From contig JAJXYN010000009.1 of assembly GCA_021780535.1 (NCBI GenBank), positions 224,360 to 288,359 on the forward strand: 64,000 nt of DNA, given 5' to 3'. This DNA comes from a bacterium. GTDB taxonomy: Bacteria > Patescibacteriota > Patescibacteriia > JAGPKW01. Positions 1-64,000 of this stretch are shown piece after piece. The position numbers and the translations under genes are program-made. Within the stretch, counting starts at the first letter, position 1, and every line of letters starts with the position of its first letter. Under the pieces are notes generated by a model. That model did not search any database. It saw only the letters and a program-made list of their open reading frames with translations, and was not told the origin of the DNA.

Positions 1-171
1 GCACTAATAAATATACAACTTGATATCGTTATTCTATTTATTATACTAATATTAATTCCTATTATATTAAGTATAATAAAATTTATAATTGGAATGATAA
101 TAATATTTGGTAAAAGCAAGAATAAAATTACATTAGAAAATATAAAAGACAAAATTAAAATATTTGATTAG
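1..171 (+). CDS. Partial CDS (5' end outside window), hydrophobic C-terminus of a membrane protein
   Basis: Open frame from position 1 to TAG at 169-171 (…IILSIIKFIIGMIIIFGKSKNKITLENIKDKIKIFD*). A hairpin terminator follows. Confidence 0.3.
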   Translation, partial: ALINIQLDIVILFIILILIPIILSIIKFIIGMIIIFGKSKNKITLENIKDKIKIFD

Positions 172-180
172 ATTAAAAAT

Positions 181-219
181 AAAAAAATAGACCATAATTT
201 AAATTGTGGTCTATTTTTG
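181..219. terminator. Bidirectional rho-independent terminator hairpin
   Basis: agaccataattt / aaattgtggtct inverted repeat (11 of 12 bp), flanked by an A-run and a T-run, between convergent genes. Confidence 0.4.
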
Positions 220-231
220 TAATTGCTATTT

Positions 232-729
232 TTATTTAACAACTGGAGTAGTTGGAGTTGCTACGTTAGCTAATTTTGTTTCTAGATCTGATTTTGTTTT
301 ATTAAATTTAGCTATTCTAGTATCAATAATTTTTTCTTTACTAGCTTTTACAGAAGCTGATAATTTTGTATTAGCTTCATATGCAACTTTTTGATCTTGA
401 GCTGTTATTATTTCTTTATCAATTGCAGCAATTTTATTTTCTAACATTTTTTTTGTTTGAGCAGATGTATCTTTCTTGGTAGTAGTTGATTTTGCTGTTG
501 TTACTTTTTTAACATTTGCCTTTTTTGCTGTTGTTACTTTTTTAACATTTGCCTTTTTTGCTATTTTACTTACCACTTTTTTAATATCTGTCTTTGCTTT
601 TACTTTCACAACTGGAGTTACTGATGGTGATGTAGCAACTTGTTTTGTTGTTACTAAAGCAAAAGATTGAGAAGCTAACAAAGCTGTTGCAAATACTCCA
701 ACTAATGCTAATTTTGTTTGATTTTTCAT
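232..729 (-). CDS. Secreted Lys/Ala/Thr-rich protein with tandem KKANVKKVTTAK repeats
   Basis: N-terminal signal peptide (MKNQTKLALVGVFATALLASQSFA). The lysine-rich tail is encoded by a perfect 33-nt tandem DNA repeat at about 476-560. Confidence 0.5.
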   Translation of the reverse strand: MKNQTKLALVGVFATALLASQSFALVTTKQVATSPSVTPVVKVKAKTDIKKVVSKIAKKANVKKVTTAKKANVKKVTTAKSTTTKKDTSAQTKKMLENKIAAIDKEIITAQDQKVAYEANTKLSASVKASKEKIIDTRIAKFNKTKSDLETKLANVATPTTPVVK

Positions 730-842
730 ATTTTTATAATTAATTTTAATATTGGTTTTATTTTTATATTGTGATCGAATTTTAACGACCTTTTATTCTT
801 TCATGTTTTATTACGATATTTATAAAAATATGTTACATTATC

Positions 843-1934
843 TTATTTAATTTTGTTATTTTTATTATTTTTATTGAAAATATTTGGATTATTAATGATA
901 AATTCTGCATCTTTTAGATCTTTTTCTGCTGATTTACTGTTCCCGTTATTATATTTTACTTTTGAATCTATTAATTTATTTTCTATAATCATCATTATGT
1001 TTTCTGAGGCTTTTTCGCTAAAGCCCTTTTTTAATAAATTATTTTTTAAATCTATTTGTTTATTGTTTATATCTTCTATATATTTTTTAAAACTATCTTT
1101 ATTTACTGGATCTATAAATGAATTTTCTAAAATATCTGTTGTAAGATCTATTTTTATTTCTGAAAGATTTTTTGTATTGCTTGTATTTATTTTGGAATAT
1201 ATTGAATTAATTTGTTCCTTGTTTCTATAAGCAATATCTAAAGATCTAGATGTTGTATTTATAATATCTTTAATTTCTTTAGTATCTTGGTCATCATTTA
1301 TTGATGTGCTAGCTAAATTTTCTAAAACCTCTATTTCTCTATTGATTGTATTGTTAAATATATCTAGTGCTTGCTTTAGTTCATTAGGATTTTTTAATTT
1401 TTTTATTTCTAATATTGTTTTATCTTTTAAATTTTTTATATCCTTCATAGTTTCAGCTATTGCTGTCTTTGAATAAACTTTTGTATTTATTGATGTATTA
1501 ACTTCAGCAGCATAAACCGTGTTTATAAATAACGTGCTTGTTGTTGTGTTATTTTGTGCATCTTTTTTTATATTTTTACTTTGTATATTTTTTATTTCGT
1601 CTAATTTTTGGTTAATTAAATTATTGTAGTATTTAATTTTAGATAAATTAGAAACTTTTGTTGAAGATACTATATTTTGTAAATCTGTTTTTATTGGATA
1701 TAAATAATCACCCATCGTGATGTTTGAAGAATTTATTATATATGATGACGATACAAAAATGATAGCAAATGAAGACGCTGTTATTAATTCAACAAAAAAA
1801 ATCTTTCTATTTATTTTATGCTTTTTAATAGATAAAAATAATAACTTTATAAATAACTTAAAACTGCCAAATATACTCATTTTATATTTTGGCATATTAC
1901 CTAACATATATTTTAAATCTTTATTATTTTCCAT
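843..1934 (-). CDS. Putative anti-sigma factor / single-pass membrane coiled-coil protein co-transcribed with the ECF sigma
   Basis: Start overlaps the ECF sigma gene stop by 11 nt. One predicted transmembrane helix near residues 45-65. Asn/Lys-rich coiled-coil ectodomain. No recognisable catalytic motif. Confidence 0.4.
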   Translation of the reverse strand: MENNKDLKYMLGNMPKYKMSIFGSFKLFIKLLFLSIKKHKINRKIFFVELITASSFAIIFVSSSYIINSSNITMGDYLYPIKTDLQNIVSSTKVSNLSKIKYYNNLINQKLDEIKNIQSKNIKKDAQNNTTTSTLFINTVYAAEVNTSINTKVYSKTAIAETMKDIKNLKDKTILEIKKLKNPNELKQALDIFNNTINREIEVLENLASTSINDDQDTKEIKDIINTTSRSLDIAYRNKEQINSIYSKINTSNTKNLSEIKIDLTTDILENSFIDPVNKDSFKKYIEDINNKQIDLKNNLLKKGFSEKASENIMMIIENKLIDSKVKYNNGNSKSAEKDLKDAEFIINNPNIFNKNNKNNKIK

Positions 1935-2463
1935 TTTTATTATTTTCTTCTATTATTTTTTTCAATTTAGCAAGTGTTCTATGAACCATAACTCTTATCG
2001 TACCTTCTTTTTTGTTTAATAATTTTGATATTTCTTCATAATCTATGTCGTCTATAAATTTTAATACTATTATTTCTTTTTCTAACTTAGATAATTTATT
2101 AATAGACCCTAACAAATCTTCTTTTAAAATTTCATTATCTATTTTATATTCAAAATCTTCTTTGTAACTTAAATTTATATCTTCTTCTATATTATTATCT
2201 TCAGCTTCTAATAATGCATCTATTGATAAATCTTTTTTATCTTTTCTATAATAATCTACCAGATGATTATGTGCTATTCTATATATCCAAGGTCCAAATT
2301 CTTTTGTATTATCAAAAGAATCCACTCCATTTATTGCTTTTTCAAATACATCAGAAACTAAATCTTCTGACAGCTCTCTATTAAAGCCTGTCCTATAAAA
2401 AAAATAATTAAATATTTTATCCTTAAATTTATTATAATTTTTTAAAAAATCAAGTGAACTCAT
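1924..2463 (-). CDS. ECF-type RNA polymerase sigma-70 factor
   Basis: 179 aa. Region 2 motifs (FEKAINGVDSFD…WIYRIAHNHLVDYYR) and a region 4 helix-turn-helix (EGTIRVMVHRTLAKLKK). Confidence 0.8.
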   Translation of the reverse strand: MSSLDFLKNYNKFKDKIFNYFFYRTGFNRELSEDLVSDVFEKAINGVDSFDNTKEFGPWIYRIAHNHLVDYYRKDKKDLSIDALLEAEDNNIEEDINLSYKEDFEYKIDNEILKEDLLGSINKLSKLEKEIIVLKFIDDIDYEEISKLLNKKEGTIRVMVHRTLAKLKKIIEENNKNGK

Positions 2464-2505
2464 CTCATGTTTTTTATACGATATTAGTATTTTTTTGTTA
2501 CAAGT

Positions 2506-4179
2506 TTATTCTTTTTTAGAAAATATTCCTGGTATTATATTATAATTTATTTTTATTATTGCAATACCCATATTTATAAAACTAGATCCTTCTTTGTAAA
2601 TTATATATCTTGATTCCCATTTGGGATGAAATTTTTCCTTAAATAAACTTAATCCCTTGAAATTATAAATTGAATTTAGATTTTTATACATAAAATTAAA
2701 TAATTTTTCCATTGTTTTATCTTCTTTACTTTCTCCAACTAAATAAAATGGGCTTAAACCTAAATTAACATTTTTTATGTTTTTTGATTTTGCATAATTA
2801 AATAATTCTACAAATAAAAATTCCATTACCCCATTATTTTCAGAATTTATTTTTCTTCTCATTAGATCTACTCCTATTTCATTATTGTTTTTATTTTCTA
2901 TTATATTTAAAAATGCTTCAATATCTCCTTTTGAGTTTTCTACTGTTAAAAATGTTGTTGTCTTAATATATTCATCATTAATACATCCCATTGCAAATCC
3001 ACCATTTTCTTTATTGTTATGAGAAGATAACCAATCATTTGTTATGCTTTTTAATTTATGAATAAAATGATTTTCTATTGGGGGATTATATATTTTAAAT
3101 GAATAATTTTCTTTTATTTTTTTTACTATACTTCTTATTTTTTTATTTTCATGTCCTTCTAAAGTAAAATTTTCTGAATCTACTATTGCCTCTCTTCCTA
3201 TTTTAAAATTACTAAAATTAGCTTTTCTATAAGCGTCTAAATATTTATCAGATGCTTGATAAAAATAAACATTCCAATCATTTTTATTTCCAAATTCTAT
3301 AAATTCTTTTATATCATCTTCTATAAAAATCTCATCACCTATCGGATCACCTAAAACTAAACAACTTCTACCAGATGTTTTGTATGCTATTAATGAATTG
3401 TGATTTGTAAAAAAATAATTTTTATCACCTATTAAACAAAAACTAGATATTAAAAATTTAGATTTTGATTTTAATATTTCTGTTGCTTTTAATTTTTCTT
3501 GTTTGCTTGGTTTATTTTTTATTAATATTGGCTGAACAATTTTAAAAAATGAATACAAAGATAAGCTTACAAATAATATATCAAATGAAATTATAAATTT
3601 GTTATATTTTATGCCCTCTAAGCCTTTTATATTTGAATTCACCAGTATATTCACTACGGATTTTGAGCCATCAATTAAATTTAATTCCATATTGTGCCTT
3701 TCGTAAATGATATGCGACCCTATAAAACCGTAAACAAAAATTATAACCAAAGAAACAATAGCCCTTATTATACCATCTTTTATTGACGGTTTATCAGATA
3801 ATACATTGTAATACTTTCTATTTACAAATATCCAAGACATTAATATTAAGAAAAAAATTGCTTCTTCATAATCAAATCCTTTTATTAAATTAAGTATTGC
3901 CGATATCATAAAAATTATAAAAGCTAAATACCATGCAGTTTTTTTTCTTCTTAATAAATTAATAGATAAAAATATTAAAAATACACCAAAAAACATTGTT
4001 ATAAATTTTGCTCCACTTGATACATCGGTCGGGATAAAATTGTACAAGAATCCTAATCTTTCTTTGATTGATGGTGTTATTGATGAAAAAATATTTATCA
4101 AACCAGATATAATCGTTATTATACCTATTGAATCTATGTTTATTTTTTCAATAATATCTTTGTTTAAAGTATTTTTCAT
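2506..4179 (-). CDS. Polytopic membrane protein with a C-terminal cytoplasmic domain, MprF/LysX-like (DUF2156-type) candidate
   Basis: About 7 N-terminal transmembrane helices followed by a roughly 280-aa soluble domain (…LVLGDPIGDE…). The architecture resembles aminoacyl-phosphatidylglycerol synthases. The assignment is tentative. Confidence 0.35.
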   Translation of the reverse strand: MKNTLNKDIIEKINIDSIGIITIISGLINIFSSITPSIKERLGFLYNFIPTDVSSGAKFITMFFGVFLIFLSINLLRRKKTAWYLAFIIFMISAILNLIKGFDYEEAIFFLILMSWIFVNRKYYNVLSDKPSIKDGIIRAIVSLVIIFVYGFIGSHIIYERHNMELNLIDGSKSVVNILVNSNIKGLEGIKYNKFIISFDILFVSLSLYSFFKIVQPILIKNKPSKQEKLKATEILKSKSKFLISSFCLIGDKNYFFTNHNSLIAYKTSGRSCLVLGDPIGDEIFIEDDIKEFIEFGNKNDWNVYFYQASDKYLDAYRKANFSNFKIGREAIVDSENFTLEGHENKKIRSIVKKIKENYSFKIYNPPIENHFIHKLKSITNDWLSSHNNKENGGFAMGCINDEYIKTTTFLTVENSKGDIEAFLNIIENKNNNEIGVDLMRRKINSENNGVMEFLFVELFNYAKSKNIKNVNLGLSPFYLVGESKEDKTMEKLFNFMYKNLNSIYNFKGLSLFKEKFHPKWESRYIIYKEGSSFINMGIAIIKINYNIIPGIFSKKE

Positions 4180-4180
4180 A

Positions 4181-4531
4181 TTATTTATTTTGTTGCAATA
4201 TTAAACTACTTATCTCTATTGCGTCAATATCATGACTACTTAAAAATTTACCTCGTATATTTATACTATCTCCTTTTTCTAACTTTAATTTTTGTTTAAA
4301 AATAGTATTTTCTGAAATATTTATCTTCCATTTTACTCCATTATTATCTTTAACGTATAAATATTGCTCATCTTTTGTTATTTTTGTATCCTCTATAACT
4401 CCTTTTAAATAATAATTTTCGCCTATTGTTGTACCGTTAATCACGTTTTTATTTTTGAAATACAAAATAAATACAATTATAAAAATTATTAATACAATAA
4501 TTGATATGATTAATTTTATTTGTTTATTCAT
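4181..4531 (-). CDS. Small membrane-anchored protein (N-terminal transmembrane helix plus beta-rich domain)
   Basis: 116 aa with a hydrophobic N-terminus (LIISIIVLIIFIIVFILYF). Sits immediately downstream of the MprF-like gene. Confidence 0.4.
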   Translation of the reverse strand: MNKQIKLIISIIVLIIFIIVFILYFKNKNVINGTTIGENYYLKGVIEDTKITKDEQYLYVKDNNGVKWKINISENTIFKQKLKLEKGDSINIRGKFLSSHDIDAIEISSLILQQNK

Positions 4532-4670
4532 ATTTAAATATTATATAGTAATTTTATCATAATATTTTTACAATATAAAAAATAGCTACTTCTAGCCATT
4601 TATAATACTACGTGGCCTCCTAATGCAGAACTTCCTATTTTCTAAATTCACTTCACTCATTAAAAAAATG

Positions 4671-4745
4671 CGGTGCCGACGGTGAGAATCGAACTCACGA
4701 CGCCAGGCTCTTCAGGCCTGCGCTCTACCACTGAGCTACATCGGC
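4671..4745 (-). tRNA. tRNA-Phe (anticodon GAA)
   Basis: The reverse complement folds as a cloverleaf: acceptor GCCGATG/CGTCGGC, D-loop AGCTCAGTGGTAGAGC, anticodon loop CUGAAGA, T-loop GTTCGATTC. Confidence 0.85.
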
Positions 4746-4837
4746 TTTAATATGAATAACAATATAACAGATATTATAACTTTAGACAAGACTTATAATA
4801 AAAAACAGGGCTTTAATATTTTAGCCCTGCAATATGA

Positions 4838-5776
4838 CTATTTTAAGCCATAAAATTCACTCATTGTTACAAATTTATAACCATCTTTTATATATTTTGA
4901 TAATATCTCTCTTAAATATATCTTATTACCTTCTTGATCTTCATCACAATGCAGAACTAATACAAACTTGTTATTAAACTCTAACTTGACTGCATTATTA
5001 TATACAGTTTTAACTGTGGTTTTAGTGCCCCAATCACCACAACTAGTACCTATTGTCACAATATAGCCAAATTTTTCTTTTATTGCCTCATTATATTTTT
5101 TTGTAGTTGAAAAATATGGTGGCCTGAAAAATCTTACCGGTCCAGAGTAATATTTTTCTATTTCATTCTTGCATTTATTTATATTTTCTAAGGCTTTTTC
5201 TATTGAAATATCTACCATATTCACATGATCATATGTATGATTCGCTATCTCATGATTACTTGCAACAATTCTATCAAATGACTTCTTAAATCTAGTAATA
5301 TTTCTACCGACAATGAAGAATGTTGCTTTTATTTTATATTCATCAAGTATATCTAGTAATTTTTCAGTTCCCTTATGTGGTCCATCATCAAAACATAATG
5401 CTACTATTTTTTCCCCATTATTATTCAAATTTTTATTATTATTTGTTTTGCTTACTTGATTGATGGTTTTAATGTTTTTTGGTTTTTCTACTTGTGGCTG
5501 TATTTTTTTAAATACAACAGGTTTAACCATTTTTATTAATCCAGTATTGTAATCATATAAATTAAAACTTATAGGACTTGCATTTACATTATTATGTTCT
5601 TGAATAATATTATCTTCTGTTTTAACCAAAAGCCTTGACGATGTATTTTTATTAATAATTCTACTATCACTTTCAAATGATGCGGAATTACCACCTACTA
5701 CAAATACATAAAAAAATACTAAAAGAGTAATTCTTGGCATATTCACGACGAGCCCCCTTGTGAATTGTATAAACAA
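4838..5776 (-). CDS. Polysaccharide deacetylase (NodB-homology, PgdA-like), secreted or membrane-anchored
   Basis: Motifs ALCFDDGP and HTYDHVNM (His-His metal site). N-terminal hydrophobic segment. Confidence 0.85.
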   Translation of the reverse strand: MFIQFTRGLVVNMPRITLLVFFYVFVVGGNSASFESDSRIINKNTSSRLLVKTEDNIIQEHNNVNASPISFNLYDYNTGLIKMVKPVVFKKIQPQVEKPKNIKTINQVSKTNNNKNLNNNGEKIVALCFDDGPHKGTEKLLDILDEYKIKATFFIVGRNITRFKKSFDRIVASNHEIANHTYDHVNMVDISIEKALENINKCKNEIEKYYSGPVRFFRPPYFSTTKKYNEAIKEKFGYIVTIGTSCGDWGTKTTVKTVYNNAVKLEFNNKFVLVLHCDEDQEGNKIYLREILSKYIKDGYKFVTMSEFYGLK

Positions 5777-5830
5777 GCTACCAGATATTATAACAAATGT
5801 AAATAAAAAAGAGACATTAAGTCTCTAATT

Positions 5831-7342
5831 TTATTTTATTAATATATTACCCGTCATTTCTTTTGGAATATCAAGATTTAACATGTTTAATATTGTTGGT
5901 GCTATATCATTTAAATAGCCGATTTTATTTGCAAATGTTTTTCCTTTATATTCTTCGCCAAAAACTATAAATGGAACCGGATTTAACGAATGAGATGTTA
6001 TTGGCTGATTTGATATTGGATCAAATTTTTCTTCTGCATTTCCATGATCAGCTGTAATTATAACTGTTGCGTCGTGCTTTTTTGCTTCTTCTAATATTTT
6101 TCCTATAGCTACATCAACCGCTTCAACACCTTTAATTATTGCTTCCCAATTTCCAGTGTGACCAACCATATCGCAATTTACTAGATTTGTAGCTATAAAT
6201 GAATATTTTTCTTCGGAAATAGCTTTTACAACTTCAGAGCTTATTTCTTTAGCTTTCATTTCTGGTTTTTCATCATGAGTTTTTACATTCTTATTACTAT
6301 CTATCATAATCCTATCCTCTCCTTCTTCTGATTCATATTTTTGAGCATTGAAGAAAAAAGTTAAATGAACAAATTTTTCAGTTTCTGTAACTTTTAATTG
6401 TTTTAAATTATTTCTACTTATAACTTCTGATAATGTATTATTTATAATTTCTTTCCCAAATAAAGCTTCTATATCTATAGTTGTATCTTTATCATCAAAA
6501 TAATTTGTCATTGTAACAAATTTTAAATTTTGTATTTTTGCATCATATATCATTCTTGTTATCTGTACCGCTCTATCACTTCTAAAATTTGCAAATATTA
6601 ATCCGTCATTTTCTTTTATTTCATGTCCATTTTTTACAAATACTGGTTCTATAAATTCGTCTGTTATATTTTTTGAATATGAATTGCTTATAATTTCTTC
6701 TGCACTATTTTCTTCTATAAAATCTTTTTTTGTTATTGTGTTAAAATATTTTTCTGTACGATCCATATTTTTATCACGATCCATCGCAAAATATCTTCCT
6801 GATATTGATGATATTCTTACCTCAGCAAAATCAGATATATAATCTTCTATATCTTTTAAATACTCTATAGATGATCTTGGAAATGTATCTCTTCCATCTG
6901 TTATTAAGTGCAATGAGATTTTTTTAATATTATTATCTTCTGCAATTTTTATTAATGCTTTTATATGATTTGAATGTCCATGAACACCACCCGGACCAAG
7001 TATCCCCATTATATGAAATGTACTATTATTCTCATTGACATGTTTTATTGTTTTTAATAAAACTTCATTATCTTTTAATGTATTATTCTTTATTGAATTA
7101 TCTATTTTTAATAAATTTTGATAAATTATTCTCCCAGAACCAATTATAAGATGGTTTGCCTCAGATGTTCCCATTTGGCCATCTGGCAAACCTATATCTT
7201 CTCCAGAAGCTTTTAATAAACAGTTTGGATAATTATTATATAAATAATTTAAATTTGGAGTGTTAGCATTAGCTATTGCATTATATTCTTTTTTTGGGCT
7301 ATATCCCATTCCATCGCATATTATTAGTACTATTTGCTTCAT
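5831..7342 (-). CDS. gpmI: 2,3-bisphosphoglycerate-independent phosphoglycerate mutase
   Basis: 503 aa. LIICDGMGYS, GQMGTSEANHLIIGSGR and ADHGNAE motifs typical of iPGM. Confidence 0.9.
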   Translation of the reverse strand: MKQIVLIICDGMGYSPKKEYNAIANANTPNLNYLYNNYPNCLLKASGEDIGLPDGQMGTSEANHLIIGSGRIIYQNLLKIDNSIKNNTLKDNEVLLKTIKHVNENNSTFHIMGILGPGGVHGHSNHIKALIKIAEDNNIKKISLHLITDGRDTFPRSSIEYLKDIEDYISDFAEVRISSISGRYFAMDRDKNMDRTEKYFNTITKKDFIEENSAEEIISNSYSKNITDEFIEPVFVKNGHEIKENDGLIFANFRSDRAVQITRMIYDAKIQNLKFVTMTNYFDDKDTTIDIEALFGKEIINNTLSEVISRNNLKQLKVTETEKFVHLTFFFNAQKYESEEGEDRIMIDSNKNVKTHDEKPEMKAKEISSEVVKAISEEKYSFIATNLVNCDMVGHTGNWEAIIKGVEAVDVAIGKILEEAKKHDATVIITADHGNAEEKFDPISNQPITSHSLNPVPFIVFGEEYKGKTFANKIGYLNDIAPTILNMLNLDIPKEMTGNILIK

Positions 7343-7487
7343 ATTATCTCTATTTGTTATTTATTAATTTATGTACAATGATTCTATAATAAAAAATGAT
7401 GTATGGAAAGAGATGAAAAAAATAAATTCAAATTAAAAATTTTCTATGCTATTATATTGATATAAGTTTAAATTTTATTAGATAAAA

Positions 7488-10022
7488 ATGTCTATCAACG
7501 AAGACTACAAACAAAAATCTATAGATGATTTAATTAAAGAATTAAATTCCTCAAAAAAAGGATTATCTGACAACGAAGCTAAACTAAGAATAAAAAAATT
7601 TGGTTTTAATGAAATAAAAAAAAGTAAAAAAATAAATCCTGTTTTTAAATTTTTATCTTTTTTAATTGATCCTTTATCTATAATACTTATTATAGCTGCT
7701 TTAATATCTGGCGTTACTGGTAGTTTCAAAAATTTTATAGTTATTATTATAATGGTTTTTGTAAGTGGTTTATTAAAATTTTATCAAGAATTTAAATCAG
7801 GAAAAGCTGCCGAAGCTATAGCTAAAAAACTGGCTATAAAATCTACGGTTTTAAGAAACAAAGAAAAGCAAGAAGTACCATCTAAGGAAATAGTAACTGG
7901 TGATATTGTTTTTTTATCTGCTGGTGATATCGTCCCAGCTGATGGAAAGATAATTAATTGTGATGATTTTTTTGTGAACGAATCTTCTTTAACTGGTGAG
8001 AGTTTTCCTGTTGAAAAATCTATTGATGGTGAATATAAAAATTCTTTTATCTATTCTGCTTCTAATGTAATATCTGGCTATGCAACATATCTTGTTTTAA
8101 AAACTGGAAAAGATACAGAATATGGTAAAATTGCTGAAAAAATAAATACTAATGAACCGGCAACAGCCTTTGAAGTTGGAATTAAAAAATTTAGCTTTTT
8201 GATTTTAAAATTAATAGTTGGACTTGTTGCTATAATTTTTTTTATCAATACCATACAACACAAAAATGTGCTTGATTCTTTTGTTTTCGCTATTGCTGTT
8301 GCGGTTGGTGTCACGCCAGAATTATTATCTATGATTATGAGCGTTAATATGGCAAAGGGCTCTATTGCTATGTCTAAAAAAGGTGTTATTGTTAAAAAAC
8401 TTGATGCTATACCAGATTTTGGAAGTATGGATATTTTATGTACTGATAAAACTGGGACATTGACTCAGGATAAAATTAGTTTAGTAAAAAATTTAGATGT
8501 AAATGGAAACGAATCATTAAAAGTTTTTGAACTTGTATATATAAATGGTAATCTTGAAACTGGAATTAAAAATCTTTTAGATAGAGCTATTTTGGAATTT
8601 GGAGAAAAAGAAAAAATAAAAAGTTTGTCAGAAATTAAAAAAATTAAAAAAATAGATGAAATTCCTTATGATTTTTTTAGAAAAAGATCTTCTATAGTTT
8701 ATATTGAAAAGAAAAATAAATTAATGGTTACAAAAGGAGCTCCTGAAGAAATATTTAAAATATGCTCTTACTATTTAGAAAATGACAAGGAAAACAAGAT
8801 AACAAAAAAAGTATTAGATGGAACTAAAAAAATATATAATGATTTATGCGCACAGGGTTTTAGAGTTTTAGCAATAGCAAGTAAAGATGTTGACGATAAT
8901 AAAACAAAATATTTAGTGCATGAAGAATTGGGAATGACACTTGTTGGATTTATTGCTTTTTTTGATCCACCAAAGATTAGTGCAAAAAAAACTCTTATTT
9001 TTATGAGAAATAGTGGTATTGAAATTAAAATATTAACTGGTGATTCTCATCTTGTTACTAAAAAAGTTTGCGAAGAATTAGATATTCCAATAAAAGGTAT
9101 TATCACCGGCGATGAATTAGATATAAATAATATTAGTGATGAAGAGCTTGGCAGAAAAGCTTTAAATATAACTATCTTTGGGAGAATGTCACCATCTCAA
9201 AAAGAAAGAATTATAATAGCTCTTAAAAAAACTGGCGCTATTGTTGGATATATGGGTGATGGTATTAATGACGCCCCTGCATTAAAATCTGCCGATGTTG
9301 GTATTTCTGTTGATAATGGTACTGATATTGCTAAAGAAAGTTCTGATATTATATTGATGAAAAAAGGATTAAAAGAATTAATAGACGGAGTTATTGAGGG
9401 TAGAAAAACATTTGGGAATACTATGAAATATATAATGATGGGATTATCTTCTAATTTTGGAAATATGTTTTCTATGATAGCAGCGGCTATATATTTACCA
9501 TTTTTTCCAATGTTACCATCTCAAATATTAGTAAATAATTTTATTTATGATTTATCACAAATATCTATACCATCAGATAATGTTGATGAAGAATATTTAA
9601 ATAAACCAAAGAGATGGGATATAAAATTTATTAGAAAATTTACTTTTATATTTGGACCGATTAGTTCATTGTTTGATATTTTAACATTTATTTTACTATT
9701 TAATGTATTTCATTTAAAAAATTCTCAATTCCAAACTGGTTGGTTTATAGAATCTTTATTAACTCAAGTTTTAGTTATTTTTATAATAAGAACTAATAAA
9801 AATCCATTAAAATCTAAACCAAGTAAATATATAGTATTAAGTAGTTTATTAGCATTACTTATTGGATTTACATTAATATCTCCTTTGTTTGCTAAATATA
9901 TAGAATTTTCATTATTGCCTATAAATGTATTGTTATCAATTTTTGTTTTAGTGTTTATTTATTTAATCCTTGTGGAAATTATAAAAAAAGTTTTTTATAA
10001 GAAGATATATACTAATAATTAA
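7488..10022 (+). CDS. Cation-transporting P-type ATPase (MgtA / Ca2+-ATPase-like)
   Basis: 844 aa. Phosphorylation motif CTDKTGTLT, hinge GDGINDAPALKSADVGISV, about 10 transmembrane helices and an N-terminal LSDNEAKLRIKKFGFNEI cation-ATPase_N motif. Confidence 0.85.
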   Translation: MSINEDYKQKSIDDLIKELNSSKKGLSDNEAKLRIKKFGFNEIKKSKKINPVFKFLSFLIDPLSIILIIAALISGVTGSFKNFIVIIIMVFVSGLLKFYQEFKSGKAAEAIAKKLAIKSTVLRNKEKQEVPSKEIVTGDIVFLSAGDIVPADGKIINCDDFFVNESSLTGESFPVEKSIDGEYKNSFIYSASNVISGYATYLVLKTGKDTEYGKIAEKINTNEPATAFEVGIKKFSFLILKLIVGLVAIIFFINTIQHKNVLDSFVFAIAVAVGVTPELLSMIMSVNMAKGSIAMSKKGVIVKKLDAIPDFGSMDILCTDKTGTLTQDKISLVKNLDVNGNESLKVFELVYINGNLETGIKNLLDRAILEFGEKEKIKSLSEIKKIKKIDEIPYDFFRKRSSIVYIEKKNKLMVTKGAPEEIFKICSYYLENDKENKITKKVLDGTKKIYNDLCAQGFRVLAIASKDVDDNKTKYLVHEELGMTLVGFIAFFDPPKISAKKTLIFMRNSGIEIKILTGDSHLVTKKVCEELDIPIKGIITGDELDINNISDEELGRKALNITIFGRMSPSQKERIIIALKKTGAIVGYMGDGINDAPALKSADVGISVDNGTDIAKESSDIILMKKGLKELIDGVIEGRKTFGNTMKYIMMGLSSNFGNMFSMIAAAIYLPFFPMLPSQILVNNFIYDLSQISIPSDNVDEEYLNKPKRWDIKFIRKFTFIFGPISSLFDILTFILLFNVFHLKNSQFQTGWFIESLLTQVLVIFIIRTNKNPLKSKPSKYIVLSSLLALLIGFTLISPLFAKYIEFSLLPINVLLSIFVLVFIYLILVEIIKKVFYKKIYTNN

Positions 10023-10023
10023 T

Positions 10024-10066
10024 AAAAAAATAAGTATCGCATTTGTGCAATACTTATTTTTATTAT
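10024..10066. terminator. Bidirectional terminator between the P-type ATPase and typA
   Basis: Hairpin aagtatcgca-tttg-tgcaatactt, flanked by an A-run and a T-run. Confidence 0.5.
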
Positions 10067-11874
10067 TTAGTTAATCCTTTTCTAAATCTTGCTTCTTCAA
10101 CCTCACTTAGCCATACCTTTCTAATTCTGACTGATTTTGGAGTTATTTCTACTAATTCATCGTCATTTATATATTCAAGCGCAAGCTCTAATTCCATTGT
10201 TTTTGGAGTTTTAATACCTTCCATTCCACCGTCTCCTTTAGATCTCATATTTGATAATTGTTTAGTCTTACAAATATTTACCCTAATGTCACCTTCTCTA
10301 GTGTTTTGTCCAACAACTTGTCCTTCATATATTTCTACTCCTGGACCAAAAAATAATTGACCTCTATCTTGTATATTTGTAATACCATAATTACTTGTTG
10401 TACCAGATTCGTTTGCTACAAGAGATCCATTTGTTCTATCTTTCCAAGTAAATGTATCTTCTTCATATTCATAGAAAACTGAATTTAATATACCCGTACC
10501 TTTTGTATCTGTCATAAATTCGTTTTTATAACCAAACAAACCTTTTGTAGGAATTATAAATTCTAAATGAGCTATTCCTTTATCTATTGATAAATTTTGC
10601 AATAATCCATTTCTATTTCCTAGTTTTTCCATGACAGCTCCCTGGTAGGCTTCTGGGACTTCAACAAATACTTGATCAAATGGAACCATTTTTTTCCCAT
10701 CTATTTCTTTAACAATTACTTGTGGTCTAGAAACCTGCAATTCATATCCTTCTCTTCTTAATCTTTCCATAAATATAGCAAGATGTAATTCTCCTCTTCC
10801 AGAAACAATCCATTTACCATCTTCTGTATCTTCTATTTTTAAAGCCATATCTGTTTCAAGTTCTTTATATAATCTTTCTTTTAATTGCCTACTTGTAACA
10901 TATTTGCCTTCTTTACCCATAAATGGGGAATCATTAATTAAAAATGTAGTTTTAACTGATGGTTCATCTATATGTAATAATGGTAATGCTATTGGATTTG
11001 CTGGATCAGCTATTGTTTCTCCAATTGTAATTTCTGGGATACCTGATACTGCAACTATTTCTCCGGCTACAGCTTTTTCTACCTCTATTCTTTGTAGTCC
11101 ATCAAAAGACATGAGAGAAGTAATTCTAAATTTCTTCATCTTACCTTCTCTATTAATATGGGCAACTTCTTGTCCTTTTTTTATCTGACCATTATATATT
11201 CTACCTGTGGCTGTTCTTCCTAAGAAATTATCAGATGATATAAATGTTGATAATATTTGAAGTGGGGCATCAATATTTCCATCCGCCTCTGGTATTTCTT
11301 TTATTACCATATCAAACAATGGGGATACGTCTGTCATTTTTGACATATCTGGTTCTAAACCTGCTAATCCATTTCTTGCGGAAGCATAAATTATTGGAAA
11401 TTCTAAAGCGTCATCATCTGCACCTAGCTCCATAAATAATTCATAAACCTTATCTATAACGTAATTTATCCTTGCACCATCTTTATCTATTTTATTTATA
11501 ACAACAATAATTTTATGATGTAATTCTAATGCTTTTTTAAGAACAAATCTTGTTTGAGGCATTGGACCTTCTTTTGCATCAACTAATAATAAACATCCAT
11601 CTGCCATTTTTAAAACTCTCTCCACTTCTCCACCAAAATCAGCATGACCTGGTGTGTCTATAATATTAAATTTAACATCCTTCCACATTACTGAAGCATT
11701 TTTTGAGAAAATAGTAATACCTCTTTCTTTCTCTATATCGTTATTATCCATAATACAGATGGTATTTTCTTGATCTTTTGTAAACTTTGTTTTTGCTTGT
11801 CTTAAAAGAGCATCTACCAATGTTGTTTTACCATGATCAACGTGGGCTATGATAGCTATATTTCTTACTTTCAT
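10063..11874 (-). CDS. typA: Translational GTPase TypA/BipA
   Basis: 603 aa. NIAIIAHVDHGKTTLVDALL G1 motif, DTPGHADF, NKIDK, and the EF-G-like domain order. Confidence 0.9.
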   Translation of the reverse strand: MKVRNIAIIAHVDHGKTTLVDALLRQAKTKFTKDQENTICIMDNNDIEKERGITIFSKNASVMWKDVKFNIIDTPGHADFGGEVERVLKMADGCLLLVDAKEGPMPQTRFVLKKALELHHKIIVVINKIDKDGARINYVIDKVYELFMELGADDDALEFPIIYASARNGLAGLEPDMSKMTDVSPLFDMVIKEIPEADGNIDAPLQILSTFISSDNFLGRTATGRIYNGQIKKGQEVAHINREGKMKKFRITSLMSFDGLQRIEVEKAVAGEIVAVSGIPEITIGETIADPANPIALPLLHIDEPSVKTTFLINDSPFMGKEGKYVTSRQLKERLYKELETDMALKIEDTEDGKWIVSGRGELHLAIFMERLRREGYELQVSRPQVIVKEIDGKKMVPFDQVFVEVPEAYQGAVMEKLGNRNGLLQNLSIDKGIAHLEFIIPTKGLFGYKNEFMTDTKGTGILNSVFYEYEEDTFTWKDRTNGSLVANESGTTSNYGITNIQDRGQLFFGPGVEIYEGQVVGQNTREGDIRVNICKTKQLSNMRSKGDGGMEGIKTPKTMELELALEYINDDELVEITPKSVRIRKVWLSEVEEARFRKGLTK

Positions 11875-12130
11875 TATAGTTTTATTTAATTACATATTAA
11901 ATTAAATAATTGATAAATTCCCAGATGTTAAATTTTATAATTTTCTATCATCAAAATCCTAAATTTAAAAACTCGCTTCGATCAGACAGGTTTAAATTTT
12001 TAACGGATTTTAATTTCTGAAAATTTAATAAAATATTAACAATGTGAATTTATTAATTATTTAACCCTAATTTACTTACATAAAAAGTTCTATGATTCTA
12101 CTATTTTTTGCAAAAAATGTCAAATATTTG

Positions 12131-12164
12131 CTTAAAAATAAAATGGTGAGCTGATAGCTCACCG
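12131..12164 (-). terminator. Rho-independent terminator of the sigma factor gene
   Basis: Perfect 8-bp hairpin ggtgagct-gata-agctcacc, followed on the minus strand by a U-run. Confidence 0.55.
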
Positions 12165-12174
12165 CTTAAAAATG

Positions 12175-13074
12175 TTAATACATTAAATTCTGCAACACTT
12201 TATATGATCTTAATTTTCTTAATGTGCTTGTTTCTATTTGACGTATTCTTTCTCTTGTTACTCCAAATTTATCACCAACTTCTTCTAGTGTATGTTGTTT
12301 AAGACCATAAAGACCGAACCTCATGCCAATAATCAATCTTTCTCTATCTTCAAGCTCACACATCACATCCTTGATATGTTCTGAAATTAAATCATTTAAA
12401 TAAATATCTTCAATTTTCATAGATTTTTTGTCTTCTATAAATTCAATTAATGGCGTTTCATCTCCAGAACTTGCTCCAGCATCCAAAGATGACATTTCTT
12501 CTGCAGACCACAATAATAGATTTATTTTTTCACGAGACATTTTTGTAAATTGTAATATTTCTTGAATAGTTGGCTCTCTATTGAAACGTGTAGTTAATAT
12601 TCTTATATGACGCTTCAATTTAACAACTTCACCATATACATTTAGTGGCAATCTAGCAACCAATCCTCTTTCTGCTAAAGATTTCATTATTGACTGCTTT
12701 ATCCACCAAATGGCATACGTGGATAACCTGCAATCTTTTCCTAATTTAAATTTTTTTATAGCTTTTATAAGACCGATATTTCCTTCTTGAATTAAATCAG
12801 CAAAAGGCATTACTTTGCTTACATAATTTTTTGCCACAAAAACTACAAGCCGAGCACAAGATTCAAACAAGATTCTTTCTATGTTACTTATTTTTTCATT
12901 TAACACTTGTTTTTCCGACTCTTCTTTATAATTTTCTAATTTTTCTAATTCTAAAGATCTTAATTCTTTAAACAGAGTAATTTCTTCCTCTGCTGTTATG
13001 GTTTTAAACCTTCTAATACTTTTTAAATAAATATCTGCTTCCGATTCTGAGAAAATTTGGTCACGTCCAAGCAT
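12175..13074 (-). CDS. Sigma-70 family RNA polymerase sigma factor (RpoD-like paralog, group 2/3)
   Basis: 299 aa. Region 2 ([37 protein letters not shown]), region 3, and region 4 ([27 protein letters not shown]). Lacks the long region 1.1 of the second sigma at 19375. Confidence 0.8.
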   Translation of the reverse strand: MLGRDQIFSESEADIYLKSIRRFKTITAEEEITLFKELRSLELEKLENYKEESEKQVLNEKISNIERILFESCARLVVFVAKNYVSKVMPFADLIQEGNIGLIKAIKKFKLGKDCRLSTYAIWWIKQSIMKSLAERGLVARLPLNVYGEVVKLKRHIRILTTRFNREPTIQEILQFTKMSREKINLLLWSAEEMSSLDAGASSGDETPLIEFIEDKKSMKIEDIYLNDLISEHIKDVMCELEDRERLIIGMRFGLYGLKQHTLEEVGDKFGVTRERIRQIETSTLRKLRSYKVLQNLMY

Positions 13075-13164
13075 ATATATTATCCTCCTATATAAAATTT
13101 GAATGTTATAAAAAAGATATCAAGTTTATTTGATATTGGCAAATTCTTATGATAAAGTTTAGAT

Positions 13165-13812
13165 ATGTCTAAAAAAATTGTTATAAATAAAATTAAAGAA
13201 TTAAAAAAAGAAATATCTTCTTTAGTTGATATTAGGCTGTCTGATTTTAAAAAAAATATTACAAAAAATGATAATGAACTTTTTGTTGAATTGTGCTTTT
13301 GTATTATTGTCGCAAACAATTCTATAGAAAATGGTCTTAGAGCTTATAATTCTATTGGCTTAGATTTTTTAAAATTTGAAGAAAAGGAATTAAAAGAAAA
13401 ACTTAGAATAACCGCGAGAAGATTTTATAATAAGAGAGCTGAGTATATTATAGACGCTAGAAAAATTAAAAATGATTTATATAAAAAAATTAAAGAATTA
13501 AAGAATTTAGAAATTAAAGAATTAGATTTTAGAAATTGGTTAGCAGAAAACATAAAAGGATTCGGATTAAAAGAAGCTTCTCATTATATGAGAAATTTGG
13601 GATTTTTTAATTTTGCTATTCTTGATAGACATATTTTAAAATTTCTATACAAAAATGAAATTATAACAGAAATCCCAAAAACTATTACTAAAAAAAATTA
13701 TTTTGAAATTGAAAAAATTATTTTAGATCTGGCAGAAGATTTACATATGAGCATGGCTGAATTAGATGTTTATCTTTTTTATATAGATTCTGGAAGAATA
13801 TGCGAAAAATAA
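13165..13812 (+). CDS. HhH-GPD superfamily DNA glycosylase / AP lyase (Ogg2-type 8-oxoguanine glycosylase candidate)
   Basis: 215 aa. Helix-hairpin-helix GFGLKEASHYMRNLG followed by a catalytic Asp in DRHI. The size and motif spacing fit archaeal/thermophile-type Ogg. Confidence 0.55.
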   Translation: MSKKIVINKIKELKKEISSLVDIRLSDFKKNITKNDNELFVELCFCIIVANNSIENGLRAYNSIGLDFLKFEEKELKEKLRITARRFYNKRAEYIIDARKIKNDLYKKIKELKNLEIKELDFRNWLAENIKGFGLKEASHYMRNLGFFNFAILDRHILKFLYKNEIITEIPKTITKKNYFEIEKIILDLAEDLHMSMAELDVYLFYIDSGRICEK

Positions 13813-13847
13813 AAAACACAAATTATTTTTAATCTGTGTTTTTTATT
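13811..13847. terminator. Bidirectional terminator between the glycosylase and pyruvate kinase
   Basis: aacacaaatta-tttt-taatctgtgtt hairpin, flanked by an A-run and a T-run. Confidence 0.5.
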
Positions 13848-13851
13848 TATA

Positions 13852-15282
13852 TTAGATAGTAAACAATCTTATTGAATTATTAATATCTTTTATATTAAAA
13901 TGCATTCCTGAAATTATTAAAACATTTTCACCTTGTTTAATCATTTCTTTTTCTTTTAACTCTTCAATAATGCAATCCATTTTATCTCCTTTGTACTTAT
14001 TAAAATCAATAAATATTGGTTTTATTCCGTATGACATTGTTAATCTTTTTGAAATATTTATATTTTCTGTTACTGCTATTGTTGGGATTTTCAATCTATA
14101 CGATGATATAACTTTTGATGTAAATCCAGATTCTGTGAATACAATAATTTTATCTATGTTTATATTACTTTTGTCTTCAATCATAGCAACAGCTGTTCTA
14201 GCTAATAAATGAGACACTCCTATTGCCTCTGTTTCAGTGTCTGTTGGCTTAAGAGTTGGGGCAAATTCTTCATTATAATCAGCTATTTTAGCCATTGTTT
14301 CAACTGCTTTTACTGGATATTTTCCAGCAGCTGTTTCTCCTGATAACATAACTGCATCTGTTCCGTAAAGCACAGCATTTGAAACGTCTGTCGCCTCTGC
14401 TCTTGTTGGTCTTGAATTTTGACACATTGATTCTAACATTTGTGTAGCTGTAATAACAGTTTTGTTTGCTGCTCTACATTTTTCTACCATCTTTTTTTGT
14501 TCATTAGCTATTCTTTCTATTGGAATTTCTATACCTAAATCCCCTCTAGCTATCATAATAGCATCAGAAGCTTCTATAATTTCATCTATATTATTTAAAC
14601 CTTCCTGATTTTCTATTTTTGAAACTATCCAAGAATCAAGATTTCTTTTTGCCATTTCTTCTCTGGCTTTTATAACATCTTCTTTTGATCTACAAAAACT
14701 TATAGCTATAAAATCTGCTTTCATTTCTGCTGCTAAGTCTAGCTTATCAAAATCATCTTGAGTTAATGCTGGAATTTTTGATAATTTTTTATCTGGCAAA
14801 TTTAATCCTTTTCTATTTTTAACTAAACAATCTCCTTGAGCTTCTGCATAAACTCCATTTGAAGTTTTTTCTATTACTTTGAATTCATAAAAACCGTCAT
14901 CTATTAAAATAGAATCACCAACATTTAATTCTTCAAAAATTACACTGTGAGAAATTTTAACTGATTGGGCATCTGTTGTGCTAAAATCTGATCCAAAATG
15001 TAATTTATTGCCATTTTTAACTTCTATTGGAGCTTTATCTGTTGTATCAACTCTTATATCTGGCCCTTGAAGATCAAATAATATTCCAACATTTGCTCCT
15101 AATTTTTTTATAACTTCTTGAGCTCTTTCTACTTTTGGTCTATACATTTCAGCTGGCTCATGCTTCATATTAAATCTAAAAACATTAACACCTGCTTTTA
15201 CTAATGATTCTAATGTTTCAGAAGAATCTGAGGCTGGCCCTATTGTTGCAACTATTTTCGTTTTTCTATTTCCTAAGAACAT
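13852..15282 (-). CDS. pyk: Pyruvate kinase
   Basis: 476 aa. KTKIVATIGPAS N-terminus and the NMKHEP/barrel and C-terminal domain order of PK. Confidence 0.9.
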   Translation of the reverse strand: MFLGNRKTKIVATIGPASDSSETLESLVKAGVNVFRFNMKHEPAEMYRPKVERAQEVIKKLGANVGILFDLQGPDIRVDTTDKAPIEVKNGNKLHFGSDFSTTDAQSVKISHSVIFEELNVGDSILIDDGFYEFKVIEKTSNGVYAEAQGDCLVKNRKGLNLPDKKLSKIPALTQDDFDKLDLAAEMKADFIAISFCRSKEDVIKAREEMAKRNLDSWIVSKIENQEGLNNIDEIIEASDAIMIARGDLGIEIPIERIANEQKKMVEKCRAANKTVITATQMLESMCQNSRPTRAEATDVSNAVLYGTDAVMLSGETAAGKYPVKAVETMAKIADYNEEFAPTLKPTDTETEAIGVSHLLARTAVAMIEDKSNINIDKIIVFTESGFTSKVISSYRLKIPTIAVTENINISKRLTMSYGIKPIFIDFNKYKGDKMDCIIEELKEKEMIKQGENVLIISGMHFNIKDINNSIRLFTI

Positions 15283-15436
15283 ATATTTACTTTTTTATTA
15301 TTTTAACTTATTTATGTAGATATATTATGTTATATTATTTTTATAAAAAAATCAATTTGATATTTTATTATTGCTTATTTTCATGTTTTGTCTATAATAT
15401 TATTATATTATAATAATTATTAATTATACTCTTTAT

Positions 15437-16060
15437 ATGGATATGCAAAATAACAAATCAAAAACATTGATGATAATATTATCTATTTTTGGTGGAATAT
15501 TGCTTTTGGCTATAATATTTTTTGGATGGATATTTGGTGTAAAAAACAGCATTGTTACAAAAGAACAATCTGTTAATTCTTCTTGGGCTCAAGTTCAAAA
15601 TCAATATCAAAGAAGATATGATTTGATTCCAAACTTAGTAGAAACCGTTAAAGGATATGCTACTCAAGAAAAAGATACATTCACACAAGTTACCGAAGCT
15701 AGAAGTAAAGCTTCCTCATTCCAAATTACTCCAGAAGTATTAAATAACCCTGAATCTTTTCAAAAATTTCAGGCTATACAGGGTGAATTGAGCTCTGCTT
15801 TATCTAGACTTATGGCTGTATCAGAAAATTATCCTACACTTAAATCAAACGAGAATTTCTTGCAACTTCAATCTCAACTTGAAGGAACAGAAAACAGAAT
15901 CTCTGTTGAAAGAAATAGATATAATGAAACCATACAATCTTATAACACTTTTATTAAATTATTTCCTCAAAGTTTTGTAGCATCAATGTTTGGATTTGCT
16001 GAAAAACCTTATTTTGAAGCTGCTAGCAATGCTCAAAATGCTCCGAAGGTTCAATTCTAA
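15437..16060 (+). CDS. lemA: LemA family protein
   Basis: N-terminal transmembrane helix. WAQVQNQYQRRYDLIPNLVETVKGYA…FTQVTEAR LemA signature. Confidence 0.85.
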   Translation: MDMQNNKSKTLMIILSIFGGILLLAIIFFGWIFGVKNSIVTKEQSVNSSWAQVQNQYQRRYDLIPNLVETVKGYATQEKDTFTQVTEARSKASSFQITPEVLNNPESFQKFQAIQGELSSALSRLMAVSENYPTLKSNENFLQLQSQLEGTENRISVERNRYNETIQSYNTFIKLFPQSFVASMFGFAEKPYFEAASNAQNAPKVQF

Positions 16061-16070
16061 TAATAAAAAA

Positions 16071-16547
16071 ATGAAAAATAAAAAATCAATATTATTTATA
16101 TTAATGATTTTTGTAATGTTTTTTTTACAAGGATGCTCTTTTAATTTTAATAAAAAAACCAATACTAATAACAACAATAACCAAAACCAAACCATAAAAA
16201 CAACAAAAGAAATTGATTATGTAAAAGAAATTTCAAAAAATGAAAATACTAACAATGCGAGTGAATGTAATATTTATGTAGATAGAGTTAATACAGAAAT
16301 AGAACAATATAAAAAAAGAGTTAGTAAAACAACTACTGGAGCAAGCGAGGAGTTTAAACTTATAGGAATATTTAAATCTAAAACATTAAATAAATGTTTT
16401 TATGTTTTAGAAGATTCTTATACAAATAACAATAATAAGATGGTTGATTATATAATAAATAATGCTCAAGCTGAAGAAACTATAGATATATTTAATAATG
16501 TTGATTATAAATTTTTAAATGAAAGAATTGGTGAACTTCAAAAATAA
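16071..16547 (+). CDS. Lipoprotein (hypothetical)
   Basis: Start chosen at the ATG after the lemA stop, not the upstream overlapping Met of the ORF track. Lipobox FFLQGC after a hydrophobic segment. Asn-rich linker. Confidence 0.55.
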   Translation: MKNKKSILFILMIFVMFFLQGCSFNFNKKTNTNNNNNQNQTIKTTKEIDYVKEISKNENTNNASECNIYVDRVNTEIEQYKKRVSKTTTGASEEFKLIGIFKSKTLNKCFYVLEDSYTNNNNKMVDYIINNAQAEETIDIFNNVDYKFLNERIGELQK

Positions 16548-17268
16548 GAATAATAAAAAAAATAGAAAAATATTTTTGTTTTTCTCTTTTTTTATATTTT
16601 CTTTTTTTGTTTTTAAAAACTGTTTTGCTATAGAAATTCCAAAACTAAATAATTATGTAAACGATTTTACCAACACATTAAACCAGAGTCAGAAAAATGA
16701 ATTAGAACAACAACTTTCTGATTTTGATAAAAAAACAAGCAACCAAATAGTTTTTTTAATGATAAATTCTCTAAACAATGAAGATGTAATAGAAAATTAT
16801 TCATTAAAAGTTGCTGAATTAAATAAAATAGGTTCTAATGGGAAAGATAATGGCGTTTTATTTACGGTTATAAAAAATGATAAAAAATTAAGAATAGAAG
16901 TTGGTTATGGCCTTGAAGGATTTTTAACTGATGCTAAAAGTAGTTATATAATAAGAAATATTATTACCCCACAATTTAAAAATAATGATTATTATTCCGG
17001 AATTAAAAATGGCCTAAATGAAATAATAAAAGTTGCTTCTGATGCTAATTACTTAAACGACAAAATACAAAGCAATAACAATAATAATTCTACTAACCCT
17101 ATTTTTGGAATTTTAATAACTATATTTTTTGTTATATTGTTTATAAAATATCCTAATTTGTTTTTATTTTTATTATTTTCTGGTGGATTTAATGGCAGAA
17201 GTGGAAGAGGTGGATTTTCTGGTGGTGGAGGTGGATTTGGCGGAGGTGGATCTTCTGGTAGTTGGTAA
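16519..17268 (+). CDS. TPM-domain (TLP18.3/Psb32/MOLO-1, YgcG-like) membrane protein with a Gly-rich C-terminal tail
   Basis: DNGVLFTVIKNDKKLRIEVGYGLEGFLTD core TPM motif. Signal peptide and C-terminal transmembrane helix. Ends in GGFSGGGGGFGGGGSSGSW. Confidence 0.8.
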   Translation: MKELVNFKNKNNKKNRKIFLFFSFFIFSFFVFKNCFAIEIPKLNNYVNDFTNTLNQSQKNELEQQLSDFDKKTSNQIVFLMINSLNNEDVIENYSLKVAELNKIGSNGKDNGVLFTVIKNDKKLRIEVGYGLEGFLTDAKSSYIIRNIITPQFKNNDYYSGIKNGLNEIIKVASDANYLNDKIQSNNNNNSTNPIFGILITIFFVILFIKYPNLFLFLLFSGGFNGRSGRGGFSGGGGGFGGGGSSGSW

Positions 17269-17398
17269 ATTGTATAATATAAAACTAATAACAATATTTT
17301 ATTCTCTGTGTTCCGCTCAATTGGGATATTAATGGAGCTTCACAACGTTCAGAAAACATTGTTATTAGTTTTATAAATAATTATATATTTTAATAAAT

Positions 17399-17851
17399 AT
17401 GTTTCAAAAAAAAATTTATAAAATTTTATCCAAAGAAGATCTTAAAAAAATATCTTCCGAAATTAAAAAAGCTGAAGAAAATACATCTGCCGAGATTGTT
17501 GTTTCTATTAAAAACAAAGTTCCTTTTATTTTTAATAGAAATGTTTATAAATTTGCATTGTCTCTTTTTAAGTTTTATAAGGTTCACAAAACAAAAGATC
17601 GAACTGGAATATTAATTTTATTTGTACTTCAAAGTAAACAATTCCATATCATAGGAGATATTGGAATATATAAAAAAATTAATCAAAATGTTTGGGATAA
17701 TTTATCTTCATCAATATCAAATCATATTAAAGAAAAAAGTTTATTAGATGGAATATTGCTCTCTATAAAACTAGTCAGCAAACTTGTTGATTATGATATT
17801 CCAAAAAAAAATGATGACAAAAATGAAATATCTGATAATGTAAGATTTTAA
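17399..17851 (+). CDS. Second TPM-domain protein (short, likely cytoplasmic)
   Basis: SAEIVVSIKN…DRTGILILFVLQSKQFHIIGDIGI matches the TPM fold pattern. LemA followed by two TPM genes is a common arrangement. Confidence 0.6.
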   Translation: MFQKKIYKILSKEDLKKISSEIKKAEENTSAEIVVSIKNKVPFIFNRNVYKFALSLFKFYKVHKTKDRTGILILFVLQSKQFHIIGDIGIYKKINQNVWDNLSSSISNHIKEKSLLDGILLSIKLVSKLVDYDIPKKNDDKNEISDNVRF

Positions 17852-17907
17852 TAAAAATAAAAAAGTGGTCGCTTTATTTGGTGTCCACTTTTTATAATTA
17901 CTTTTTA

Positions 17908-19263
17908 TTAATTTATATTTAATTCATCTCCTATTTTTGGTTGAAATGTTTTAAACCCAAAATTATTTTTTATTGCTTTTGCTAAGGCATCTCCTTTTTC
18001 TTTTTCTCCATGAATAACAATTACTTCTTCTAGCATATTCTTATCAAAATTAGAAAGCCAAGAAATAGTTTGTGGTTCATCTGCATGTGCAGAATATCCA
18101 CCTATAGCATCAACTGTTAAATTAACATTAAATTCTCTATCTTCTATCTCAACAATTTTTTCTCCATCAAATATTTTTCTTCCAAGTGTGCCTATTGCCT
18201 GATAGCCAACAAATATTAAAAAGTTTTTTGGATCTTCTATGTATTGTTTTAAATGTTTTGTAATTCTACCGCCAGTACACATACCAGACCCTGCTATAAC
18301 TATTTTTGGGCCTTTGACAGAATTTATTCTCTTTGATTCATCCACAGTATTAGTCATTACCAACCCTTGAAAATCAAATATATCATCTCCTGATTTTATT
18401 ATAGACATAGTTTCTTTATCATACAAATATTCATAATTTTTAAATACTCCTGTAATTTTATTTGCGAGTGGACTATCTATAAAAACTGGCAATGGCACTA
18501 TCTCACCATGCTCTACCATATTATTTAATTCATACATTATTTCTTGTGTTCTTTCTAATGCAAACGATGGAATTAATAATGTACTTTCTTTATTGAAAAC
18601 ATTAAAAACCGCCTGTTTTAATTTTTTTAATCTTATTTCTTTACTCTCATGAGTGATGCCACCATAGGTTGATTCAATAAAAACATAATTTGCTTCTTTT
18701 ATAATATCTGGCATTTTTAATATTGGAGATGGATAATTCCCAAGATCTCCAGAGAAAACCATTTTTTTATTTTCTATAAAAATTTCTATTGCTGCTGATC
18801 CTAGAATATGGCCAGCATCGTTGAATCTAAATTTTACAGAATCAAATTCTTTCAATTCTCCATATTCAACCGTTTCAAATAAACTAACACAGTTCATCGC
18901 ATCTTCTAATTCATATATTGGCCTTTCTCCTGTTTTAAAATATTTGTCCAATATCAAGTTTGCTGCATCCTCAAATAGCAATTTACATATATCTCTTGTT
19001 GGTCTTGTAGAAAATATTTTACCTCTAAAACCTTGTCTATATAATTTTGGTAATAATCCGGAATGATCTAAATGAGAATGTGTTAAAAATAATGCCTGTA
19101 TATTTTTTGGATTAAAATCAAAATCTTTGTAATTAATTTTTTCTAAATTTGGATCTCCTTGAAACAAACCGCAATCAACTAAAAATTGACTACCAGAATT
19201 TGTAATTATTTGATAACAAGATCCTGTTACTTCCTGAGCCGCACCATGAAATATTATTTTCAT
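17908..19263 (-). CDS. MBL-fold beta-CASP family (RNA-metabolising) metallo-hydrolase
   Basis: 451 aa. HSHLDHSG (HxHxDH) motif, MBL N-terminal domain, and beta-CASP-like and C-terminal regions. Confidence 0.65.
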   Translation of the reverse strand: MKIIFHGAAQEVTGSCYQIITNSGSQFLVDCGLFQGDPNLEKINYKDFDFNPKNIQALFLTHSHLDHSGLLPKLYRQGFRGKIFSTRPTRDICKLLFEDAANLILDKYFKTGERPIYELEDAMNCVSLFETVEYGELKEFDSVKFRFNDAGHILGSAAIEIFIENKKMVFSGDLGNYPSPILKMPDIIKEANYVFIESTYGGITHESKEIRLKKLKQAVFNVFNKESTLLIPSFALERTQEIMYELNNMVEHGEIVPLPVFIDSPLANKITGVFKNYEYLYDKETMSIIKSGDDIFDFQGLVMTNTVDESKRINSVKGPKIVIAGSGMCTGGRITKHLKQYIEDPKNFLIFVGYQAIGTLGRKIFDGEKIVEIEDREFNVNLTVDAIGGYSAHADEPQTISWLSNFDKNMLEEVIVIHGEKEKGDALAKAIKNNFGFKTFQPKIGDELNIN

Positions 19264-19317
19264 AATTTCTGTTTAATTATTATCGTTTTAGTATTATAGC
19301 AAAATATAGAATAATAA

Positions 19318-19352
19318 TAAACGAAAAGAGATGCGATAAAACACATCTCTTT
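19318..19352 (-). terminator. Terminator downstream of rpoD
   Basis: aagagatg-cgataaaaca-catctctt hairpin. Confidence 0.45.
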
Positions 19353-19374
19353 ATTCACTAAGCTCGTTAATTCT

Positions 19375-20679
19375 CTAATAATCTTCTACTTTTGTGATTT
19401 TATGGCTCTTTCTTATTTTTTCTAATGCTTTTGCTTCAATTTGTCTTATACGCTCTCTTGTTACTCCAAACTCTTGGCCAACTTCTTCAAGCGTGTGAGT
19501 AACTCCATCTGTAAGACCAAATCTCATTTCTAATATCTTCTTTTCCCTTGGCTGTAATTCATCTATTATTTCTGCTATATAATTTTTCAAAAGCTCTAAT
19601 TGTACTATTCTAGAAGGAGATTTTGTTTGTTTATCTTCAATAAAATCAGCTAAAGTACTTTCTTTATCATCAGATTTATTACTTATAGATGTTTCTATTG
19701 AAACTGTATCTTGAGAAATATCTATAACGTGTCTAATTTTTTTAATATCTTCATTCATTTCTGCTGCCAATTCTTCTGGTAATGGCTCTCTCCCTAACTC
19801 TTGAAGTAATTTTCTTTGTACTTGTTGAAATTTATTAATTGTTTCAACCATGTGAACTGGAATCCTTATAGTTCTTGATTGATCTGCTAATGCTCTTGTA
19901 ATTGCCTGTCTAATCCACCATGTAGCATATGTAGAAAACTTATAACCTCTTTTATAATCAAATTTTTCTACAGCTCTAAAAAGACCAATGTTACCTTCTT
20001 GTATTAAATCAAGTAAAGATAATTTTCTACCAGTAAATTTTTTTGCGATAGAAACAACTAGTCTAAGATTTGCTTCTATAAGTTTTTGTTTTGCAAGCCT
20101 TTCTCCTTTATCTTTTCTTTTAGCTAAAGCCATTTCTTCTGAAAATGTTAAAAGAGCTACACTACCTATTTCTCTTAAATACATTTGTATAGAATCTGAA
20201 GAAACTAATTCTGCTTCTAATTTTTTTAGTAGTGGGATTTCAATATCTGACTCATTTTTTACCTTTTTTGTTTTCGTTTTTTTAGTATCTTTAACATTAC
20301 TCTTTGGTTCTTCTTTTTTAATCCTTGCTGTCCCAAATATTGCTTCTGTTGTTTCTATAAGTTCTACTCCTAAAATATCTAAAACATCTAAGAATCTTTC
20401 AAATTCTTTTATACAATTTTCTATGTTAGACATAGAATAAAGTATCTCATCTTCTGTTATAAAACCTCTTGTTTTACCTTTTTGAATAAGATTTTTTGCT
20501 TCTTGTTTTACCCAATACGTGTTTTCAGAATCTATATCTTCTATATTTATTTTGGCAAATTTCATGTCGCCAATTATATCATCAATAGCATCTTCTTGAG
20601 CATTTGTTTCTAACAAATCTTCTTCCTGCTCTAGATCAATAGAGTTTTTATAAGATAAATCTGTTACTATTTTCGGCAT
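19375..20679 (-). CDS. rpoD: Primary RNA polymerase sigma factor RpoD/SigA
   Basis: 434 aa with acidic region 1.1. Regions 2.1-2.4 ([40 protein letters not shown]), 3 and 4.2 ([23 protein letters not shown]). Lies downstream of dnaG. Confidence 0.9.
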
Positions 20680-20774
20680 TTAATTATAGTTTAAATTTAT
20701 TAAATTTATTAAATTTTTAAACTCTAATATTTTTATCAATTAATTTATAGTATTAATTCACAAAAATATTTTAT

Positions 20775-22610
20775 TTAATTGTTATTGCTTGAGATTTTTT
20801 TAAATTGATTTAATTTATCAATTAAAATATTTTGCAATTTTATTATCTCTTCTTTGTTGTTTTCTTTTTCTGCTATCTCTATATTACGTTTGATTTGTTT
20901 TAATTCTTTATTTATAAGATTTTTATATAATTTAAGAATATTGGATTTAATATCTTTTTTTATATCTTTTAAACTAAAAAATTGGTCAGAAAAAAACTTC
21001 TCACCTAACATAGTAAGATAGCTGATATAATCGCTATTTTTTGAATCATTTGCGAATAGATATTCTAAAATATTATCTATTTTGTTATTGTAACACGCTT
21101 TTATATTAGTCGCAATAGATTTTATGTCCTCATGTTCAAATATATCTAGATTTATTTTTTCTAAAATTTCTATAAAATTTTGATTAACTAATATTGCTGA
21201 AATTAAAAACTCTTCGGTTTTTCTTATAGGATCATCTTCTTTAATTTTTGATTCTTCTTTTTTTATCTCTATTTTTTTTGATGGTGTAAATGTTGCTTTA
21301 TTGTTTTTATTTTGTATTATTAAAAGCTCTTCTTTTAATGTTCTTTCATCTAAATCTGTGATTTTTGATAAATTTTTTATCCAGACATTCTTTTCTATTT
21401 GCGAATTTATTTTACTGAGCTTTACTAAAAATGGCGTTATTAAATCTTTTATTTCTTTTGGTTTTGAGGATATTAATGAATCTTGATTTATTTTTTCATG
21501 TAATTTATTAAAGTAGTATTCTAAATATGGGGTTGCTTCACTTATTGCGTTAGTCCATTTTTCTAAGTCATTTTTTATACATTCGTCTGGATCTTTATAT
21601 CCAGTATTTTCTAAACTTATTACTTTAAGATTTATTTCATTTTCTAATGCTGCATCTATTGCTCTTTCTGCTGCATTTTGCCCTGCTAAATCTGAATCAA
21701 AACAAAAGCAAATAGTATTACTAAATCTTTTTAATGTCTTTATGTGAATTTCTGTTAATGCTGTTCCGGAAGATGCTACTACATTTTCACTTCCTACTTG
21801 ATGACAAGATATGCAGTCCATTTGCCCCTCTACAACTATAGAACAATCATTTCTTCTTATACTTTCTTTTGCAAAATTTAAACCAAAAATAACACTACTT
21901 TTGTCATAAAGTTCTGTTTGTGGTGAATTTATATATTTTGGCTCATCTTTATTATTATCTATTTGTCTTGCTGTAAAAGCTACAATATTTCCTGATATAT
22001 TAAAAATTGGATACATTATTCTCCCTCTAAATCTATCATAATATTTTCCTGAATTGTTTTTTATTATAAGGCCTGTTAAAAATATATCCTCGTCATTATA
22101 TTTTTTTGATTTTAAAAAATCATATAAACCATTCCAAAGATTTAACGAATATCCTAATTTAAATTTTACAATTGTTTCTTCTTCTAACCCTCTATTTTTG
22201 AGATATTCTAAAGCTTTTTTCCCTTGCTCTTTCTCTGTTAAAATATAATTATAATATTGTGCTGCTAAGTTTGATATTTCTTGCAATAATTCTTTTCTTG
22301 TTTTTTGGATTATATCTTCTTTTTCAAATTTTAATTCTACATTTGCTTTTTTAGCTAAAATTTTTAAAGCTTCTTTAAAATCTATATTTTCAAGCTTCAT
22401 AAGAAATTTAAACACATCACCACCTTCTCCACACCCAAAACAATGAAATATTTGTTTGTTTTGTGATGCCATGAATGATGGTGATTTTTCGTTATGAAAT
22501 GGGCATAATCCTTTATACGTTCCTCCACCAGCTTGCTTTAGAGTTACATATTCTGAAATTATGTCTATTATATCTAGCTTTGATTTTATTTCTTCAACTT
22601 GATTGTTCAT
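20775..22610 (-). CDS. dnaG: DNA primase
   Basis: 611 aa. CHC2 zinc finger CPFHNEKSPSF…HCFGCGEGGD, TOPRIM (VVEGQMDCIS) and a C-terminal helicase-interaction region. Confidence 0.9.
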   Translation of the reverse strand: MNNQVEEIKSKLDIIDIISEYVTLKQAGGGTYKGLCPFHNEKSPSFMASQNKQIFHCFGCGEGGDVFKFLMKLENIDFKEALKILAKKANVELKFEKEDIIQKTRKELLQEISNLAAQYYNYILTEKEQGKKALEYLKNRGLEEETIVKFKLGYSLNLWNGLYDFLKSKKYNDEDIFLTGLIIKNNSGKYYDRFRGRIMYPIFNISGNIVAFTARQIDNNKDEPKYINSPQTELYDKSSVIFGLNFAKESIRRNDCSIVVEGQMDCISCHQVGSENVVASSGTALTEIHIKTLKRFSNTICFCFDSDLAGQNAAERAIDAALENEINLKVISLENTGYKDPDECIKNDLEKWTNAISEATPYLEYYFNKLHEKINQDSLISSKPKEIKDLITPFLVKLSKINSQIEKNVWIKNLSKITDLDERTLKEELLIIQNKNNKATFTPSKKIEIKKEESKIKEDDPIRKTEEFLISAILVNQNFIEILEKINLDIFEHEDIKSIATNIKACYNNKIDNILEYLFANDSKNSDYISYLTMLGEKFFSDQFFSLKDIKKDIKSNILKLYKNLINKELKQIKRNIEIAEKENNKEEIIKLQNILIDKLNQFKKISSNNN

Positions 22611-22685
22611 TATTTATATTTAACCATTTCATAGACAAAAATAAAAGACCCGCTCTTGCACAAAATGTGCAGAACGAGTCGTTTG

Positions 22686-23147
22686 TCATGCTGAAACTGT
22701 TAATCTTTCCTCTCTTGAAGTCCCTGGAGGAAAATAATTGTTTATAGTATATTCGGCTACTTGTTCATCTCCTATTTTGTTTAAAATAAAGAAGAATTTA
22801 ACTGCATTAAATATGTCATCATGGACTCTTTCTGATTCATTCCATTTTTTTTCATCTATTAAATTAATAACTGACTTGTCTTGTGAGATAAACTCTGAAA
22901 AAAAATCAATATAACCAAGAAACATTCTTTCGTCTTTCCATTCTCTACTTTCAAGGGTTCTTACCCATATTAATCTATATGTTTTTCTAAAAAGAGCCGT
23001 TCTTGCCATAAAAGTAATATTGTCATCACCTGTTGCAAAATGACAATGTTTTTTGATAAACTTTTTTTCATGACCTGTAAATATCTTGAGTCCAGTTACA
23101 GAACACGGGTCAAGATATTCTCTAACGCTAAGTCTTTGCTGTTTCAT
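22686..23147 (-). CDS. Hypothetical protein (153 aa) immediately upstream of dnaG
   Basis: ORF only, no recognised motif. Relatively GC-rich codons compared with its neighbours. Confidence 0.4.
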   Translation of the reverse strand: MKQQRLSVREYLDPCSVTGLKIFTGHEKKFIKKHCHFATGDDNITFMARTALFRKTYRLIWVRTLESREWKDERMFLGYIDFFSEFISQDKSVINLIDEKKWNESERVHDDIFNAVKFFFILNKIGDEQVAEYTINNYFPPGTSREERLTVSA

Positions 23148-23332
23148 ATAAATATCCCTCCCTTAGAAAAATAATCTTCTGCTTATGTTTTATTTATTAA
23201 AAGCTTATATTCTTTTATAAAACACAAACAGAAAATTGTTTATTTACTTTATTGTTAATTTACTATATATTATGTTTATACTATACCATTTTTTTACTAA
23301 AAAGTAAATAATTATCCACAATTAACCCTTAT

Positions 23333-23409
23333 GCATCCTTAGCTCAATTGGATAGAGCATCTGGCTTCGAACCAGGGGGTTGCAGGTTCGAGTCCTGCAG
23401 GGTGCACCA
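23333..23409 (+). tRNA. tRNA-Arg (anticodon TCG), CCA encoded
   Basis: GCATCCTTAGCTCAATTGGATAGAGCATCTGGCTTCGAACCAGGGGGTTGCAGGTTCGAGTCCTGCAGGGTGCACCA gives a cloverleaf with anticodon loop CTTCGAA. Confidence 0.85.
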
Positions 23410-23427
23410 AAATAAATAAAAAAGTAA

Positions 23428-23688
23428 TTATCTGCTTTTTAAATTATCCCATTTGAAGAAAATGGTATTCTTTCCTATTAATAATCCTATTATAACAAAA
23501 CAAACAAATCCCATAACTAATGTGTCTTTTGAATTAATATTTGTATAATTAAGCAATATTATTAAAACTGAAACCATAAAAACTTTCCCGGAATATATCG
23601 CGATTTCTCTTGTTACTATATAACCACTTATATCATCACCTTTATCTGCTTCTTTTTTGTACCAATAAGATTCATATGGGGTCTTCAT
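23428..23688 (-). CDS. Small 2-transmembrane membrane protein, possibly a detached C-terminal fragment of the upstream MFS gene
   Basis: 86 aa with two hydrophobic helices. Lies 32 nt downstream of the MFS-like ORF on the same strand. Confidence 0.35.
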   Translation of the reverse strand: MKTPYESYWYKKEADKGDDISGYIVTREIAIYSGKVFMVSVLIILLNYTNINSKDTLVMGFVCFVIIGLLIGKNTIFFKWDNLKSR

Positions 23689-23720
23689 TATTGATTCTGA
23701 TATATTTTGATAAACAATTG

Positions 23721-24644
23721 CTAAAAAACATTTACATTACTAATGGCAAACAATTTTAAAAGCCATCCAAATCCATAGAGAAATGAACCTGTTTTTAATA
23801 AATTATGGTCTTTATCTTGATCTGACAATTTACCTATTATTAAATTTATAAAAAATGTTGCTATCAGTGTTAATGAAGTAAAACCACCTAGTATTGTAAA
23901 ATTTTTATTAAATATCAAGACTATAATTATGGGCCATATTATTAATGAAAAAACTGTTTCACATCCTTCTAAAAAGTGAATGAAAAAATCCTTAACACGT
24001 TCTTTTGAAAAACATTGTATAAATGTTCCTATATATGAATAAGAATAATATAATTTTACATTTAATATTTTTATAAGTGGAAATAATGATAATAAATAAA
24101 AAAATGTTGTAACAATAAACAATCCGGTAAACCCAAAAAAATTTATTATTAAACCTCCAACAAATGGTAAAAATATATTTAACAAACTAAGAATTGATCT
24201 TATAATACCTATTTCAAATCCTCTGTTTTCATTTGTAGTGTTTAATGCTAAATCTATTCTAAATGGTATTCTAAAAAGTATTCTTGATAGTGTTAAAAAT
24301 ACTATATTTACAAACATCCATAAATATAAATTTTGTTCCCAAAATATAAATGATATATTACTTAATGATAAAAATATACTTCCTATTATTATAGATCTTT
24401 TCAACCCCAATAGAGATACCATTTTACCTCCCAATGGAAGTATCAATACCATTGCAATAGATGATATCAAAAAATAAGCTAATGTCATTTTTAATGACTT
24501 TCCAAATTGTAAATAAACAAAAAAAGTACTAAACATGCCAAGCATATTAGAACCTATGTTTCTTGTTTCATATGAAAGAAACAGTAAGAAAAAGTTATTT
24601 TCTTGTTTTGAAATCAATGATTTGATACTATTAATAAAGTCCAT
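23721..24644 (-). CDS. MFS-type transporter, N-terminal portion (apparently truncated at 307 aa)
   Basis: About 8 transmembrane helices. Loop 2-3 motif PLGGKMVSLLGLKRSIIIG resembles the MFS G-x3-D/G-R-x-G-R-R motif. Too short for a 12-transmembrane MFS. Confidence 0.5.
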   Translation of the reverse strand: MDFINSIKSLISKQENNFFLLFLSYETRNIGSNMLGMFSTFFVYLQFGKSLKMTLAYFLISSIAMVLILPLGGKMVSLLGLKRSIIIGSIFLSLSNISFIFWEQNLYLWMFVNIVFLTLSRILFRIPFRIDLALNTTNENRGFEIGIIRSILSLLNIFLPFVGGLIINFFGFTGLFIVTTFFYLLSLFPLIKILNVKLYYSYSYIGTFIQCFSKERVKDFFIHFLEGCETVFSLIIWPIIIVLIFNKNFTILGGFTSLTLIATFFINLIIGKLSDQDKDHNLLKTGSFLYGFGWLLKLFAISNVNVF

Positions 24645-24692
24645 AGTTTAAAATATCGTATTATCTTACATATAAATATAACCTATTATACC

Positions 24693-25985
24693 ATGAATTT
24701 TTTAAAGAAAAATGCTGGGAAGATATTAATATTCATCCTATCCTTAATCCCAATAATTTTTTGGGCAACAACTTACGATCTGCAAACAAAGTTTAATACA
24801 ATAAGCTCTACCTTTATATCTCTTACTCAATTATCTGGATTAGTCGGTTTTGTTTTATTTGCTGTAAATATAATAATAGGAATGAGATCAAAAATACTTG
24901 AAAAGTTTTTTAATTCTATTCCTGATATTTATAAACTGCACAGATTTTTAGGAATATCATCTTTTGTTTTATTATCTCTTCACCCACTTTTTATTATTAT
25001 AAATTATTTATCTTTTTCAATTAAATTTGCTGTTGATTATATTTTTTCTTTTACTGATTTAAGTTTGTCTTTAGGAAAAATTTCACTAATTGCAATGTTT
25101 TTTATCATATTAACGACAATATTTTTAAAAATAAAATATGACACATGGAAAATAATCCATAAAATTTTATCATTTTCTTTTTTTATTGGATTTTTTCATG
25201 TATTAGTTGTAAATAGCACTGTATCAAGAAATATGGGATTACGATATTACTTGCTTTTTTTAGGCACAATTACTGCTTCACTTGCTATATATAAAATTAT
25301 TTTTAATATAAATTTAGCAAAAATTTATAAATACTTGGTTGTTAATATAAAATTTATAAACAATAATTCTATGGAAATAGAATTATCTCCCATTGATAAA
25401 AAAATATATTTCAAACCAGGCCAATTTGTCTTTATAAAAATTAATCAAGAAAAATTAGATGAAGAACATCCTTTTTCTATATCATCAGGAGTTAATGAAA
25501 AAAATTTAAAAATTACTGTTAAAAATCTTGGAGATTATACTTTAGATTTAAGAAATAAATTAAAAATGAATTCTATAGTTAGCATAGATGGCCCTTATGG
25601 TGATTTTTATACTGATAATAAAAAAGATAAAATATTTATAGCTGGCGGAATAGGAATTACACCATTTTTAAGTATATTAAAAGCTGAAAGAACAAAAAAT
25701 AATATTACATTATTTTTTTGTGCTAAAGATAAAAGCGAATCAGAACTTATTAATGACATAAAACAAACACAAGATATTCATCCAAATTTAAATATAATTG
25801 AAATATATTCCTCAATAAGAGATCGTATTTCTATTAAAGATATTAAAAGCGTCCCAAATTTTGAAAATTCTGATATTTTTATTTGTGCGTCAAGCGTTAT
25901 GATGAATGATATTAAAAATCAACTTATAAATAATGGGTTTGATAAAAAAAATATTTACTTTGAAGATTTTAGTTTTAAAAAATAA
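24693..25985 (+). CDS. NOX/ferric-reductase-like flavocytochrome (FRD transmembrane domain plus FAD and NAD(P)H-binding domains)
   Basis: Two His pairs spaced 13 residues apart in transmembrane helices (HRFLGISSFVLLSLH, HKILSFSFFIGFFH) for bis-heme. HPFSISS FAD motif. GGIGITPF NAD(P)H motif. Confidence 0.8.
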   Translation: MNFLKKNAGKILIFILSLIPIIFWATTYDLQTKFNTISSTFISLTQLSGLVGFVLFAVNIIIGMRSKILEKFFNSIPDIYKLHRFLGISSFVLLSLHPLFIIINYLSFSIKFAVDYIFSFTDLSLSLGKISLIAMFFIILTTIFLKIKYDTWKIIHKILSFSFFIGFFHVLVVNSTVSRNMGLRYYLLFLGTITASLAIYKIIFNINLAKIYKYLVVNIKFINNNSMEIELSPIDKKIYFKPGQFVFIKINQEKLDEEHPFSISSGVNEKNLKITVKNLGDYTLDLRNKLKMNSIVSIDGPYGDFYTDNKKDKIFIAGGIGITPFLSILKAERTKNNITLFFCAKDKSESELINDIKQTQDIHPNLNIIEIYSSIRDRISIKDIKSVPNFENSDIFICASSVMMNDIKNQLINNGFDKKNIYFEDFSFKK

Positions 25986-26053
25986 TTTTGAGTAAATTTA
26001 TAAAATAAATAATCGTATTAAAAATATAGACTTAATTAAGTATTAATAATTTT

Positions 26054-26551
26054 ATGGAAACAAAAAATATTGTTGTAGCTAGCGTTGTTGGAGTTGCTGC
26101 TGTAAGTTTTATTGGATGGCAAATCTCAAATAGTAAGAGCTATCAACCATCACAACAAAATAATTCGTTATCAACTACTACTAATACTGACAGTGGCCAA
26201 AATAATATTACTACCCCAACTGTTACTAGTACAAATAATCAAAACAATTCTACTTCATATAAAGATGGTAGTTATTCTGCAGATGGCTCTTATTTAGTTT
26301 CTGATAAACAAGAAACTATTAAACTGTTATTAGATATATCTAATAACAAAATAACATCTGCTAGTATCACACCTATTAACGTTAGCCATGATAGTCAATT
26401 TTATATCAATATGTTTCAACAAGGATTCACTTCTTTGGTTGTAGGAAAAAATATAGATGACGTAAATTTAACTGTTGTAAATGGTGCATCTTTAACTCCT
26501 AACGGCTTTAACGAAGCTTTAAATGCTATAAAATTACAAGCTAAAAACTAA
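26054..26551 (+). CDS. Membrane-anchored extracytoplasmic FMN-binding domain protein (flavinylation substrate candidate)
   Basis: N-terminal transmembrane helix, Ser/Thr/Asn-rich linker, and a C-terminal FMN_bind-like domain with VVNGASLTPNGFNEALNAI (the [S/T]GA[S/T] flavinylation-type motif). Confidence 0.6.
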   Translation: METKNIVVASVVGVAAVSFIGWQISNSKSYQPSQQNNSLSTTTNTDSGQNNITTPTVTSTNNQNNSTSYKDGSYSADGSYLVSDKQETIKLLLDISNNKITSASITPINVSHDSQFYINMFQQGFTSLVVGKNIDDVNLTVVNGASLTPNGFNEALNAIKLQAKN

Positions 26552-26554
26552 CTA

Positions 26555-27430
26555 ATGAAAAAATTTGAATTTGATTCTATTGGATCTCATTTTGAAATAT
26601 CTATTTACGATAATATTGATGATGTTTTTTTTGAACAAATAAAATCTGACATACTTGCTTGGATAAATGATTTTGATAATAAATACTCTAGATTCAAAGA
26701 TTCTTCTGTTGTTTCTTTTTTAAACAATAAAATTGGAGTATTTTCTGTAAGAGATGATTTTTCAGAAATAATGACTTGGTATTTTAAATTGTATAAATTA
26801 TCTAACCACAAATTTACTCCACTTATAGGATCTATGTTAGATGATCTTGGTTATGATAAAAATTATACCTTAATACCAAAGGATAAAATTAATAATATAT
26901 CTGATTTATATGAATCAATAAAAATTTTAGATAAAAATAAAATAGAAATAATAAAACCAGTTAATTTAGATTTTGGTGGAGTTGGAAAAGGATATTGCGT
27001 TGATGTTATAAAAAGTAAACTAGAAAAATATAATATAAAAAAATTTATAGTTAATGGTGCTGGAGATATTTTTTATAAAACAAATGATACTGAATCAATA
27101 ATTTCTGGACTTGAAAATCCTAATAATTTTTCTCAAATAATAGGAACTATAAACATTAAAAATCAATCTATTTGTGCATCTTCTGGAAGTAGAAGAAAAT
27201 GGGATAAATATCATCATATAATAGATCCTGACTTAAAAAAACAAAATGACGAAATAGTTGCTACCTGGGTAATAGCAGAGAATACCTTGATAGCAGATAC
27301 AATAGCTACATGTTTATTTATGTGCTCACCAGAAAATTTTCAAAATGATTTTAAATTTGAATACTGTATATTAAATAAAGATATGAAGATAAAAAAGTCA
27401 AATGGATTTGATGCTAAATTTTATCAATAA
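26555..27430 (+). CDS. apbE: FAD:protein FMN transferase ApbE
   Basis: GGVGKGYCVD (ApbE GG[IV][AG]KGY) and SSGSRRKWDKYHHIIDP C-terminal motif. Confidence 0.8.
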   Translation: MKKFEFDSIGSHFEISIYDNIDDVFFEQIKSDILAWINDFDNKYSRFKDSSVVSFLNNKIGVFSVRDDFSEIMTWYFKLYKLSNHKFTPLIGSMLDDLGYDKNYTLIPKDKINNISDLYESIKILDKNKIEIIKPVNLDFGGVGKGYCVDVIKSKLEKYNIKKFIVNGAGDIFYKTNDTESIISGLENPNNFSQIIGTINIKNQSICASSGSRRKWDKYHHIIDPDLKKQNDEIVATWVIAENTLIADTIATCLFMCSPENFQNDFKFEYCILNKDMKIKKSNGFDAKFYQ

Positions 27431-27444
27431 CTATGATAACTAAA

Positions 27445-27469
27445 CTATTGCTTTTTTTATAAAATAGTA
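27445..27469 (+). promoter_or_regulatory. Conserved 25-nt upstream motif ctattgctttttttataaaatagta (copy 1), a promoter -10 plus operator-like sequence
   Basis: Identical 25-mer at 27880-27904, the same distance (about 40 nt) upstream of paralog 2. Contains TATAAAAT and the small inverted repeat CTATT…AATAG. Confidence 0.45.
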
Positions 27470-27507
27470 TTAAGTTTATACAAATACTTTTAAATGGAGG
27501 TCTAAAT

Positions 27508-27756
27508 ATGTATATAGAAGTTACGGAAACCAAATTTTATAGCATCATTACAAAATTAGAACAAGCCGGTATCTCCTTTATTAGAAATGATGACCCAAAA
27601 AATGGTACCGCTATATTTATATATAAAAAAAATGGGAAAGATAAAGTTATTGCTAGAATACATGTAGAAAATTTTAGTGATCCAAAAGAAATATGGAAAA
27701 GAATATATCAAATAGATAATATATTTTTTAAAGAACTTGAAATTCCTATAGATTAA
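27508..27756 (+). CDS. Small paralog-family protein 1 (82 aa)
   Basis: GGAGG ribosome-binding site. Shares a core with the next two genes (T/D-A-I-I/F-I-Y-K-K-N-G…R-V-I-A-R-I-H). Confidence 0.55.
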   Translation: MYIEVTETKFYSIITKLEQAGISFIRNDDPKNGTAIFIYKKNGKDKVIARIHVENFSDPKEIWKRIYQIDNIFFKELEIPID

Positions 27757-27764
27757 TATTATTA

Positions 27765-27845
27765 TAGCTCTATAATTGATATGAATAGAGCTATTTTCCG
27801 CCAACACAATCATTAATAAGCAAAAAGTGTTAGCGGATTTTTATT
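27765..27845 (+). terminator. Tandem hairpin terminators after paralog 1
   Basis: tagctctat/atagagcta (9 bp) followed by ccgccaacac/gtgttagcgg (9 of 10 bp) and a T-run. Confidence 0.5.
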
Positions 27846-27945
27846 TTATAATAACCATAAAAAAATATTGTATCTATTACTATTGCTTTTTTTATAAAAT
27901 AGTAATATAAATTATAATACAACAAGTTATTTTGGAGGTTATAAC

Positions 27946-28230
27946 ATGCTTATAGACGTTACAGAGGCTCAGTTTCGTAGTTTTATCGATGAATTGGATA
28001 AAAAATTTCGTGAGAATGGAAAAATCCTAACAATGGACGATGATTTTAAAAATGATACAGCCATTATATTCTGTTATGCAAAAAATGGTATAAATAGAAT
28101 TGCTGCTCGAGAATACGTGAAAAATCCTACTGATCTAAAAATAGAATGGACAAAGGGATACGAAATAAATGATAAATTATTTGATGAATTTAATATTTCA
28201 ATAGAAGGCTTTCAGATTCTTACACGGTAG
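27946..28230 (+). CDS. Small paralog-family protein 2 (94 aa)
   Basis: MLIDVTEAQFRSFIDEL…TAIIFCYAKNGINRIAAREYV is homologous to the proteins encoded at 27508 and 28369. GGAGG ribosome-binding site. Confidence 0.55.
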   Translation: MLIDVTEAQFRSFIDELDKKFRENGKILTMDDDFKNDTAIIFCYAKNGINRIAAREYVKNPTDLKIEWTKGYEINDKLFDEFNISIEGFQILTR

Positions 28231-28244
28231 AATATTAAAATTAC

Positions 28245-28288
28245 CCTAGCTAGACCAAATTCACTCGTTTAGCTAGGTTTTTTATTTA
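28245..28288 (+). terminator. Rho-independent terminator after paralog 2
   Basis: cctagcta…tagctagg 8-bp stem followed by tttttattt. Confidence 0.55.
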
Positions 28289-28368
28289 TAAACAATAATT
28301 AACCTTGATTTTTTTCACAAAACAAGATTAAATTAACATAAACTACTTTTAATAAAGGGGGTTATTAA

Positions 28369-28644
28369 TTGTATATAGATATTACGCCAAACCAATTTAT
28401 TGACCTTATCAAGATACTGGCCGTTAGAATAAAAGAAAATGGAGCATCTCTTGAAAGGCATGGTGATCACAAAGATGGTATAATTATATTTATTTATAAA
28501 AAACATAATATGACAAGAGTTATTGCTAGAATACATAAATATAACCCGAATAAACAAAATAAAAATTTGGAGAAAATATATCAAATAGATGATAGGTTGT
28601 TTAAATATTCTATTATTTCTACTGAAGATATGAAAACTTTTTAA
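28369..28644 (+). CDS. Small paralog-family protein 3 (91 aa, TTG start)
   Basis: MYIDITPNQFIDLIK…GIIIFIYKKHNMTRVIARIH. GGGGG ribosome-binding site upstream. The start codon is TTG. Confidence 0.5.
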   Translation: MYIDITPNQFIDLIKILAVRIKENGASLERHGDHKDGIIIFIYKKHNMTRVIARIHKYNPNKQNKNLEKIYQIDDRLFKYSIISTEDMKTF

Positions 28645-28779
28645 ATAATAATATTTATTTCTATTAAGTAGAATACTTAATAAGTGTTTTATAATTATGA
28701 TGTTATTTTGACATAAATTATAAAATGTTGTATTTATTTATATAACAACTTTAGTCAGTCTAATAAATAGGGGGATTTT

Positions 28780-29076
28780 ATGAAGAAAAGAGCCACGGCA
28801 AAAATTATATTTAAAACACTAAATGAGGCTTTAGAGGCAAAAAATAATGGCGATACTGATCTTTTGTTAAAATTAAGAAAAAAGGCTATTGGTTATCAAT
28901 GGGATATACTTAGACAAGCTGAAGAAGCTCAAAAACTTGGCAATAATGCTATTGCTAACGAATTAATGTCTATTATTGATAAATCAAAAATTATTACTAT
29001 TAGTACTTTTCCAAAAAATATCCAGAACGAATTAAAAGAAGTAATTGAAATATGCGAAGCATCTAGAAATTCTTGA
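28780..29076 (+). CDS. Hypothetical small alpha-helical protein (98 aa)
   Basis: Strong ribosome-binding site (agggggattttatg). A terminator follows. Confidence 0.45.
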   Translation: MKKRATAKIIFKTLNEALEAKNNGDTDLLLKLRKKAIGYQWDILRQAEEAQKLGNNAIANELMSIIDKSKIITISTFPKNIQNELKEVIEICEASRNS

Positions 29077-29093
29077 TTTTCTAGACAGATGAT

Positions 29094-29125
29094 AATCCGC
29101 TAAAAATATGGCGGATTTTTTATTA
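29094..29125. terminator. Terminator hairpin aatccgc…gcggatt followed by a T-run
   Basis: 7-bp stem and a U6 tract. Sits between convergent genes. Confidence 0.5.
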
Positions 29126-29179
29126 ATTAAATTAAAAATAGGAACCACATATATAGTGGCCCCTATTATTTTCTTATTA

Positions 29180-29953
29180 TCAGAATGTGGTTACAGCTAC
29201 CCCCGGACGCAGAAATTCACCATATTTCTTGTAAATCGCGTCACAGGTTCCATCTTTTTTGAGAGCTTCAAATGCATCAATCCATTTTTGCACAATAGCT
29301 TTATCTGTTGTTTTAGAAAAAGCTATCCAAAGTTGAGCCCTCAAAAAAACAAACTGTTGCTTAACATCACTTGGTTTAGCCTCAACATCAGCAAGTTGGT
29401 TTGATGATCCAACTACTGACAAAACTACTAGGTCAGTCCTGTTGTTGAGCATTTTTTTCAAACTTGTTACATAGTCTGCTGACCTATCGAGATTTGAAAA
29501 ACCTGCACTGGTAAGAAACTGATCCCTGACGTCATTTAGAACAACGCCAATTTTTGCTACATTCTTAGCATCTTCCAATGATTTGATAGACAATTTAGAA
29601 TCTGCTCTTGAATAAAGAGCATAATTATTCTCCGTTAGCGGTCCAACCCATTGAAACAATGGATTTCTGGCCTTATTGCGGGCCATGCTAAAAAGAACCA
29701 CATTAGGAGAATCACTTTGTATCAAACCATAGCCTCTAGCCCATGGAGCAACTTCTATTGGATCTGTATTCCCAACACGTTTTTGAATCGCTTGGACCAG
29801 TTCCACGGAAAGACCCTTGAGGTTTTTATTTGCATCAGTGAATTGAAATGGAGCATTTTCTTCGCAATAAATGCTGAGAGTCTGCGAGTAGCCAAAAACT
29901 GTGACTACTCCAAAAAAAAGCAGAGCAAGAACCATCCTCGTTTGCAACTTCAC
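29180..29953 (-). CDS. Periplasmic/extracellular solute-binding protein, family 3 (SBP_bac_3)
   Basis: 257 aa. Signal peptide, type 2 periplasmic-binding fold pattern. Noticeably higher GC codon usage than its neighbours. Confidence 0.7.
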   Translation of the reverse strand: MKLQTRMVLALLFFGVVTVFGYSQTLSIYCEENAPFQFTDANKNLKGLSVELVQAIQKRVGNTDPIEVAPWARGYGLIQSDSPNVVLFSMARNKARNPLFQWVGPLTENNYALYSRADSKLSIKSLEDAKNVAKIGVVLNDVRDQFLTSAGFSNLDRSADYVTSLKKMLNNRTDLVVLSVVGSSNQLADVEAKPSDVKQQFVFLRAQLWIAFSKTTDKAIVQKWIDAFEALKKDGTCDAIYKKYGEFLRPGVAVTTF

Positions 29954-30047
29954 AATAAACCATCCTTGTAAAAGAAAAATATATCTGCAAAAAACAGATA
30001 TGATGTATGGTAGTGTAATTAAAAAATAATGTCAATTGAATAATTAA

Positions 30048-30090
30048 AATAAAAAGTGGTTCAAGTTTTGGTTGAACCACCAATTTTTTG
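30048..30090. terminator. Bidirectional terminator downstream of the MCP gene
   Basis: gtggttcaa-gttttgg-ttgaaccac hairpin, flanked by an A-run and a T-run. Confidence 0.5.
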
Positions 30091-31806
30091 TTAAGACACT
30101 TCCCTTGTTTTAAAAACACTGAGGGCTATATTTGCTTCTTGAGAAATTTCTCTATTTTTTATACTCATATCAGAAATACTTGATATTGCAATATTTACTT
30201 CTTGAGTTCCAATTGTAATTTCCTCCATTGATCCACGAACTTCTGCAGATATTTCATTCAATGCCTTTATCTCCATTGTTATTTTTTCATTAAGTTTCAT
30301 AATGCTGTTAGCACTTTCTCTTACTGAAACAGAACTTTCATTTATCCCACTCAAATTTTCCAAAATTTGAGTGGAACCAGTAGTTTGTTCCTCCATTGCT
30401 GTATAAATTTGCTTTTCCAACACTGTTGTTGCTTTTAAACGATCTGTAACTATTTCAAAAGCTTTTTCTGCATCACTACTTGCTGTTGCAGTATCTTTTA
30501 TTGAACTTGCGATTTCTCTTAACATTGATTTAGTTTCTCTTGATTGTTTTGATGATTTCTCGGCGAGTTTTCTTATTTCATCTGCAACCACAGAAAATCC
30601 CTTACCTGAATCACCAGCGTGCGCAGCTTCAATGGCTGCATTCATAGCAAGAAGATTTGTTTGACTTGCAATATTTGCAATTATAACATTTGTTTCTTCT
30701 AGCCTTTCTGAATTTTGTGTTATTTTTGTAACGGTTTCTTTTACTCTATCAAGTTGTTTTTTGCCGTTTTCTGATGCAGATAATAATCCTTGATATTCTC
30801 TACTAAGATTTCCTACTATACCTGAAACCGCCTTAATATTTGCTACCATCTCTTCTATCGCAGAAGAAGATCCTTGAATGTGTTTAAACTGTTCTTCAAT
30901 GCGTTTAAAAAGTGTAGTAACATTTACATTCACCGCTTTAATAGTTTCTGCAGTGACATCTGAAGCATCTGATTGTTTATCAATTTCTTTTTTAATTGAT
31001 GAAATATTGGCAGTTATCTCATTAATAGAAGAAGCTGTTTCAATAGAACTGGCACTAAGACTATCACTAATATTTAAAAGCTTAGTAAATGATGTACGAG
31101 TTTTATTAATTATTAAAGAAAGTTTACCTTGAAAAATATTAAAAGAATTTGAAAGATCAGAAATTTCATTACTCCCTCTTATTGGGAGATCTTTTGTTAA
31201 ATCTCCTTCTCCTTTAGAAATTTCATGCATATTCCCATTAATAGCTGATATTGGTTTTATCACAATAATTGTTATAAGAAAATATACAAGAAAAGACATA
31301 ACTATACACATAACCAAAATCTGAATTATTATTGCATTAATTTCTTTTTTAAGAGATTCATTTATATATTCTGTTGTATATCTAACAAATAGAGTCCCTA
31401 TTGTTTTATCTTCGTGAATAATAGATTTCTCTATCTCTAATTCATTAACCTTTTTTGGCATAGAACCTGGCTCAAGTTCTATTATCTTTCCAGACTTATC
31501 TTTTATAAGACCTGCAAAAAAGGTTTTTTTATCATCATTCAACAATACATATATTCCAACTACAAGTTGTTCCCCCATCTCTGATTGTATTATTGCTTTT
31601 GCTGTTTCTGCGTTAAAATCCCATACACTTTCTGATACTGTTAATGCTAAACGAGTTTTTGTAGCACTAAGAGATGAATTTAGTCTGTTAACCAATTCTG
31701 TCCTTCTTTCCTGAAATTGAAAAAAACCAAAAATAGAAAAAATAAATATAATAAAAGAAACAGAAACTGTTATAAATAATCTACTAATTGATTTAGTGTG
31801 CTTCAT
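30091..31806 (-). CDS. Methyl-accepting chemotaxis protein
   Basis: 571 aa. Transmembrane helix 1, periplasmic sensor, transmembrane helix 2, HAMP and an MCP signalling domain ([32 protein letters not shown]). Confidence 0.9.
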
Positions 31807-31961
31807 GGTTTCCCTCCTATAAACAGAAACTTGTTAACGTTATATTATCCTTGCCAATATAAAAAGTCAATTCATATAATACATTTTAATAAAAAATAAT
31901 TATTTACAAAAACTACAAACTACATTAATCTTATAAAGACAATTTACAAAGGAGGATTAGA

Positions 31962-33074
31962 ATGATAAATATATTCGCTATAATAATGAAAAATAAAAAA
32001 ATATTTAAGGCTACAAATTTTTTTATGAATATATTATACGAAGAAAGATTAAGAAATAAATTATACATTCATGCTGTAATAATCACAATTATTGCACTAT
32101 CTATAGAGGTAGTAACTTTTTTACTACAATCTCCTAAAGATGTGTTGCCATATTTTATTAGATTATTGTTTATTTTTTTATTTGTTTTAATAATTTATAT
32201 TGCTAAAAGTAAAAAAATATATTTTATATTTTCATTTAATATGGCTATATTTTGTTTACTCGTGTACCTTTGGTTTCCGTCTGGTGGCATAAAAAGCATA
32301 ACAATGTTATTTATGTTTATGAATTTAATAATATCATGGCTATTTTTTTCAACAAATAAATTAAAAATCATTACATCAACATTATTACATATTGTAGCTA
32401 TATATTTCATGATTTTTACAGAATTATATCATCCAGAATGGGTAACAAATAAATTTCCAACAACGGAAAGCCTTTTACATTATTGGCTATCAGAAGTGTT
32501 TATTGGTTTTATTGTTGTTATTGGCTTTCTTGGTCCATTATTTAGAGAATCTCTTAAATATATTGAATCTAAAGAAGCTGAAATAGCAGAAGTAAAAAAA
32601 CTCGCACAGTACGATCCATTAACCAGTGCATTAACTAGATCATATATAGTAACACTTATGATTGCTGGCCAAAACGATAATCATCATAAATACACTTTAG
32701 CTTTTGTTGATTTGGATAAATTTAAACTAGTTAATGATAAACATGGGCATCTTATTGGTGATGAATTATTAATAATAATTGTGGCCTTTTTTAAGAAACA
32801 CCTTAGAGATGGTGATTGTGTTGCTAGGTGGGGTGGAGATGAATTTTTGATATTATTTAAAGATACAAATCCTAATATTGCATATCAAAGAATGGATGAT
32901 ATTAGAATGAAAATTTCAAAAGAAGAGTGGACTTCAAAAAAATTACACATCACAATTAGTGTTGGTATTGCAGAAATGGAAAGAAATAAGAATATTCAAG
33001 ATATTATTAAAAAAGCTGATGAAAATCTTTATCAATCAAAAGAAAATGGTAGAAATAGAGTATCTATGTTGTAA
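31962..33074 (+). CDS. Membrane-bound diguanylate cyclase (GGDEF)
   Basis: N-terminal 6-7 transmembrane helices. C-terminal GGDEF domain with an RWGGDEFLILF active site and an upstream DLDKFKLVND inhibitory-site-like region. Confidence 0.85.
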   Translation: MINIFAIIMKNKKIFKATNFFMNILYEERLRNKLYIHAVIITIIALSIEVVTFLLQSPKDVLPYFIRLLFIFLFVLIIYIAKSKKIYFIFSFNMAIFCLLVYLWFPSGGIKSITMLFMFMNLIISWLFFSTNKLKIITSTLLHIVAIYFMIFTELYHPEWVTNKFPTTESLLHYWLSEVFIGFIVVIGFLGPLFRESLKYIESKEAEIAEVKKLAQYDPLTSALTRSYIVTLMIAGQNDNHHKYTLAFVDLDKFKLVNDKHGHLIGDELLIIIVAFFKKHLRDGDCVARWGGDEFLILFKDTNPNIAYQRMDDIRMKISKEEWTSKKLHITISVGIAEMERNKNIQDIIKKADENLYQSKENGRNRVSML

Positions 33075-33446
33075 ATACGTTTCAACAACTCTGGCTAACA
33101 TGAAAGTGTTAGCCTTATTTTATTTATATTTATTTAGAATAATAATATAGGTTTATATTATTTTTTATAATTTATTTTTCAAATTTTTCAATATTATGAT
33201 ATTGTTTTTGTATATTTAATTCAATTTCTTATGGGTACAAAAAAATATGCAGTGTTAGTGCATATTTTAAAGCTGGCACCATTCTGGCACACAAATTTTT
33301 AGACTTGCTTTACTCGTCAAAATTTGGAGCTCGTTTGTAGAGGACGTTAGAACTAATTTAGCTAATATACACCAGTAGTTCTCACTATATTGATATTATT
33401 TTATATTAAAGTAAAATTATAGTTATTAGATAAATAATTATAAAAT

Positions 33447-34868
33447 ATGGACAATGAAGAATTATTAGACAAAATACTTCAAGATAAAATTGAGAATGAA
33501 ATAATAGAATTCAAGGAAGCTAAAAATAATTTTGATTTAGATGATTTAGGAAAATATTTTTCTGCATTAAGCAATGAAGCTAATTTAAATAACGCAAACA
33601 ATGCGTATCTTGTATTTGGTATTGATGATAATAAAAAAATAGTTGGGACAACTTGGAAAGATAGTGAAAAGGAAATAAATAAATTAAAAATGTTTATTTC
33701 TGAACATACTGCTAATTCAATTACATTTGAAAATATAATAGTAATAACAAAAGATAAAAAGAGGGTTTTGATATTTGAAATATCTCCAACACCAATAGGA
33801 ATACCAATGTCTTGGAAGGGGCATTTTTATGGCAGAAATGGAGAAAGTTTAGTCCCATTAAATATTGATAAAATAGAAAAAATTAGAAAACAAACAAAAA
33901 TATCATTTGAAAAAGAGATATCAACTGATAATCTAACGGAGGATGAAGTTCTTGGATTACTTGATTATTCAAAATATTTTAGTTTATTAAGCTTCCCCAC
34001 ACCTAAAACAAGAGAAGGCATAACAAGAAAATTGATTGATGATGGTTTTGTTGTTAGAGATGGAAATAGTTTTAAGATAAAAAATTTAGGAGCTATCCTT
34101 TTAGCTAATAATTTAAATGATTTTGAAAAAGTAAAAAGAAAAAAAATAAGAATTATATTATATAAAGGAAAAAATAAAATTGAAACAATAAGAGAAATAG
34201 AGATACAAAAAGGTTATGCTGTTGGTTTTACTGATATAGTTAACAATATAAACACTATATTACCGTCTAATGAAGAGATTTCAAAATTTTTAAGAACAGA
34301 AAAAAAGATGTATCCAGAAATAGCCATAAGAGAATTACTAGCAAACTCATTAGTGCATCAGGATTTCACAGTAACAGGAACAGCACCTATGATTGAAATA
34401 TTTGATGATAGAATAGAGATAACAAACCCAGGAAGTCCCTTAATAGATATAAATAGATTTATAGACCACCATCCACAATCTAGAAATGAAGGCGTTGCCA
34501 ATATAATGAGAATGATAAATATTTGTGAAGAAAGAGGTAGTGGAATAGATAAAGTAATAGCCAGTATAGAGGTATATCAATTACCACCATTAAAAATAGA
34601 AAAATATGAAAATTTTACAAAAGTGATACTCTATTCTGATAAAAGATTATCTTATATGGACAAGAATGATAAAATAAGAGCTTGCTATCAACACTGTTGT
34701 TTAAAGTATGTTGGTAACGAAATAATGACAAATGCCACATTAAGAGAGAGACTTGGAATAAAAAGTGAAAACTATTCTACCGTTTCTAGAATAATAAGAG
34801 ATACTATAGAACAGGGCTTAATAAAAGAATATAAAAATAAGGAATATATACCATTTTGGGCTTCTTGA
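33447..34868 (+). CDS. AlbA_2 (Schlafen-like divergent AAA) plus HATPase_c_4 domain protein, a putative ATP-dependent DNA-binding/defence-associated protein
   Basis: IEFKEAKNNFD…ALSNEANLN…AYLVFGIDDNKKIVG N-terminal AlbA_2 pattern. C-terminal AIRELLANSLVHQDF…IEITNPG HATPase_c_4 pattern plus a wHTH. Confidence 0.7.
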   Translation: MDNEELLDKILQDKIENEIIEFKEAKNNFDLDDLGKYFSALSNEANLNNANNAYLVFGIDDNKKIVGTTWKDSEKEINKLKMFISEHTANSITFENIIVITKDKKRVLIFEISPTPIGIPMSWKGHFYGRNGESLVPLNIDKIEKIRKQTKISFEKEISTDNLTEDEVLGLLDYSKYFSLLSFPTPKTREGITRKLIDDGFVVRDGNSFKIKNLGAILLANNLNDFEKVKRKKIRIILYKGKNKIETIREIEIQKGYAVGFTDIVNNINTILPSNEEISKFLRTEKKMYPEIAIRELLANSLVHQDFTVTGTAPMIEIFDDRIEITNPGSPLIDINRFIDHHPQSRNEGVANIMRMINICEERGSGIDKVIASIEVYQLPPLKIEKYENFTKVILYSDKRLSYMDKNDKIRACYQHCCLKYVGNEIMTNATLRERLGIKSENYSTVSRIIRDTIEQGLIKEYKNKEYIPFWAS

Positions 34869-34904
34869 TGTGATTTTATATATAACAATATAAAACAATA
34901 TAAA

Positions 34905-34932
34905 AAAAATATGCTAATTTTAGCATATTTTT
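34905..34932. terminator. Bidirectional terminator (perfect 12-bp hairpin aaaaatatgcta/tagcatattttt)
   Basis: Lies between the convergent AlbA_2 gene and the defence operon. Confidence 0.5.
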
Positions 34933-34984
34933 TATGTGACTGGAATGTGATTTTAATAAATTATTATCTAAAATAAGGTATTTT

Positions 34985-35446
34985 TTATTTAAACTCATTA
35001 ACAATAAATTTATGTATATTTTTATCTTTTATTTTTCTTAAATATTTTAATAGCAAATCATAAGCTTTGTGTTCTTTATTCTTAGACCAAACAATATTAT
35101 TATCCTCTCTTATTATATCTGAACTTAAAAAGTTTTTTAAAACATCTAAATCTGAGAAATAAGGCACTATGAGTTTATCAAATACTGTATTGTAGTGAGC
35201 ACCCCAACTACACTCTATAAAATGTTTTAGTAACTTTTCTGAATTGTAATTTACTATACATTTTAGAGCTAATTTATCTGCATAGATACAATCAGAATAT
35301 AACACTAAAAAATCATCATCTTTCCCTAATAGTTTTATTATACTACTAAAACTAAAACCACAATTTAGACAACCATTTTCAGTGTCTTGCAAAGTAATTT
35401 TTGTATCACATTTTGGACAAATTAAATATTTTTCAAAAATACCCAT
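34985..35446 (-). CDS. Zn-ribbon protein (last gene of the R-M-linked operon)
   Basis: N-terminal CPKC…(17)…CLNC zinc ribbon. 153 aa. 10-nt gap to the upstream gene. Confidence 0.45.
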   Translation of the reverse strand: MGIFEKYLICPKCDTKITLQDTENGCLNCGFSFSSIIKLLGKDDDFLVLYSDCIYADKLALKCIVNYNSEKLLKHFIECSWGAHYNTVFDKLIVPYFSDLDVLKNFLSSDIIREDNNIVWSKNKEHKAYDLLLKYLRKIKDKNIHKFIVNEFK

Positions 35447-35456
35447 TTTTATTAAA

Positions 35457-35741
35457 TTATTTTATTGGACTAAATATATCTTTTTGTTTTTTATATTGTT
35501 GTTCTTGGATAGCTTCTAAACTTTTTTCCATTATCTTCTTTCTATAAGCTAGTATCTCTTCTCTATAAAAAAGAAAGTAATTTAGTTTAGCATTTTTAGA
35601 ATAATCTGCTAATTGTTCTAAGTCATTAGCTAAAGCCTCTATTCTTTTTACTGTTTTTTCTGCTTTTTTTATTATTATATCCTGCTTCTTTAGAAATACT
35701 TTTTCATTTTTTTCTATTTGGTCAAATCTTCTTGGTGGCAT
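35457..35741 (-). CDS. Small coiled-coil protein (94 aa) in the R-M-linked operon
   Basis: Heptad-rich, Lys/Glu-rich. 18 nt after the nuclease-like gene. Confidence 0.4.
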   Translation of the reverse strand: MPPRRFDQIEKNEKVFLKKQDIIIKKAEKTVKRIEALANDLEQLADYSKNAKLNYFLFYREEILAYRKKIMEKSLEAIQEQQYKKQKDIFSPIK

Positions 35742-35759
35742 ATTCTTTTATTATTATAA

Positions 35760-37229
35760 TTATATATTATTTAAATAATTCAATATCTTAACCATAGCAA
35801 GCGTATCAAGATGACAATAAGTAGTTAAATCCTTATGTATTTTATCTCTATCTTCCTGAGTAAATCTTTCTTCTAATATCATCTCTCTCCAACTATTTGA
35901 AGCCGTCATTCCTTCTTTAATATTAAGCTCTTTGTATGATAATTCTGGAACAAGTATTGGGAGAACTTTTTTAATAGACCAACTTCCGTGAAATCTTCCG
36001 TCTACATAATAAGCATCGTGGAATATGTCCATTAAATCAAATACTCTTTCATTTACATTTAACAAGAAATTATTGTAATTAGGATATCTTTCAGCCATTT
36101 CTCTATTACAACCCATTTCAAAAGATTTATTCCATACAATTACGCTCCCATTATCATCTTTTATTATTTCTTTTAATGTTTTAACTAAATCTATAGAAGG
36201 GTCAGTATTTTCTTTTCCTAGAAATTCAAAATGTTCTAATTCTGAATATGGGGTTTGTTGTATGTGTAATGAATATTGAAATACAACTCTTTGGTATGGC
36301 TTATATCCATTAAACATAGGAATAGCTGGGTTTAAAGTTTCGTAATCAAGAAAATATAAAGGATATTTTAATTTAGATAATTCTTCCTTTATTTTATCTT
36401 TCTCTATATGAGGTTTTCCTGTATTTAAACTCTCTACATAGTATTTCTTTAAATCATTTGTAAGATAACTATCAGGTATATCTTTAGCGTGTATTATTCC
36501 TTCATCAATTAAATTCATTAACTTATTCTCTCTGAATTGAAAGTTATAAATACTATCATCAGGAATATCTTTTTGGCAGTAATCTATAAAATTACAAGTT
36601 TCTGGATTTTTACATTGAGAAAGTATTTCAACATTAAGTTCTTCTTTAAATGTAAGAACTTCTTTTAATTTACTTATTTCATTTTTAACTTCTTCTAGTT
36701 TTTCTATAACTTCTATAGTCTTGTTTTCAATACTAAAATATTGATTTATATCTATTTCACCATTTCTAATATATTGATTATTAACGTGAACTACATAAGT
36801 TTCACCAATACTTAATCCTTGTTTTTCTAATACAATCTTTTGAAAAGCTAAATCTTTAATATGTTGTTTATCTACTTCTGTAGTAGCTTTAATTTCATAT
36901 ATATCAAACTTATTTGTTTCGTTATTAAATTTTAATATATCAGAACGACAATATAACTCATCAACAATAAAAGTGGCTTGATGAATGATTTTAGCACCTT
37001 CTTTAATATATTTTTCTGTTTCTAAGCTACCTTGAAGTTTATCCTCTGTAATTATCTTATCTTTACTATCAAATAACTTATATGCGAGAGTTTCAACTTG
37101 ATATCCTTCTTCTATTTTAAGTTGTTCATTTTTATCTGGAGGTAATACTAAATCTGGTCTATTGATAAATAGCCAAGCAAATTTAGGACATTGTATAAAA
37201 CGTAGATAGTCGGATTTTGTTATTAACAT
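35760..37229 (-). CDS. Nuclease-like protein with an N-terminal Cas4-like PD-(D/E)xK module and a C-terminal FLDYET-bearing domain (recalled as DUF2779)
   Basis: MLITKSDYLRFIQCPKFAWL N-terminus. D…D…EIK motif (VDELYCRSD…IYEIKATT). Cys cluster CKNPETCNFIDYC. C-terminal YFLDYET…VVFQYSLH…VWNKSFE (DEDD/RNase-H-like). The start abuts the res stop (37229/37230). Confidence 0.5.
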   Translation of the reverse strand: MLITKSDYLRFIQCPKFAWLFINRPDLVLPPDKNEQLKIEEGYQVETLAYKLFDSKDKIITEDKLQGSLETEKYIKEGAKIIHQATFIVDELYCRSDILKFNNETNKFDIYEIKATTEVDKQHIKDLAFQKIVLEKQGLSIGETYVVHVNNQYIRNGEIDINQYFSIENKTIEVIEKLEEVKNEISKLKEVLTFKEELNVEILSQCKNPETCNFIDYCQKDIPDDSIYNFQFRENKLMNLIDEGIIHAKDIPDSYLTNDLKKYYVESLNTGKPHIEKDKIKEELSKLKYPLYFLDYETLNPAIPMFNGYKPYQRVVFQYSLHIQQTPYSELEHFEFLGKENTDPSIDLVKTLKEIIKDDNGSVIVWNKSFEMGCNREMAERYPNYNNFLLNVNERVFDLMDIFHDAYYVDGRFHGSWSIKKVLPILVPELSYKELNIKEGMTASNSWREMILEERFTQEDRDKIHKDLTTYCHLDTLAMVKILNYLNNI

Positions 37230-39473
37230 TTAGTTTAAACTTATAAGATTGCCGTTACTAACTTCATATACATCATTTGTGTTTAATTTAAATAATCTAC
37301 CGTTTTCTTTTGGTATAACTATACCACCAAATAATTTATTATTTCCAGCTTCTTTTATATATTCCTGTAGGGCTTCTGCTTTTAACTTTGTTTCTAATTG
37401 TTCTGCTGTTATTCCTTCTTTTGTATCAAAAATACCAATTCTTTCATCTTTATATTTTACTATAAAATCTGGATAAAAACCTTTTAGCTCATTATTCATT
37501 TTATAAGTTATTCCAAAAAATATTTTATTTCCTTGTCCATTTTTAAACCACCACTCAATCTCACTACTTTGTTCCAAATAATTATTTATAAAGTCATTTT
37601 CAGTTTTCCATTTATTATCTAAAAAACAAGGACTTAATATACATTTATCAAAATTGTTTTCATTAAACGTATCTGGGTATGATAAATATTCCGGTACGTT
37701 AAATATTGTTTCAATAGGTTCTTTTATTTTTATTTCTCTTGATTTTATATATTCATCTTTTGATTTATTTATTAAATCTATAAAAAAACTCTGATTTGTT
37801 AATACGATACTTTGTATATCTAATCTACTTTTATTTTGTTCTTCAAATCCAAGATATTTTTCAAAAAGTTCATATATTGATTGCTCTAATATCCCAGTAG
37901 ACCTAGATTGTTGAAATGGAGCACATAAAGAGCTTAAAAATGAGTAAAATAATACTTTTACATATGAATATGATTGTTTAAATTCTTCTTTTTTATCACC
38001 ACTCAAAAAGATTTTGTTATCTATTTCATCTATATTTGAAAATCCTAAATTTGTTATAATTTTTGTATTTAGTTCTTTATTAAAATCAATAAATTTATTT
38101 GCTATGTTTATGTTTTCTTTACTTTTTTCTATATCATAAAATCCATTTATTTTATTAAAAAACTCTTTATGTAAAAATGGTCTAAATTCTAACTTTAAAT
38201 CATTGTAATCAATTCTAGGTAAATAGTATGATTTTAGATTTATGTTTGAGTATAAATTTTTTCTTTTTGCTTCTTTTCTTTTTATGTATTCTTGGGCAAC
38301 ACCTTCAGCAATAGAAATATTTTCTATATTTGTATATAAATAAGCTTTATTTAAATCTTCATTTTGGTAATGCTTTAGTTCTGGCATTCTCATTATTCTA
38401 CCAACTGTTTGTATTTCAAAAATTTGACTTCCTGTTTCTCTGAATTTAATTAAAATTTGAGCCCTTGGACAATCCCAACCAGTCGCTATTGCTTGTTTAA
38501 AGATTAAAGCATCTATAATACTGCTATTTCTATCTATTTCTTCTAAATTCACTTTATCTTCTGAAAGCCACAAAGATAATCTTTTATTTTCTTCTGTTAT
38601 ATTAAATTTATTTTTTAAAATATCTTTAATTTCATCAATTTTTTGTTTGTCTAAATCACTTAAAGTACTCTTTTCATTTGGTAATTGAATTAAAATAAGA
38701 GGATTTATATTAGAATTATTTTTTAAATATAAATCTTTTAAATATTTTTGTTTTTTAATAGCTTCCTCTATTATTGCTTCATCTATAATTAAATTTCTAT
38801 CATTTTTTAACTCTGGATTTATAATAACTTCTTTTTTTATCATTTGTTCATCAATAACATCCTGTAATTCTACGTCAACATTCGGGTTTTCTTCTGGTGT
38901 TGCGGAAATATCTATTTGTAGTTTTGGTTGAATAATTTCATCTATTATTTTTTTACTATCTATCGTCATATGTAAATGACTTTCGTCTATAATAAGAATA
39001 ATTGTTCTACCTTCATCTTTTGCGTTTGTTATAAAATTTTTTAAATTTCTGTTATATTCATTATCCGCCATAAAAATATTAGTATAATCACCAGATTGTA
39101 TACCTTTTTCAGGATTATCCTGTTTTGCTTTATTTCTTATTTTTTCCCAATTTATAAAAAGTATCTCATTTTGTTTTAATATATTATCTTGGACATCTTC
39201 TAAATTTGAAAACTTAAAAACACCATTATTTATTATAGATTGAAGTCTATTTTTACTTTGATTATGTAATTCGTGTATAGATAACCAAACAAAGCTAAAA
39301 TTACCTTGTATTTCTTTAGTAAATCTTTCTAGATATTTTGCTATCATAACTGTTTTTCCAGAGCCGGTAGGAGCTTTAAATACTATTTTTCTGTTATCAT
39401 TTTTATTTAAAAATTTCACAGTCTCTTCAAAAAGTTCGTTTATAGCTTTTATTTGATAATTTTTTAATTCCAT
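37230..39473 (-). CDS. res: Type III restriction enzyme, Res subunit
   Basis: 747 aa. SF2 helicase motifs (KAPTGSGKT, LIIDESHL, TVGRIMRMP) and a C-terminal PD…(D/E)xK (YPDFIV…IFDTKEG). Directly downstream of mod. Confidence 0.8.
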   Translation of the reverse strand: MELKNYQIKAINELFEETVKFLNKNDNRKIVFKAPTGSGKTVMIAKYLERFTKEIQGNFSFVWLSIHELHNQSKNRLQSIINNGVFKFSNLEDVQDNILKQNEILFINWEKIRNKAKQDNPEKGIQSGDYTNIFMADNEYNRNLKNFITNAKDEGRTIILIIDESHLHMTIDSKKIIDEIIQPKLQIDISATPEENPNVDVELQDVIDEQMIKKEVIINPELKNDRNLIIDEAIIEEAIKKQKYLKDLYLKNNSNINPLILIQLPNEKSTLSDLDKQKIDEIKDILKNKFNITEENKRLSLWLSEDKVNLEEIDRNSSIIDALIFKQAIATGWDCPRAQILIKFRETGSQIFEIQTVGRIMRMPELKHYQNEDLNKAYLYTNIENISIAEGVAQEYIKRKEAKRKNLYSNINLKSYYLPRIDYNDLKLEFRPFLHKEFFNKINGFYDIEKSKENINIANKFIDFNKELNTKIITNLGFSNIDEIDNKIFLSGDKKEEFKQSYSYVKVLFYSFLSSLCAPFQQSRSTGILEQSIYELFEKYLGFEEQNKSRLDIQSIVLTNQSFFIDLINKSKDEYIKSREIKIKEPIETIFNVPEYLSYPDTFNENNFDKCILSPCFLDNKWKTENDFINNYLEQSSEIEWWFKNGQGNKIFFGITYKMNNELKGFYPDFIVKYKDERIGIFDTKEGITAEQLETKLKAEALQEYIKEAGNNKLFGGIVIPKENGRLFKLNTNDVYEVSNGNLISLN

Positions 39474-39476
39474 ATT

Positions 39477-41195
39477 TTAAAAATTAAATATCTTCTTATA
39501 TGTTTCTAGTATTGGGTCTGGTATATCTTCCAATTCCAAATTCAAATTTAAATGTTCCAATTCTTGTTTAAAATTTATTTTTGATGGAGAAAATATATAC
39601 ATTTTAATCTTCTTATGTTCTAATTTTAATAAGTCTTTTTTAAATTCATCAAACATAAATAAATCAAATAAAATAGCTAGATAGATATCTTTATTTTGAT
39701 AAATTTTTATCATTTTTCCATTTTTTACAACACTAAAACAATCCTCTTTTAAACAAAGAATTTCTGTTGACCTATTAACCATTTTTTTTCTTAAGTCATC
39801 TGTTATTTTATCTAAATTTATAAAATCTGTTTTTAAATATTTTAGATTTCCTTTGAGGGCTTTTATTGTTTTGCCCTTTTTGTTTTTATAGCCCTCTATT
39901 ACTTTTTTTATTCTTAAATAACATATATCTTCGCATATTTTATGTTCAGATTTTTCATCGCCATTATTTGTACATAGTATAAATTTTCTATTCCCATTAT
40001 CTTCATTATTTAATTCCAAAACAGCTTGTCCCGTTGTTCCTGAACCAGCAAAAAAATCTAAAACAGTTATGTTATTATTTTTATTTGTAATTGAAATTAA
40101 ATGTTTAATAAGTTCTTTTGGTTTAGAAAAAGGAAAATCAATATCTAGTTTAATAAGTTCTTTTGAGCCCATAGAGTTTGGCATATCAATAAAAGTAAGT
40201 GGCTTCATACCAGCTTCTTGTCTTTCGTGTAAATAAATTTTTGTGTAAACATTCCATATAGACCTTTTACCACTCTCATCTATTAAAGGAGATGTTTTTG
40301 TTTTTAGAAAAACAACTCTATTTTCTTCTAATTTTGATTTAAATGTAGATGGTATCCATCTAAACATTTTATTTTCAAAAGGAGTTGTAACCTTTGTTCC
40401 GTCTGGGCACTCTATAAAATATCTCTGATTTGGACGTTTATCTAGACTTGGCATATATAAAGATACTAAATTATATTTTCCTCTATCATCTGAATATTTA
40501 AATAATTTTATATATTCAGAACTTTCTTGAGCTTCAGCATCGTTAAATTCTTCTAATAAATCTATATTTTTTGCATAACAAAGAATGTAATCTGTTGAGG
40601 GAGAAAAAAATCTACCCTTATTACTTGTTTCTTTTTGTTTTCTAACTACATTTGCTAAAAAATTTTGTTCTCCAAATATTTCATCGCATAATATCTTTAA
40701 TTGATACAATTCATCATCTCCAATTGAAATAAATATAACCCCATTATTATTTAGAAGTTCCTTAGCTAATTTCAATCTTTTATTCATAAAAGATAACCAC
40801 TTAGAATGTCTAAATCTATCTTCTTTATCAACAAATACATCATTATAAATGAAATCTTTATTCCCAGTATTGTATGGTGGGTCAATATATATAACATCTA
40901 TTTTTTCTTTATGTGTATAGCTTAACACAGACAAAGAATGATAATTATCTCCTTCTATAAGTATGTTCATACTATCATTTATATCAGATATTACATCATT
41001 ATAATTATCTTTTTTCTTCTCACTTAAAACAGGAAGGGATATTTCAGATTGTTTTTCAAAAATCTCTTTTTTATCTTCCCATATTAAACCATACCTCTTA
41101 TTTTTTTTAACAGTTTTTATTTGTTTTTTTAACTTTTCTATCTCATTTAATAATTCTTGTTCTTTTTGATTGTTTTGCATAAAAAAATCGGACAC
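39477..41195 (-). CDS. mod: Type III R-M DNA methyltransferase, Mod subunit (N6-adenine, beta class)
   Basis: DPPY motif IV (IYIDPPYNTG) before the C-terminal motif I (FFAGSGTTGQA). GTG start at 41195, with an alternative ATG at 41180. Confidence 0.8.
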   Translation of the reverse strand: MSDFFMQNNQKEQELLNEIEKLKKQIKTVKKNKRYGLIWEDKKEIFEKQSEISLPVLSEKKKDNYNDVISDINDSMNILIEGDNYHSLSVLSYTHKEKIDVIYIDPPYNTGNKDFIYNDVFVDKEDRFRHSKWLSFMNKRLKLAKELLNNNGVIFISIGDDELYQLKILCDEIFGEQNFLANVVRKQKETSNKGRFFSPSTDYILCYAKNIDLLEEFNDAEAQESSEYIKLFKYSDDRGKYNLVSLYMPSLDKRPNQRYFIECPDGTKVTTPFENKMFRWIPSTFKSKLEENRVVFLKTKTSPLIDESGKRSIWNVYTKIYLHERQEAGMKPLTFIDMPNSMGSKELIKLDIDFPFSKPKELIKHLISITNKNNNITVLDFFAGSGTTGQAVLELNNEDNGNRKFILCTNNGDEKSEHKICEDICYLRIKKVIEGYKNKKGKTIKALKGNLKYLKTDFINLDKITDDLRKKMVNRSTEILCLKEDCFSVVKNGKMIKIYQNKDIYLAILFDLFMFDEFKKDLLKLEHKKIKMYIFSPSKINFKQELEHLNLNLELEDIPDPILETYKKIFNF

Positions 41196-41400
41196 CTGAC
41201 TAGTTAGCTTGCGAAGCTACATAGTGGTATCCGAGAGACGCCACTTATGATTTAACCGTCAGATGCCCGATTATCTTCATAAATGGCGAATATATGTATT
41301 AAAAAATACAAAATAAACAAAAAACAATTATCTGTAATAATTGCAGTATTCTCTCGGATATTAAATTGTAGCTTCGCATTATCTAATATAACCTTAATAT
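41189..41400. repeat. GC-rich structured element with nested long-range inverted repeats
   Basis: Arms tgcgaagctaca…tatccgagaga (41210-41238) and tctctcggata…tgtagcttcgca (41350-41378). Inner pair cgccacttatga (41239-41250) with tcataaatggcg (41277-41288). Pair cggacacctgac (41189-41200) with ccgtcagatgcccg (41256-41269). Confidence 0.45.
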
Positions 41401-41544
41401 AACAAAAAAACAAGGCGATGCTATAACAAAATGTCTTTCTTTGTTTTTTATTATATTATTGAGCAACACTTCAATATATGTGTTGAAAAATGTGATATTT
41501 TAGAATAAGATAAAAGTAATATTTATATTTAAATTAAGATTAAA

Positions 41545-42642
41545 ATGGAAGAATTATTTAAAAATTTGAAACCTTACTCAAAAATAACCTTTTACAATGA
41601 TACAACGCCATTAGAATACGACTGTTTTGATTTAATTTTTGACTTATATCACGATTTTTATTCTTTAAATAGAGACACTACTTATACACTTAAAAAAAGT
41701 TTTGTATTTGATGATGATGAATTTAATAAAATTAAAATATTTTTAGAAGAATTAAAAAATGCTAATATTATTGATAGTTTTTCTGAAGAAAAAACAGCTC
41801 TTAAACCAAAAGATGATGATGATATAATAATGTGGCTGAATAGTAAATTCGATATAAAAATATTATTTACACCAAAAATAGAAGGATTTGATTTACTTGG
41901 CTATATTGCAGAAAAAAATAAATTAAATATCTACGGGGATAAAATACAAAAACAAAAGATATCTAAGATGATTTTATCTAAATTCGAAGAATACCAAAAT
42001 AATGAGTTATTTTTTGATTTGTATTATAGTGATGAATGGAATAATTCTGAAGATATAGAAAAATATTTAGATGGTTCATATTCTGATTACGAAAAGATAA
42101 ACGCATTTAAAACACTAAGAAATCTAGAGAATGATAAAATAATACAAATAAAAGAAACTTCCGTATTAAGAGAATATGGAAATAAAATAATTATAGCAAA
42201 TGTAAAAATAAAAATATTGGAAACAGATAAGCTTTATAATGCGAGCTATGATAAATCTAAAAAAGAAATTACTACTGATAAAGAAATAAACACTGAACAA
42301 TTTCTATATACCTACAATAAACAAAAGAAAAATGGCTCGCTTGTTTTAAAAAGCTTTGGGGAATACGTTAATTTTACAGGAAGAAGGAGCGCAATATTTC
42401 TATTTTTTTACAAAAAAAGAAATGAAAATAAATTTTTTGATTACAAAGAACTAAATTTATTTCTAAAAGAAAATGATTTTGAAGAAATAAAATCCGATGG
42501 CTTAAACAAAGACATTAAAACAGTTAATAAAATTATAAATGTTTTAACAAACAATGAATTAAAAGAAATAATACTTATAGATAAAGAGAAAAATGAAAAA
42601 GACGCTGATATAAATGTTTATAAATTTAATAACCTAAAATAG
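41545..42642 (+). CDS. Hypothetical protein (365 aa), first gene of the element
   Basis: ORF only. Asp/Glu/Lys-rich with no recognised motif. Confidence 0.45.
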   Translation: MEELFKNLKPYSKITFYNDTTPLEYDCFDLIFDLYHDFYSLNRDTTYTLKKSFVFDDDEFNKIKIFLEELKNANIIDSFSEEKTALKPKDDDDIIMWLNSKFDIKILFTPKIEGFDLLGYIAEKNKLNIYGDKIQKQKISKMILSKFEEYQNNELFFDLYYSDEWNNSEDIEKYLDGSYSDYEKINAFKTLRNLENDKIIQIKETSVLREYGNKIIIANVKIKILETDKLYNASYDKSKKEITTDKEINTEQFLYTYNKQKKNGSLVLKSFGEYVNFTGRRSAIFLFFYKKRNENKFFDYKELNLFLKENDFEEIKSDGLNKDIKTVNKIINVLTNNELKEIILIDKEKNEKDADINVYKFNNLK

Positions 42643-42860
42643 TCGGATTTATACTCGGATTTTTTAAAAAATAGCTAATATATGGCTATTTTTTATTTGA
42701 ATATTTTTATTTTTCATAAGTATATCGTATTTTATGTCGTTGTTAATAAATCACCAAAACCGAGAATAGTAGCATATTTTAAGTTATGAAATAATACAAA
42801 ATGAAAATATTTTCTAAACAACAAACTGCAGTTTGAATATTTAATAATAAAAATAAAATT

Positions 42861-43112
42861 ATGTTCAAATATTTAAAAGAAAACGATTTTTTTACAACTC
42901 CAGACATTTGTCTTGGGGCTACAATATTGTATTTTGGATACAAAATAGAATGTGTTGAAAATAAAAACAACAAAACACACTTCTCTTTTAGAAGAGATAA
43001 AAAACTAGATGATTTAATACAAGACCATTTAAATCATTTATTAAAGGTTGAGCCTATGATGTTTTTTGAAAAAACAAAAGAACTTAAAAAAAGAATACAT
43101 TTTGGTATATGA
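42861..43112 (+). CDS. DUF5659-like small protein
   Basis: FFTTPDICLGATILYFGYKIECVEN…THFSF…LKVEPMMFFEKTKELKKRIH matches the remembered DUF5659 pattern (F-T-D-L-L-A…G…F-F…E-P…L-K). Confidence 0.45.
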   Translation: MFKYLKENDFFTTPDICLGATILYFGYKIECVENKNNKTHFSFRRDKKLDDLIQDHLNHLLKVEPMMFFEKTKELKKRIHFGI

Positions 43113-43264
43113 ATTTAAAAGAAAAAGACATTAAAGAATTCCAAAGGCTTTATAAAGAAGAATTTGGAGAAGAATTGGATTTTGAAGAAGCAAAAAAACA
43201 ATGTGACGACTTCCTTGAATTTATGGTTTTATTCTTCAAACCAAAAAATCTTATAAAATATTAA
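43109..43264 (+). CDS. Small acidic ORF (51 aa), ATGA-overlapped with the upstream gene
   Basis: MNLKEKDIKEFQRLYKEEFGEELDFEEAKKQCDDFLEFMVLFFKPKNLIKY. Translationally coupled position. Below the ORF-track cutoff. Confidence 0.3.
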   Translation: MNLKEKDIKEFQRLYKEEFGEELDFEEAKKQCDDFLEFMVLFFKPKNLIKY

Positions 43265-43280
43265 AATTAACATTAAAAAT

Positions 43281-44567
43281 ATGGAAAATATAGAGAGCGT
43301 TTTAAGTTCTGTTGATGAAGTTTTTGAAAAAGAGCAAAAAGAGCAAATCAATAAATTTAAAGAAAAGTTTAAAGAATTAAATGCTGAAAATCTAAAAAGT
43401 ACTTTAGGTCTAACAATTAAAAAGGATAATGAAAATAAGATAATAACTTTCTTATGCCAATTATCATCTTACACAGAAGATAACCAATTTAATATTATAT
43501 TTAACGCCCCCTCTTCTAGTGGTAAATCATATATACCAACAGAGATAGCAAAACTTTTCCCAAGCGAAGATGTAATGGAAGTTGCTTATTGTTCTCCAAC
43601 AGCTTTTTTTCACGATAGTGGTGTATACAATGAAGAAAGAAAAAGTATAGATATGGATTTATCTAAAAAAATACTTATATTTTTAGACCAGCCACACGCT
43701 CAATTATTAGAAAGATTAAGACCTTTGTTGTCTCACGATAAAAAAGAAATACTTGTTAAAATATCTGATAAAACTGGCAAGGGCGGTTTAAAAACAAGGA
43801 ATATTTATATAAAGGGCTTTCCATCTGTAATATTTTGTTCTGCTAATACAAATATAGACGAACAAGAAAGTACTAGGTCTATATTATTATCACCTGAAAT
43901 AAATCAAGAAAAATTAAGAGAAAGTATCTTGGAAAAAATAAAATATGAAACAAATAAGGATACTTATAAAGATTTTATAAATCAAAATCAAGAAAGAATT
44001 TTATTAAAGGAAAGAATTTTAGAAATTAAAAAACTAAATATAAAGGATATAAAAATAGCAGATGAAGAACTTATTATAGGATTATTTTTTAAGGGTAAAA
44101 AAATATTAAAACCAAGACACCAAAGAGATATAGCTAGATTTATATCAATAATAAAATCATTTGCTTTATTAAATTGTTTCTATAGAGAGAAAAGTGGTGA
44201 TGACATAATAGCTAGTTATGATGATATAGAAAGTGCTATGAACATATGGCAAGTTGTTTCTGAAAGCCAGGAATATAATATCTCTCCTTATTTGTATGGT
44301 TTTTATAAAGAGATAATACTCCCATTGTTTTTAAGTAAAAACAAAAGAGGTATTTTAAGAAAAGAAGTTTTGCAAAAATATTTTGAAGTTTATGAAAAGA
44401 ATATACCAGATTGGCAATTAAGACAAAGTATTCTGCCAGCTCTTGAAAACTCTGGTTTAATATATCAAGAACAAGACGAAACAAATAAAAGAAAAATTCT
44501 TATTTACTGCTCCGAAAGAGAAAACAAAGAAATAATTGATTTAAGCAAAAACGAAATAACAATATAG
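43281..44567 (+). CDS. P-loop NTPase (element replication/primase-helicase-like)
   Basis: Walker A FNAPSSSGKSY and Walker B-like ILIFLDQ. 428 aa. Sits in the mobile element. Confidence 0.45.
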   Translation: MENIESVLSSVDEVFEKEQKEQINKFKEKFKELNAENLKSTLGLTIKKDNENKIITFLCQLSSYTEDNQFNIIFNAPSSSGKSYIPTEIAKLFPSEDVMEVAYCSPTAFFHDSGVYNEERKSIDMDLSKKILIFLDQPHAQLLERLRPLLSHDKKEILVKISDKTGKGGLKTRNIYIKGFPSVIFCSANTNIDEQESTRSILLSPEINQEKLRESILEKIKYETNKDTYKDFINQNQERILLKERILEIKKLNIKDIKIADEELIIGLFFKGKKILKPRHQRDIARFISIIKSFALLNCFYREKSGDDIIASYDDIESAMNIWQVVSESQEYNISPYLYGFYKEIILPLFLSKNKRGILRKEVLQKYFEVYEKNIPDWQLRQSILPALENSGLIYQEQDETNKRKILIYCSERENKEIIDLSKNEITI

Positions 44568-44604
44568 TGAGTTGCACTATATGTAATTTATAAATAATAA
44601 AAAT

Positions 44605-45255
44605 ATGAGTAAAAAACTTAAAATATTAAAAAAAGATAGAGACAGAGTTGTAAAAAGAATATCAGAAGATTATACAAACGAAGATATTGTAAATATATCA
44701 ATTTTAAATTCTACCACTTGGTTAAAAAGAGATAATCTTATAGAAGAGTTAAAAACGGATTTATCAGAATTACAATTATTAAAAAAAGAAAATAAAGACA
44801 CTTCAGAATTTGAAGAAAAAATAAAAGATAAGATGGAAAAGATATCTCTTGTTAATAGTAATAAATCCAGTCACGCTTTTATAGAGGGCGTGTCTGTGAG
44901 GTATAGAGGTTATGCTATAAAAATGAAAGAGGATTTAATAAAAGAATATGATGCAAAAACGTTGATAGAATTTTCTCTAATAGAACAAATAGTAAGTTCT
45001 AATATAAAGTTTATTGCCTGTTCAAAAAAAATGATAGAAGCTTCTGAATTTGATTACTTTGGAAATGATAGAAATAATTTTTTAAAATTTTTATCTATAG
45101 AAAAAGATAGAGCTTTTAGACAGTTTATTTCTGGAACACAAGCATTGCAACAATTAAAACAACCTTCATTGAATATTAAAATAAACACTAAAAATGCTTT
45201 TATAGCTCAAAATCAGCAATTAAACAGTAATTCAGAAAACAATGATACCAAATAA
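44605..45255 (+). CDS. Hypothetical protein (216 aa)
   Basis: ORF. Overlaps the next gene by 14 nt. Confidence 0.4.
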   Translation: MSKKLKILKKDRDRVVKRISEDYTNEDIVNISILNSTTWLKRDNLIEELKTDLSELQLLKKENKDTSEFEEKIKDKMEKISLVNSNKSSHAFIEGVSVRYRGYAIKMKEDLIKEYDAKTLIEFSLIEQIVSSNIKFIACSKKMIEASEFDYFGNDRNNFLKFLSIEKDRAFRQFISGTQALQQLKQPSLNIKINTKNAFIAQNQQLNSNSENNDTK

Positions 45256-45565
45256 TTTCGACAAGTTTTTAGTAAGTCAATGTCAAAAGCTTGATATAAA
45301 AAATCTAGTTAAGTCAATACAGGAAGAGCTTTTAAGAGATTTAATATTAAAATCTGAAATAAATTTTGAGGATGTAAATATAGAGTTTTCTTATTCCAAG
45401 ACTGGCTTTGATGGTTCTAGGTTATGGTTAAAATGCCCTATATGTAGTCATAATATAAGAATAATTTATAAAACACCTAATAATTTTATAGGTTGTAGAA
45501 AATGTTTAAACTTAGACTATGAAAGTCATATATATAAAAAAATAAAAAATAAAATATGGGATTAA
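45242..45565 (+). CDS. Small Zn-finger protein (107 aa)
   Basis: CPIC…(18)…CRKC motif. Confidence 0.4.
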   Translation: MIPNNFDKFLVSQCQKLDIKNLVKSIQEELLRDLILKSEINFEDVNIEFSYSKTGFDGSRLWLKCPICSHNIRIIYKTPNNFIGCRKCLNLDYESHIYKKIKNKIWD

Positions 45566-45864
45566 GTATAGATGGTAAAAATATAGAACAAAATATACAT
45601 TTTAACTGGAATTGTTTAGATAATTTTATAAAGTGGTGTAGCACGAAAAACATACCATTATTATTTCCTGATTGGGACGGAACAAATGCCAATAAAATAA
45701 TTGATTTAAGAAATAAGAAATCACAAAGAAAATTAAAGAAAAAATTGTATGTGGTAGAAAAATTTATAACAAATGAAATAGATTATAATTTGTTTATTCT
45801 TATTAAGTATTATATATTTTTAAAAAATCAATTAGATAATAATGGATTTATAGAATATTCTTAA
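45556..45864 (+). CDS. Hypothetical protein (102 aa)
   Basis: ORF. Overlaps the previous gene by 10 nt. Confidence 0.35.
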   Translation: MGLSIDGKNIEQNIHFNWNCLDNFIKWCSTKNIPLLFPDWDGTNANKIIDLRNKKSQRKLKKKLYVVEKFITNEIDYNLFILIKYYIFLKNQLDNNGFIEYS

Positions 45865-45874
45865 CTTAAAATAT

Positions 45875-46015
45875 ATGATTTCAGAAAAAAACTTACAAAA
45901 ATTTATGGATTTATACGAAAAAGAATACGGGGTTAAATTAACAAGACAGGAGGCGTTCAATCTTTTCTCAAGGTTTGTAAACATAGTAAGAATTGTATAT
46001 GAAACAAAGGATTAA
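45875..46015 (+). CDS. Small ORF (46 aa) upstream of the recombinase (excisionase/RDF-like candidate)
   Basis: MISEKNLQKFMDLYEKEYGVKLTRQEAFNLFSRFVNIVRIVYETKD. Position suggests a directionality factor. Speculative. Confidence 0.25.
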   Translation: MISEKNLQKFMDLYEKEYGVKLTRQEAFNLFSRFVNIVRIVYETKD

Positions 46016-46115
46016 CAAATCAATAAAAGTATTATAAAATGATTATATTGACCCAACTTAATATTTTCTATGAAAGAGACTTTTTATAATGTCTATCTTT
46101 GTTATCGTCTATATA

Positions 46116-46170
46116 GGACAGTTCTGCCGATAATTCTTTCATAGGAATGTTGGGTCAATCAGGACTGTCC
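46116..46170. other. Candidate recombination (att-like) site: ggacagt…(40 nt)…gactgtcc inverted repeat
   Basis: Imperfect inverted-repeat arms GGACAGT / ACTGTCC, interleaved with a second pair ttgacccaac (46048-46057) / gttgggtcaa (46149-46158). About 35 nt upstream of the serine recombinase start. Confidence 0.35.
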
Positions 46171-46204
46171 TTTTAGATTTAATAAAATTAACATTAAAAA
46201 AAAT

Positions 46205-47827
46205 ATGATAAAAGAAAATAGAAATTTAAAATATGCTATATATCTTCGTAAATCAACTGATAGTGAAGATAGACAAGTTCAGTCAATAGAAGACCAAGAA
46301 AAAGAAATAAATATTTTAGTAGAAAGAGAAGGAATTAAAAAAGAAAATATAATAGAAATCTTCAAAGAAAGTAAATCTGCCAAAAAACCTGGGAGAGAAG
46401 AATTCAATAGAATGATGTGTTTAATAAAAGAAGGCAAAATTGATAGTGTTATGTGTTGGAAATTAAATCGTTTAGCAAGAAATCCTATCGATGGTGGCGA
46501 AATTCAATGGTTACTACAACAAAATATAATTAAATCAATATTAACAAATGAAAGAGAATACCTTCCAACTGACAATGTTCTTATGATGGCAGTTGAATTG
46601 GGAATGGCAAATCAATTTGTATTAGACTTAAGTAAAGATGTTAAAAGAGGAATGAGGGGTAAAGTAGAAAAAGGCTGGAGACCAATGAGAGCTCCCATTG
46701 GATATATAAACGACAAAGCTGGTAATAAAGGAGAGAAAAAGATTTTTAGAGATGAAACTAGATTTGATATAGTGAGAAAGTGTTGGGAGCTTTTATTTAC
46801 AAGAAAATATACAGTACCAGAAATTACAGAAATAGCTAATGAAACATATGGTTTAAGAGACTATAAAGGTGAGAAAATAAATAATAGCACCTTTTATAAG
46901 ATATTTAGAAATACTTTTTATTATGGAGAGTTTAGTTATTGTGGCGAAGTGTATCAAGGAAAACACGAACCAATGATAACAAAAACAGAATTTGAATACG
47001 CTCAAGATATTTTAAGTGGTAGTAAACATAATAAAAGACCAAAAACAAAAAATCTCCCATACAATGGAATTATTACTTGTGGCGAATGTGGCTGTTATAT
47101 TACATCAGAAGAGAAAATAAAATATGTTAAGTCAGAAAATAAAGTCAAAAATTATGTATATAATAAATGTTGTAGTAATAATAGATGTTTTAAATGTTCT
47201 CAGAAGCCAATAAAATATGAAGAATTGTCTGAACAAGTTAAAAAATACCTAGAAACAATAAAGATAACTGATAAATTTTTTAATTTTGCCCTAATGGTTT
47301 TCAAAGAAAGAAATATGGTAGAAGAAGAAAATAGAAATAGTATCATAAGAAACTTACAATCAAATCATACGGAGGTTATAAAAAAGATAGATAACTTAAT
47401 AAATTTATTTGTATCTCAAAATAATCAAAATAGAGAGCTTTTAAGTGAAGATGAATATATTTCTCAAAAATCATTTCTTGCTAAAGAAAAAATAAGAATA
47501 GAACAACAAATAAAGGATATTATGGAAGAAACATCAACTCAAGATAAAAGATTTGATGACGAAATAAACTTTGTTCATACAGAAATAGAAATGTTTGATA
47601 ATGGGAGTTATGAAAAAAGAACTCAAATATTAAGAAAAATGGGAGAAAGCTTTATTTTAAAGGATGGAATGCTTGATATACAATTAAAAAAAGTATTTCT
47701 AACATTCACTACTTACCAGTCAGAGTATAAAAAGAGAGAAATAGAACTAAGCAATATAAGAAATTTCAGCGAATTTAAAACAAAAAAAGAAGCTGATGCT
47801 TCTTTTCGTTCTATCTGGAGCGGGTAA
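46205..47827 (+). CDS. Large serine recombinase (integrase)
   Basis: N-terminal resolvase domain (AIYLRKSTDSEDRQ…LNRLARN), recombinase domain and Cys-rich zinc ribbon (CGECGCYIT…C…C). 540 aa. Confidence 0.85.
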   Translation: MIKENRNLKYAIYLRKSTDSEDRQVQSIEDQEKEINILVEREGIKKENIIEIFKESKSAKKPGREEFNRMMCLIKEGKIDSVMCWKLNRLARNPIDGGEIQWLLQQNIIKSILTNEREYLPTDNVLMMAVELGMANQFVLDLSKDVKRGMRGKVEKGWRPMRAPIGYINDKAGNKGEKKIFRDETRFDIVRKCWELLFTRKYTVPEITEIANETYGLRDYKGEKINNSTFYKIFRNTFYYGEFSYCGEVYQGKHEPMITKTEFEYAQDILSGSKHNKRPKTKNLPYNGIITCGECGCYITSEEKIKYVKSENKVKNYVYNKCCSNNRCFKCSQKPIKYEELSEQVKKYLETIKITDKFFNFALMVFKERNMVEEENRNSIIRNLQSNHTEVIKKIDNLINLFVSQNNQNRELLSEDEYISQKSFLAKEKIRIEQQIKDIMEETSTQDKRFDDEINFVHTEIEMFDNGSYEKRTQILRKMGESFILKDGMLDIQLKKVFLTFTTYQSEYKKREIELSNIRNFSEFKTKKEADASFRSIWSG

Positions 47828-47890
47828 GGAGAATCGGACTCCCCTCTTCAGCTTGGAAGGCTGACATAATAGCCACTATACGATACCCGC
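47816..47890 (-). tRNA. tRNA-Gly (anticodon TCC), CCA encoded, with an atypical T-loop (C at position 55)
   Basis: Reverse complement GCGGGTATCGTATAGTGGCTATTATGTCAGCCTTCCAAGCTGAAGAGGGGAGTCCGATTCTCCTTACCCGCTCCA. 7-bp acceptor stem and anticodon stem TCAGC/GCTGA. The 3' 12 nt overlap the recombinase stop. Confidence 0.65.
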
Positions 47891-48017
47891 GATTGCTTAC
47901 GAAATATATAATATCAAATATTTCTAATATAATCAAGATCAAGCTTTGTTATGCTAATTTATGACTTGCTGAAATTTATATTCCGAGTATCCGATAAGGT
48001 GGTTATACTATCATCTT

Positions 48018-48653
48018 TCAACCTCTAAACTTCTCATATAAATCTTTCAACGCACAATCATTATTACCCACTCTCCCAGTCTTACAACATTCTCTCCCAT
48101 GTTGAATTATTAAATATGTGTATTTATTCCATAATTTTTTGTCCAATATTTTCATTAATTCTAGTTCTCCTTTTTTTGCATCATTTCTATCTTTTATTAA
48201 TCCTAGACAATAATTTAATCTTAACATGTGCGTATCTACTGCTATTCCTGAATTTATTCCATATACTGTTGATAATATTATATTCGCTGTTTTTCTTCCT
48301 ACTCCATTTAATTCTACTAATTCTTCCATATTGCTTGGGACTTTCCTGTTATACTTTTGTTTTATAATCTTGCATGTTGTGAGTATGTTTTTTGATTTTG
48401 TATTATAAAGCCCTATTGATTTTATATCTTTTTTGAATTCTTCTATGTTGCAATTACAATAATCTTCTATGGTTTTATATTTTTTAAATAATTTTTCTGT
48501 TACTTTGTTTACCATCTTATCGGTACATTGTGCTGATAATATTACGGCTATTAATAATTCTAATGGGTTAGAATAATTTAAAGCTATTTTCTGTTCTCCG
48601 TACAATATTTTTAACCTTTTATATACTTCTTTTATTTTTTCTTTTTTTGTCAT
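48018..48653 (-). CDS. nth: Endonuclease III
   Basis: HhH LNGVGRKTANIIL, catalytic Lys/Asp region and a C-terminal Cys cluster (CCKTGRVGNNDC). Confidence 0.9.
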   Translation of the reverse strand: MTKKEKIKEVYKRLKILYGEQKIALNYSNPLELLIAVILSAQCTDKMVNKVTEKLFKKYKTIEDYCNCNIEEFKKDIKSIGLYNTKSKNILTTCKIIKQKYNRKVPSNMEELVELNGVGRKTANIILSTVYGINSGIAVDTHMLRLNYCLGLIKDRNDAKKGELELMKILDKKLWNKYTYLIIQHGRECCKTGRVGNNDCALKDLYEKFRG

Positions 48654-48822
48654 AATTATTATTTATTCTATATATTAACATGAAACTAAATATTAATTAA
48701 TATTTTTTATTATTGGGTTTTCCTCATGTTATTATTTATGAATCTACACTATAATAGTATCTATTAGTTCCTTGTGTTTATTGTCTTATTTATATAGTAT
48801 AGGAAATAAATAATATGAAGAA

Positions 48823-49707
48823 ATGAATTTTATATTTAACGCCTTTTCTAACCTATTCAAACTTATTGAATGGATATTAAAAAAAACATACAAAATCATT
48901 AGGGTTTTAGGATTTTTTGTTTTTACTTTTGTTTTTTTGATTTTTGGATGGATTATATTTTTTCTTATATATAAACTACTTATAGCTAGAATATTAAAAA
49001 ATAAAGAAACTAGAATTGTTAATAAATTTTTTTATGATTGCATAGTATTTTTTATAAAATCTTTTTTAGATACATTTGTGGAAGTGAAAATATGGGGCAA
49101 AAAAAATATATCAAAAGATACTTCAAAGTTATTTATATCAAATCATTTTTCTTCTACTGATCCTTTATTTATGTTTGGTTTTATAAAAGATAGAATCCAT
49201 ATGGTTATTGGACCAGCCTATGATATTCCTGTATTAAAAAATTTTTTAAGAGTACTTGAACAAATAGATGCTACAGAAAATAATAGAAAAAATGTTGTTT
49301 CTAATTCTATAGAATATATAAAAAGAAATGAATCTGTATATATATTTCCAGAAGGAGACTTAAACAACCAACAAGATTTTTTAAATTTTTATCATGGTGC
49401 TGCTAAGATATATATAGAATCTAATGGTATTGCACCAATAATTCCAATAGGGATAGTTGCATCTAAAAAAGATGTTAAAGAATTTAAATTATTTAATATA
49501 AAATCTAAAAAAAATAATAAAACATATAAAAGTTTAAATGTTTTATCTGGTAGATATCTTATTAATATTGGTGAACCTTTAGAATTTCAAGAACTTTTGA
49601 ATAGTGATAAATCTTATGAAGATAAATGTAATCAAATAACTACATTTATAAAAAAATATGTTAAGGAGCTTGTTGATGAAGCTAAATTTGATAAATTTTG
49701 GAATTAA
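48823..49707 (+). CDS. 1-acyl-sn-glycerol-3-phosphate acyltransferase family (PlsC-like)
   Basis: ISNHFSSTDP (H-x4-D) and FPEGDL acyltransferase motifs. N-terminal transmembrane helix. Confidence 0.75.
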   Translation: MNFIFNAFSNLFKLIEWILKKTYKIIRVLGFFVFTFVFLIFGWIIFFLIYKLLIARILKNKETRIVNKFFYDCIVFFIKSFLDTFVEVKIWGKKNISKDTSKLFISNHFSSTDPLFMFGFIKDRIHMVIGPAYDIPVLKNFLRVLEQIDATENNRKNVVSNSIEYIKRNESVYIFPEGDLNNQQDFLNFYHGAAKIYIESNGIAPIIPIGIVASKKDVKEFKLFNIKSKKNNKTYKSLNVLSGRYLINIGEPLEFQELLNSDKSYEDKCNQITTFIKKYVKELVDEAKFDKFWN

Positions 49708-50198
49708 TTCAAATAAATATTTTCTTTATTTGAATCTGATAATATATTTGTTCCCTTTCCATCTGCAGCTAATATTAGGCTTTTATTGAATACTAATTCT
49801 GTTGTTTTTATTTCTTGATTCTTTATTTTAAATTTCATAGTAAATAACTCCCCTTTCCCTACAAATCCATCTGTTGAACCCCCCGCAAAATATATATATC
49901 CTTTAGAATTTGAATACCTTGGGGATTTCATCCAAAGATTAAAGATAGAATTATTATAATATTCTATTCCCACTATTTCCAAATCTTTATTATTAAAATT
50001 TATAGTTGATTGCCCAGCATTAACTATAGAACTTGAATTTACGTTTAACGAAACTTCTATAATTCCTTTTTTTTCATTAATACTTTGATTTAAATAAAAA
50101 TTAGCACTTTCAGCGTTTGCAATATTACAAAATAACAATCCAAACATAAATGGAATAGCTAAAAACAATATATTATTAGATATTGTTATTTTTTTCAT
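49704..50198 (-). CDS. Secreted beta-rich protein, paralog of the N-terminal domain encoded at 50176..51204 (cohesin-like candidate)
   Basis: Signal peptide. LWMKSPRYSNSKGYIYFAGGSTDGF aligns with FWVKSPRIQGNKIFFSGITPGGF of its neighbour. Confidence 0.4.
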   Translation of the reverse strand: MKKITISNNILFLAIPFMFGLLFCNIANAESANFYLNQSINEKKGIIEVSLNVNSSSIVNAGQSTINFNNKDLEIVGIEYYNNSIFNLWMKSPRYSNSKGYIYFAGGSTDGFVGKGELFTMKFKIKNQEIKTTELVFNKSLILAADGKGTNILSDSNKENIYLN

Positions 50199-51204
50199 TT
50201 TTTAATTTATTTCTTCTATTTAAATACGCATTTAGAAGTATTAACACAAAAACTATAAAAAGTAAAGAGATAATTATAACATTATAATTAATAACTGCTT
50301 TTTTTTCATTAATTATAAATGGCCCTATTTTTTCAATTCTATAATTACCAGCTAAATCAACAGCCTTTACTTGTATTTCTTTTGTTAAATCTTGAAATTG
50401 TAATACATAAGGACTTTCTGCTCTTTTAAATGCTTCATCACCTTCTTTAACTTCATAATAATCTATTCCTGAATCTTTATCTTGTGCATTAAATATTATA
50501 GAAAATTTTCCATTACCTATTTTACTATCTTTTATTATTTTTACCGTAAATTCTTCTGGTCTTGTTGTATCTTCTGGATTAACTTTATCTGTGTTGTTAA
50601 TAGAATTATCAATCGGTTTATCTACTACTGGCGTTTGATTATTTACTGGCTGGTTATCAGTATTAGTTGGTGGATTTGCTGTATTATCTTTATTCGTTAC
50701 TGGCTGATTATTATTAGATGAATTGTTATTTGTATTTACAATTTCTAATAATAAATTTTTTATTTTAAATTTATCCTCTGTTGCATTACCATCATTCAAT
50801 AAAAATTTACTATTACTATCTATTTCTATACTTGTGATGCCTGGCTGCTTTGCAACAAATAAAGCAGAGAATATTTTTCCATTTTCTCCATTAAAGCCAC
50901 CTGGTGTTATCCCTGAAAAAAATATTTTATTACCTTGTATTCTTGGACTTTTTACCCAAAAAGCCACAGTAGAGTTACCTTTATAAATTTTTTGTAATTC
51001 TAAAAAATTACTATCAAAAGATAAAGACGATTCAAAAGCATTTATATTAGAGTTTTCTGTATTTATTAAAAAATCTACTCTAAAAACCTCACTAGTTGAA
51101 AGTTTATTACTTGTGGAATTTAAATAAACTGTTGAAGCATTAACATTAAACCCCAACAAAAAAATTGCAAATATAAGTGTTTGTAAAATAATTTTTTTTA
51201 TCAT
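50176..51204 (-). CDS. Two-domain secreted protein with an Asn/Pro/Thr-rich linker and a C-terminal transmembrane anchor (scaffoldin-like candidate)
   Basis: Signal peptide. Domain 1 is homologous to the protein encoded at 49704. NQPVTNKDNTANPPTNTDNQPV linker. C-terminal hydrophobic helix plus basic tail. Confidence 0.4.
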   Translation of the reverse strand: MIKKIILQTLIFAIFLLGFNVNASTVYLNSTSNKLSTSEVFRVDFLINTENSNINAFESSLSFDSNFLELQKIYKGNSTVAFWVKSPRIQGNKIFFSGITPGGFNGENGKIFSALFVAKQPGITSIEIDSNSKFLLNDGNATEDKFKIKNLLLEIVNTNNNSSNNNQPVTNKDNTANPPTNTDNQPVNNQTPVVDKPIDNSINNTDKVNPEDTTRPEEFTVKIIKDSKIGNGKFSIIFNAQDKDSGIDYYEVKEGDEAFKRAESPYVLQFQDLTKEIQVKAVDLAGNYRIEKIGPFIINEKKAVINYNVIIISLLFIVFVLILLNAYLNRRNKLKNEKNNNI

Positions 51205-51212
51205 TTGTTTGA

Positions 51213-52199
51213 TTAATCACCTGTCCAATTATATGCCATTATAGAAAAATCTTTAATATCTATAATACCATCATTATTAAAATCTCCTTCTTTATAGTCA
51301 CTAGCTAACCAATGGAACAAAAGTATTGAAAAATCTATTAAATCAACATTACCATCTCCATTTAAATCACACTTTACCTTATAGTTATTATAATTTTCTG
51401 AATTTTTAATTTTATCATTTGAAATTAATATATTAATATCAATATTTTTACTTGAACCCACAATAGTATCGCTTAATAAATTTTTTGAATATAAAACATA
51501 ATTACCTTCTAATAAATCCTTTGTGTCAAATTGATATATATAATACCCTTGTTTGTTTGTTTTTATGGTATTTAATATTTTTTCTGTATTATCTTTTTTG
51601 TTTTGTAAGAATATTTGAACATCTGATTCTGATAAACCATAGCCATCTATATTAATATTCTCTCCTTTTTTAACTTCATTTACACTAGAGCTGATAGTTG
51701 GGGAAACATAAACATCTGTTACGGATATATAACTTCCCGGATTTAAGCTAACATTGAAATTTACTAAATTTGTTGTTGTTTTATTTTTAGTTTCTGACGT
51801 AACACTAAAAGAATAATCACCATGATAAAAACCATATATACTTTGAGAAAAATTCCCATTATCATCTGATTTAGCATATATTAAAATTTTTCCATCTTTT
51901 AAAATTTTAATTTTTGCATTAGGGATTGTCCTTCCTTGTATAAATATTACAGAGGAAGCAAGATTAACTTTTGAATGAGGCCCTTCATTATCATCTGTTG
52001 GGGATGTACAATCTGGATCTGCTGGATAATCAATTAGACCATCTCCATCATTATCTCTTCCATCCATACATTGTGGTACATATATTATTTTTAATGAAAA
52101 TTGTGGATTTGCTGCAAATGTTTGCTTATTAAAAAACAATGAGATTATAAAAATAATCAATGATGTTGTAAAAAAATTAAAAAATTTTTTATTAACCAT
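51213..52199 (-). CDS. Secreted dockerin-domain protein
   Basis: Two Ca-binding dockerin repeats (DLNGDGNVDLIDFSILL and DFNNDGIIDIKDFSIMA) at the C-terminus. N-terminal DNDGDGLIDYPADPDC. Signal peptide. Confidence 0.65.
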   Translation of the reverse strand: MVNKKFFNFFTTSLIIFIISLFFNKQTFAANPQFSLKIIYVPQCMDGRDNDGDGLIDYPADPDCTSPTDDNEGPHSKVNLASSVIFIQGRTIPNAKIKILKDGKILIYAKSDDNGNFSQSIYGFYHGDYSFSVTSETKNKTTTNLVNFNVSLNPGSYISVTDVYVSPTISSSVNEVKKGENINIDGYGLSESDVQIFLQNKKDNTEKILNTIKTNKQGYYIYQFDTKDLLEGNYVLYSKNLLSDTIVGSSKNIDINILISNDKIKNSENYNNYKVKCDLNGDGNVDLIDFSILLFHWLASDYKEGDFNNDGIIDIKDFSIMAYNWTGD

Positions 52200-52287
52200 C
52201 TTAATTTATACCTTAATTTAAATTAATATTTTATCTGTTAATTATATCATTTTAGATTTTTTATTTATAATAATTATCCACAAAAAT

Positions 52288-52314
52288 AAATATCACGCGA
52301 AGTGCGTGATATTT
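52288..52314 (-). terminator. Terminator of the giant surface protein gene
   Basis: Perfect 11-bp hairpin aaatatcacgc-gaagt-gcgtgatattt, 10 nt after the stop. Confidence 0.55.
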
Positions 52315-52324
52315 ATAAGAAAAA

Positions 52325-55300
52325 TCAATTACCTATTACTGTAAGTGTCATATTTATTGAATACTCTCCACTTCTCTGACTTGCTGGAATTGATTGTAAT
52401 ATTGATACACCCATAATATCCCAATAAGAATTTGTTTGAGTTGCCGATGAAGATGACGCTATAGTAAGTGAATTTTGAGTGCCCTCAATAAAAGATGATG
52501 GACTTGAAAGAACTATACCCGTTGAAGTACCTCCTGGTTTTGGTGTGATAGAGGCAAATGAAGGATCTATAGACATTTGCCCACCTATAGTGTCCGGATC
52601 TGGTCCATCTTTTGCATCTGGTGTGGGGTCATTAAAATCATAACTATCTGTTCCGTCTGACCAAAAAGCAGTTTCTCCATATGATGCTGATAATGATACT
52701 GTCCATAAAGGATTAGCTGTTGAATTTGTTATTCTAATTTTTTGATTATCAAATCCAAATATACCTTGAGAACTTGAACTTGAATAACTAAATGTCCTTG
52801 GGTCCAAACTAAATATTGGATTCGTTATGGAATTTCCATTATTATCCACTATATCTATTGATAAAACACCAGATACTATAGAAACTTCTGGATAATTTGA
52901 GTATGTTTGTATATCTGTACCATCCACATTTACAACTTTAAAACAAAATGTTTTTCCTACCCCTGCATTATTATCAAATAAAGCAAAGTCCCATTTACCA
53001 TATTCTCCTATATTTAAATCACTCATGGAATTTGAAAAATCTCCGATTTCATTATATGTTTGATTTTTAATAGTAGCACCAATTTCATAAGGATCAGAAA
53101 GATTGCTTGTTAAAGCTACTCCACTGGAAACACTTGGATTATCTTTTAGCGCTATTGCCGTTGTCCTTGTTAAAACTGAATATGGGTATTGTGGATTACT
53201 ACATGTACCTGTCCCTTTTTCTGCAAATTGTAATTTAAAAAATCCTTCGTTTTGTAATATTTTGTTTTTAGAAACAGACATTAATAATCTTAATCTAAAA
53301 TCAGACAATGGTTCAATAGATCCTGCTATGTTTTGTTCTGCTATTCCATTTCCAACATCTGACGAATCTGTGTTTTTAAATAGTTTATAAGAGGCTAGAT
53401 TATAATATGGGCTTGTATTAACTGAAACCATAGGATAATTAGTATAATTATCTAATACTTCACCAGTAGATTTAACTAATCTAAAATAATAATTATTACC
53501 TGTAGCGTTTTTAGGGATTAAAGAAAAATCATATTCTCCAACATCATTATTTAATAAATTATTTATATTATTTATTGTTGGATTTTGTTCTGAATAAGAT
53601 TCTTTTTTTGTTGATGTAGATAATAATGTATTACCTATAACACTATCTGAATTAACTAAATTATTATCATAAAATTCCCATTCCTGATTTAAACCAACAC
53701 CATTCCAAGGACCTACTAATGATTTTGAATACTGTAAGACAAATGAAGTAGAGCTTGCTTTAAGTTCTGATAAATTATTTTTTATATTTATTCTTAATCT
53801 TAGTGGATTATTTTTTGAATCAGACAACCCTACTTGATTTTCATTAGCTATTGCCGTTACTGGGTCTATTGCATTTGTATTTGAATACCATCTATAAGAA
53901 TTTTGTGTTAAAGAATTCCCTATAGTTAATTTGGCATAATTTAAATATTCTTCAAAATCAGATCCTTCTGCTCTTATTAATTTAAAATAATATGTTGATT
54001 TTTCTGCGTTTTTTGAATTTAAAGGAAAATCATATTCTCCAGACTGATCTACTTGAATTATGTTTGGATTCAAATCTATTGGGTTTACTTCTGAATACAA
54101 TTCACCAACATTAGAATTAGACAATAACATTTGTGATATTATTGCTGATTGATTTATATTAACCGAATCATAAAATTCCCAGTCTTCTTTAGTCTCAACC
54201 GTATTTAAAGATGTTGTGGGACCGACAGAAACTAATTTAATTAATTTAAAATAATTAAATTTTCCGACCGACAAAATATCCCCACCATTAGATAAAACAT
54301 AAATACCCACATCTTGAACATTAGAAGCATTTGCTATTGTCACGGAATTCATTGCTGAAAAATTTATGCAGTCAATAGAATATGTTGCAGTAAAAACTGT
54401 CCCTTGTTTTTTAATTCTCAAACAATGCGGCCAGGTTGGAGTAACTGTTGGCGAATATAATGTATCTAAATAACCATTATTATTACTATCCCAAGCTGAA
54501 AGAAATGCTGTATTAATATTATCAACATTAACAAAATACCCATTATTTGGTTGTGTTTTTGTAATATCATTTTTAACCATAAGACCCATATTTTCTGAAG
54601 GACTTACATTATCCTGAGAAATACATCTTAAAGTAGCCTCAAAATCTCCATCTATATTATCTTGGTACACTGTTGAATAATCATCTACTGGAGTAACACC
54701 CGTAGCTTCCCATGTATCAACACCTCCAGAATTTATATTTAATGTACCATTTGATTCTGAAAAACTTGTTCCAGAAACTTTATCATTATCAAACGTTTTC
54801 CAATCTGATCTTATTGCCCCACCACTAAAATCATCATAAACTGCATATATATTATTTAAATTTGTTGGTGGGTTTACTGCATTTGGATTACCATAATACA
54901 CATAATAGTCACCTGTTGTTGATGAATTTGTATTTACTGCAATGTCAGACATGAGTCTAAATTGTATATTAGAAGATGTAGAAAACCAATTATCTGCTAT
55001 TCTGTCTAATTCATAATTTTCACCAGTACTTTTTTGAAAAACTACTCTAATATCATCACCACTTGTTTGAGCAATTTGTGTGTTCATTGTGAATGACACC
55101 GTTAGTCCACTTGGCAGTAATGAGTGACTTGTCCCAAAATTTATCTTTTGTCTTTTTGAATAATAATTATTCCACCATTTTGCACCAACACTAGGATTTG
55201 AAACTGTTTTCCATGGACCATTTATACTCATTTTTGAATATTGTAAAATGAAACCTTTTGAAGTAAGTGCTTCATTTTTTGCTTGAACGTTTAATCTTAA

Positions 55301-57235
55301 TCTTGCTAAATCATTTTCATTTATAAAAGATTCTGAATTTTCTTGAGCTAATGAAATTGTTGGTGTTATTAGATCATTGTTTGCATACCATCTGTAATAG
55401 TTTTGAACCAAATGACTTCCAACCAACATTTCTGGATAATTTAAATAGCTACTCAATTCTTTATTATCTGTTGCATTAAATAATCTCAAACAATAATCAC
55501 CATCCAAAATGGTGCTAGAAATTTTAATACTATATTCTAGTTCCGTGTATCCATTGTTTAATAAAGCTATTTGACTACTAGTATTTGTTGTATCCATACC
55601 TCTGCCTGATGTAAATGTGTATGCTTCTGGATTATCAAATATTGGCAACGTTAAATCTTGATCTATATATTGGGTTGAATCTGACATAACAATATTTGAA
55701 GCATCTGGTATATCTTTCCATGTTGTAGTGCTTAAACAACTACCCCCCGTTTTTGACCCATATTGTATTTTTAAACCTTTACCAGCTGTTGTATCTGATT
55801 CTCCAGTATTTGAAATTGCAAATCTAATTCTATAATTTATATTTTTTGTTATTAATGGTGGGTTTTCATTATAATTCGTTGTTAACCAACCATTGTTATC
55901 ATTTAATGCTTTTGTATCATCTCTCCATTTGTATTTATATTGATTCAATGTTGGTTGTGGCGTGTATTGTATATTTTTAAAATTAAGACCTTGAGCCCAT
56001 GTTGCAAAATTATAACTAGTCCCTGTTGGATAATATTCTCTTTGCAATGTGATTGTTGTATTTGCAGAATATCTAGATGAAAAAATACCAGCTGGATAAT
56101 TATTTGTATTATTATTCATACTTGAATAAGCCGTTGACATTCTACAAGTTGTATTTGGATTTGATGTGGTTGTTATAGCAGCAGTTTTAGAACCACCCCC
56201 AGAATTTGTTTTAAATTTATAATCTACTGATAAATTTGGATGGCTAAATACATATATATCAAATGATTTAATTGCTCCTGATATTTGAGAGCCCATGGCT
56301 ACTGTTGTTTCTGATGTATTTTGTGCAACCCCATTTCCTAGCGTTATTATTGTACCGAGTGAACCATTACCAAGTGCTGCTGCTTGTGAATATCCAGATC
56401 CGTACACCCAAGTATTAGCTCTTGTGGCTGAAGATATTGTTGCTGTATTATATGCTGCCGTTGTATTTGAACCACTTGCACCATTTGAACCAGATATAGC
56501 AACTCTTTGCACATTCCAAGCACTTCCCCACTCTATCGCGTAAACAGTACTTGTTGCTAATGACAAAATACCATCATTATTACTATTATATCTTTCCCAA
56601 TTTATCGTATTTGTCCCTGTTGGATAAAGTCTTAGCCAACCTGCATTATAATAACCAGAATTTGCGGCGCTATCTTCTATATTTGTTCCAGAACCTAACC
56701 CCCCACCAAATATAGAAACTTTATTAATATTAGTCCATGGGGTAATGGAAGATGTTGTTCCTGACTGTAATCTAGTTGTTGTATTTGTATATCTTGGAGT
56801 TGATAAATCTAATATATCTAATGTCTTAAATCCATTATTTGTACAATCAACTAAACACTCAACTACTGTCACCACACCAACCCAACTTGATGAACCTACT
56901 GCATATCTTTTTAGTTCTACCGATGTTGTACTTCCTGTTGTTGGTAAACTTTTATTTGCTCCTAATGGTAATTTTGATATTTTTACATAACTGTTTGTGG
57001 GACTTTTTATGACATTCCCACTTTCAGCTCCTCGTATTAGAATAAAATGATCTGGAGATAATGGATTATTTAAAGTCAAATTATATGTAGTGCCAGTAAA
57101 ACCTGTTGTTATATTATATTCTGTAACTCTAAAAACATCACTAGCAGAGACATTACGTGATACAAAAAAACAACCTAAAACAAGGCTTCCTAATAAAACT
57201 TTTTTAAAAATATTCCCCAAACTCCTTGGATTCAT
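52325..57235 (-). CDS. Giant (1636 aa) Thr/Ser/Asn-rich secreted surface protein with four internal repeat modules and a WxL-like C-terminal domain
   Basis: Signal peptide. Repeats sharing NYP…YRWY…RLRL…LQYS. The C-terminal roughly 110 aa are homologous to the C-terminus of the 210-aa protein encoded at 58714 (GQMSIDPS…YWDIMGVSILQSIPA…EYSINMTLTV). Confidence 0.7.
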   Translation of the reverse strand: MNPRSLGNIFKKVLLGSLVLGCFFVSRNVSASDVFRVTEYNITTGFTGTTYNLTLNNPLSPDHFILIRGAESGNVIKSPTNSYVKISKLPLGANKSLPTTGSTTSVELKRYAVGSSSWVGVVTVVECLVDCTNNGFKTLDILDLSTPRYTNTTTRLQSGTTSSITPWTNINKVSIFGGGLGSGTNIEDSAANSGYYNAGWLRLYPTGTNTINWERYNSNNDGILSLATSTVYAIEWGSAWNVQRVAISGSNGASGSNTTAAYNTATISSATRANTWVYGSGYSQAAALGNGSLGTIITLGNGVAQNTSETTVAMGSQISGAIKSFDIYVFSHPNLSVDYKFKTNSGGGSKTAAITTTSNPNTTCRMSTAYSSMNNNTNNYPAGIFSSRYSANTTITLQREYYPTGTSYNFATWAQGLNFKNIQYTPQPTLNQYKYKWRDDTKALNDNNGWLTTNYNENPPLITKNINYRIRFAISNTGESDTTAGKGLKIQYGSKTGGSCLSTTTWKDIPDASNIVMSDSTQYIDQDLTLPIFDNPEAYTFTSGRGMDTTNTSSQIALLNNGYTELEYSIKISSTILDGDYCLRLFNATDNKELSSYLNYPEMLVGSHLVQNYYRWYANNDLITPTISLAQENSESFINENDLARLRLNVQAKNEALTSKGFILQYSKMSINGPWKTVSNPSVGAKWWNNYYSKRQKINFGTSHSLLPSGLTVSFTMNTQIAQTSGDDIRVVFQKSTGENYELDRIADNWFSTSSNIQFRLMSDIAVNTNSSTTGDYYVYYGNPNAVNPPTNLNNIYAVYDDFSGGAIRSDWKTFDNDKVSGTSFSESNGTLNINSGGVDTWEATGVTPVDDYSTVYQDNIDGDFEATLRCISQDNVSPSENMGLMVKNDITKTQPNNGYFVNVDNINTAFLSAWDSNNNGYLDTLYSPTVTPTWPHCLRIKKQGTVFTATYSIDCINFSAMNSVTIANASNVQDVGIYVLSNGGDILSVGKFNYFKLIKLVSVGPTTSLNTVETKEDWEFYDSVNINQSAIISQMLLSNSNVGELYSEVNPIDLNPNIIQVDQSGEYDFPLNSKNAEKSTYYFKLIRAEGSDFEEYLNYAKLTIGNSLTQNSYRWYSNTNAIDPVTAIANENQVGLSDSKNNPLRLRINIKNNLSELKASSTSFVLQYSKSLVGPWNGVGLNQEWEFYDNNLVNSDSVIGNTLLSTSTKKESYSEQNPTINNINNLLNNDVGEYDFSLIPKNATGNNYYFRLVKSTGEVLDNYTNYPMVSVNTSPYYNLASYKLFKNTDSSDVGNGIAEQNIAGSIEPLSDFRLRLLMSVSKNKILQNEGFFKLQFAEKGTGTCSNPQYPYSVLTRTTAIALKDNPSVSSGVALTSNLSDPYEIGATIKNQTYNEIGDFSNSMSDLNIGEYGKWDFALFDNNAGVGKTFCFKVVNVDGTDIQTYSNYPEVSIVSGVLSIDIVDNNGNSITNPIFSLDPRTFSYSSSSSQGIFGFDNQKIRITNSTANPLWTVSLSASYGETAFWSDGTDSYDFNDPTPDAKDGPDPDTIGGQMSIDPSFASITPKPGGTSTGIVLSSPSSFIEGTQNSLTIASSSSATQTNSYWDIMGVSILQSIPASQRSGEYSINMTLTVIGN

Positions 57236-57352
57236 TAAAATATTTTATAATTTATTAATAATATTATAGCATAAATAAATAAATAATATATATACACAAA
57301 AACATAAAAAAGAGACTACTATCTAAAAGTAAACCTCTTTTTTTAATTTAAA

Positions 57353-58597
57353 TTATTTAGTTTTTTTCTTTTTTGTTAATTTCTTTTTTGGTGAAGTTAT
57401 TGATTTAACTTTATTTATCATAGAAATTCTTTTTTTATTATAATCTTCCTCTAGATCATCTGGTACTTTAATTTCGTCTTTTGAATCTACCATATATGGC
57501 GCTTTTATTTTGTTAACACTTGCTAACAATTTCCAATTAACTTCATATTTCTCTGCTAATACTTTTATATTTGTAGCTCTTGCAACTGTATGTTTTTTCC
57601 ATGTTCCTATCCAATTTTGTCTTTTCTTCCATATAGACAAAAGATAGATATTAAATGTTATAAATAATAATATAATAATTTCAAACATTAAACCTTTTGC
57701 TGTTGGAAATGAAAAAAATGATATTTCTTTTTCCGATTCTAATATTTTTAATTTGCTTTCATCTTTTAGATCTCCTTTAATGTTTGGATTATATTTTGCC
57801 ACTAATCTAGCTGTATAAAATCCTCCCCAAAAAGGTTTTGGTAATTCAAAATTCCAAACCGATGTTTCTCCTCTCAATACAATAAATTCTCCACCTACTG
57901 TTTTATGAGTTATTCCTAATATATTTTTTACGATTACATTTACATCTGTATTCACTGAAACATTACCACTATTTTTGATTGATGAATTAAACACAAAAGA
58001 TCCATCTTGTTTATTTGATATTTCAAATTTACCCAAAGATATTTTTTTAATCAAATCACCTGGAATTGTTATAGAAACCCTTACCCCGGTTCTTATAGAT
58101 AATTGTATTCCTGATTTTTTATTATTTTTATCAACTGTATCATCTTTTTTTTCTTGAATTAAAAAACATCCATCATGTTCACCAGAATCTGTTTTGGCTG
58201 GAATAGAAATTGTAAAAGGTATAATTTCATTTGTTCCGGGATCTAATTCTACTTCATTTTTATCTAACTTAATCCAAGATCCTACTTCTATCTTGTTTTC
58301 ACCAAATTGCTTACAAGCAAAGCCACCATCTGTTGATGATACGGAATCAGCTGCATATACTGAAAATGTTTTTTTAACTTTTGTGTTATTAATCACCATT
58401 AGACCATCTCTTTTACTTGAACCTAAATCTATATCATATGAAAAAGCGCTATCACTTTTTCTAACTGTTCCATTTTCTAAATCTGCTGGCCTTAATCCAA
58501 AACCACCATATTCAAAGGCTTTTACTGTTGGTATTAAAAAACTAGAAACAAGAAAAACCAATAAAAACGACGATGTTAAATACCTTTTATTTATCAT
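57353..58597 (-). CDS. Cell-surface protein with a C-terminal transmembrane anchor (CscA/DUF916-like candidate) followed by a LysM-like tail
   Basis: Signal peptide, beta-rich ectodomain, transmembrane helix (IIILLFITFNIYLLSIW), then HTVARATNIKVLAEKYEVNWKLLASVNKIKAPYMVDSKDEIKVP (LysM pattern) and a poly-Lys end. Confidence 0.45.
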   Translation of the reverse strand: MINKRYLTSSFLLVFLVSSFLIPTVKAFEYGGFGLRPADLENGTVRKSDSAFSYDIDLGSSKRDGLMVINNTKVKKTFSVYAADSVSSTDGGFACKQFGENKIEVGSWIKLDKNEVELDPGTNEIIPFTISIPAKTDSGEHDGCFLIQEKKDDTVDKNNKKSGIQLSIRTGVRVSITIPGDLIKKISLGKFEISNKQDGSFVFNSSIKNSGNVSVNTDVNVIVKNILGITHKTVGGEFIVLRGETSVWNFELPKPFWGGFYTARLVAKYNPNIKGDLKDESKLKILESEKEISFFSFPTAKGLMFEIIILLFITFNIYLLSIWKKRQNWIGTWKKHTVARATNIKVLAEKYEVNWKLLASVNKIKAPYMVDSKDEIKVPDDLEEDYNKKRISMINKVKSITSPKKKLTKKKKTK

Positions 58598-58713
58598 AAT
58601 TTAATTTAATTACTAAATAATAATATAAGAAATATTGATTATAATTATATCATGAATATATTTTTTAGAAAACAAAAAAGAATGGTTTAAACACCATTCT
58701 TTTTAATAAATAA

Positions 58714-59346
58714 TTATTTAGCAACAACTGAAATTGTCATTGGTAAAGAATAATCTGCTGCTGTTTGCATAGCTGGGATTGTTTGTGTTAATGCAACACC
58801 TTGCAACGTCCAATCTCCAATTTTAGCAGAAGTAGCATCAGCATCTAATAATGTAATAGAAGCTACAGTTGAAGAAAAATTACTTGCTGAACCTTTTACA
58901 ACGCCTGTATTTGCAGCTGTTGATTTACCATGAGTCAATACTCCAACTGAAGGATCAATTGCTAATTGACCACTAGTAGCTACATCATTTTTATAATCAA
59001 AATTAACAGTATTACCAGCGTCTTGCCATTTTGCAGCAGTTGCAGCTATTGATGTTGTCCAACCATTAGGAGCAGCATCAGGGTTTGATACTAAAATTTG
59101 CTGTGTTGGAGAACCTAAAGTAGCTGTAGAAGTTTCAGATACCATGCTTGCAGTAACAGGAGCAAAGGCAATAGCAGGAGCAGCTATCGTAGCATAAGTA
59201 CCATCCACAATATCAACCGCTAAAGTACCTGGATTAATTTTTAAAGTAAATTGAGCCATATTAGAAGCAAGAACAACTCCAGCAACTAATACCATTCCTG
59301 TCATAGCTAAAGCAGGAATACTTATTTTTCTAAATGATTTTGACAT
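58714..59346 (-). CDS. WxL-domain-like small surface protein (CscB-like)
   Basis: Signal peptide. Ala/Thr-rich. The C-terminus carries WTTSI and DWTLQGVALTQTIPA…DYSLPMTISVV, a two-motif WxL-type domain shared with the giant protein. Confidence 0.5.
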   Translation of the reverse strand: MSKSFRKISIPALAMTGMVLVAGVVLASNMAQFTLKINPGTLAVDIVDGTYATIAAPAIAFAPVTASMVSETSTATLGSPTQQILVSNPDAAPNGWTTSIAATAAKWQDAGNTVNFDYKNDVATSGQLAIDPSVGVLTHGKSTAANTGVVKGSASNFSSTVASITLLDADATSAKIGDWTLQGVALTQTIPAMQTAADYSLPMTISVVAK

Positions 59347-59514
59347 TTTTGTTTTGTTTAAAAACTTAATTAAATAAAATATATTTTGGTTTGGTTTATA
59401 TATTAGTTATATTATAACACAATTATTAATATATGCACTTACTTTCCACCTGTGGATAAGTTGTTGGTGTATAAAAAATAACCAACCAGCATATTACTGA
59501 TTGGCTAGACTTCG

Positions 59515-60546
59515 TCAATATCCTACGAATTGACGGTAATCATTTTGATCAACAGACCAAAGTTTCATATTCGGGACACCATCCCGCCCTTTGTATTTTT
59601 CAAAAAGATTTTGATATATTTCAATTAGCTTTTGGTTTCTTGCAACAGTTACTACATCTTCTCCATAATTTATTATAAATTTTGCACTTTTAACATCCTC
59701 CTTCTTTTTTGCATAACCAGCGAGATACTCTTTTCCGTTTATTGCGGCTGTTACATTGTTGTAGGCCATTGCAATAAAAAACGGACTTTCATTTTTATAA
59801 TAATCCCTTAAATAATCCCATTTATTTCCAACAAAATCCGTAGAGTAATCAATGTTCATAGCATCTTCTATTCTTATTTTATCGTTAGCATTATACCCAA
59901 TATTGATTTGGGCTGCGCCAAACGATGCTTCCCCTTTATATAAATACCACTTTCCATTACCATTAAAATACTTTACATATACATCAAATGCTTTTCTCTG
60001 AGTATTCCAAGCTTGTTTAACATTTGAAATACTTCCATTACTTTTTCCAAAATATAAAGATTCTTCATTGATTTTGGTTTCAACCCAAAGCTGAGCACTA
60101 AGTAGAGATGCTGGAATACTGTATTTATATTGTGCTTTCAGAATTGGAGAAATAAATCTCTCCGGAGTCCCATTAATTGGGTCCGCAGAAAAATCCTCAA
60201 ACTTTAGACTTTTGAGTGGTTTATGTAGCTCCTCGTTCCACTTTATGATAGCTTCATTGAGTGAATTTGTTTCATTAACAAAAACTAATTGCATTGTTAA
60301 CGTATTTATTTCAGCTGTTTTTTCACTTGCTGTTTTATAATACTTAACAAACAAAATGGAAGAAATAGAAAATGCAATAAACAAAGAAATGGCTATGATT
60401 ATAAATCTATTTTTTGAATATCTTGTCTTTTGATGTTCTGTGTACATTTTGTCGGCGTGTTGTATCCACGTAGAAAAGTCCATACTCATATCATCAGAAA
60501 GTTCTATTTCACTCATAACATCCTCCCAGATGTCTTCATGAACCAA
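59515..60546 (-). CDS. Membrane-anchored lytic transglycosylase-like (SLT/lysozyme-like) protein
   Basis: N-terminal transmembrane helix. AQLWVETKINEES (E-S region), GAAQIN and AMAYNNVTAAINGKEY (AYNxG) motifs. Confidence 0.45.
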   Translation of the reverse strand: MVHEDIWEDVMSEIELSDDMSMDFSTWIQHADKMYTEHQKTRYSKNRFIIIAISLFIAFSISSILFVKYYKTASEKTAEINTLTMQLVFVNETNSLNEAIIKWNEELHKPLKSLKFEDFSADPINGTPERFISPILKAQYKYSIPASLLSAQLWVETKINEESLYFGKSNGSISNVKQAWNTQRKAFDVYVKYFNGNGKWYLYKGEASFGAAQINIGYNANDKIRIEDAMNIDYSTDFVGNKWDYLRDYYKNESPFFIAMAYNNVTAAINGKEYLAGYAKKKEDVKSAKFIINYGEDVVTVARNQKLIEIYQNLFEKYKGRDGVPNMKLWSVDQNDYRQFVGY

Positions 60547-60603
60547 TATTTAGCTCATAAAGAGTTTGATGTAAATTATCATAAAATTGACTGTATGTCA
60601 ATC

Positions 60604-62376
60604 TTATTTTTTAATAGAATATTGCTTTCCGAATAATAAATCATTGTATATAATTGAGAAATTTGAAAGTTGGGATGTTGATAAAATAGAATTAAAAGAA
60701 TTTGATAATTTTACATACTCTGGTGTTGTTTTATCCACATATAATGGTCTAATATTATTTAATTCTTCTATATTAAATAAATCTAACAATGTATCTTTTG
60801 TTTCTACTCCTATTTTATTTAATATTTGTTCCCCAAATCTAAACATGTTTACATGCCCAACATTTTCTATTTTATTTTTATTGATGAATATTAATGGCGT
60901 TGAATGAAGAGTTAATTCATTTAATGTGTTTGTTTTTTTATAAACTTCTTGATTCATTCCTAAAAATGGTAAATGATCACCTGTTATTATTATTATAGAA
61001 TTTTGATCATTTTTTCTTATTTTATCAACAAATTCTGAAATTTCTTTTGTTGAATAATAAATGGAATTTGAATAATTATTTATCCAATCATTGTTTATAT
61101 TATTTGTTATAATGTGTGGCCTTTTGCTATTTAATGAATATGGTATATGTGTTGACAATGTCATATAATAATTAAATTTTGGTTTACTATTATTATTATT
61201 TTTATTAGCTAGATCATATGCTTGATTTAAAAATGATTGATCTGATAATTTACCATCATTAAGATCGTCCATATTAAAATCATTTAAAGAAAAATAATTT
61301 TTAAATCCTATTTTTTTATAAGCATTTGTTCTATTAAAAAAATTCGCATAATCTGGGTGAAATGCATTTGTTTCGTACCCTAATTCCGACAATATGTTTG
61401 GAAGGCATGCTAAATTATTTTTTAACTCAGTCTGGAATACTACACTATTATTTAAAACTGGAATGCCACACAATAATTCAAACTCTGGATCAGCTGTCTT
61501 ACCTTCAAACGTTGGGCTTACTAAAAAATTATCTTTGGATTGATTTCTTAAATCTCTAAAATCTTTATAAAAAGGATCTTGAGAATAACTTGAATTATTT
61601 AATAATTTCGGATCCCACAATGACTCCACTAAAATAAAATAAATATTTGGAAGTGGCTTTAAAGAAGAAGCAATTGTAGATGAAAATGGATAAGAAGATA
61701 AAATTTTATTTTTACCAATAGAATTTAACGCATCCTCTACTGTTTGTTGTTTTGGAATTTCTTTTTTATTATCTGATCTTATGTATTGGTCTATAAAATA
61801 CATAAACGGTCCTTCGTGTTTATAATTTTCTTGTTGATTCCAAAATAAATATGACACATCTGCTTTATTTATTATAGAATCATACTGCTTTGAAAATATA
61901 TTTAAAGAAATTATAAACAACATTAATATTATAAATAATACCAATCCTGATTTTCTAAATTTAAAATTTAAAATTAATACGAGTACTATTATAGATAAAG
62001 CAATAATTATAAGTACTACAAATATTGGGTTAATCATCCATATAGCTATTATCGCTTCTTTTGCTGAAAATACATCATCCATTATTATTGGTGCTCCAAA
62101 AAAAGCAGTTTTTATTGAGTCTGATACTTGTATAGTAAGTAATATTATAAATTGTATTATTAAAAATATATTTATTTTTTTAGAAAATAAAAATAATATA
62201 TAGCTGATAAATACAAAAAAAATAATATCTGAGATTATATATATTGAACTTAATAAATTTAATTTAAAAAAAATAATATTTATTAAATTTATTATTATAT
62301 AAAAAAATATTCCAGAGATTATTGGTGTAAAATAGAATATTTTTGTTTTAATTATTTCTAAATTTATTTTATTCAT
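60604..62376 (-). CDS. LtaS-like sulfatase-family membrane phosphotransferase (lipoteichoic acid synthase family)
   Basis: 5 N-terminal transmembrane helices and an extracellular alkaline-phosphatase-superfamily domain (ILVESLWDP, FEGKTADPEFELLCGIP, GDHLPF). Confidence 0.75.
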   Translation of the reverse strand: MNKINLEIIKTKIFYFTPIISGIFFYIIINLINIIFFKLNLLSSIYIISDIIFFVFISYILFLFSKKINIFLIIQFIILLTIQVSDSIKTAFFGAPIIMDDVFSAKEAIIAIWMINPIFVVLIIIALSIIVLVLILNFKFRKSGLVLFIILMLFIISLNIFSKQYDSIINKADVSYLFWNQQENYKHEGPFMYFIDQYIRSDNKKEIPKQQTVEDALNSIGKNKILSSYPFSSTIASSLKPLPNIYFILVESLWDPKLLNNSSYSQDPFYKDFRDLRNQSKDNFLVSPTFEGKTADPEFELLCGIPVLNNSVVFQTELKNNLACLPNILSELGYETNAFHPDYANFFNRTNAYKKIGFKNYFSLNDFNMDDLNDGKLSDQSFLNQAYDLANKNNNNSKPKFNYYMTLSTHIPYSLNSKRPHIITNNINNDWINNYSNSIYYSTKEISEFVDKIRKNDQNSIIIITGDHLPFLGMNQEVYKKTNTLNELTLHSTPLIFINKNKIENVGHVNMFRFGEQILNKIGVETKDTLLDLFNIEELNNIRPLYVDKTTPEYVKLSNSFNSILSTSQLSNFSIIYNDLLFGKQYSIKK

Positions 62377-62486
62377 GAAGAAAGTATAATATAAAAATAG
62401 ATATATGGAAATATGGAAAATTTAAATATAAAAAAATAGGTTCCAGATATACATCTGAAACCTACAATAAACAGATAGACTTGAGA

Positions 62487-63014
62487 TTATCCTGCTATTA
62501 CTGTAATTTGTTTTATAACAAAGTCTGTAATTGCATAGGCCGCAGCTATAATAGCTATACCAATCATTCCTGATGTCATAAGCTTTCTTGCTGAACCAAT
62601 TTTTGTTGGATCTCCTTTTGAAATCATCCATTGTATTCCACCCCAAATAATGAAAATAAGAGCTACAGTTCCAGATATTCCAAGTATTACTTTAATAACA
62701 TTTCCTATTATTACTGGAACAGATGTTGTTGTATTTAATCCACCAGAACCAGCTAATGATGCTGCCGAATTAGTAGAACCTGATGTATTTAAGTTGTCAT
62801 ATTTAGAAACAGCTGAACAAGTAGCGGCACCAGTATCAGTAGCGCATGTACAAGAAAAACCCGTACCAGAAGTTACACAAGTTGTTGTACTACCAGATCC
62901 ACAATTACCCGCGCTTGATCCACATGTTACCGTATCTGCAAACACAGATGATGTTGACATTACTAGCACTGAAAATATCGCAATAAATATTGAGCTTAAT
63001 AAAAATTTTTTCAT
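62487..63014 (-). CDS. Small secreted/membrane protein with VirB2/TrbC-like topology, copy A (Cys/Thr/Gly-rich variable ectodomain)
   Basis: Signal peptide. Variable region CGSSAGNCGSGSTTTCVTSG…. The conserved C-terminal two-helix core VPVIIGNVIKVILGISGTVALIFIIWGGIQWMISKGDPTKIGSARKLMTSGMIGIAIIAAAYAITDFV is identical to copy B. Confidence 0.45.
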   Translation of the reverse strand: MKKFLLSSIFIAIFSVLVMSTSSVFADTVTCGSSAGNCGSGSTTTCVTSGTGFSCTCATDTGAATCSAVSKYDNLNTSGSTNSAASLAGSGGLNTTTSVPVIIGNVIKVILGISGTVALIFIIWGGIQWMISKGDPTKIGSARKLMTSGMIGIAIIAAAYAITDFVIKQITVIAG

Positions 63015-63298
63015 TTTGATTAGTTAAAAAATTATTTAATTTTTGTTATTTTTATATTTTATCACAAAAAAATAAAATATGGAAATATTGACACATGGGG
63101 ATATGTTAACTACCCTGCTATTACTGTAATTTGTTTTATAACAAAGTCTGTAATTGCATAGGCCGCAGCTATAATAGCTATACCAATCATTCCTGATGTC
63201 ATAAGCTTTCTTGCTGAACCAATTTTTGTTGGATCTCCTTTTGAAATCATCCATTGTATTCCACCCCAAATAATGAAAATAAGAGCTACAGTTCCAGA
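62490..63298 (-). repeat. Direct repeat: the 3' roughly 185 nt of the two tandem pilin-like genes are nucleotide-identical (62490-62675 and 63113-63298)
   Basis: Read directly: ctgctattactgtaatttgttttataacaaagtctg…gagctacagttccaga is the same in both copies. Upstream parts diverge completely. Confidence 0.8.
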
Positions 63299-63637
63299 CA
63301 CACCAAGTATTACTTTTATTACTGAGCCTATTATTGCTGGAACAGAAGTACTAGAAAGACCTGCTTGATCACTAACTGTTTCTAGTCCTGCTCCAAATGG
63401 CTTTTTGCAAGAACAACTTCCAAGAGCACCATCTCTTGAACACATTGTACCACCAGTACAATCATCACCACATAAACTTCCCTTATCTGAAGGAATTGTT
63501 CCCGTTTGGTCAATTACGCAACCACCCGCCGCATAAGCACATGCTGCACAGACTGATGCATTAACTTTATTATTACTTACGAAAATAATAATAATTGTAA
63601 AAACACTCACAAACAATAACTTAAATATATTTTTCAT
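63110..63637 (-). CDS. Small secreted/membrane protein with VirB2/TrbC-like topology, copy B
   Basis: Signal peptide. Different Cys-rich ectodomain (CAACAYAAGGCVIDQTG…CGDDCTGGTMCSRDGALGSCSCKK). Identical C-terminal core. Confidence 0.45.
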   Translation of the reverse strand: MKNIFKLLFVSVFTIIIIFVSNNKVNASVCAACAYAAGGCVIDQTGTIPSDKGSLCGDDCTGGTMCSRDGALGSCSCKKPFGAGLETVSDQAGLSSTSVPAIIGSVIKVILGVSGTVALIFIIWGGIQWMISKGDPTKIGSARKLMTSGMIGIAIIAAAYAITDFVIKQITVIAG

Positions 63638-63672
63638 TTTGGTTTTTAATATTAATATTATAATTATAACAC

Positions 63673-64000
63673 TTAGTTTCTAAACATTCTATATATTTTA
63701 TTTATTTCTACTATTTCTATATTTGTATTTAATTTTTTTGATTTCTCTAATATTATATCCTTATAATCTTTTTGTTCACGAATGTATTTTTCTGAGAGAT
63801 GATAAAGAATTAAAGATGAGAACAAATTAGAATTTAATGAGTTGGATGAAAATTTTTTAACTAAAGATTCTAAATCAGTGTGAGCAGCATCACATTCAGC
63901 TTTAGTTAAAAAAGTACATTCATGCATCAATATCTCCGTCTGTCCTATTTTTTCTAAATCAACTGGAAGAGAATCTCCACAATAAGTTACATATTTATAA
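63673..64000 (-). CDS. Hypothetical protein, probably 5'-truncated by the window end
   Basis: The frame stays open upstream of the annotated Met (…GDSLPVDLEKIGQTEILMHECTFLTKAECDAAHTDLE…) through position 64000. Confidence 0.3.
   Translation of the reverse strand, partial: YKYVTYCGDSLPVDLEKIGQTEILMHECTFLTKAECDAAHTDLESLVKKFSSNSLNSNLFSSLILYHLSEKYIREQKDYKDIILEKSKKLNTNIEIVEINKIYRMFRN

Follow-up and report, generated by a model that had tools for sequence, protein, structure and literature searches.

Conversion-homogenised hairpins in a chromosomal two-gene array of VirB2-like pilin-type proteins (PF18895) from an ABY1-like Patescibacteria bacterium

Why do two neighbouring genes end in the same sequence when their beginnings have nothing in common, and what might their products do at the cell surface? 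The question is raised by two open reading frames of an ultra-small Patescibacteria bacterium, on the minus strand, at 62487-63014 (copy A) and 63110-63637 (copy B) of the window, which is the whole 64,000-nt stretch of DNA that was analysed. Each encodes 175 amino acids; the two starts are 623 nt apart and the spacer between B and A has 95 nt. The original prediction saw in them conjugative-pilin-like proteins whose cores are kept alike by gene conversion and whose ectodomains are hypervariable. Here, we compare the pair with related arrays, with its chromosomal surroundings and with known pilin systems.

A common hairpin behind two different ectodomains

Both proteins are built alike. Copy B, a pilin-like protein of 'type 1', starts with a predicted signal peptide (residues 1-27, 63557-63637; cleavage between VNA and S), followed by a Cys-rich ectodomain with eight cysteines (residues 28-97, 63347-63556) and by the hairpin core, which extends to the stop codon (residues 98-175, 63110-63346). 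In copy A the signal peptide comprises residues 1-26 (62937-63014; cleavage between VFA and D), the ectodomain residues 27-97 (62724-62936), with six cysteines and 41% Ser plus Thr, and the core with the stop codon residues 98-175 (62487-62723). The cleavage sites of both copies were read by eye. Hydropathy peaks of copy B are at residues 3-21, 105-123 and 149-167, and helices were predicted at residues 3-21, 99-131 and 136-174 by an AlphaFold2 model (25-sequence alignment; pLDDT 57, pTM 0.29) of which only the secondary structure is usable. The two helices of the core are joined by the short basic loop KGDPTKIGSARK; the loop SKGDPTKIGSARK has three Lys and one Arg. This is the layout of VirB2-type pilins: a signal peptide, then a pair of hydrophobic helices linked by a short loop of positive charge.

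The identical 3' sequence, put at about 185 nt in the original prediction, is exactly 185 nt long. In an ungapped nucleotide comparison of A and B it is one single, perfectly identical stretch, which covers nt 340-524 of either coding sequence (63114-63298 in B, 62491-62675 in A). Patchy identity of about 80% extends from there back to nt 290. The flanks have no similarity on either side, and within the last codon the identity breaks off at the third base. At the protein level the cores are 96% identical, and the core peptide quoted earlier is correct. Over their whole length the two proteins are 51% (BLASTP) or 56% (MAFFT) identical.

The mature N-terminal parts were described as unrelated and indeed do not align: a forced alignment gives 24% identity, with dN about equal to dS. 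That both have plenty of Cys, Gly and Thr was also borne out; together with Ser, which is abundant too, these residues make up 49% and 65%. The cysteine counts of 8 in A and 11 in B, on the other hand, have to be corrected to 6 and 8. Since both numbers are even, the ectodomains probably form three disulfides in A and four in B. The orthologues of copy B (L004_1 and L005_1) have all 8 of its 8 cysteines. Copy A is a mosaic ('type 4/3'): its signal peptide resembles that of L008_1, and its residues 71-97 (KYD...GGLNTT) are homologous to the entire mature N-terminus of short, Cys-free 'type 3' pilins (pairwise E = 3e-6).

Both proteins belong to the Pfam family PF18895 (T4SS_pilin), which they match at profile positions 2-71 of 71 with 36.8 bits (A) and 33.8 bits (B); the gathering score is 26.6 bits. 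The conjugative-pilin-like character was thus confirmed by this family, but not by the model that had been named for it: PF04956 (TrbC/VirB2) gave only 20.0 and 19.2 bits (E about 1e-3), below its gathering score of 27.9 bits. Among 35 homologues, 34 have a precomputed PF18895 assignment and two (P0017 and P0021) a precomputed PF04956 match. In addition, the pair matches weakly the pilin-like family NF045849 of Mycoplasma integrative and conjugative elements. A profile search of PDB sequences found no solved pilin, only a chance match to glycophorin, and a Foldseek search of the PDB with the copy B model (pLDDT 57) returned nothing below E = 1, only generic helical hairpins. As judged from the profile matches, assignment of the core to a VirB2-like pilin family is supported.

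Other members of the family carry Cys-rich or adhesin-type (Ig, lectin, CBM) extensions at the N or the C terminus, which fits a topology with both termini outside. The same core is also found in proteins of 1,000-2,400 residues (up to 2,450), with Ig, lectin and CBM domains after the core, and in some members two to six cores are fused within a single protein. These long members would fit the role of an anchor at least as well as that of a polymerising subunit.

Gene conversion between the copies

Four genomes have the same array at one and the same chromosomal position, and the order of its orthologous ectodomain types agrees among them. It has two genes in the window and three or four in the relatives; in the L004 genome two unrelated genes are inserted into it. 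Within a type, the ectodomains of different genomes are 47-72% identical and all cysteines are conserved. Going by these comparisons, the ectodomains are not hypervariable, as had been thought, but are a few discrete, old types kept as orthologues. Neither did we obtain evidence for the proposed diversifying selection: pairwise dN/dS (NG86) of the ectodomains is about 0.2-0.7 and so below 1, at a dS near saturation and with few orthologues. The ectodomain dN is roughly 2-7 times the core dN, with 0.18-0.5 for orthologous ectodomains versus 0.05-0.15 for the cores.

The cores behave differently. Over 219 nt, the cores of one genome differ at 0-10 positions (19-21 for copy 3 of L008), those of different genomes at 35-46, mostly synonymous. 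Accordingly, core dS between genomes is 0.5-1.1, whereas within a genome it stays at 0-0.11, except that L008 copy 3 reaches about 0.24. The identity of A and B therefore exceeds what chance or constraint would give. Identical runs of 147-343 nt are found in the arrays of the other genomes, too, one of them joining copies 3.8 kb apart. Cores cluster by genome and ectodomains by orthology; this is concerted evolution, and it is seen in four lineages. An unlinked fourth paralogue in the L005 genome is not homogenised (core 63% identical), and the cores of six distant arrays are only 25-47% identical to the window core.

A recent event was caught in a closely related strain. Over 2,199 nt, 10 differences separate strain L002 from the window (99.5% identity). 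Half of them fall in nt 406-480 of the copy B coding sequence (63232, 63206, 63164, 63161 and 63158), and at all five sites copy B of the window has the base of copy A; the probability of such clustering by chance is about 1e-3. The homogenisation by gene conversion that had been proposed from the window is thereby demonstrated: there was one recent A-to-B conversion tract of 75-185 nt. Copy B was the recipient and, because copy A is identical in both strains, copy A is the inferred donor.

Two other explanations of the shared sequence can be weighed against these data. From the window by itself, a 185-nt identical run beside 5' parts that cannot be aligned is compatible with a single recent duplication of a pilin gene, after which the N-terminal part was replaced by domain shuffling or import, with no conversion going on. 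We consider this very unlikely, since the ectodomain types are orthologous across four genomes and the paralogues must therefore predate the split of these genomes; core dS between them is 0.5-1.1, the cores nevertheless cluster by genome, and the change between two strains that are 99.5% identical is of the conversion type. Still more improbable is an artefact of assembly or polishing in which similar copies were collapsed. Short-read contigs of two other assemblies of the organism do end within the repeat (L001 and, by coordinate arithmetic, DAIEHF010000006.1), and a contig of 764 nt (L003) cycles through it. However, L001 independently covers the whole copy B core and 166 nt of the copy A core with the same sequence, the L002 assembly kept five differences between the copies, so that collapse is not automatic, and identical cores turn up again in long contigs whose samples and pipelines are unrelated (L004, 117 kb; L005, 39 kb; L007, 60 kb).

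Surroundings of the array and possible function

A terminator-like hairpin (62436-62465, minus strand; 13-bp stem followed by a U-run) lies 22 nt past the copy A stop and folds with -16.4 kcal/mol (z = -4.0). No equivalent was found in the spacer between B and A, which folds weakly; because of this, the two genes are probably one transcription unit. Sigma-70-like sites are not above shuffles (10 versus 10.8) and no promoter is claimed; an Rfam scan of the window gave three tRNAs only.

Upstream of the pair is the 3' part of an MBL-fold gene (Lactamase_B/Apyc1-like; 63673-64000, minus strand), which runs off the window. Further upstream, the gene tables of L001 and L002 together with L004, L005 and L100 list an AP endonuclease, rpsR-ssb-rpsF, an S1-domain gene, tdk, gyrA and yidD-rnpA-rpmH facing yidC. 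Directly downstream of the pilin array in four of four genomes is a gene for a polytopic membrane enzyme of the LtaS-like sulfatase family (60604-62376, minus strand; PF00884, 1.4e-33). Its NCBIfam LtaS score of 78.6 bits is far under the equivalog cut-off; an envelope-modifying or pilin-modifying enzyme is possible. Other conserved neighbours encode a WxLIP_PGBD protein, a secreted protein of 1,636 residues and cohesin/dockerin-like proteins.

The next gene (59515-60546, minus strand) encodes a membrane-anchored protein of 343 residues with lytic-transglycosylase-like motifs (SAQLWVET, GAAQIN, MAYNN). The original prediction placed this SLT-like gene 2 kb upstream of the pair; as the pair is on the minus strand, it is downstream. 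The gene is syntenic in relatives, and the motifs (E-S/T, GxxQxN, MAYN) are invariant in five orthologues, one of which matches PF01464 (SLT; E = 3e-5) and two Glucosaminidase (0.008). The window protein itself has no matches in Pfam, NCBIfam or the PDB (phmmer), and an hhalign comparison with Slt70 of E. coli was negative. A homologue search retrieved two proteins, and the AlphaFold2 model from the resulting alignment of three sequences (pLDDT 37) is unusable. Together, the motifs at most hint at a putative SLT-like enzyme.

If the pair is related to conjugative pilins, genes of a type IV secretion system (T4SS) might be nearby. VirB4, VirD4 and VirB6, for which a search of the surroundings had been suggested, were not recognised by Pfam among 29 open reading frames of the window (about 430 residues or more at 1-35 kb, 120 or more at 35-64 kb), nor in about 20 kb upstream of the array in syntenic relatives, so that the scan covered about 20 kb on the upstream side of the array and 62 kb on its downstream side. 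In the L004 genome the upstream side was extended by 10 kb via a GyrA homologue, and T4SS genes are absent there too; a metagenome scan with GyrA, which had relied on low-complexity patterns, returned only relatives at 49-56% identity. Likewise, Pfam found no T4SS ATPase in the open reading frames around the unlinked paralogue (L010) or in ten large open reading frames near the six distant arrays (L011-L016). Since none of the three proteins was recognised nearby, it is family homology and the literature that link the array to a T4SS pilus.

We favour, as somewhat more probable than its competitors taken together, the interpretation that the pair is a two-gene VirB2-like pilin-type array of PF18895 on an ABY1-like Patescibacteria chromosome, in which conversion homogenises the hairpin and which has a role at the cell surface or in a T4SS pilus. 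Each protein would be exported via its Sec signal peptide and the mature protein would have its N terminus outside, followed by the two hydrophobic helices with their short basic loop. The N-terminal domain of about 70 residues would be exposed and contact a partner, and the hairpin would have to match the membrane, the assembly machinery and adjacent subunits. Repeated, non-reciprocal recombination over short tracts between the tandem copies keeps the hairpin alike in all members of an array and halts where homology ends, at the junction of ectodomain and core. As a consequence, old ectodomain 'cassettes' persist while the cores evolve in concert. By analogy with Trw of Bartonella and with the Saccharibacteria T4SS, whose pilin series is essential, we infer that the proteins may be displayed on the cell exterior, or may assemble together into a T4SS-type pilus that serves host-cell contact.

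It is possible, if rather doubtful, that the proteins are membrane-anchored surface proteins that neither polymerise nor depend on a T4SS, the PF18895 hairpin being a two-helix anchor by which small Cys-rich or large adhesin domains are presented at the surface. The proteins would then act together with the adjacent WxL/Csc-like cluster of surface proteins, and nothing but tandem homology and a common membrane constraint would underlie the homogenised cores. This would agree with the lack of recognised T4SS genes near the window array and six others, with conserved neighbours that are envelope or surface genes (LtaS-like, WxLIP_PGBD, the 1,636-residue secreted protein, cohesin/dockerin-like) and with family members that have up to 2,450 residues, Ig, lectin and CBM domains or two to six fused cores. 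Against it speak the homology of the Pfam family to VirB2-type pilins, the equivalent genes of Saccharibacteria, which are inside a T4SS cluster and essential (PMC10633639), the occurrence of pilin genes near virB4 in 1,135 assemblies (PMC12102498) and purifying selection, which is very strong over the entire hairpin with its loop (dN 0.05-0.15 at a dS of about 1) and suggests that the hairpin does more than anchor passively. Small proteins with two transmembrane helices and a charged loop could also be holins or members of another unrelated two-helix family, which had been named as the outcome that would overturn the pilin assignment. Of all the readings this is the least credible: the pair has no matches in PHROGs, where neither a holin nor another phage family was found, T4SS_pilin is the sole Pfam family above threshold, a cleavable signal peptide and a secreted domain of 70 residues are present, and the locus is chromosomal and syntenic, with housekeeping genes on its flanks and without phage genes.

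Relation to known pilin systems

Tandem arrays of this kind have been described. Quinonero-Coronel et al. (2025, PMC12102498) reported 441 VirB2-like arrays of 2-11 genes in Patescibacteria, and VirB2-like pilins in 1,948 assemblies that also contain VirB4, although the pilin is near virB4 in only 1,135 of them. The window pair has in common with these arrays the search family (PF18895), the phylum, the tandem arrangement of 2-11 small genes, the chromosomal location and the absence of a relaxase. Published arrays are often origin-proximal, and in a syntenic relative the array is about 11 kb from rpmH-rnpA/yidC. Unlike many of them, the window array does not adjoin virB4. A further difference is in the divergence. 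Published arrays diverge throughout; identity averages 25% and does not exceed 54% (PMC12102498). In the window array, divergence is limited to the ectodomains, and core identity is 96-100%. With its 95-nt spacer, the pair is an array in the sense of that study, but its overall identity of 51-56% is at or above the published maximum and does not reach the high divergence described there. The six distant arrays, with their divergent cores, behave as published. GCA_021833805 and GCA_027355865 are absent from the part of the supplement of that study considered here, and no description of N-terminal Cys-rich ectodomain types together with concerted core evolution was found in the searchable literature.

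The Trw system of Bartonella (Nystedt et al.) likewise has tandem VirB2-type genes (trwL; also trwJ, the VirB5 counterpart) for variant, surface-exposed pilus components. Recombination or concerted evolution among the copies is common to both, a coupling protein is absent nearby, and host-specific adhesion rather than substrate transfer is the proposed role. However, Bartonella is a diderm alphaproteobacterium with the array inside a complete T4SS operon, whereas the organism of the window is of the monoderm type. Trw pilins have no added ectodomain and vary inside the pilin itself; in the window variation is in a separate, Cys-rich module of about 70 residues and conversion is confined to the hairpin.

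The pilins VirB2, TraA and TrbC, known from F- and T-pilus structures, have a signal peptide and, behind an N terminus on the outside, two hydrophobic helices that a short basic loop connects. The window pair has the same two-helix layout, but does not reach the PF04956 threshold. Its N-terminal ectodomain makes the mature proteins about twice as long as canonical conjugative pilins. There is no evidence in the pair for cyclisation, acetylation or lipid-bound polymerisation, and a solved homologue is not detectable. Type IV pilins are an analogy only: they, too, combine a conserved hydrophobic assembly segment with a variable, disulfide-bonded exposed domain, and conversion occurs among pilin paralogues such as pilE and pilS of Neisseria, but they belong to another protein family and use unrelated machinery. 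What conversion moves in Neisseria is the variable part, which is shuffled into a single expression locus; in the window array it is the constant part that is homogenised, and no copy lacks a start codon and signal peptide of its own. With precedents for both PF18895 arrays and concerted evolution of T4SS pilins, the locus illustrates, with unusual clarity, a type of gene array that has been known before.

It is tempting to speculate that the paralogues form a mosaic filament, in which they would co-assemble via the shared hairpin and present different disulfide-knotted 'heads' side by side in one pilus or lattice. Gain, loss and fusion of cassettes through recombination between the identical cores would retune the range of host cells to which the epibiont attaches, and conversion would serve to keep the subunits compatible for co-polymerisation instead of merely following from tandem homology. 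Array sizes of two, three and four genes and the mosaic copy A have already been seen; as a whole, we regard this scenario as unlikely.

The only Patescibacteria that are genetically tractable cannot live as epibionts without their T4SS-like apparatus and its pilin series, as found for the T4SS cluster of Ca. Southlakia epibionticum ML1 (S. epibionticum; Wang et al. 2023, PMC10633639). A pilus has yet to be seen in any Patescibacteria (PMC12857230). In the array described here, evolution itself has drawn a boundary at residue 98, where the SVP motif is: one side of it is kept identical in all paralogues, the other is free to differ. The identical part is a candidate interface for assembly and machinery, the variable part a candidate surface for host contact. 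The boundary offers constructs and antibody targets for expression and a prediction of co-assembly that can be tested, and conversion tracts may serve as a population-genetic marker for the dynamics of such arrays in metagenomes.

The gene pair and its protein family

Copy A (62487-63014) and copy B (63110-63637) are minus-strand ORFs of 175 codons each, with copy B as the upstream member, a start-to-start distance of 623 nt and a spacer of 95 nt. An ungapped comparison in coding orientation revealed one perfectly identical run of 185 nt, CDS nt 340-524 (62491-62675 in copy A, 63114-63298 in copy B, minus strand), that ends with the third base of the last sense codon and is preceded by ~50 nt of patchy (~80%) identity; no relatedness was seen in the 5' halves or in either flank. 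Apart from minor errors, the pair with identical 3' sequence is as originally described. The G+C content is uniformly ~25-30%, with no local anomaly in base composition. Since a GC-containing 13-bp hairpin with a U-run (62436-62465; -16.4 kcal/mol, z = -4.0) follows copy A and folding found nothing comparable in the B-to-A spacer, copies B and A probably form one transcription unit. A promoter scan did not rise above background. Plus-strand ORFs overlapping the pair (e.g. 62650-63027) were dismissed as antisense shadows without support.

Both proteins matched the Pfam family PF18895 (T4SS_pilin) over the full profile with 36.8 and 33.8 bits (gathering score 26.6), but PF04956 (TrbC/VirB2) only below threshold (20 and 19 bits vs 27.9). 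The pilin-like assignment proposed before is supported. NCBIfam gave only a weak match, to a Mycoplasma ICE 'pilin-like conjugal transfer protein' family. A PHROGs search with both proteins returned no match, hence no holin signal, and together with the PF18895 score this speaks against a holin or another unrelated family. The AF2 monomer model was poor (pLDDT 57) and neither Foldseek with this model nor a PDB profile search gave a link to a solved pilin; family membership thus rests on the Pfam HMM.

Each protein consists of an N-terminal hydrophobic signal sequence (cleavage sites, read by eye, between VNA and S and between VFA and D), an ectodomain of ~70 residues and two hydrophobic helices (~99-131 and 136-174) with the basic loop SKGDPTKIGSARK between them. 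Every cysteine lies within the ectodomain, eight in copy B and six in copy A, which corrects the earlier counts of 11 and 8. The number is even in all paralogues examined (8, 6, 6, 4 or 0), and this would fit intramolecular disulfides in the ectodomains.

Gene conversion among the array cores

Between copies in one genome the core (219 nt) differs at 0-10 positions (19-21 for one copy on L008, a contig of a related genome), between any two genomes at 35-46. By the Nei-Gojobori method, core dS is 0-0.11 among the copies of one genome (as high as 0.24 for that same L008 copy) but 0.5-1.1 between genomes, with a dN of 0.05-0.15. Therefore, synonymous sites are free to vary, yet the variation is erased inside each genome. 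In two further related genomes, perfectly identical runs span 243-299 nt (contig L005) and 343 nt (contig L004), the latter joining copies 3.8 kb apart and reaching 103 nt beyond the stop codon. The L005 genome has a fourth paralogue, on a separate contig, that shows no homogenisation (core identity 63%); homogenisation is thus a property of the linked array.

Over 2,199 nt, a sister strain from a different sample (contig L002) shows 99.5% identity with the window and differs from it at 10 sites. Five of these fall in copy B CDS nt 406-480, and at all five the copy B of the window matches copy A, whose sequence is the same in both strains. The chance of five out of ten differences falling inside any 75-nt window is ~1.5e-3, that of five random changes all matching copy A ~4e-3. 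The simplest reading is that, in the lineage of the window, a tract of 75-185 nt was recently converted from A to B. A recent partial duplication cannot explain this event, nor the contrast between core and ectodomain. That the identical cores are an assembly artefact is very unlikely, since independent assemblies from several pipelines show the core identity. The gene conversion that the original prediction had called apparent is borne out by the core homogeneity within genomes and by the event in copy B: conversion among the array cores is shown, not merely apparent.

The 185-nt repeat interrupts short-read assemblies of this organism or makes them loop, as seen in L003 (764 nt) and at the ends of L001 and DAIEHF010000006.1; contigs of GCA_021833805.1 and GCA_027355865.1, from the same organism, break inside it. 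L003 joins the 5' part of copy A, the core, the B-to-A spacer and the start of copy A, a structure that reflects either a de Bruijn cycle or a genuine additional copy A in the sample concerned.

Ectodomain types and the wider family

In an alignment of 25 family members the ectodomains fall into discrete types that are orthologous between genomes and keep their order: type 1 (CxxCxY..GGC..), to which copy B belongs, type 2 (A.G.CG...), the short, Cys-free type 3 (KYDQISL...) and type 4, represented by L008_1, which has its signal peptide in common with copy A. Copy A is a mosaic: its signal peptide is type-4-like, its Cys/Thr/Gly-rich segment is unique, and its linker shows homology to mature type 3 (E = 3e-6). 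Arrays have two genes in the window, three in L004 and L005 and at least four in L008. Orthologous ectodomains are 39-72% identical, with all cysteines kept within each type; their dN is 0.18-0.62, roughly 2-7x that of the core, and pairwise dN/dS is < 1 with dS near saturation. The ectodomains are fast-evolving scaffolded modules, not hypervariable as had been proposed, and diversifying selection was not demonstrated.

An exhaustive phmmer search yielded 21,817 cluster representatives at E <= 1e-3. Many members carry 2-6 fused hairpin cores per polypeptide (L011 10982-11770, L014 9890-10597, P0219, P0249, P0267) and some are 1,000-2,450 aa long, with an N-terminal PF18895 core followed by Big_5, TIG, Laminin_G_3 or CBM_4_9 domains; P0286 and P0299 (~2,400 aa) have Ig, lectin and CBM domains attached to one core. 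Six distant arrays (contigs L011-L016) comprise 2-10 genes with cores 25-47% identical to that of the window and, judged by inspection, as divergent from each other. Some of their proteins end in Cys-rich C-terminal tails and contain as many as 21 Cys in all. Given these extra modules and tails, the hairpin is a carrier of extracellular modules in general, at one end or the other, in keeping with a topology that places both termini outside the cell. Core homogenisation is peculiar to the clade of the window. Within a 10-gene pilin array from Komeilibacteria, the adjacent L013 7837-8226 and 8265-8657 are nearly identical over their full length, as if the whole gene had recently been duplicated, while strong divergence marks the remaining eight copies.

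Chromosomal setting and relation to known pilin arrays

Housekeeping genes (rpoD, dnaG, typA, pyk, gpmI, tRNAs) abound in the window, and homologues carry Patescibacteria labels. The lineage appears to be ABY1-like, because the clade's GyrA is nearest (62-64%) to Magasanikbacteria, Komeilibacteria and Kuenenbacteria. At least four genomes carry the array at one conserved position in the chromosome: yidC facing rpmH-rnpA-yidD, then gyrA, tdk, an S1-domain gene, rpsF-ssb-rpsR, an AP endonuclease gene, an MBL-fold gene and the pilin array, followed by genes for an LtaS-like enzyme, a ~350-aa membrane protein with SLT-like motifs, a 210-aa secreted protein, a WxLIP_PGBD/LysM-like protein and a giant secreted protein of ~1,630 aa. 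A lytic transglycosylase (SLT) had been predicted here; the motifs are present, but the assignment is unsupported or weak.

The LtaS-like enzyme, a sulfatase-family polytopic membrane protein (PF00884, 1.4e-33), lies directly downstream of the array in all four genomes (window 60604-62376, minus strand; L004 14888-16684; L005 11765-13510; L007 1313-3082). Its superfamily also contains pilin phospho-form transferases, and the targets of the enzyme could be the envelope or the pilins. Genes for a PMT_2-like glycosyltransferase and an amine oxidase lie inside the L004 array (L004 11343-14244). O-glycosylation of the copy A ectodomain is conceivable because Ser and Thr make up 41% of it. The syntenic cluster of secreted or surface proteins (49704-59346, minus strand) resembles Firmicutes Csc/WxL cell-surface complexes; it encodes the 210-aa protein with a C-terminal WxL-like motif, GDWTLQG (58714-59346), the WxLIP_PGBD protein with weak M23/LysM-like matches at its C-terminus (57353-58597), the giant protein, here of 1,636 aa (52325-57235), and small cohesin-, dockerin- and Big_6-like proteins (49704-52199).

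The linked T4SS that had been suspected found no support: VirB4, VirD4 and VirB6 were not recognised by Pfam among the window ORFs scanned (>= ~430 aa across 1-35 kb, >= 120 aa across 35-64 kb), in 20 kb upstream in one relative, beside the unlinked fourth paralogue or beside the six distant arrays.

Elsewhere in the window, a type III restriction-modification-like pair (N6_N4 methylase 39477-41195, ResIII helicase 37230-39473) adjoins a DUF2779 gene and a large serine recombinase (46205-47827) abuts tRNA-Gly (47816-47890); 35760-47890 may be an integrated element. A methyl-accepting chemotaxis protein (30091-31806, minus strand) and, on a relative's contig, a RuBisCO large-subunit homologue (L010 15531-16994) are notable for so reduced a genome.

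Searching with PF18895 and PF04956, Quinonero-Coronel et al. (PMC12102498) identified VirB2-like pilins in 1,948 VirB4-containing Patescibacteria assemblies; a pilin gene was near virB4 in 1,135 of these, and 441 arrays of 2-11 genes had a mean within-array identity of 25% (maximum 54%). In S. epibionticum, the pilin series within the T4SS cluster proved essential (Wang et al., PMC10633639), and a pilus in Patescibacteria is still hypothetical according to a 2025 review (PMC12857230). For Bartonella Trw, PMC2883598, citing Nystedt 2008, describes tandem VirB2 (trwL) copies with concerted evolution and diversification, and variant pili that mediate host-specific adhesion. No account of gene conversion or concerted evolution among Patescibacteria pilins turned up in full-text literature searches. 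The array is a variant of an already known kind, pilin arrays and concerted pilin evolution both being precedented. Most likely, its products would be surface- or pilus-displayed subunits, the pilus being our inference, that share one assembly core maintained by conversion and present different disulfide-type heads for contact with partners.
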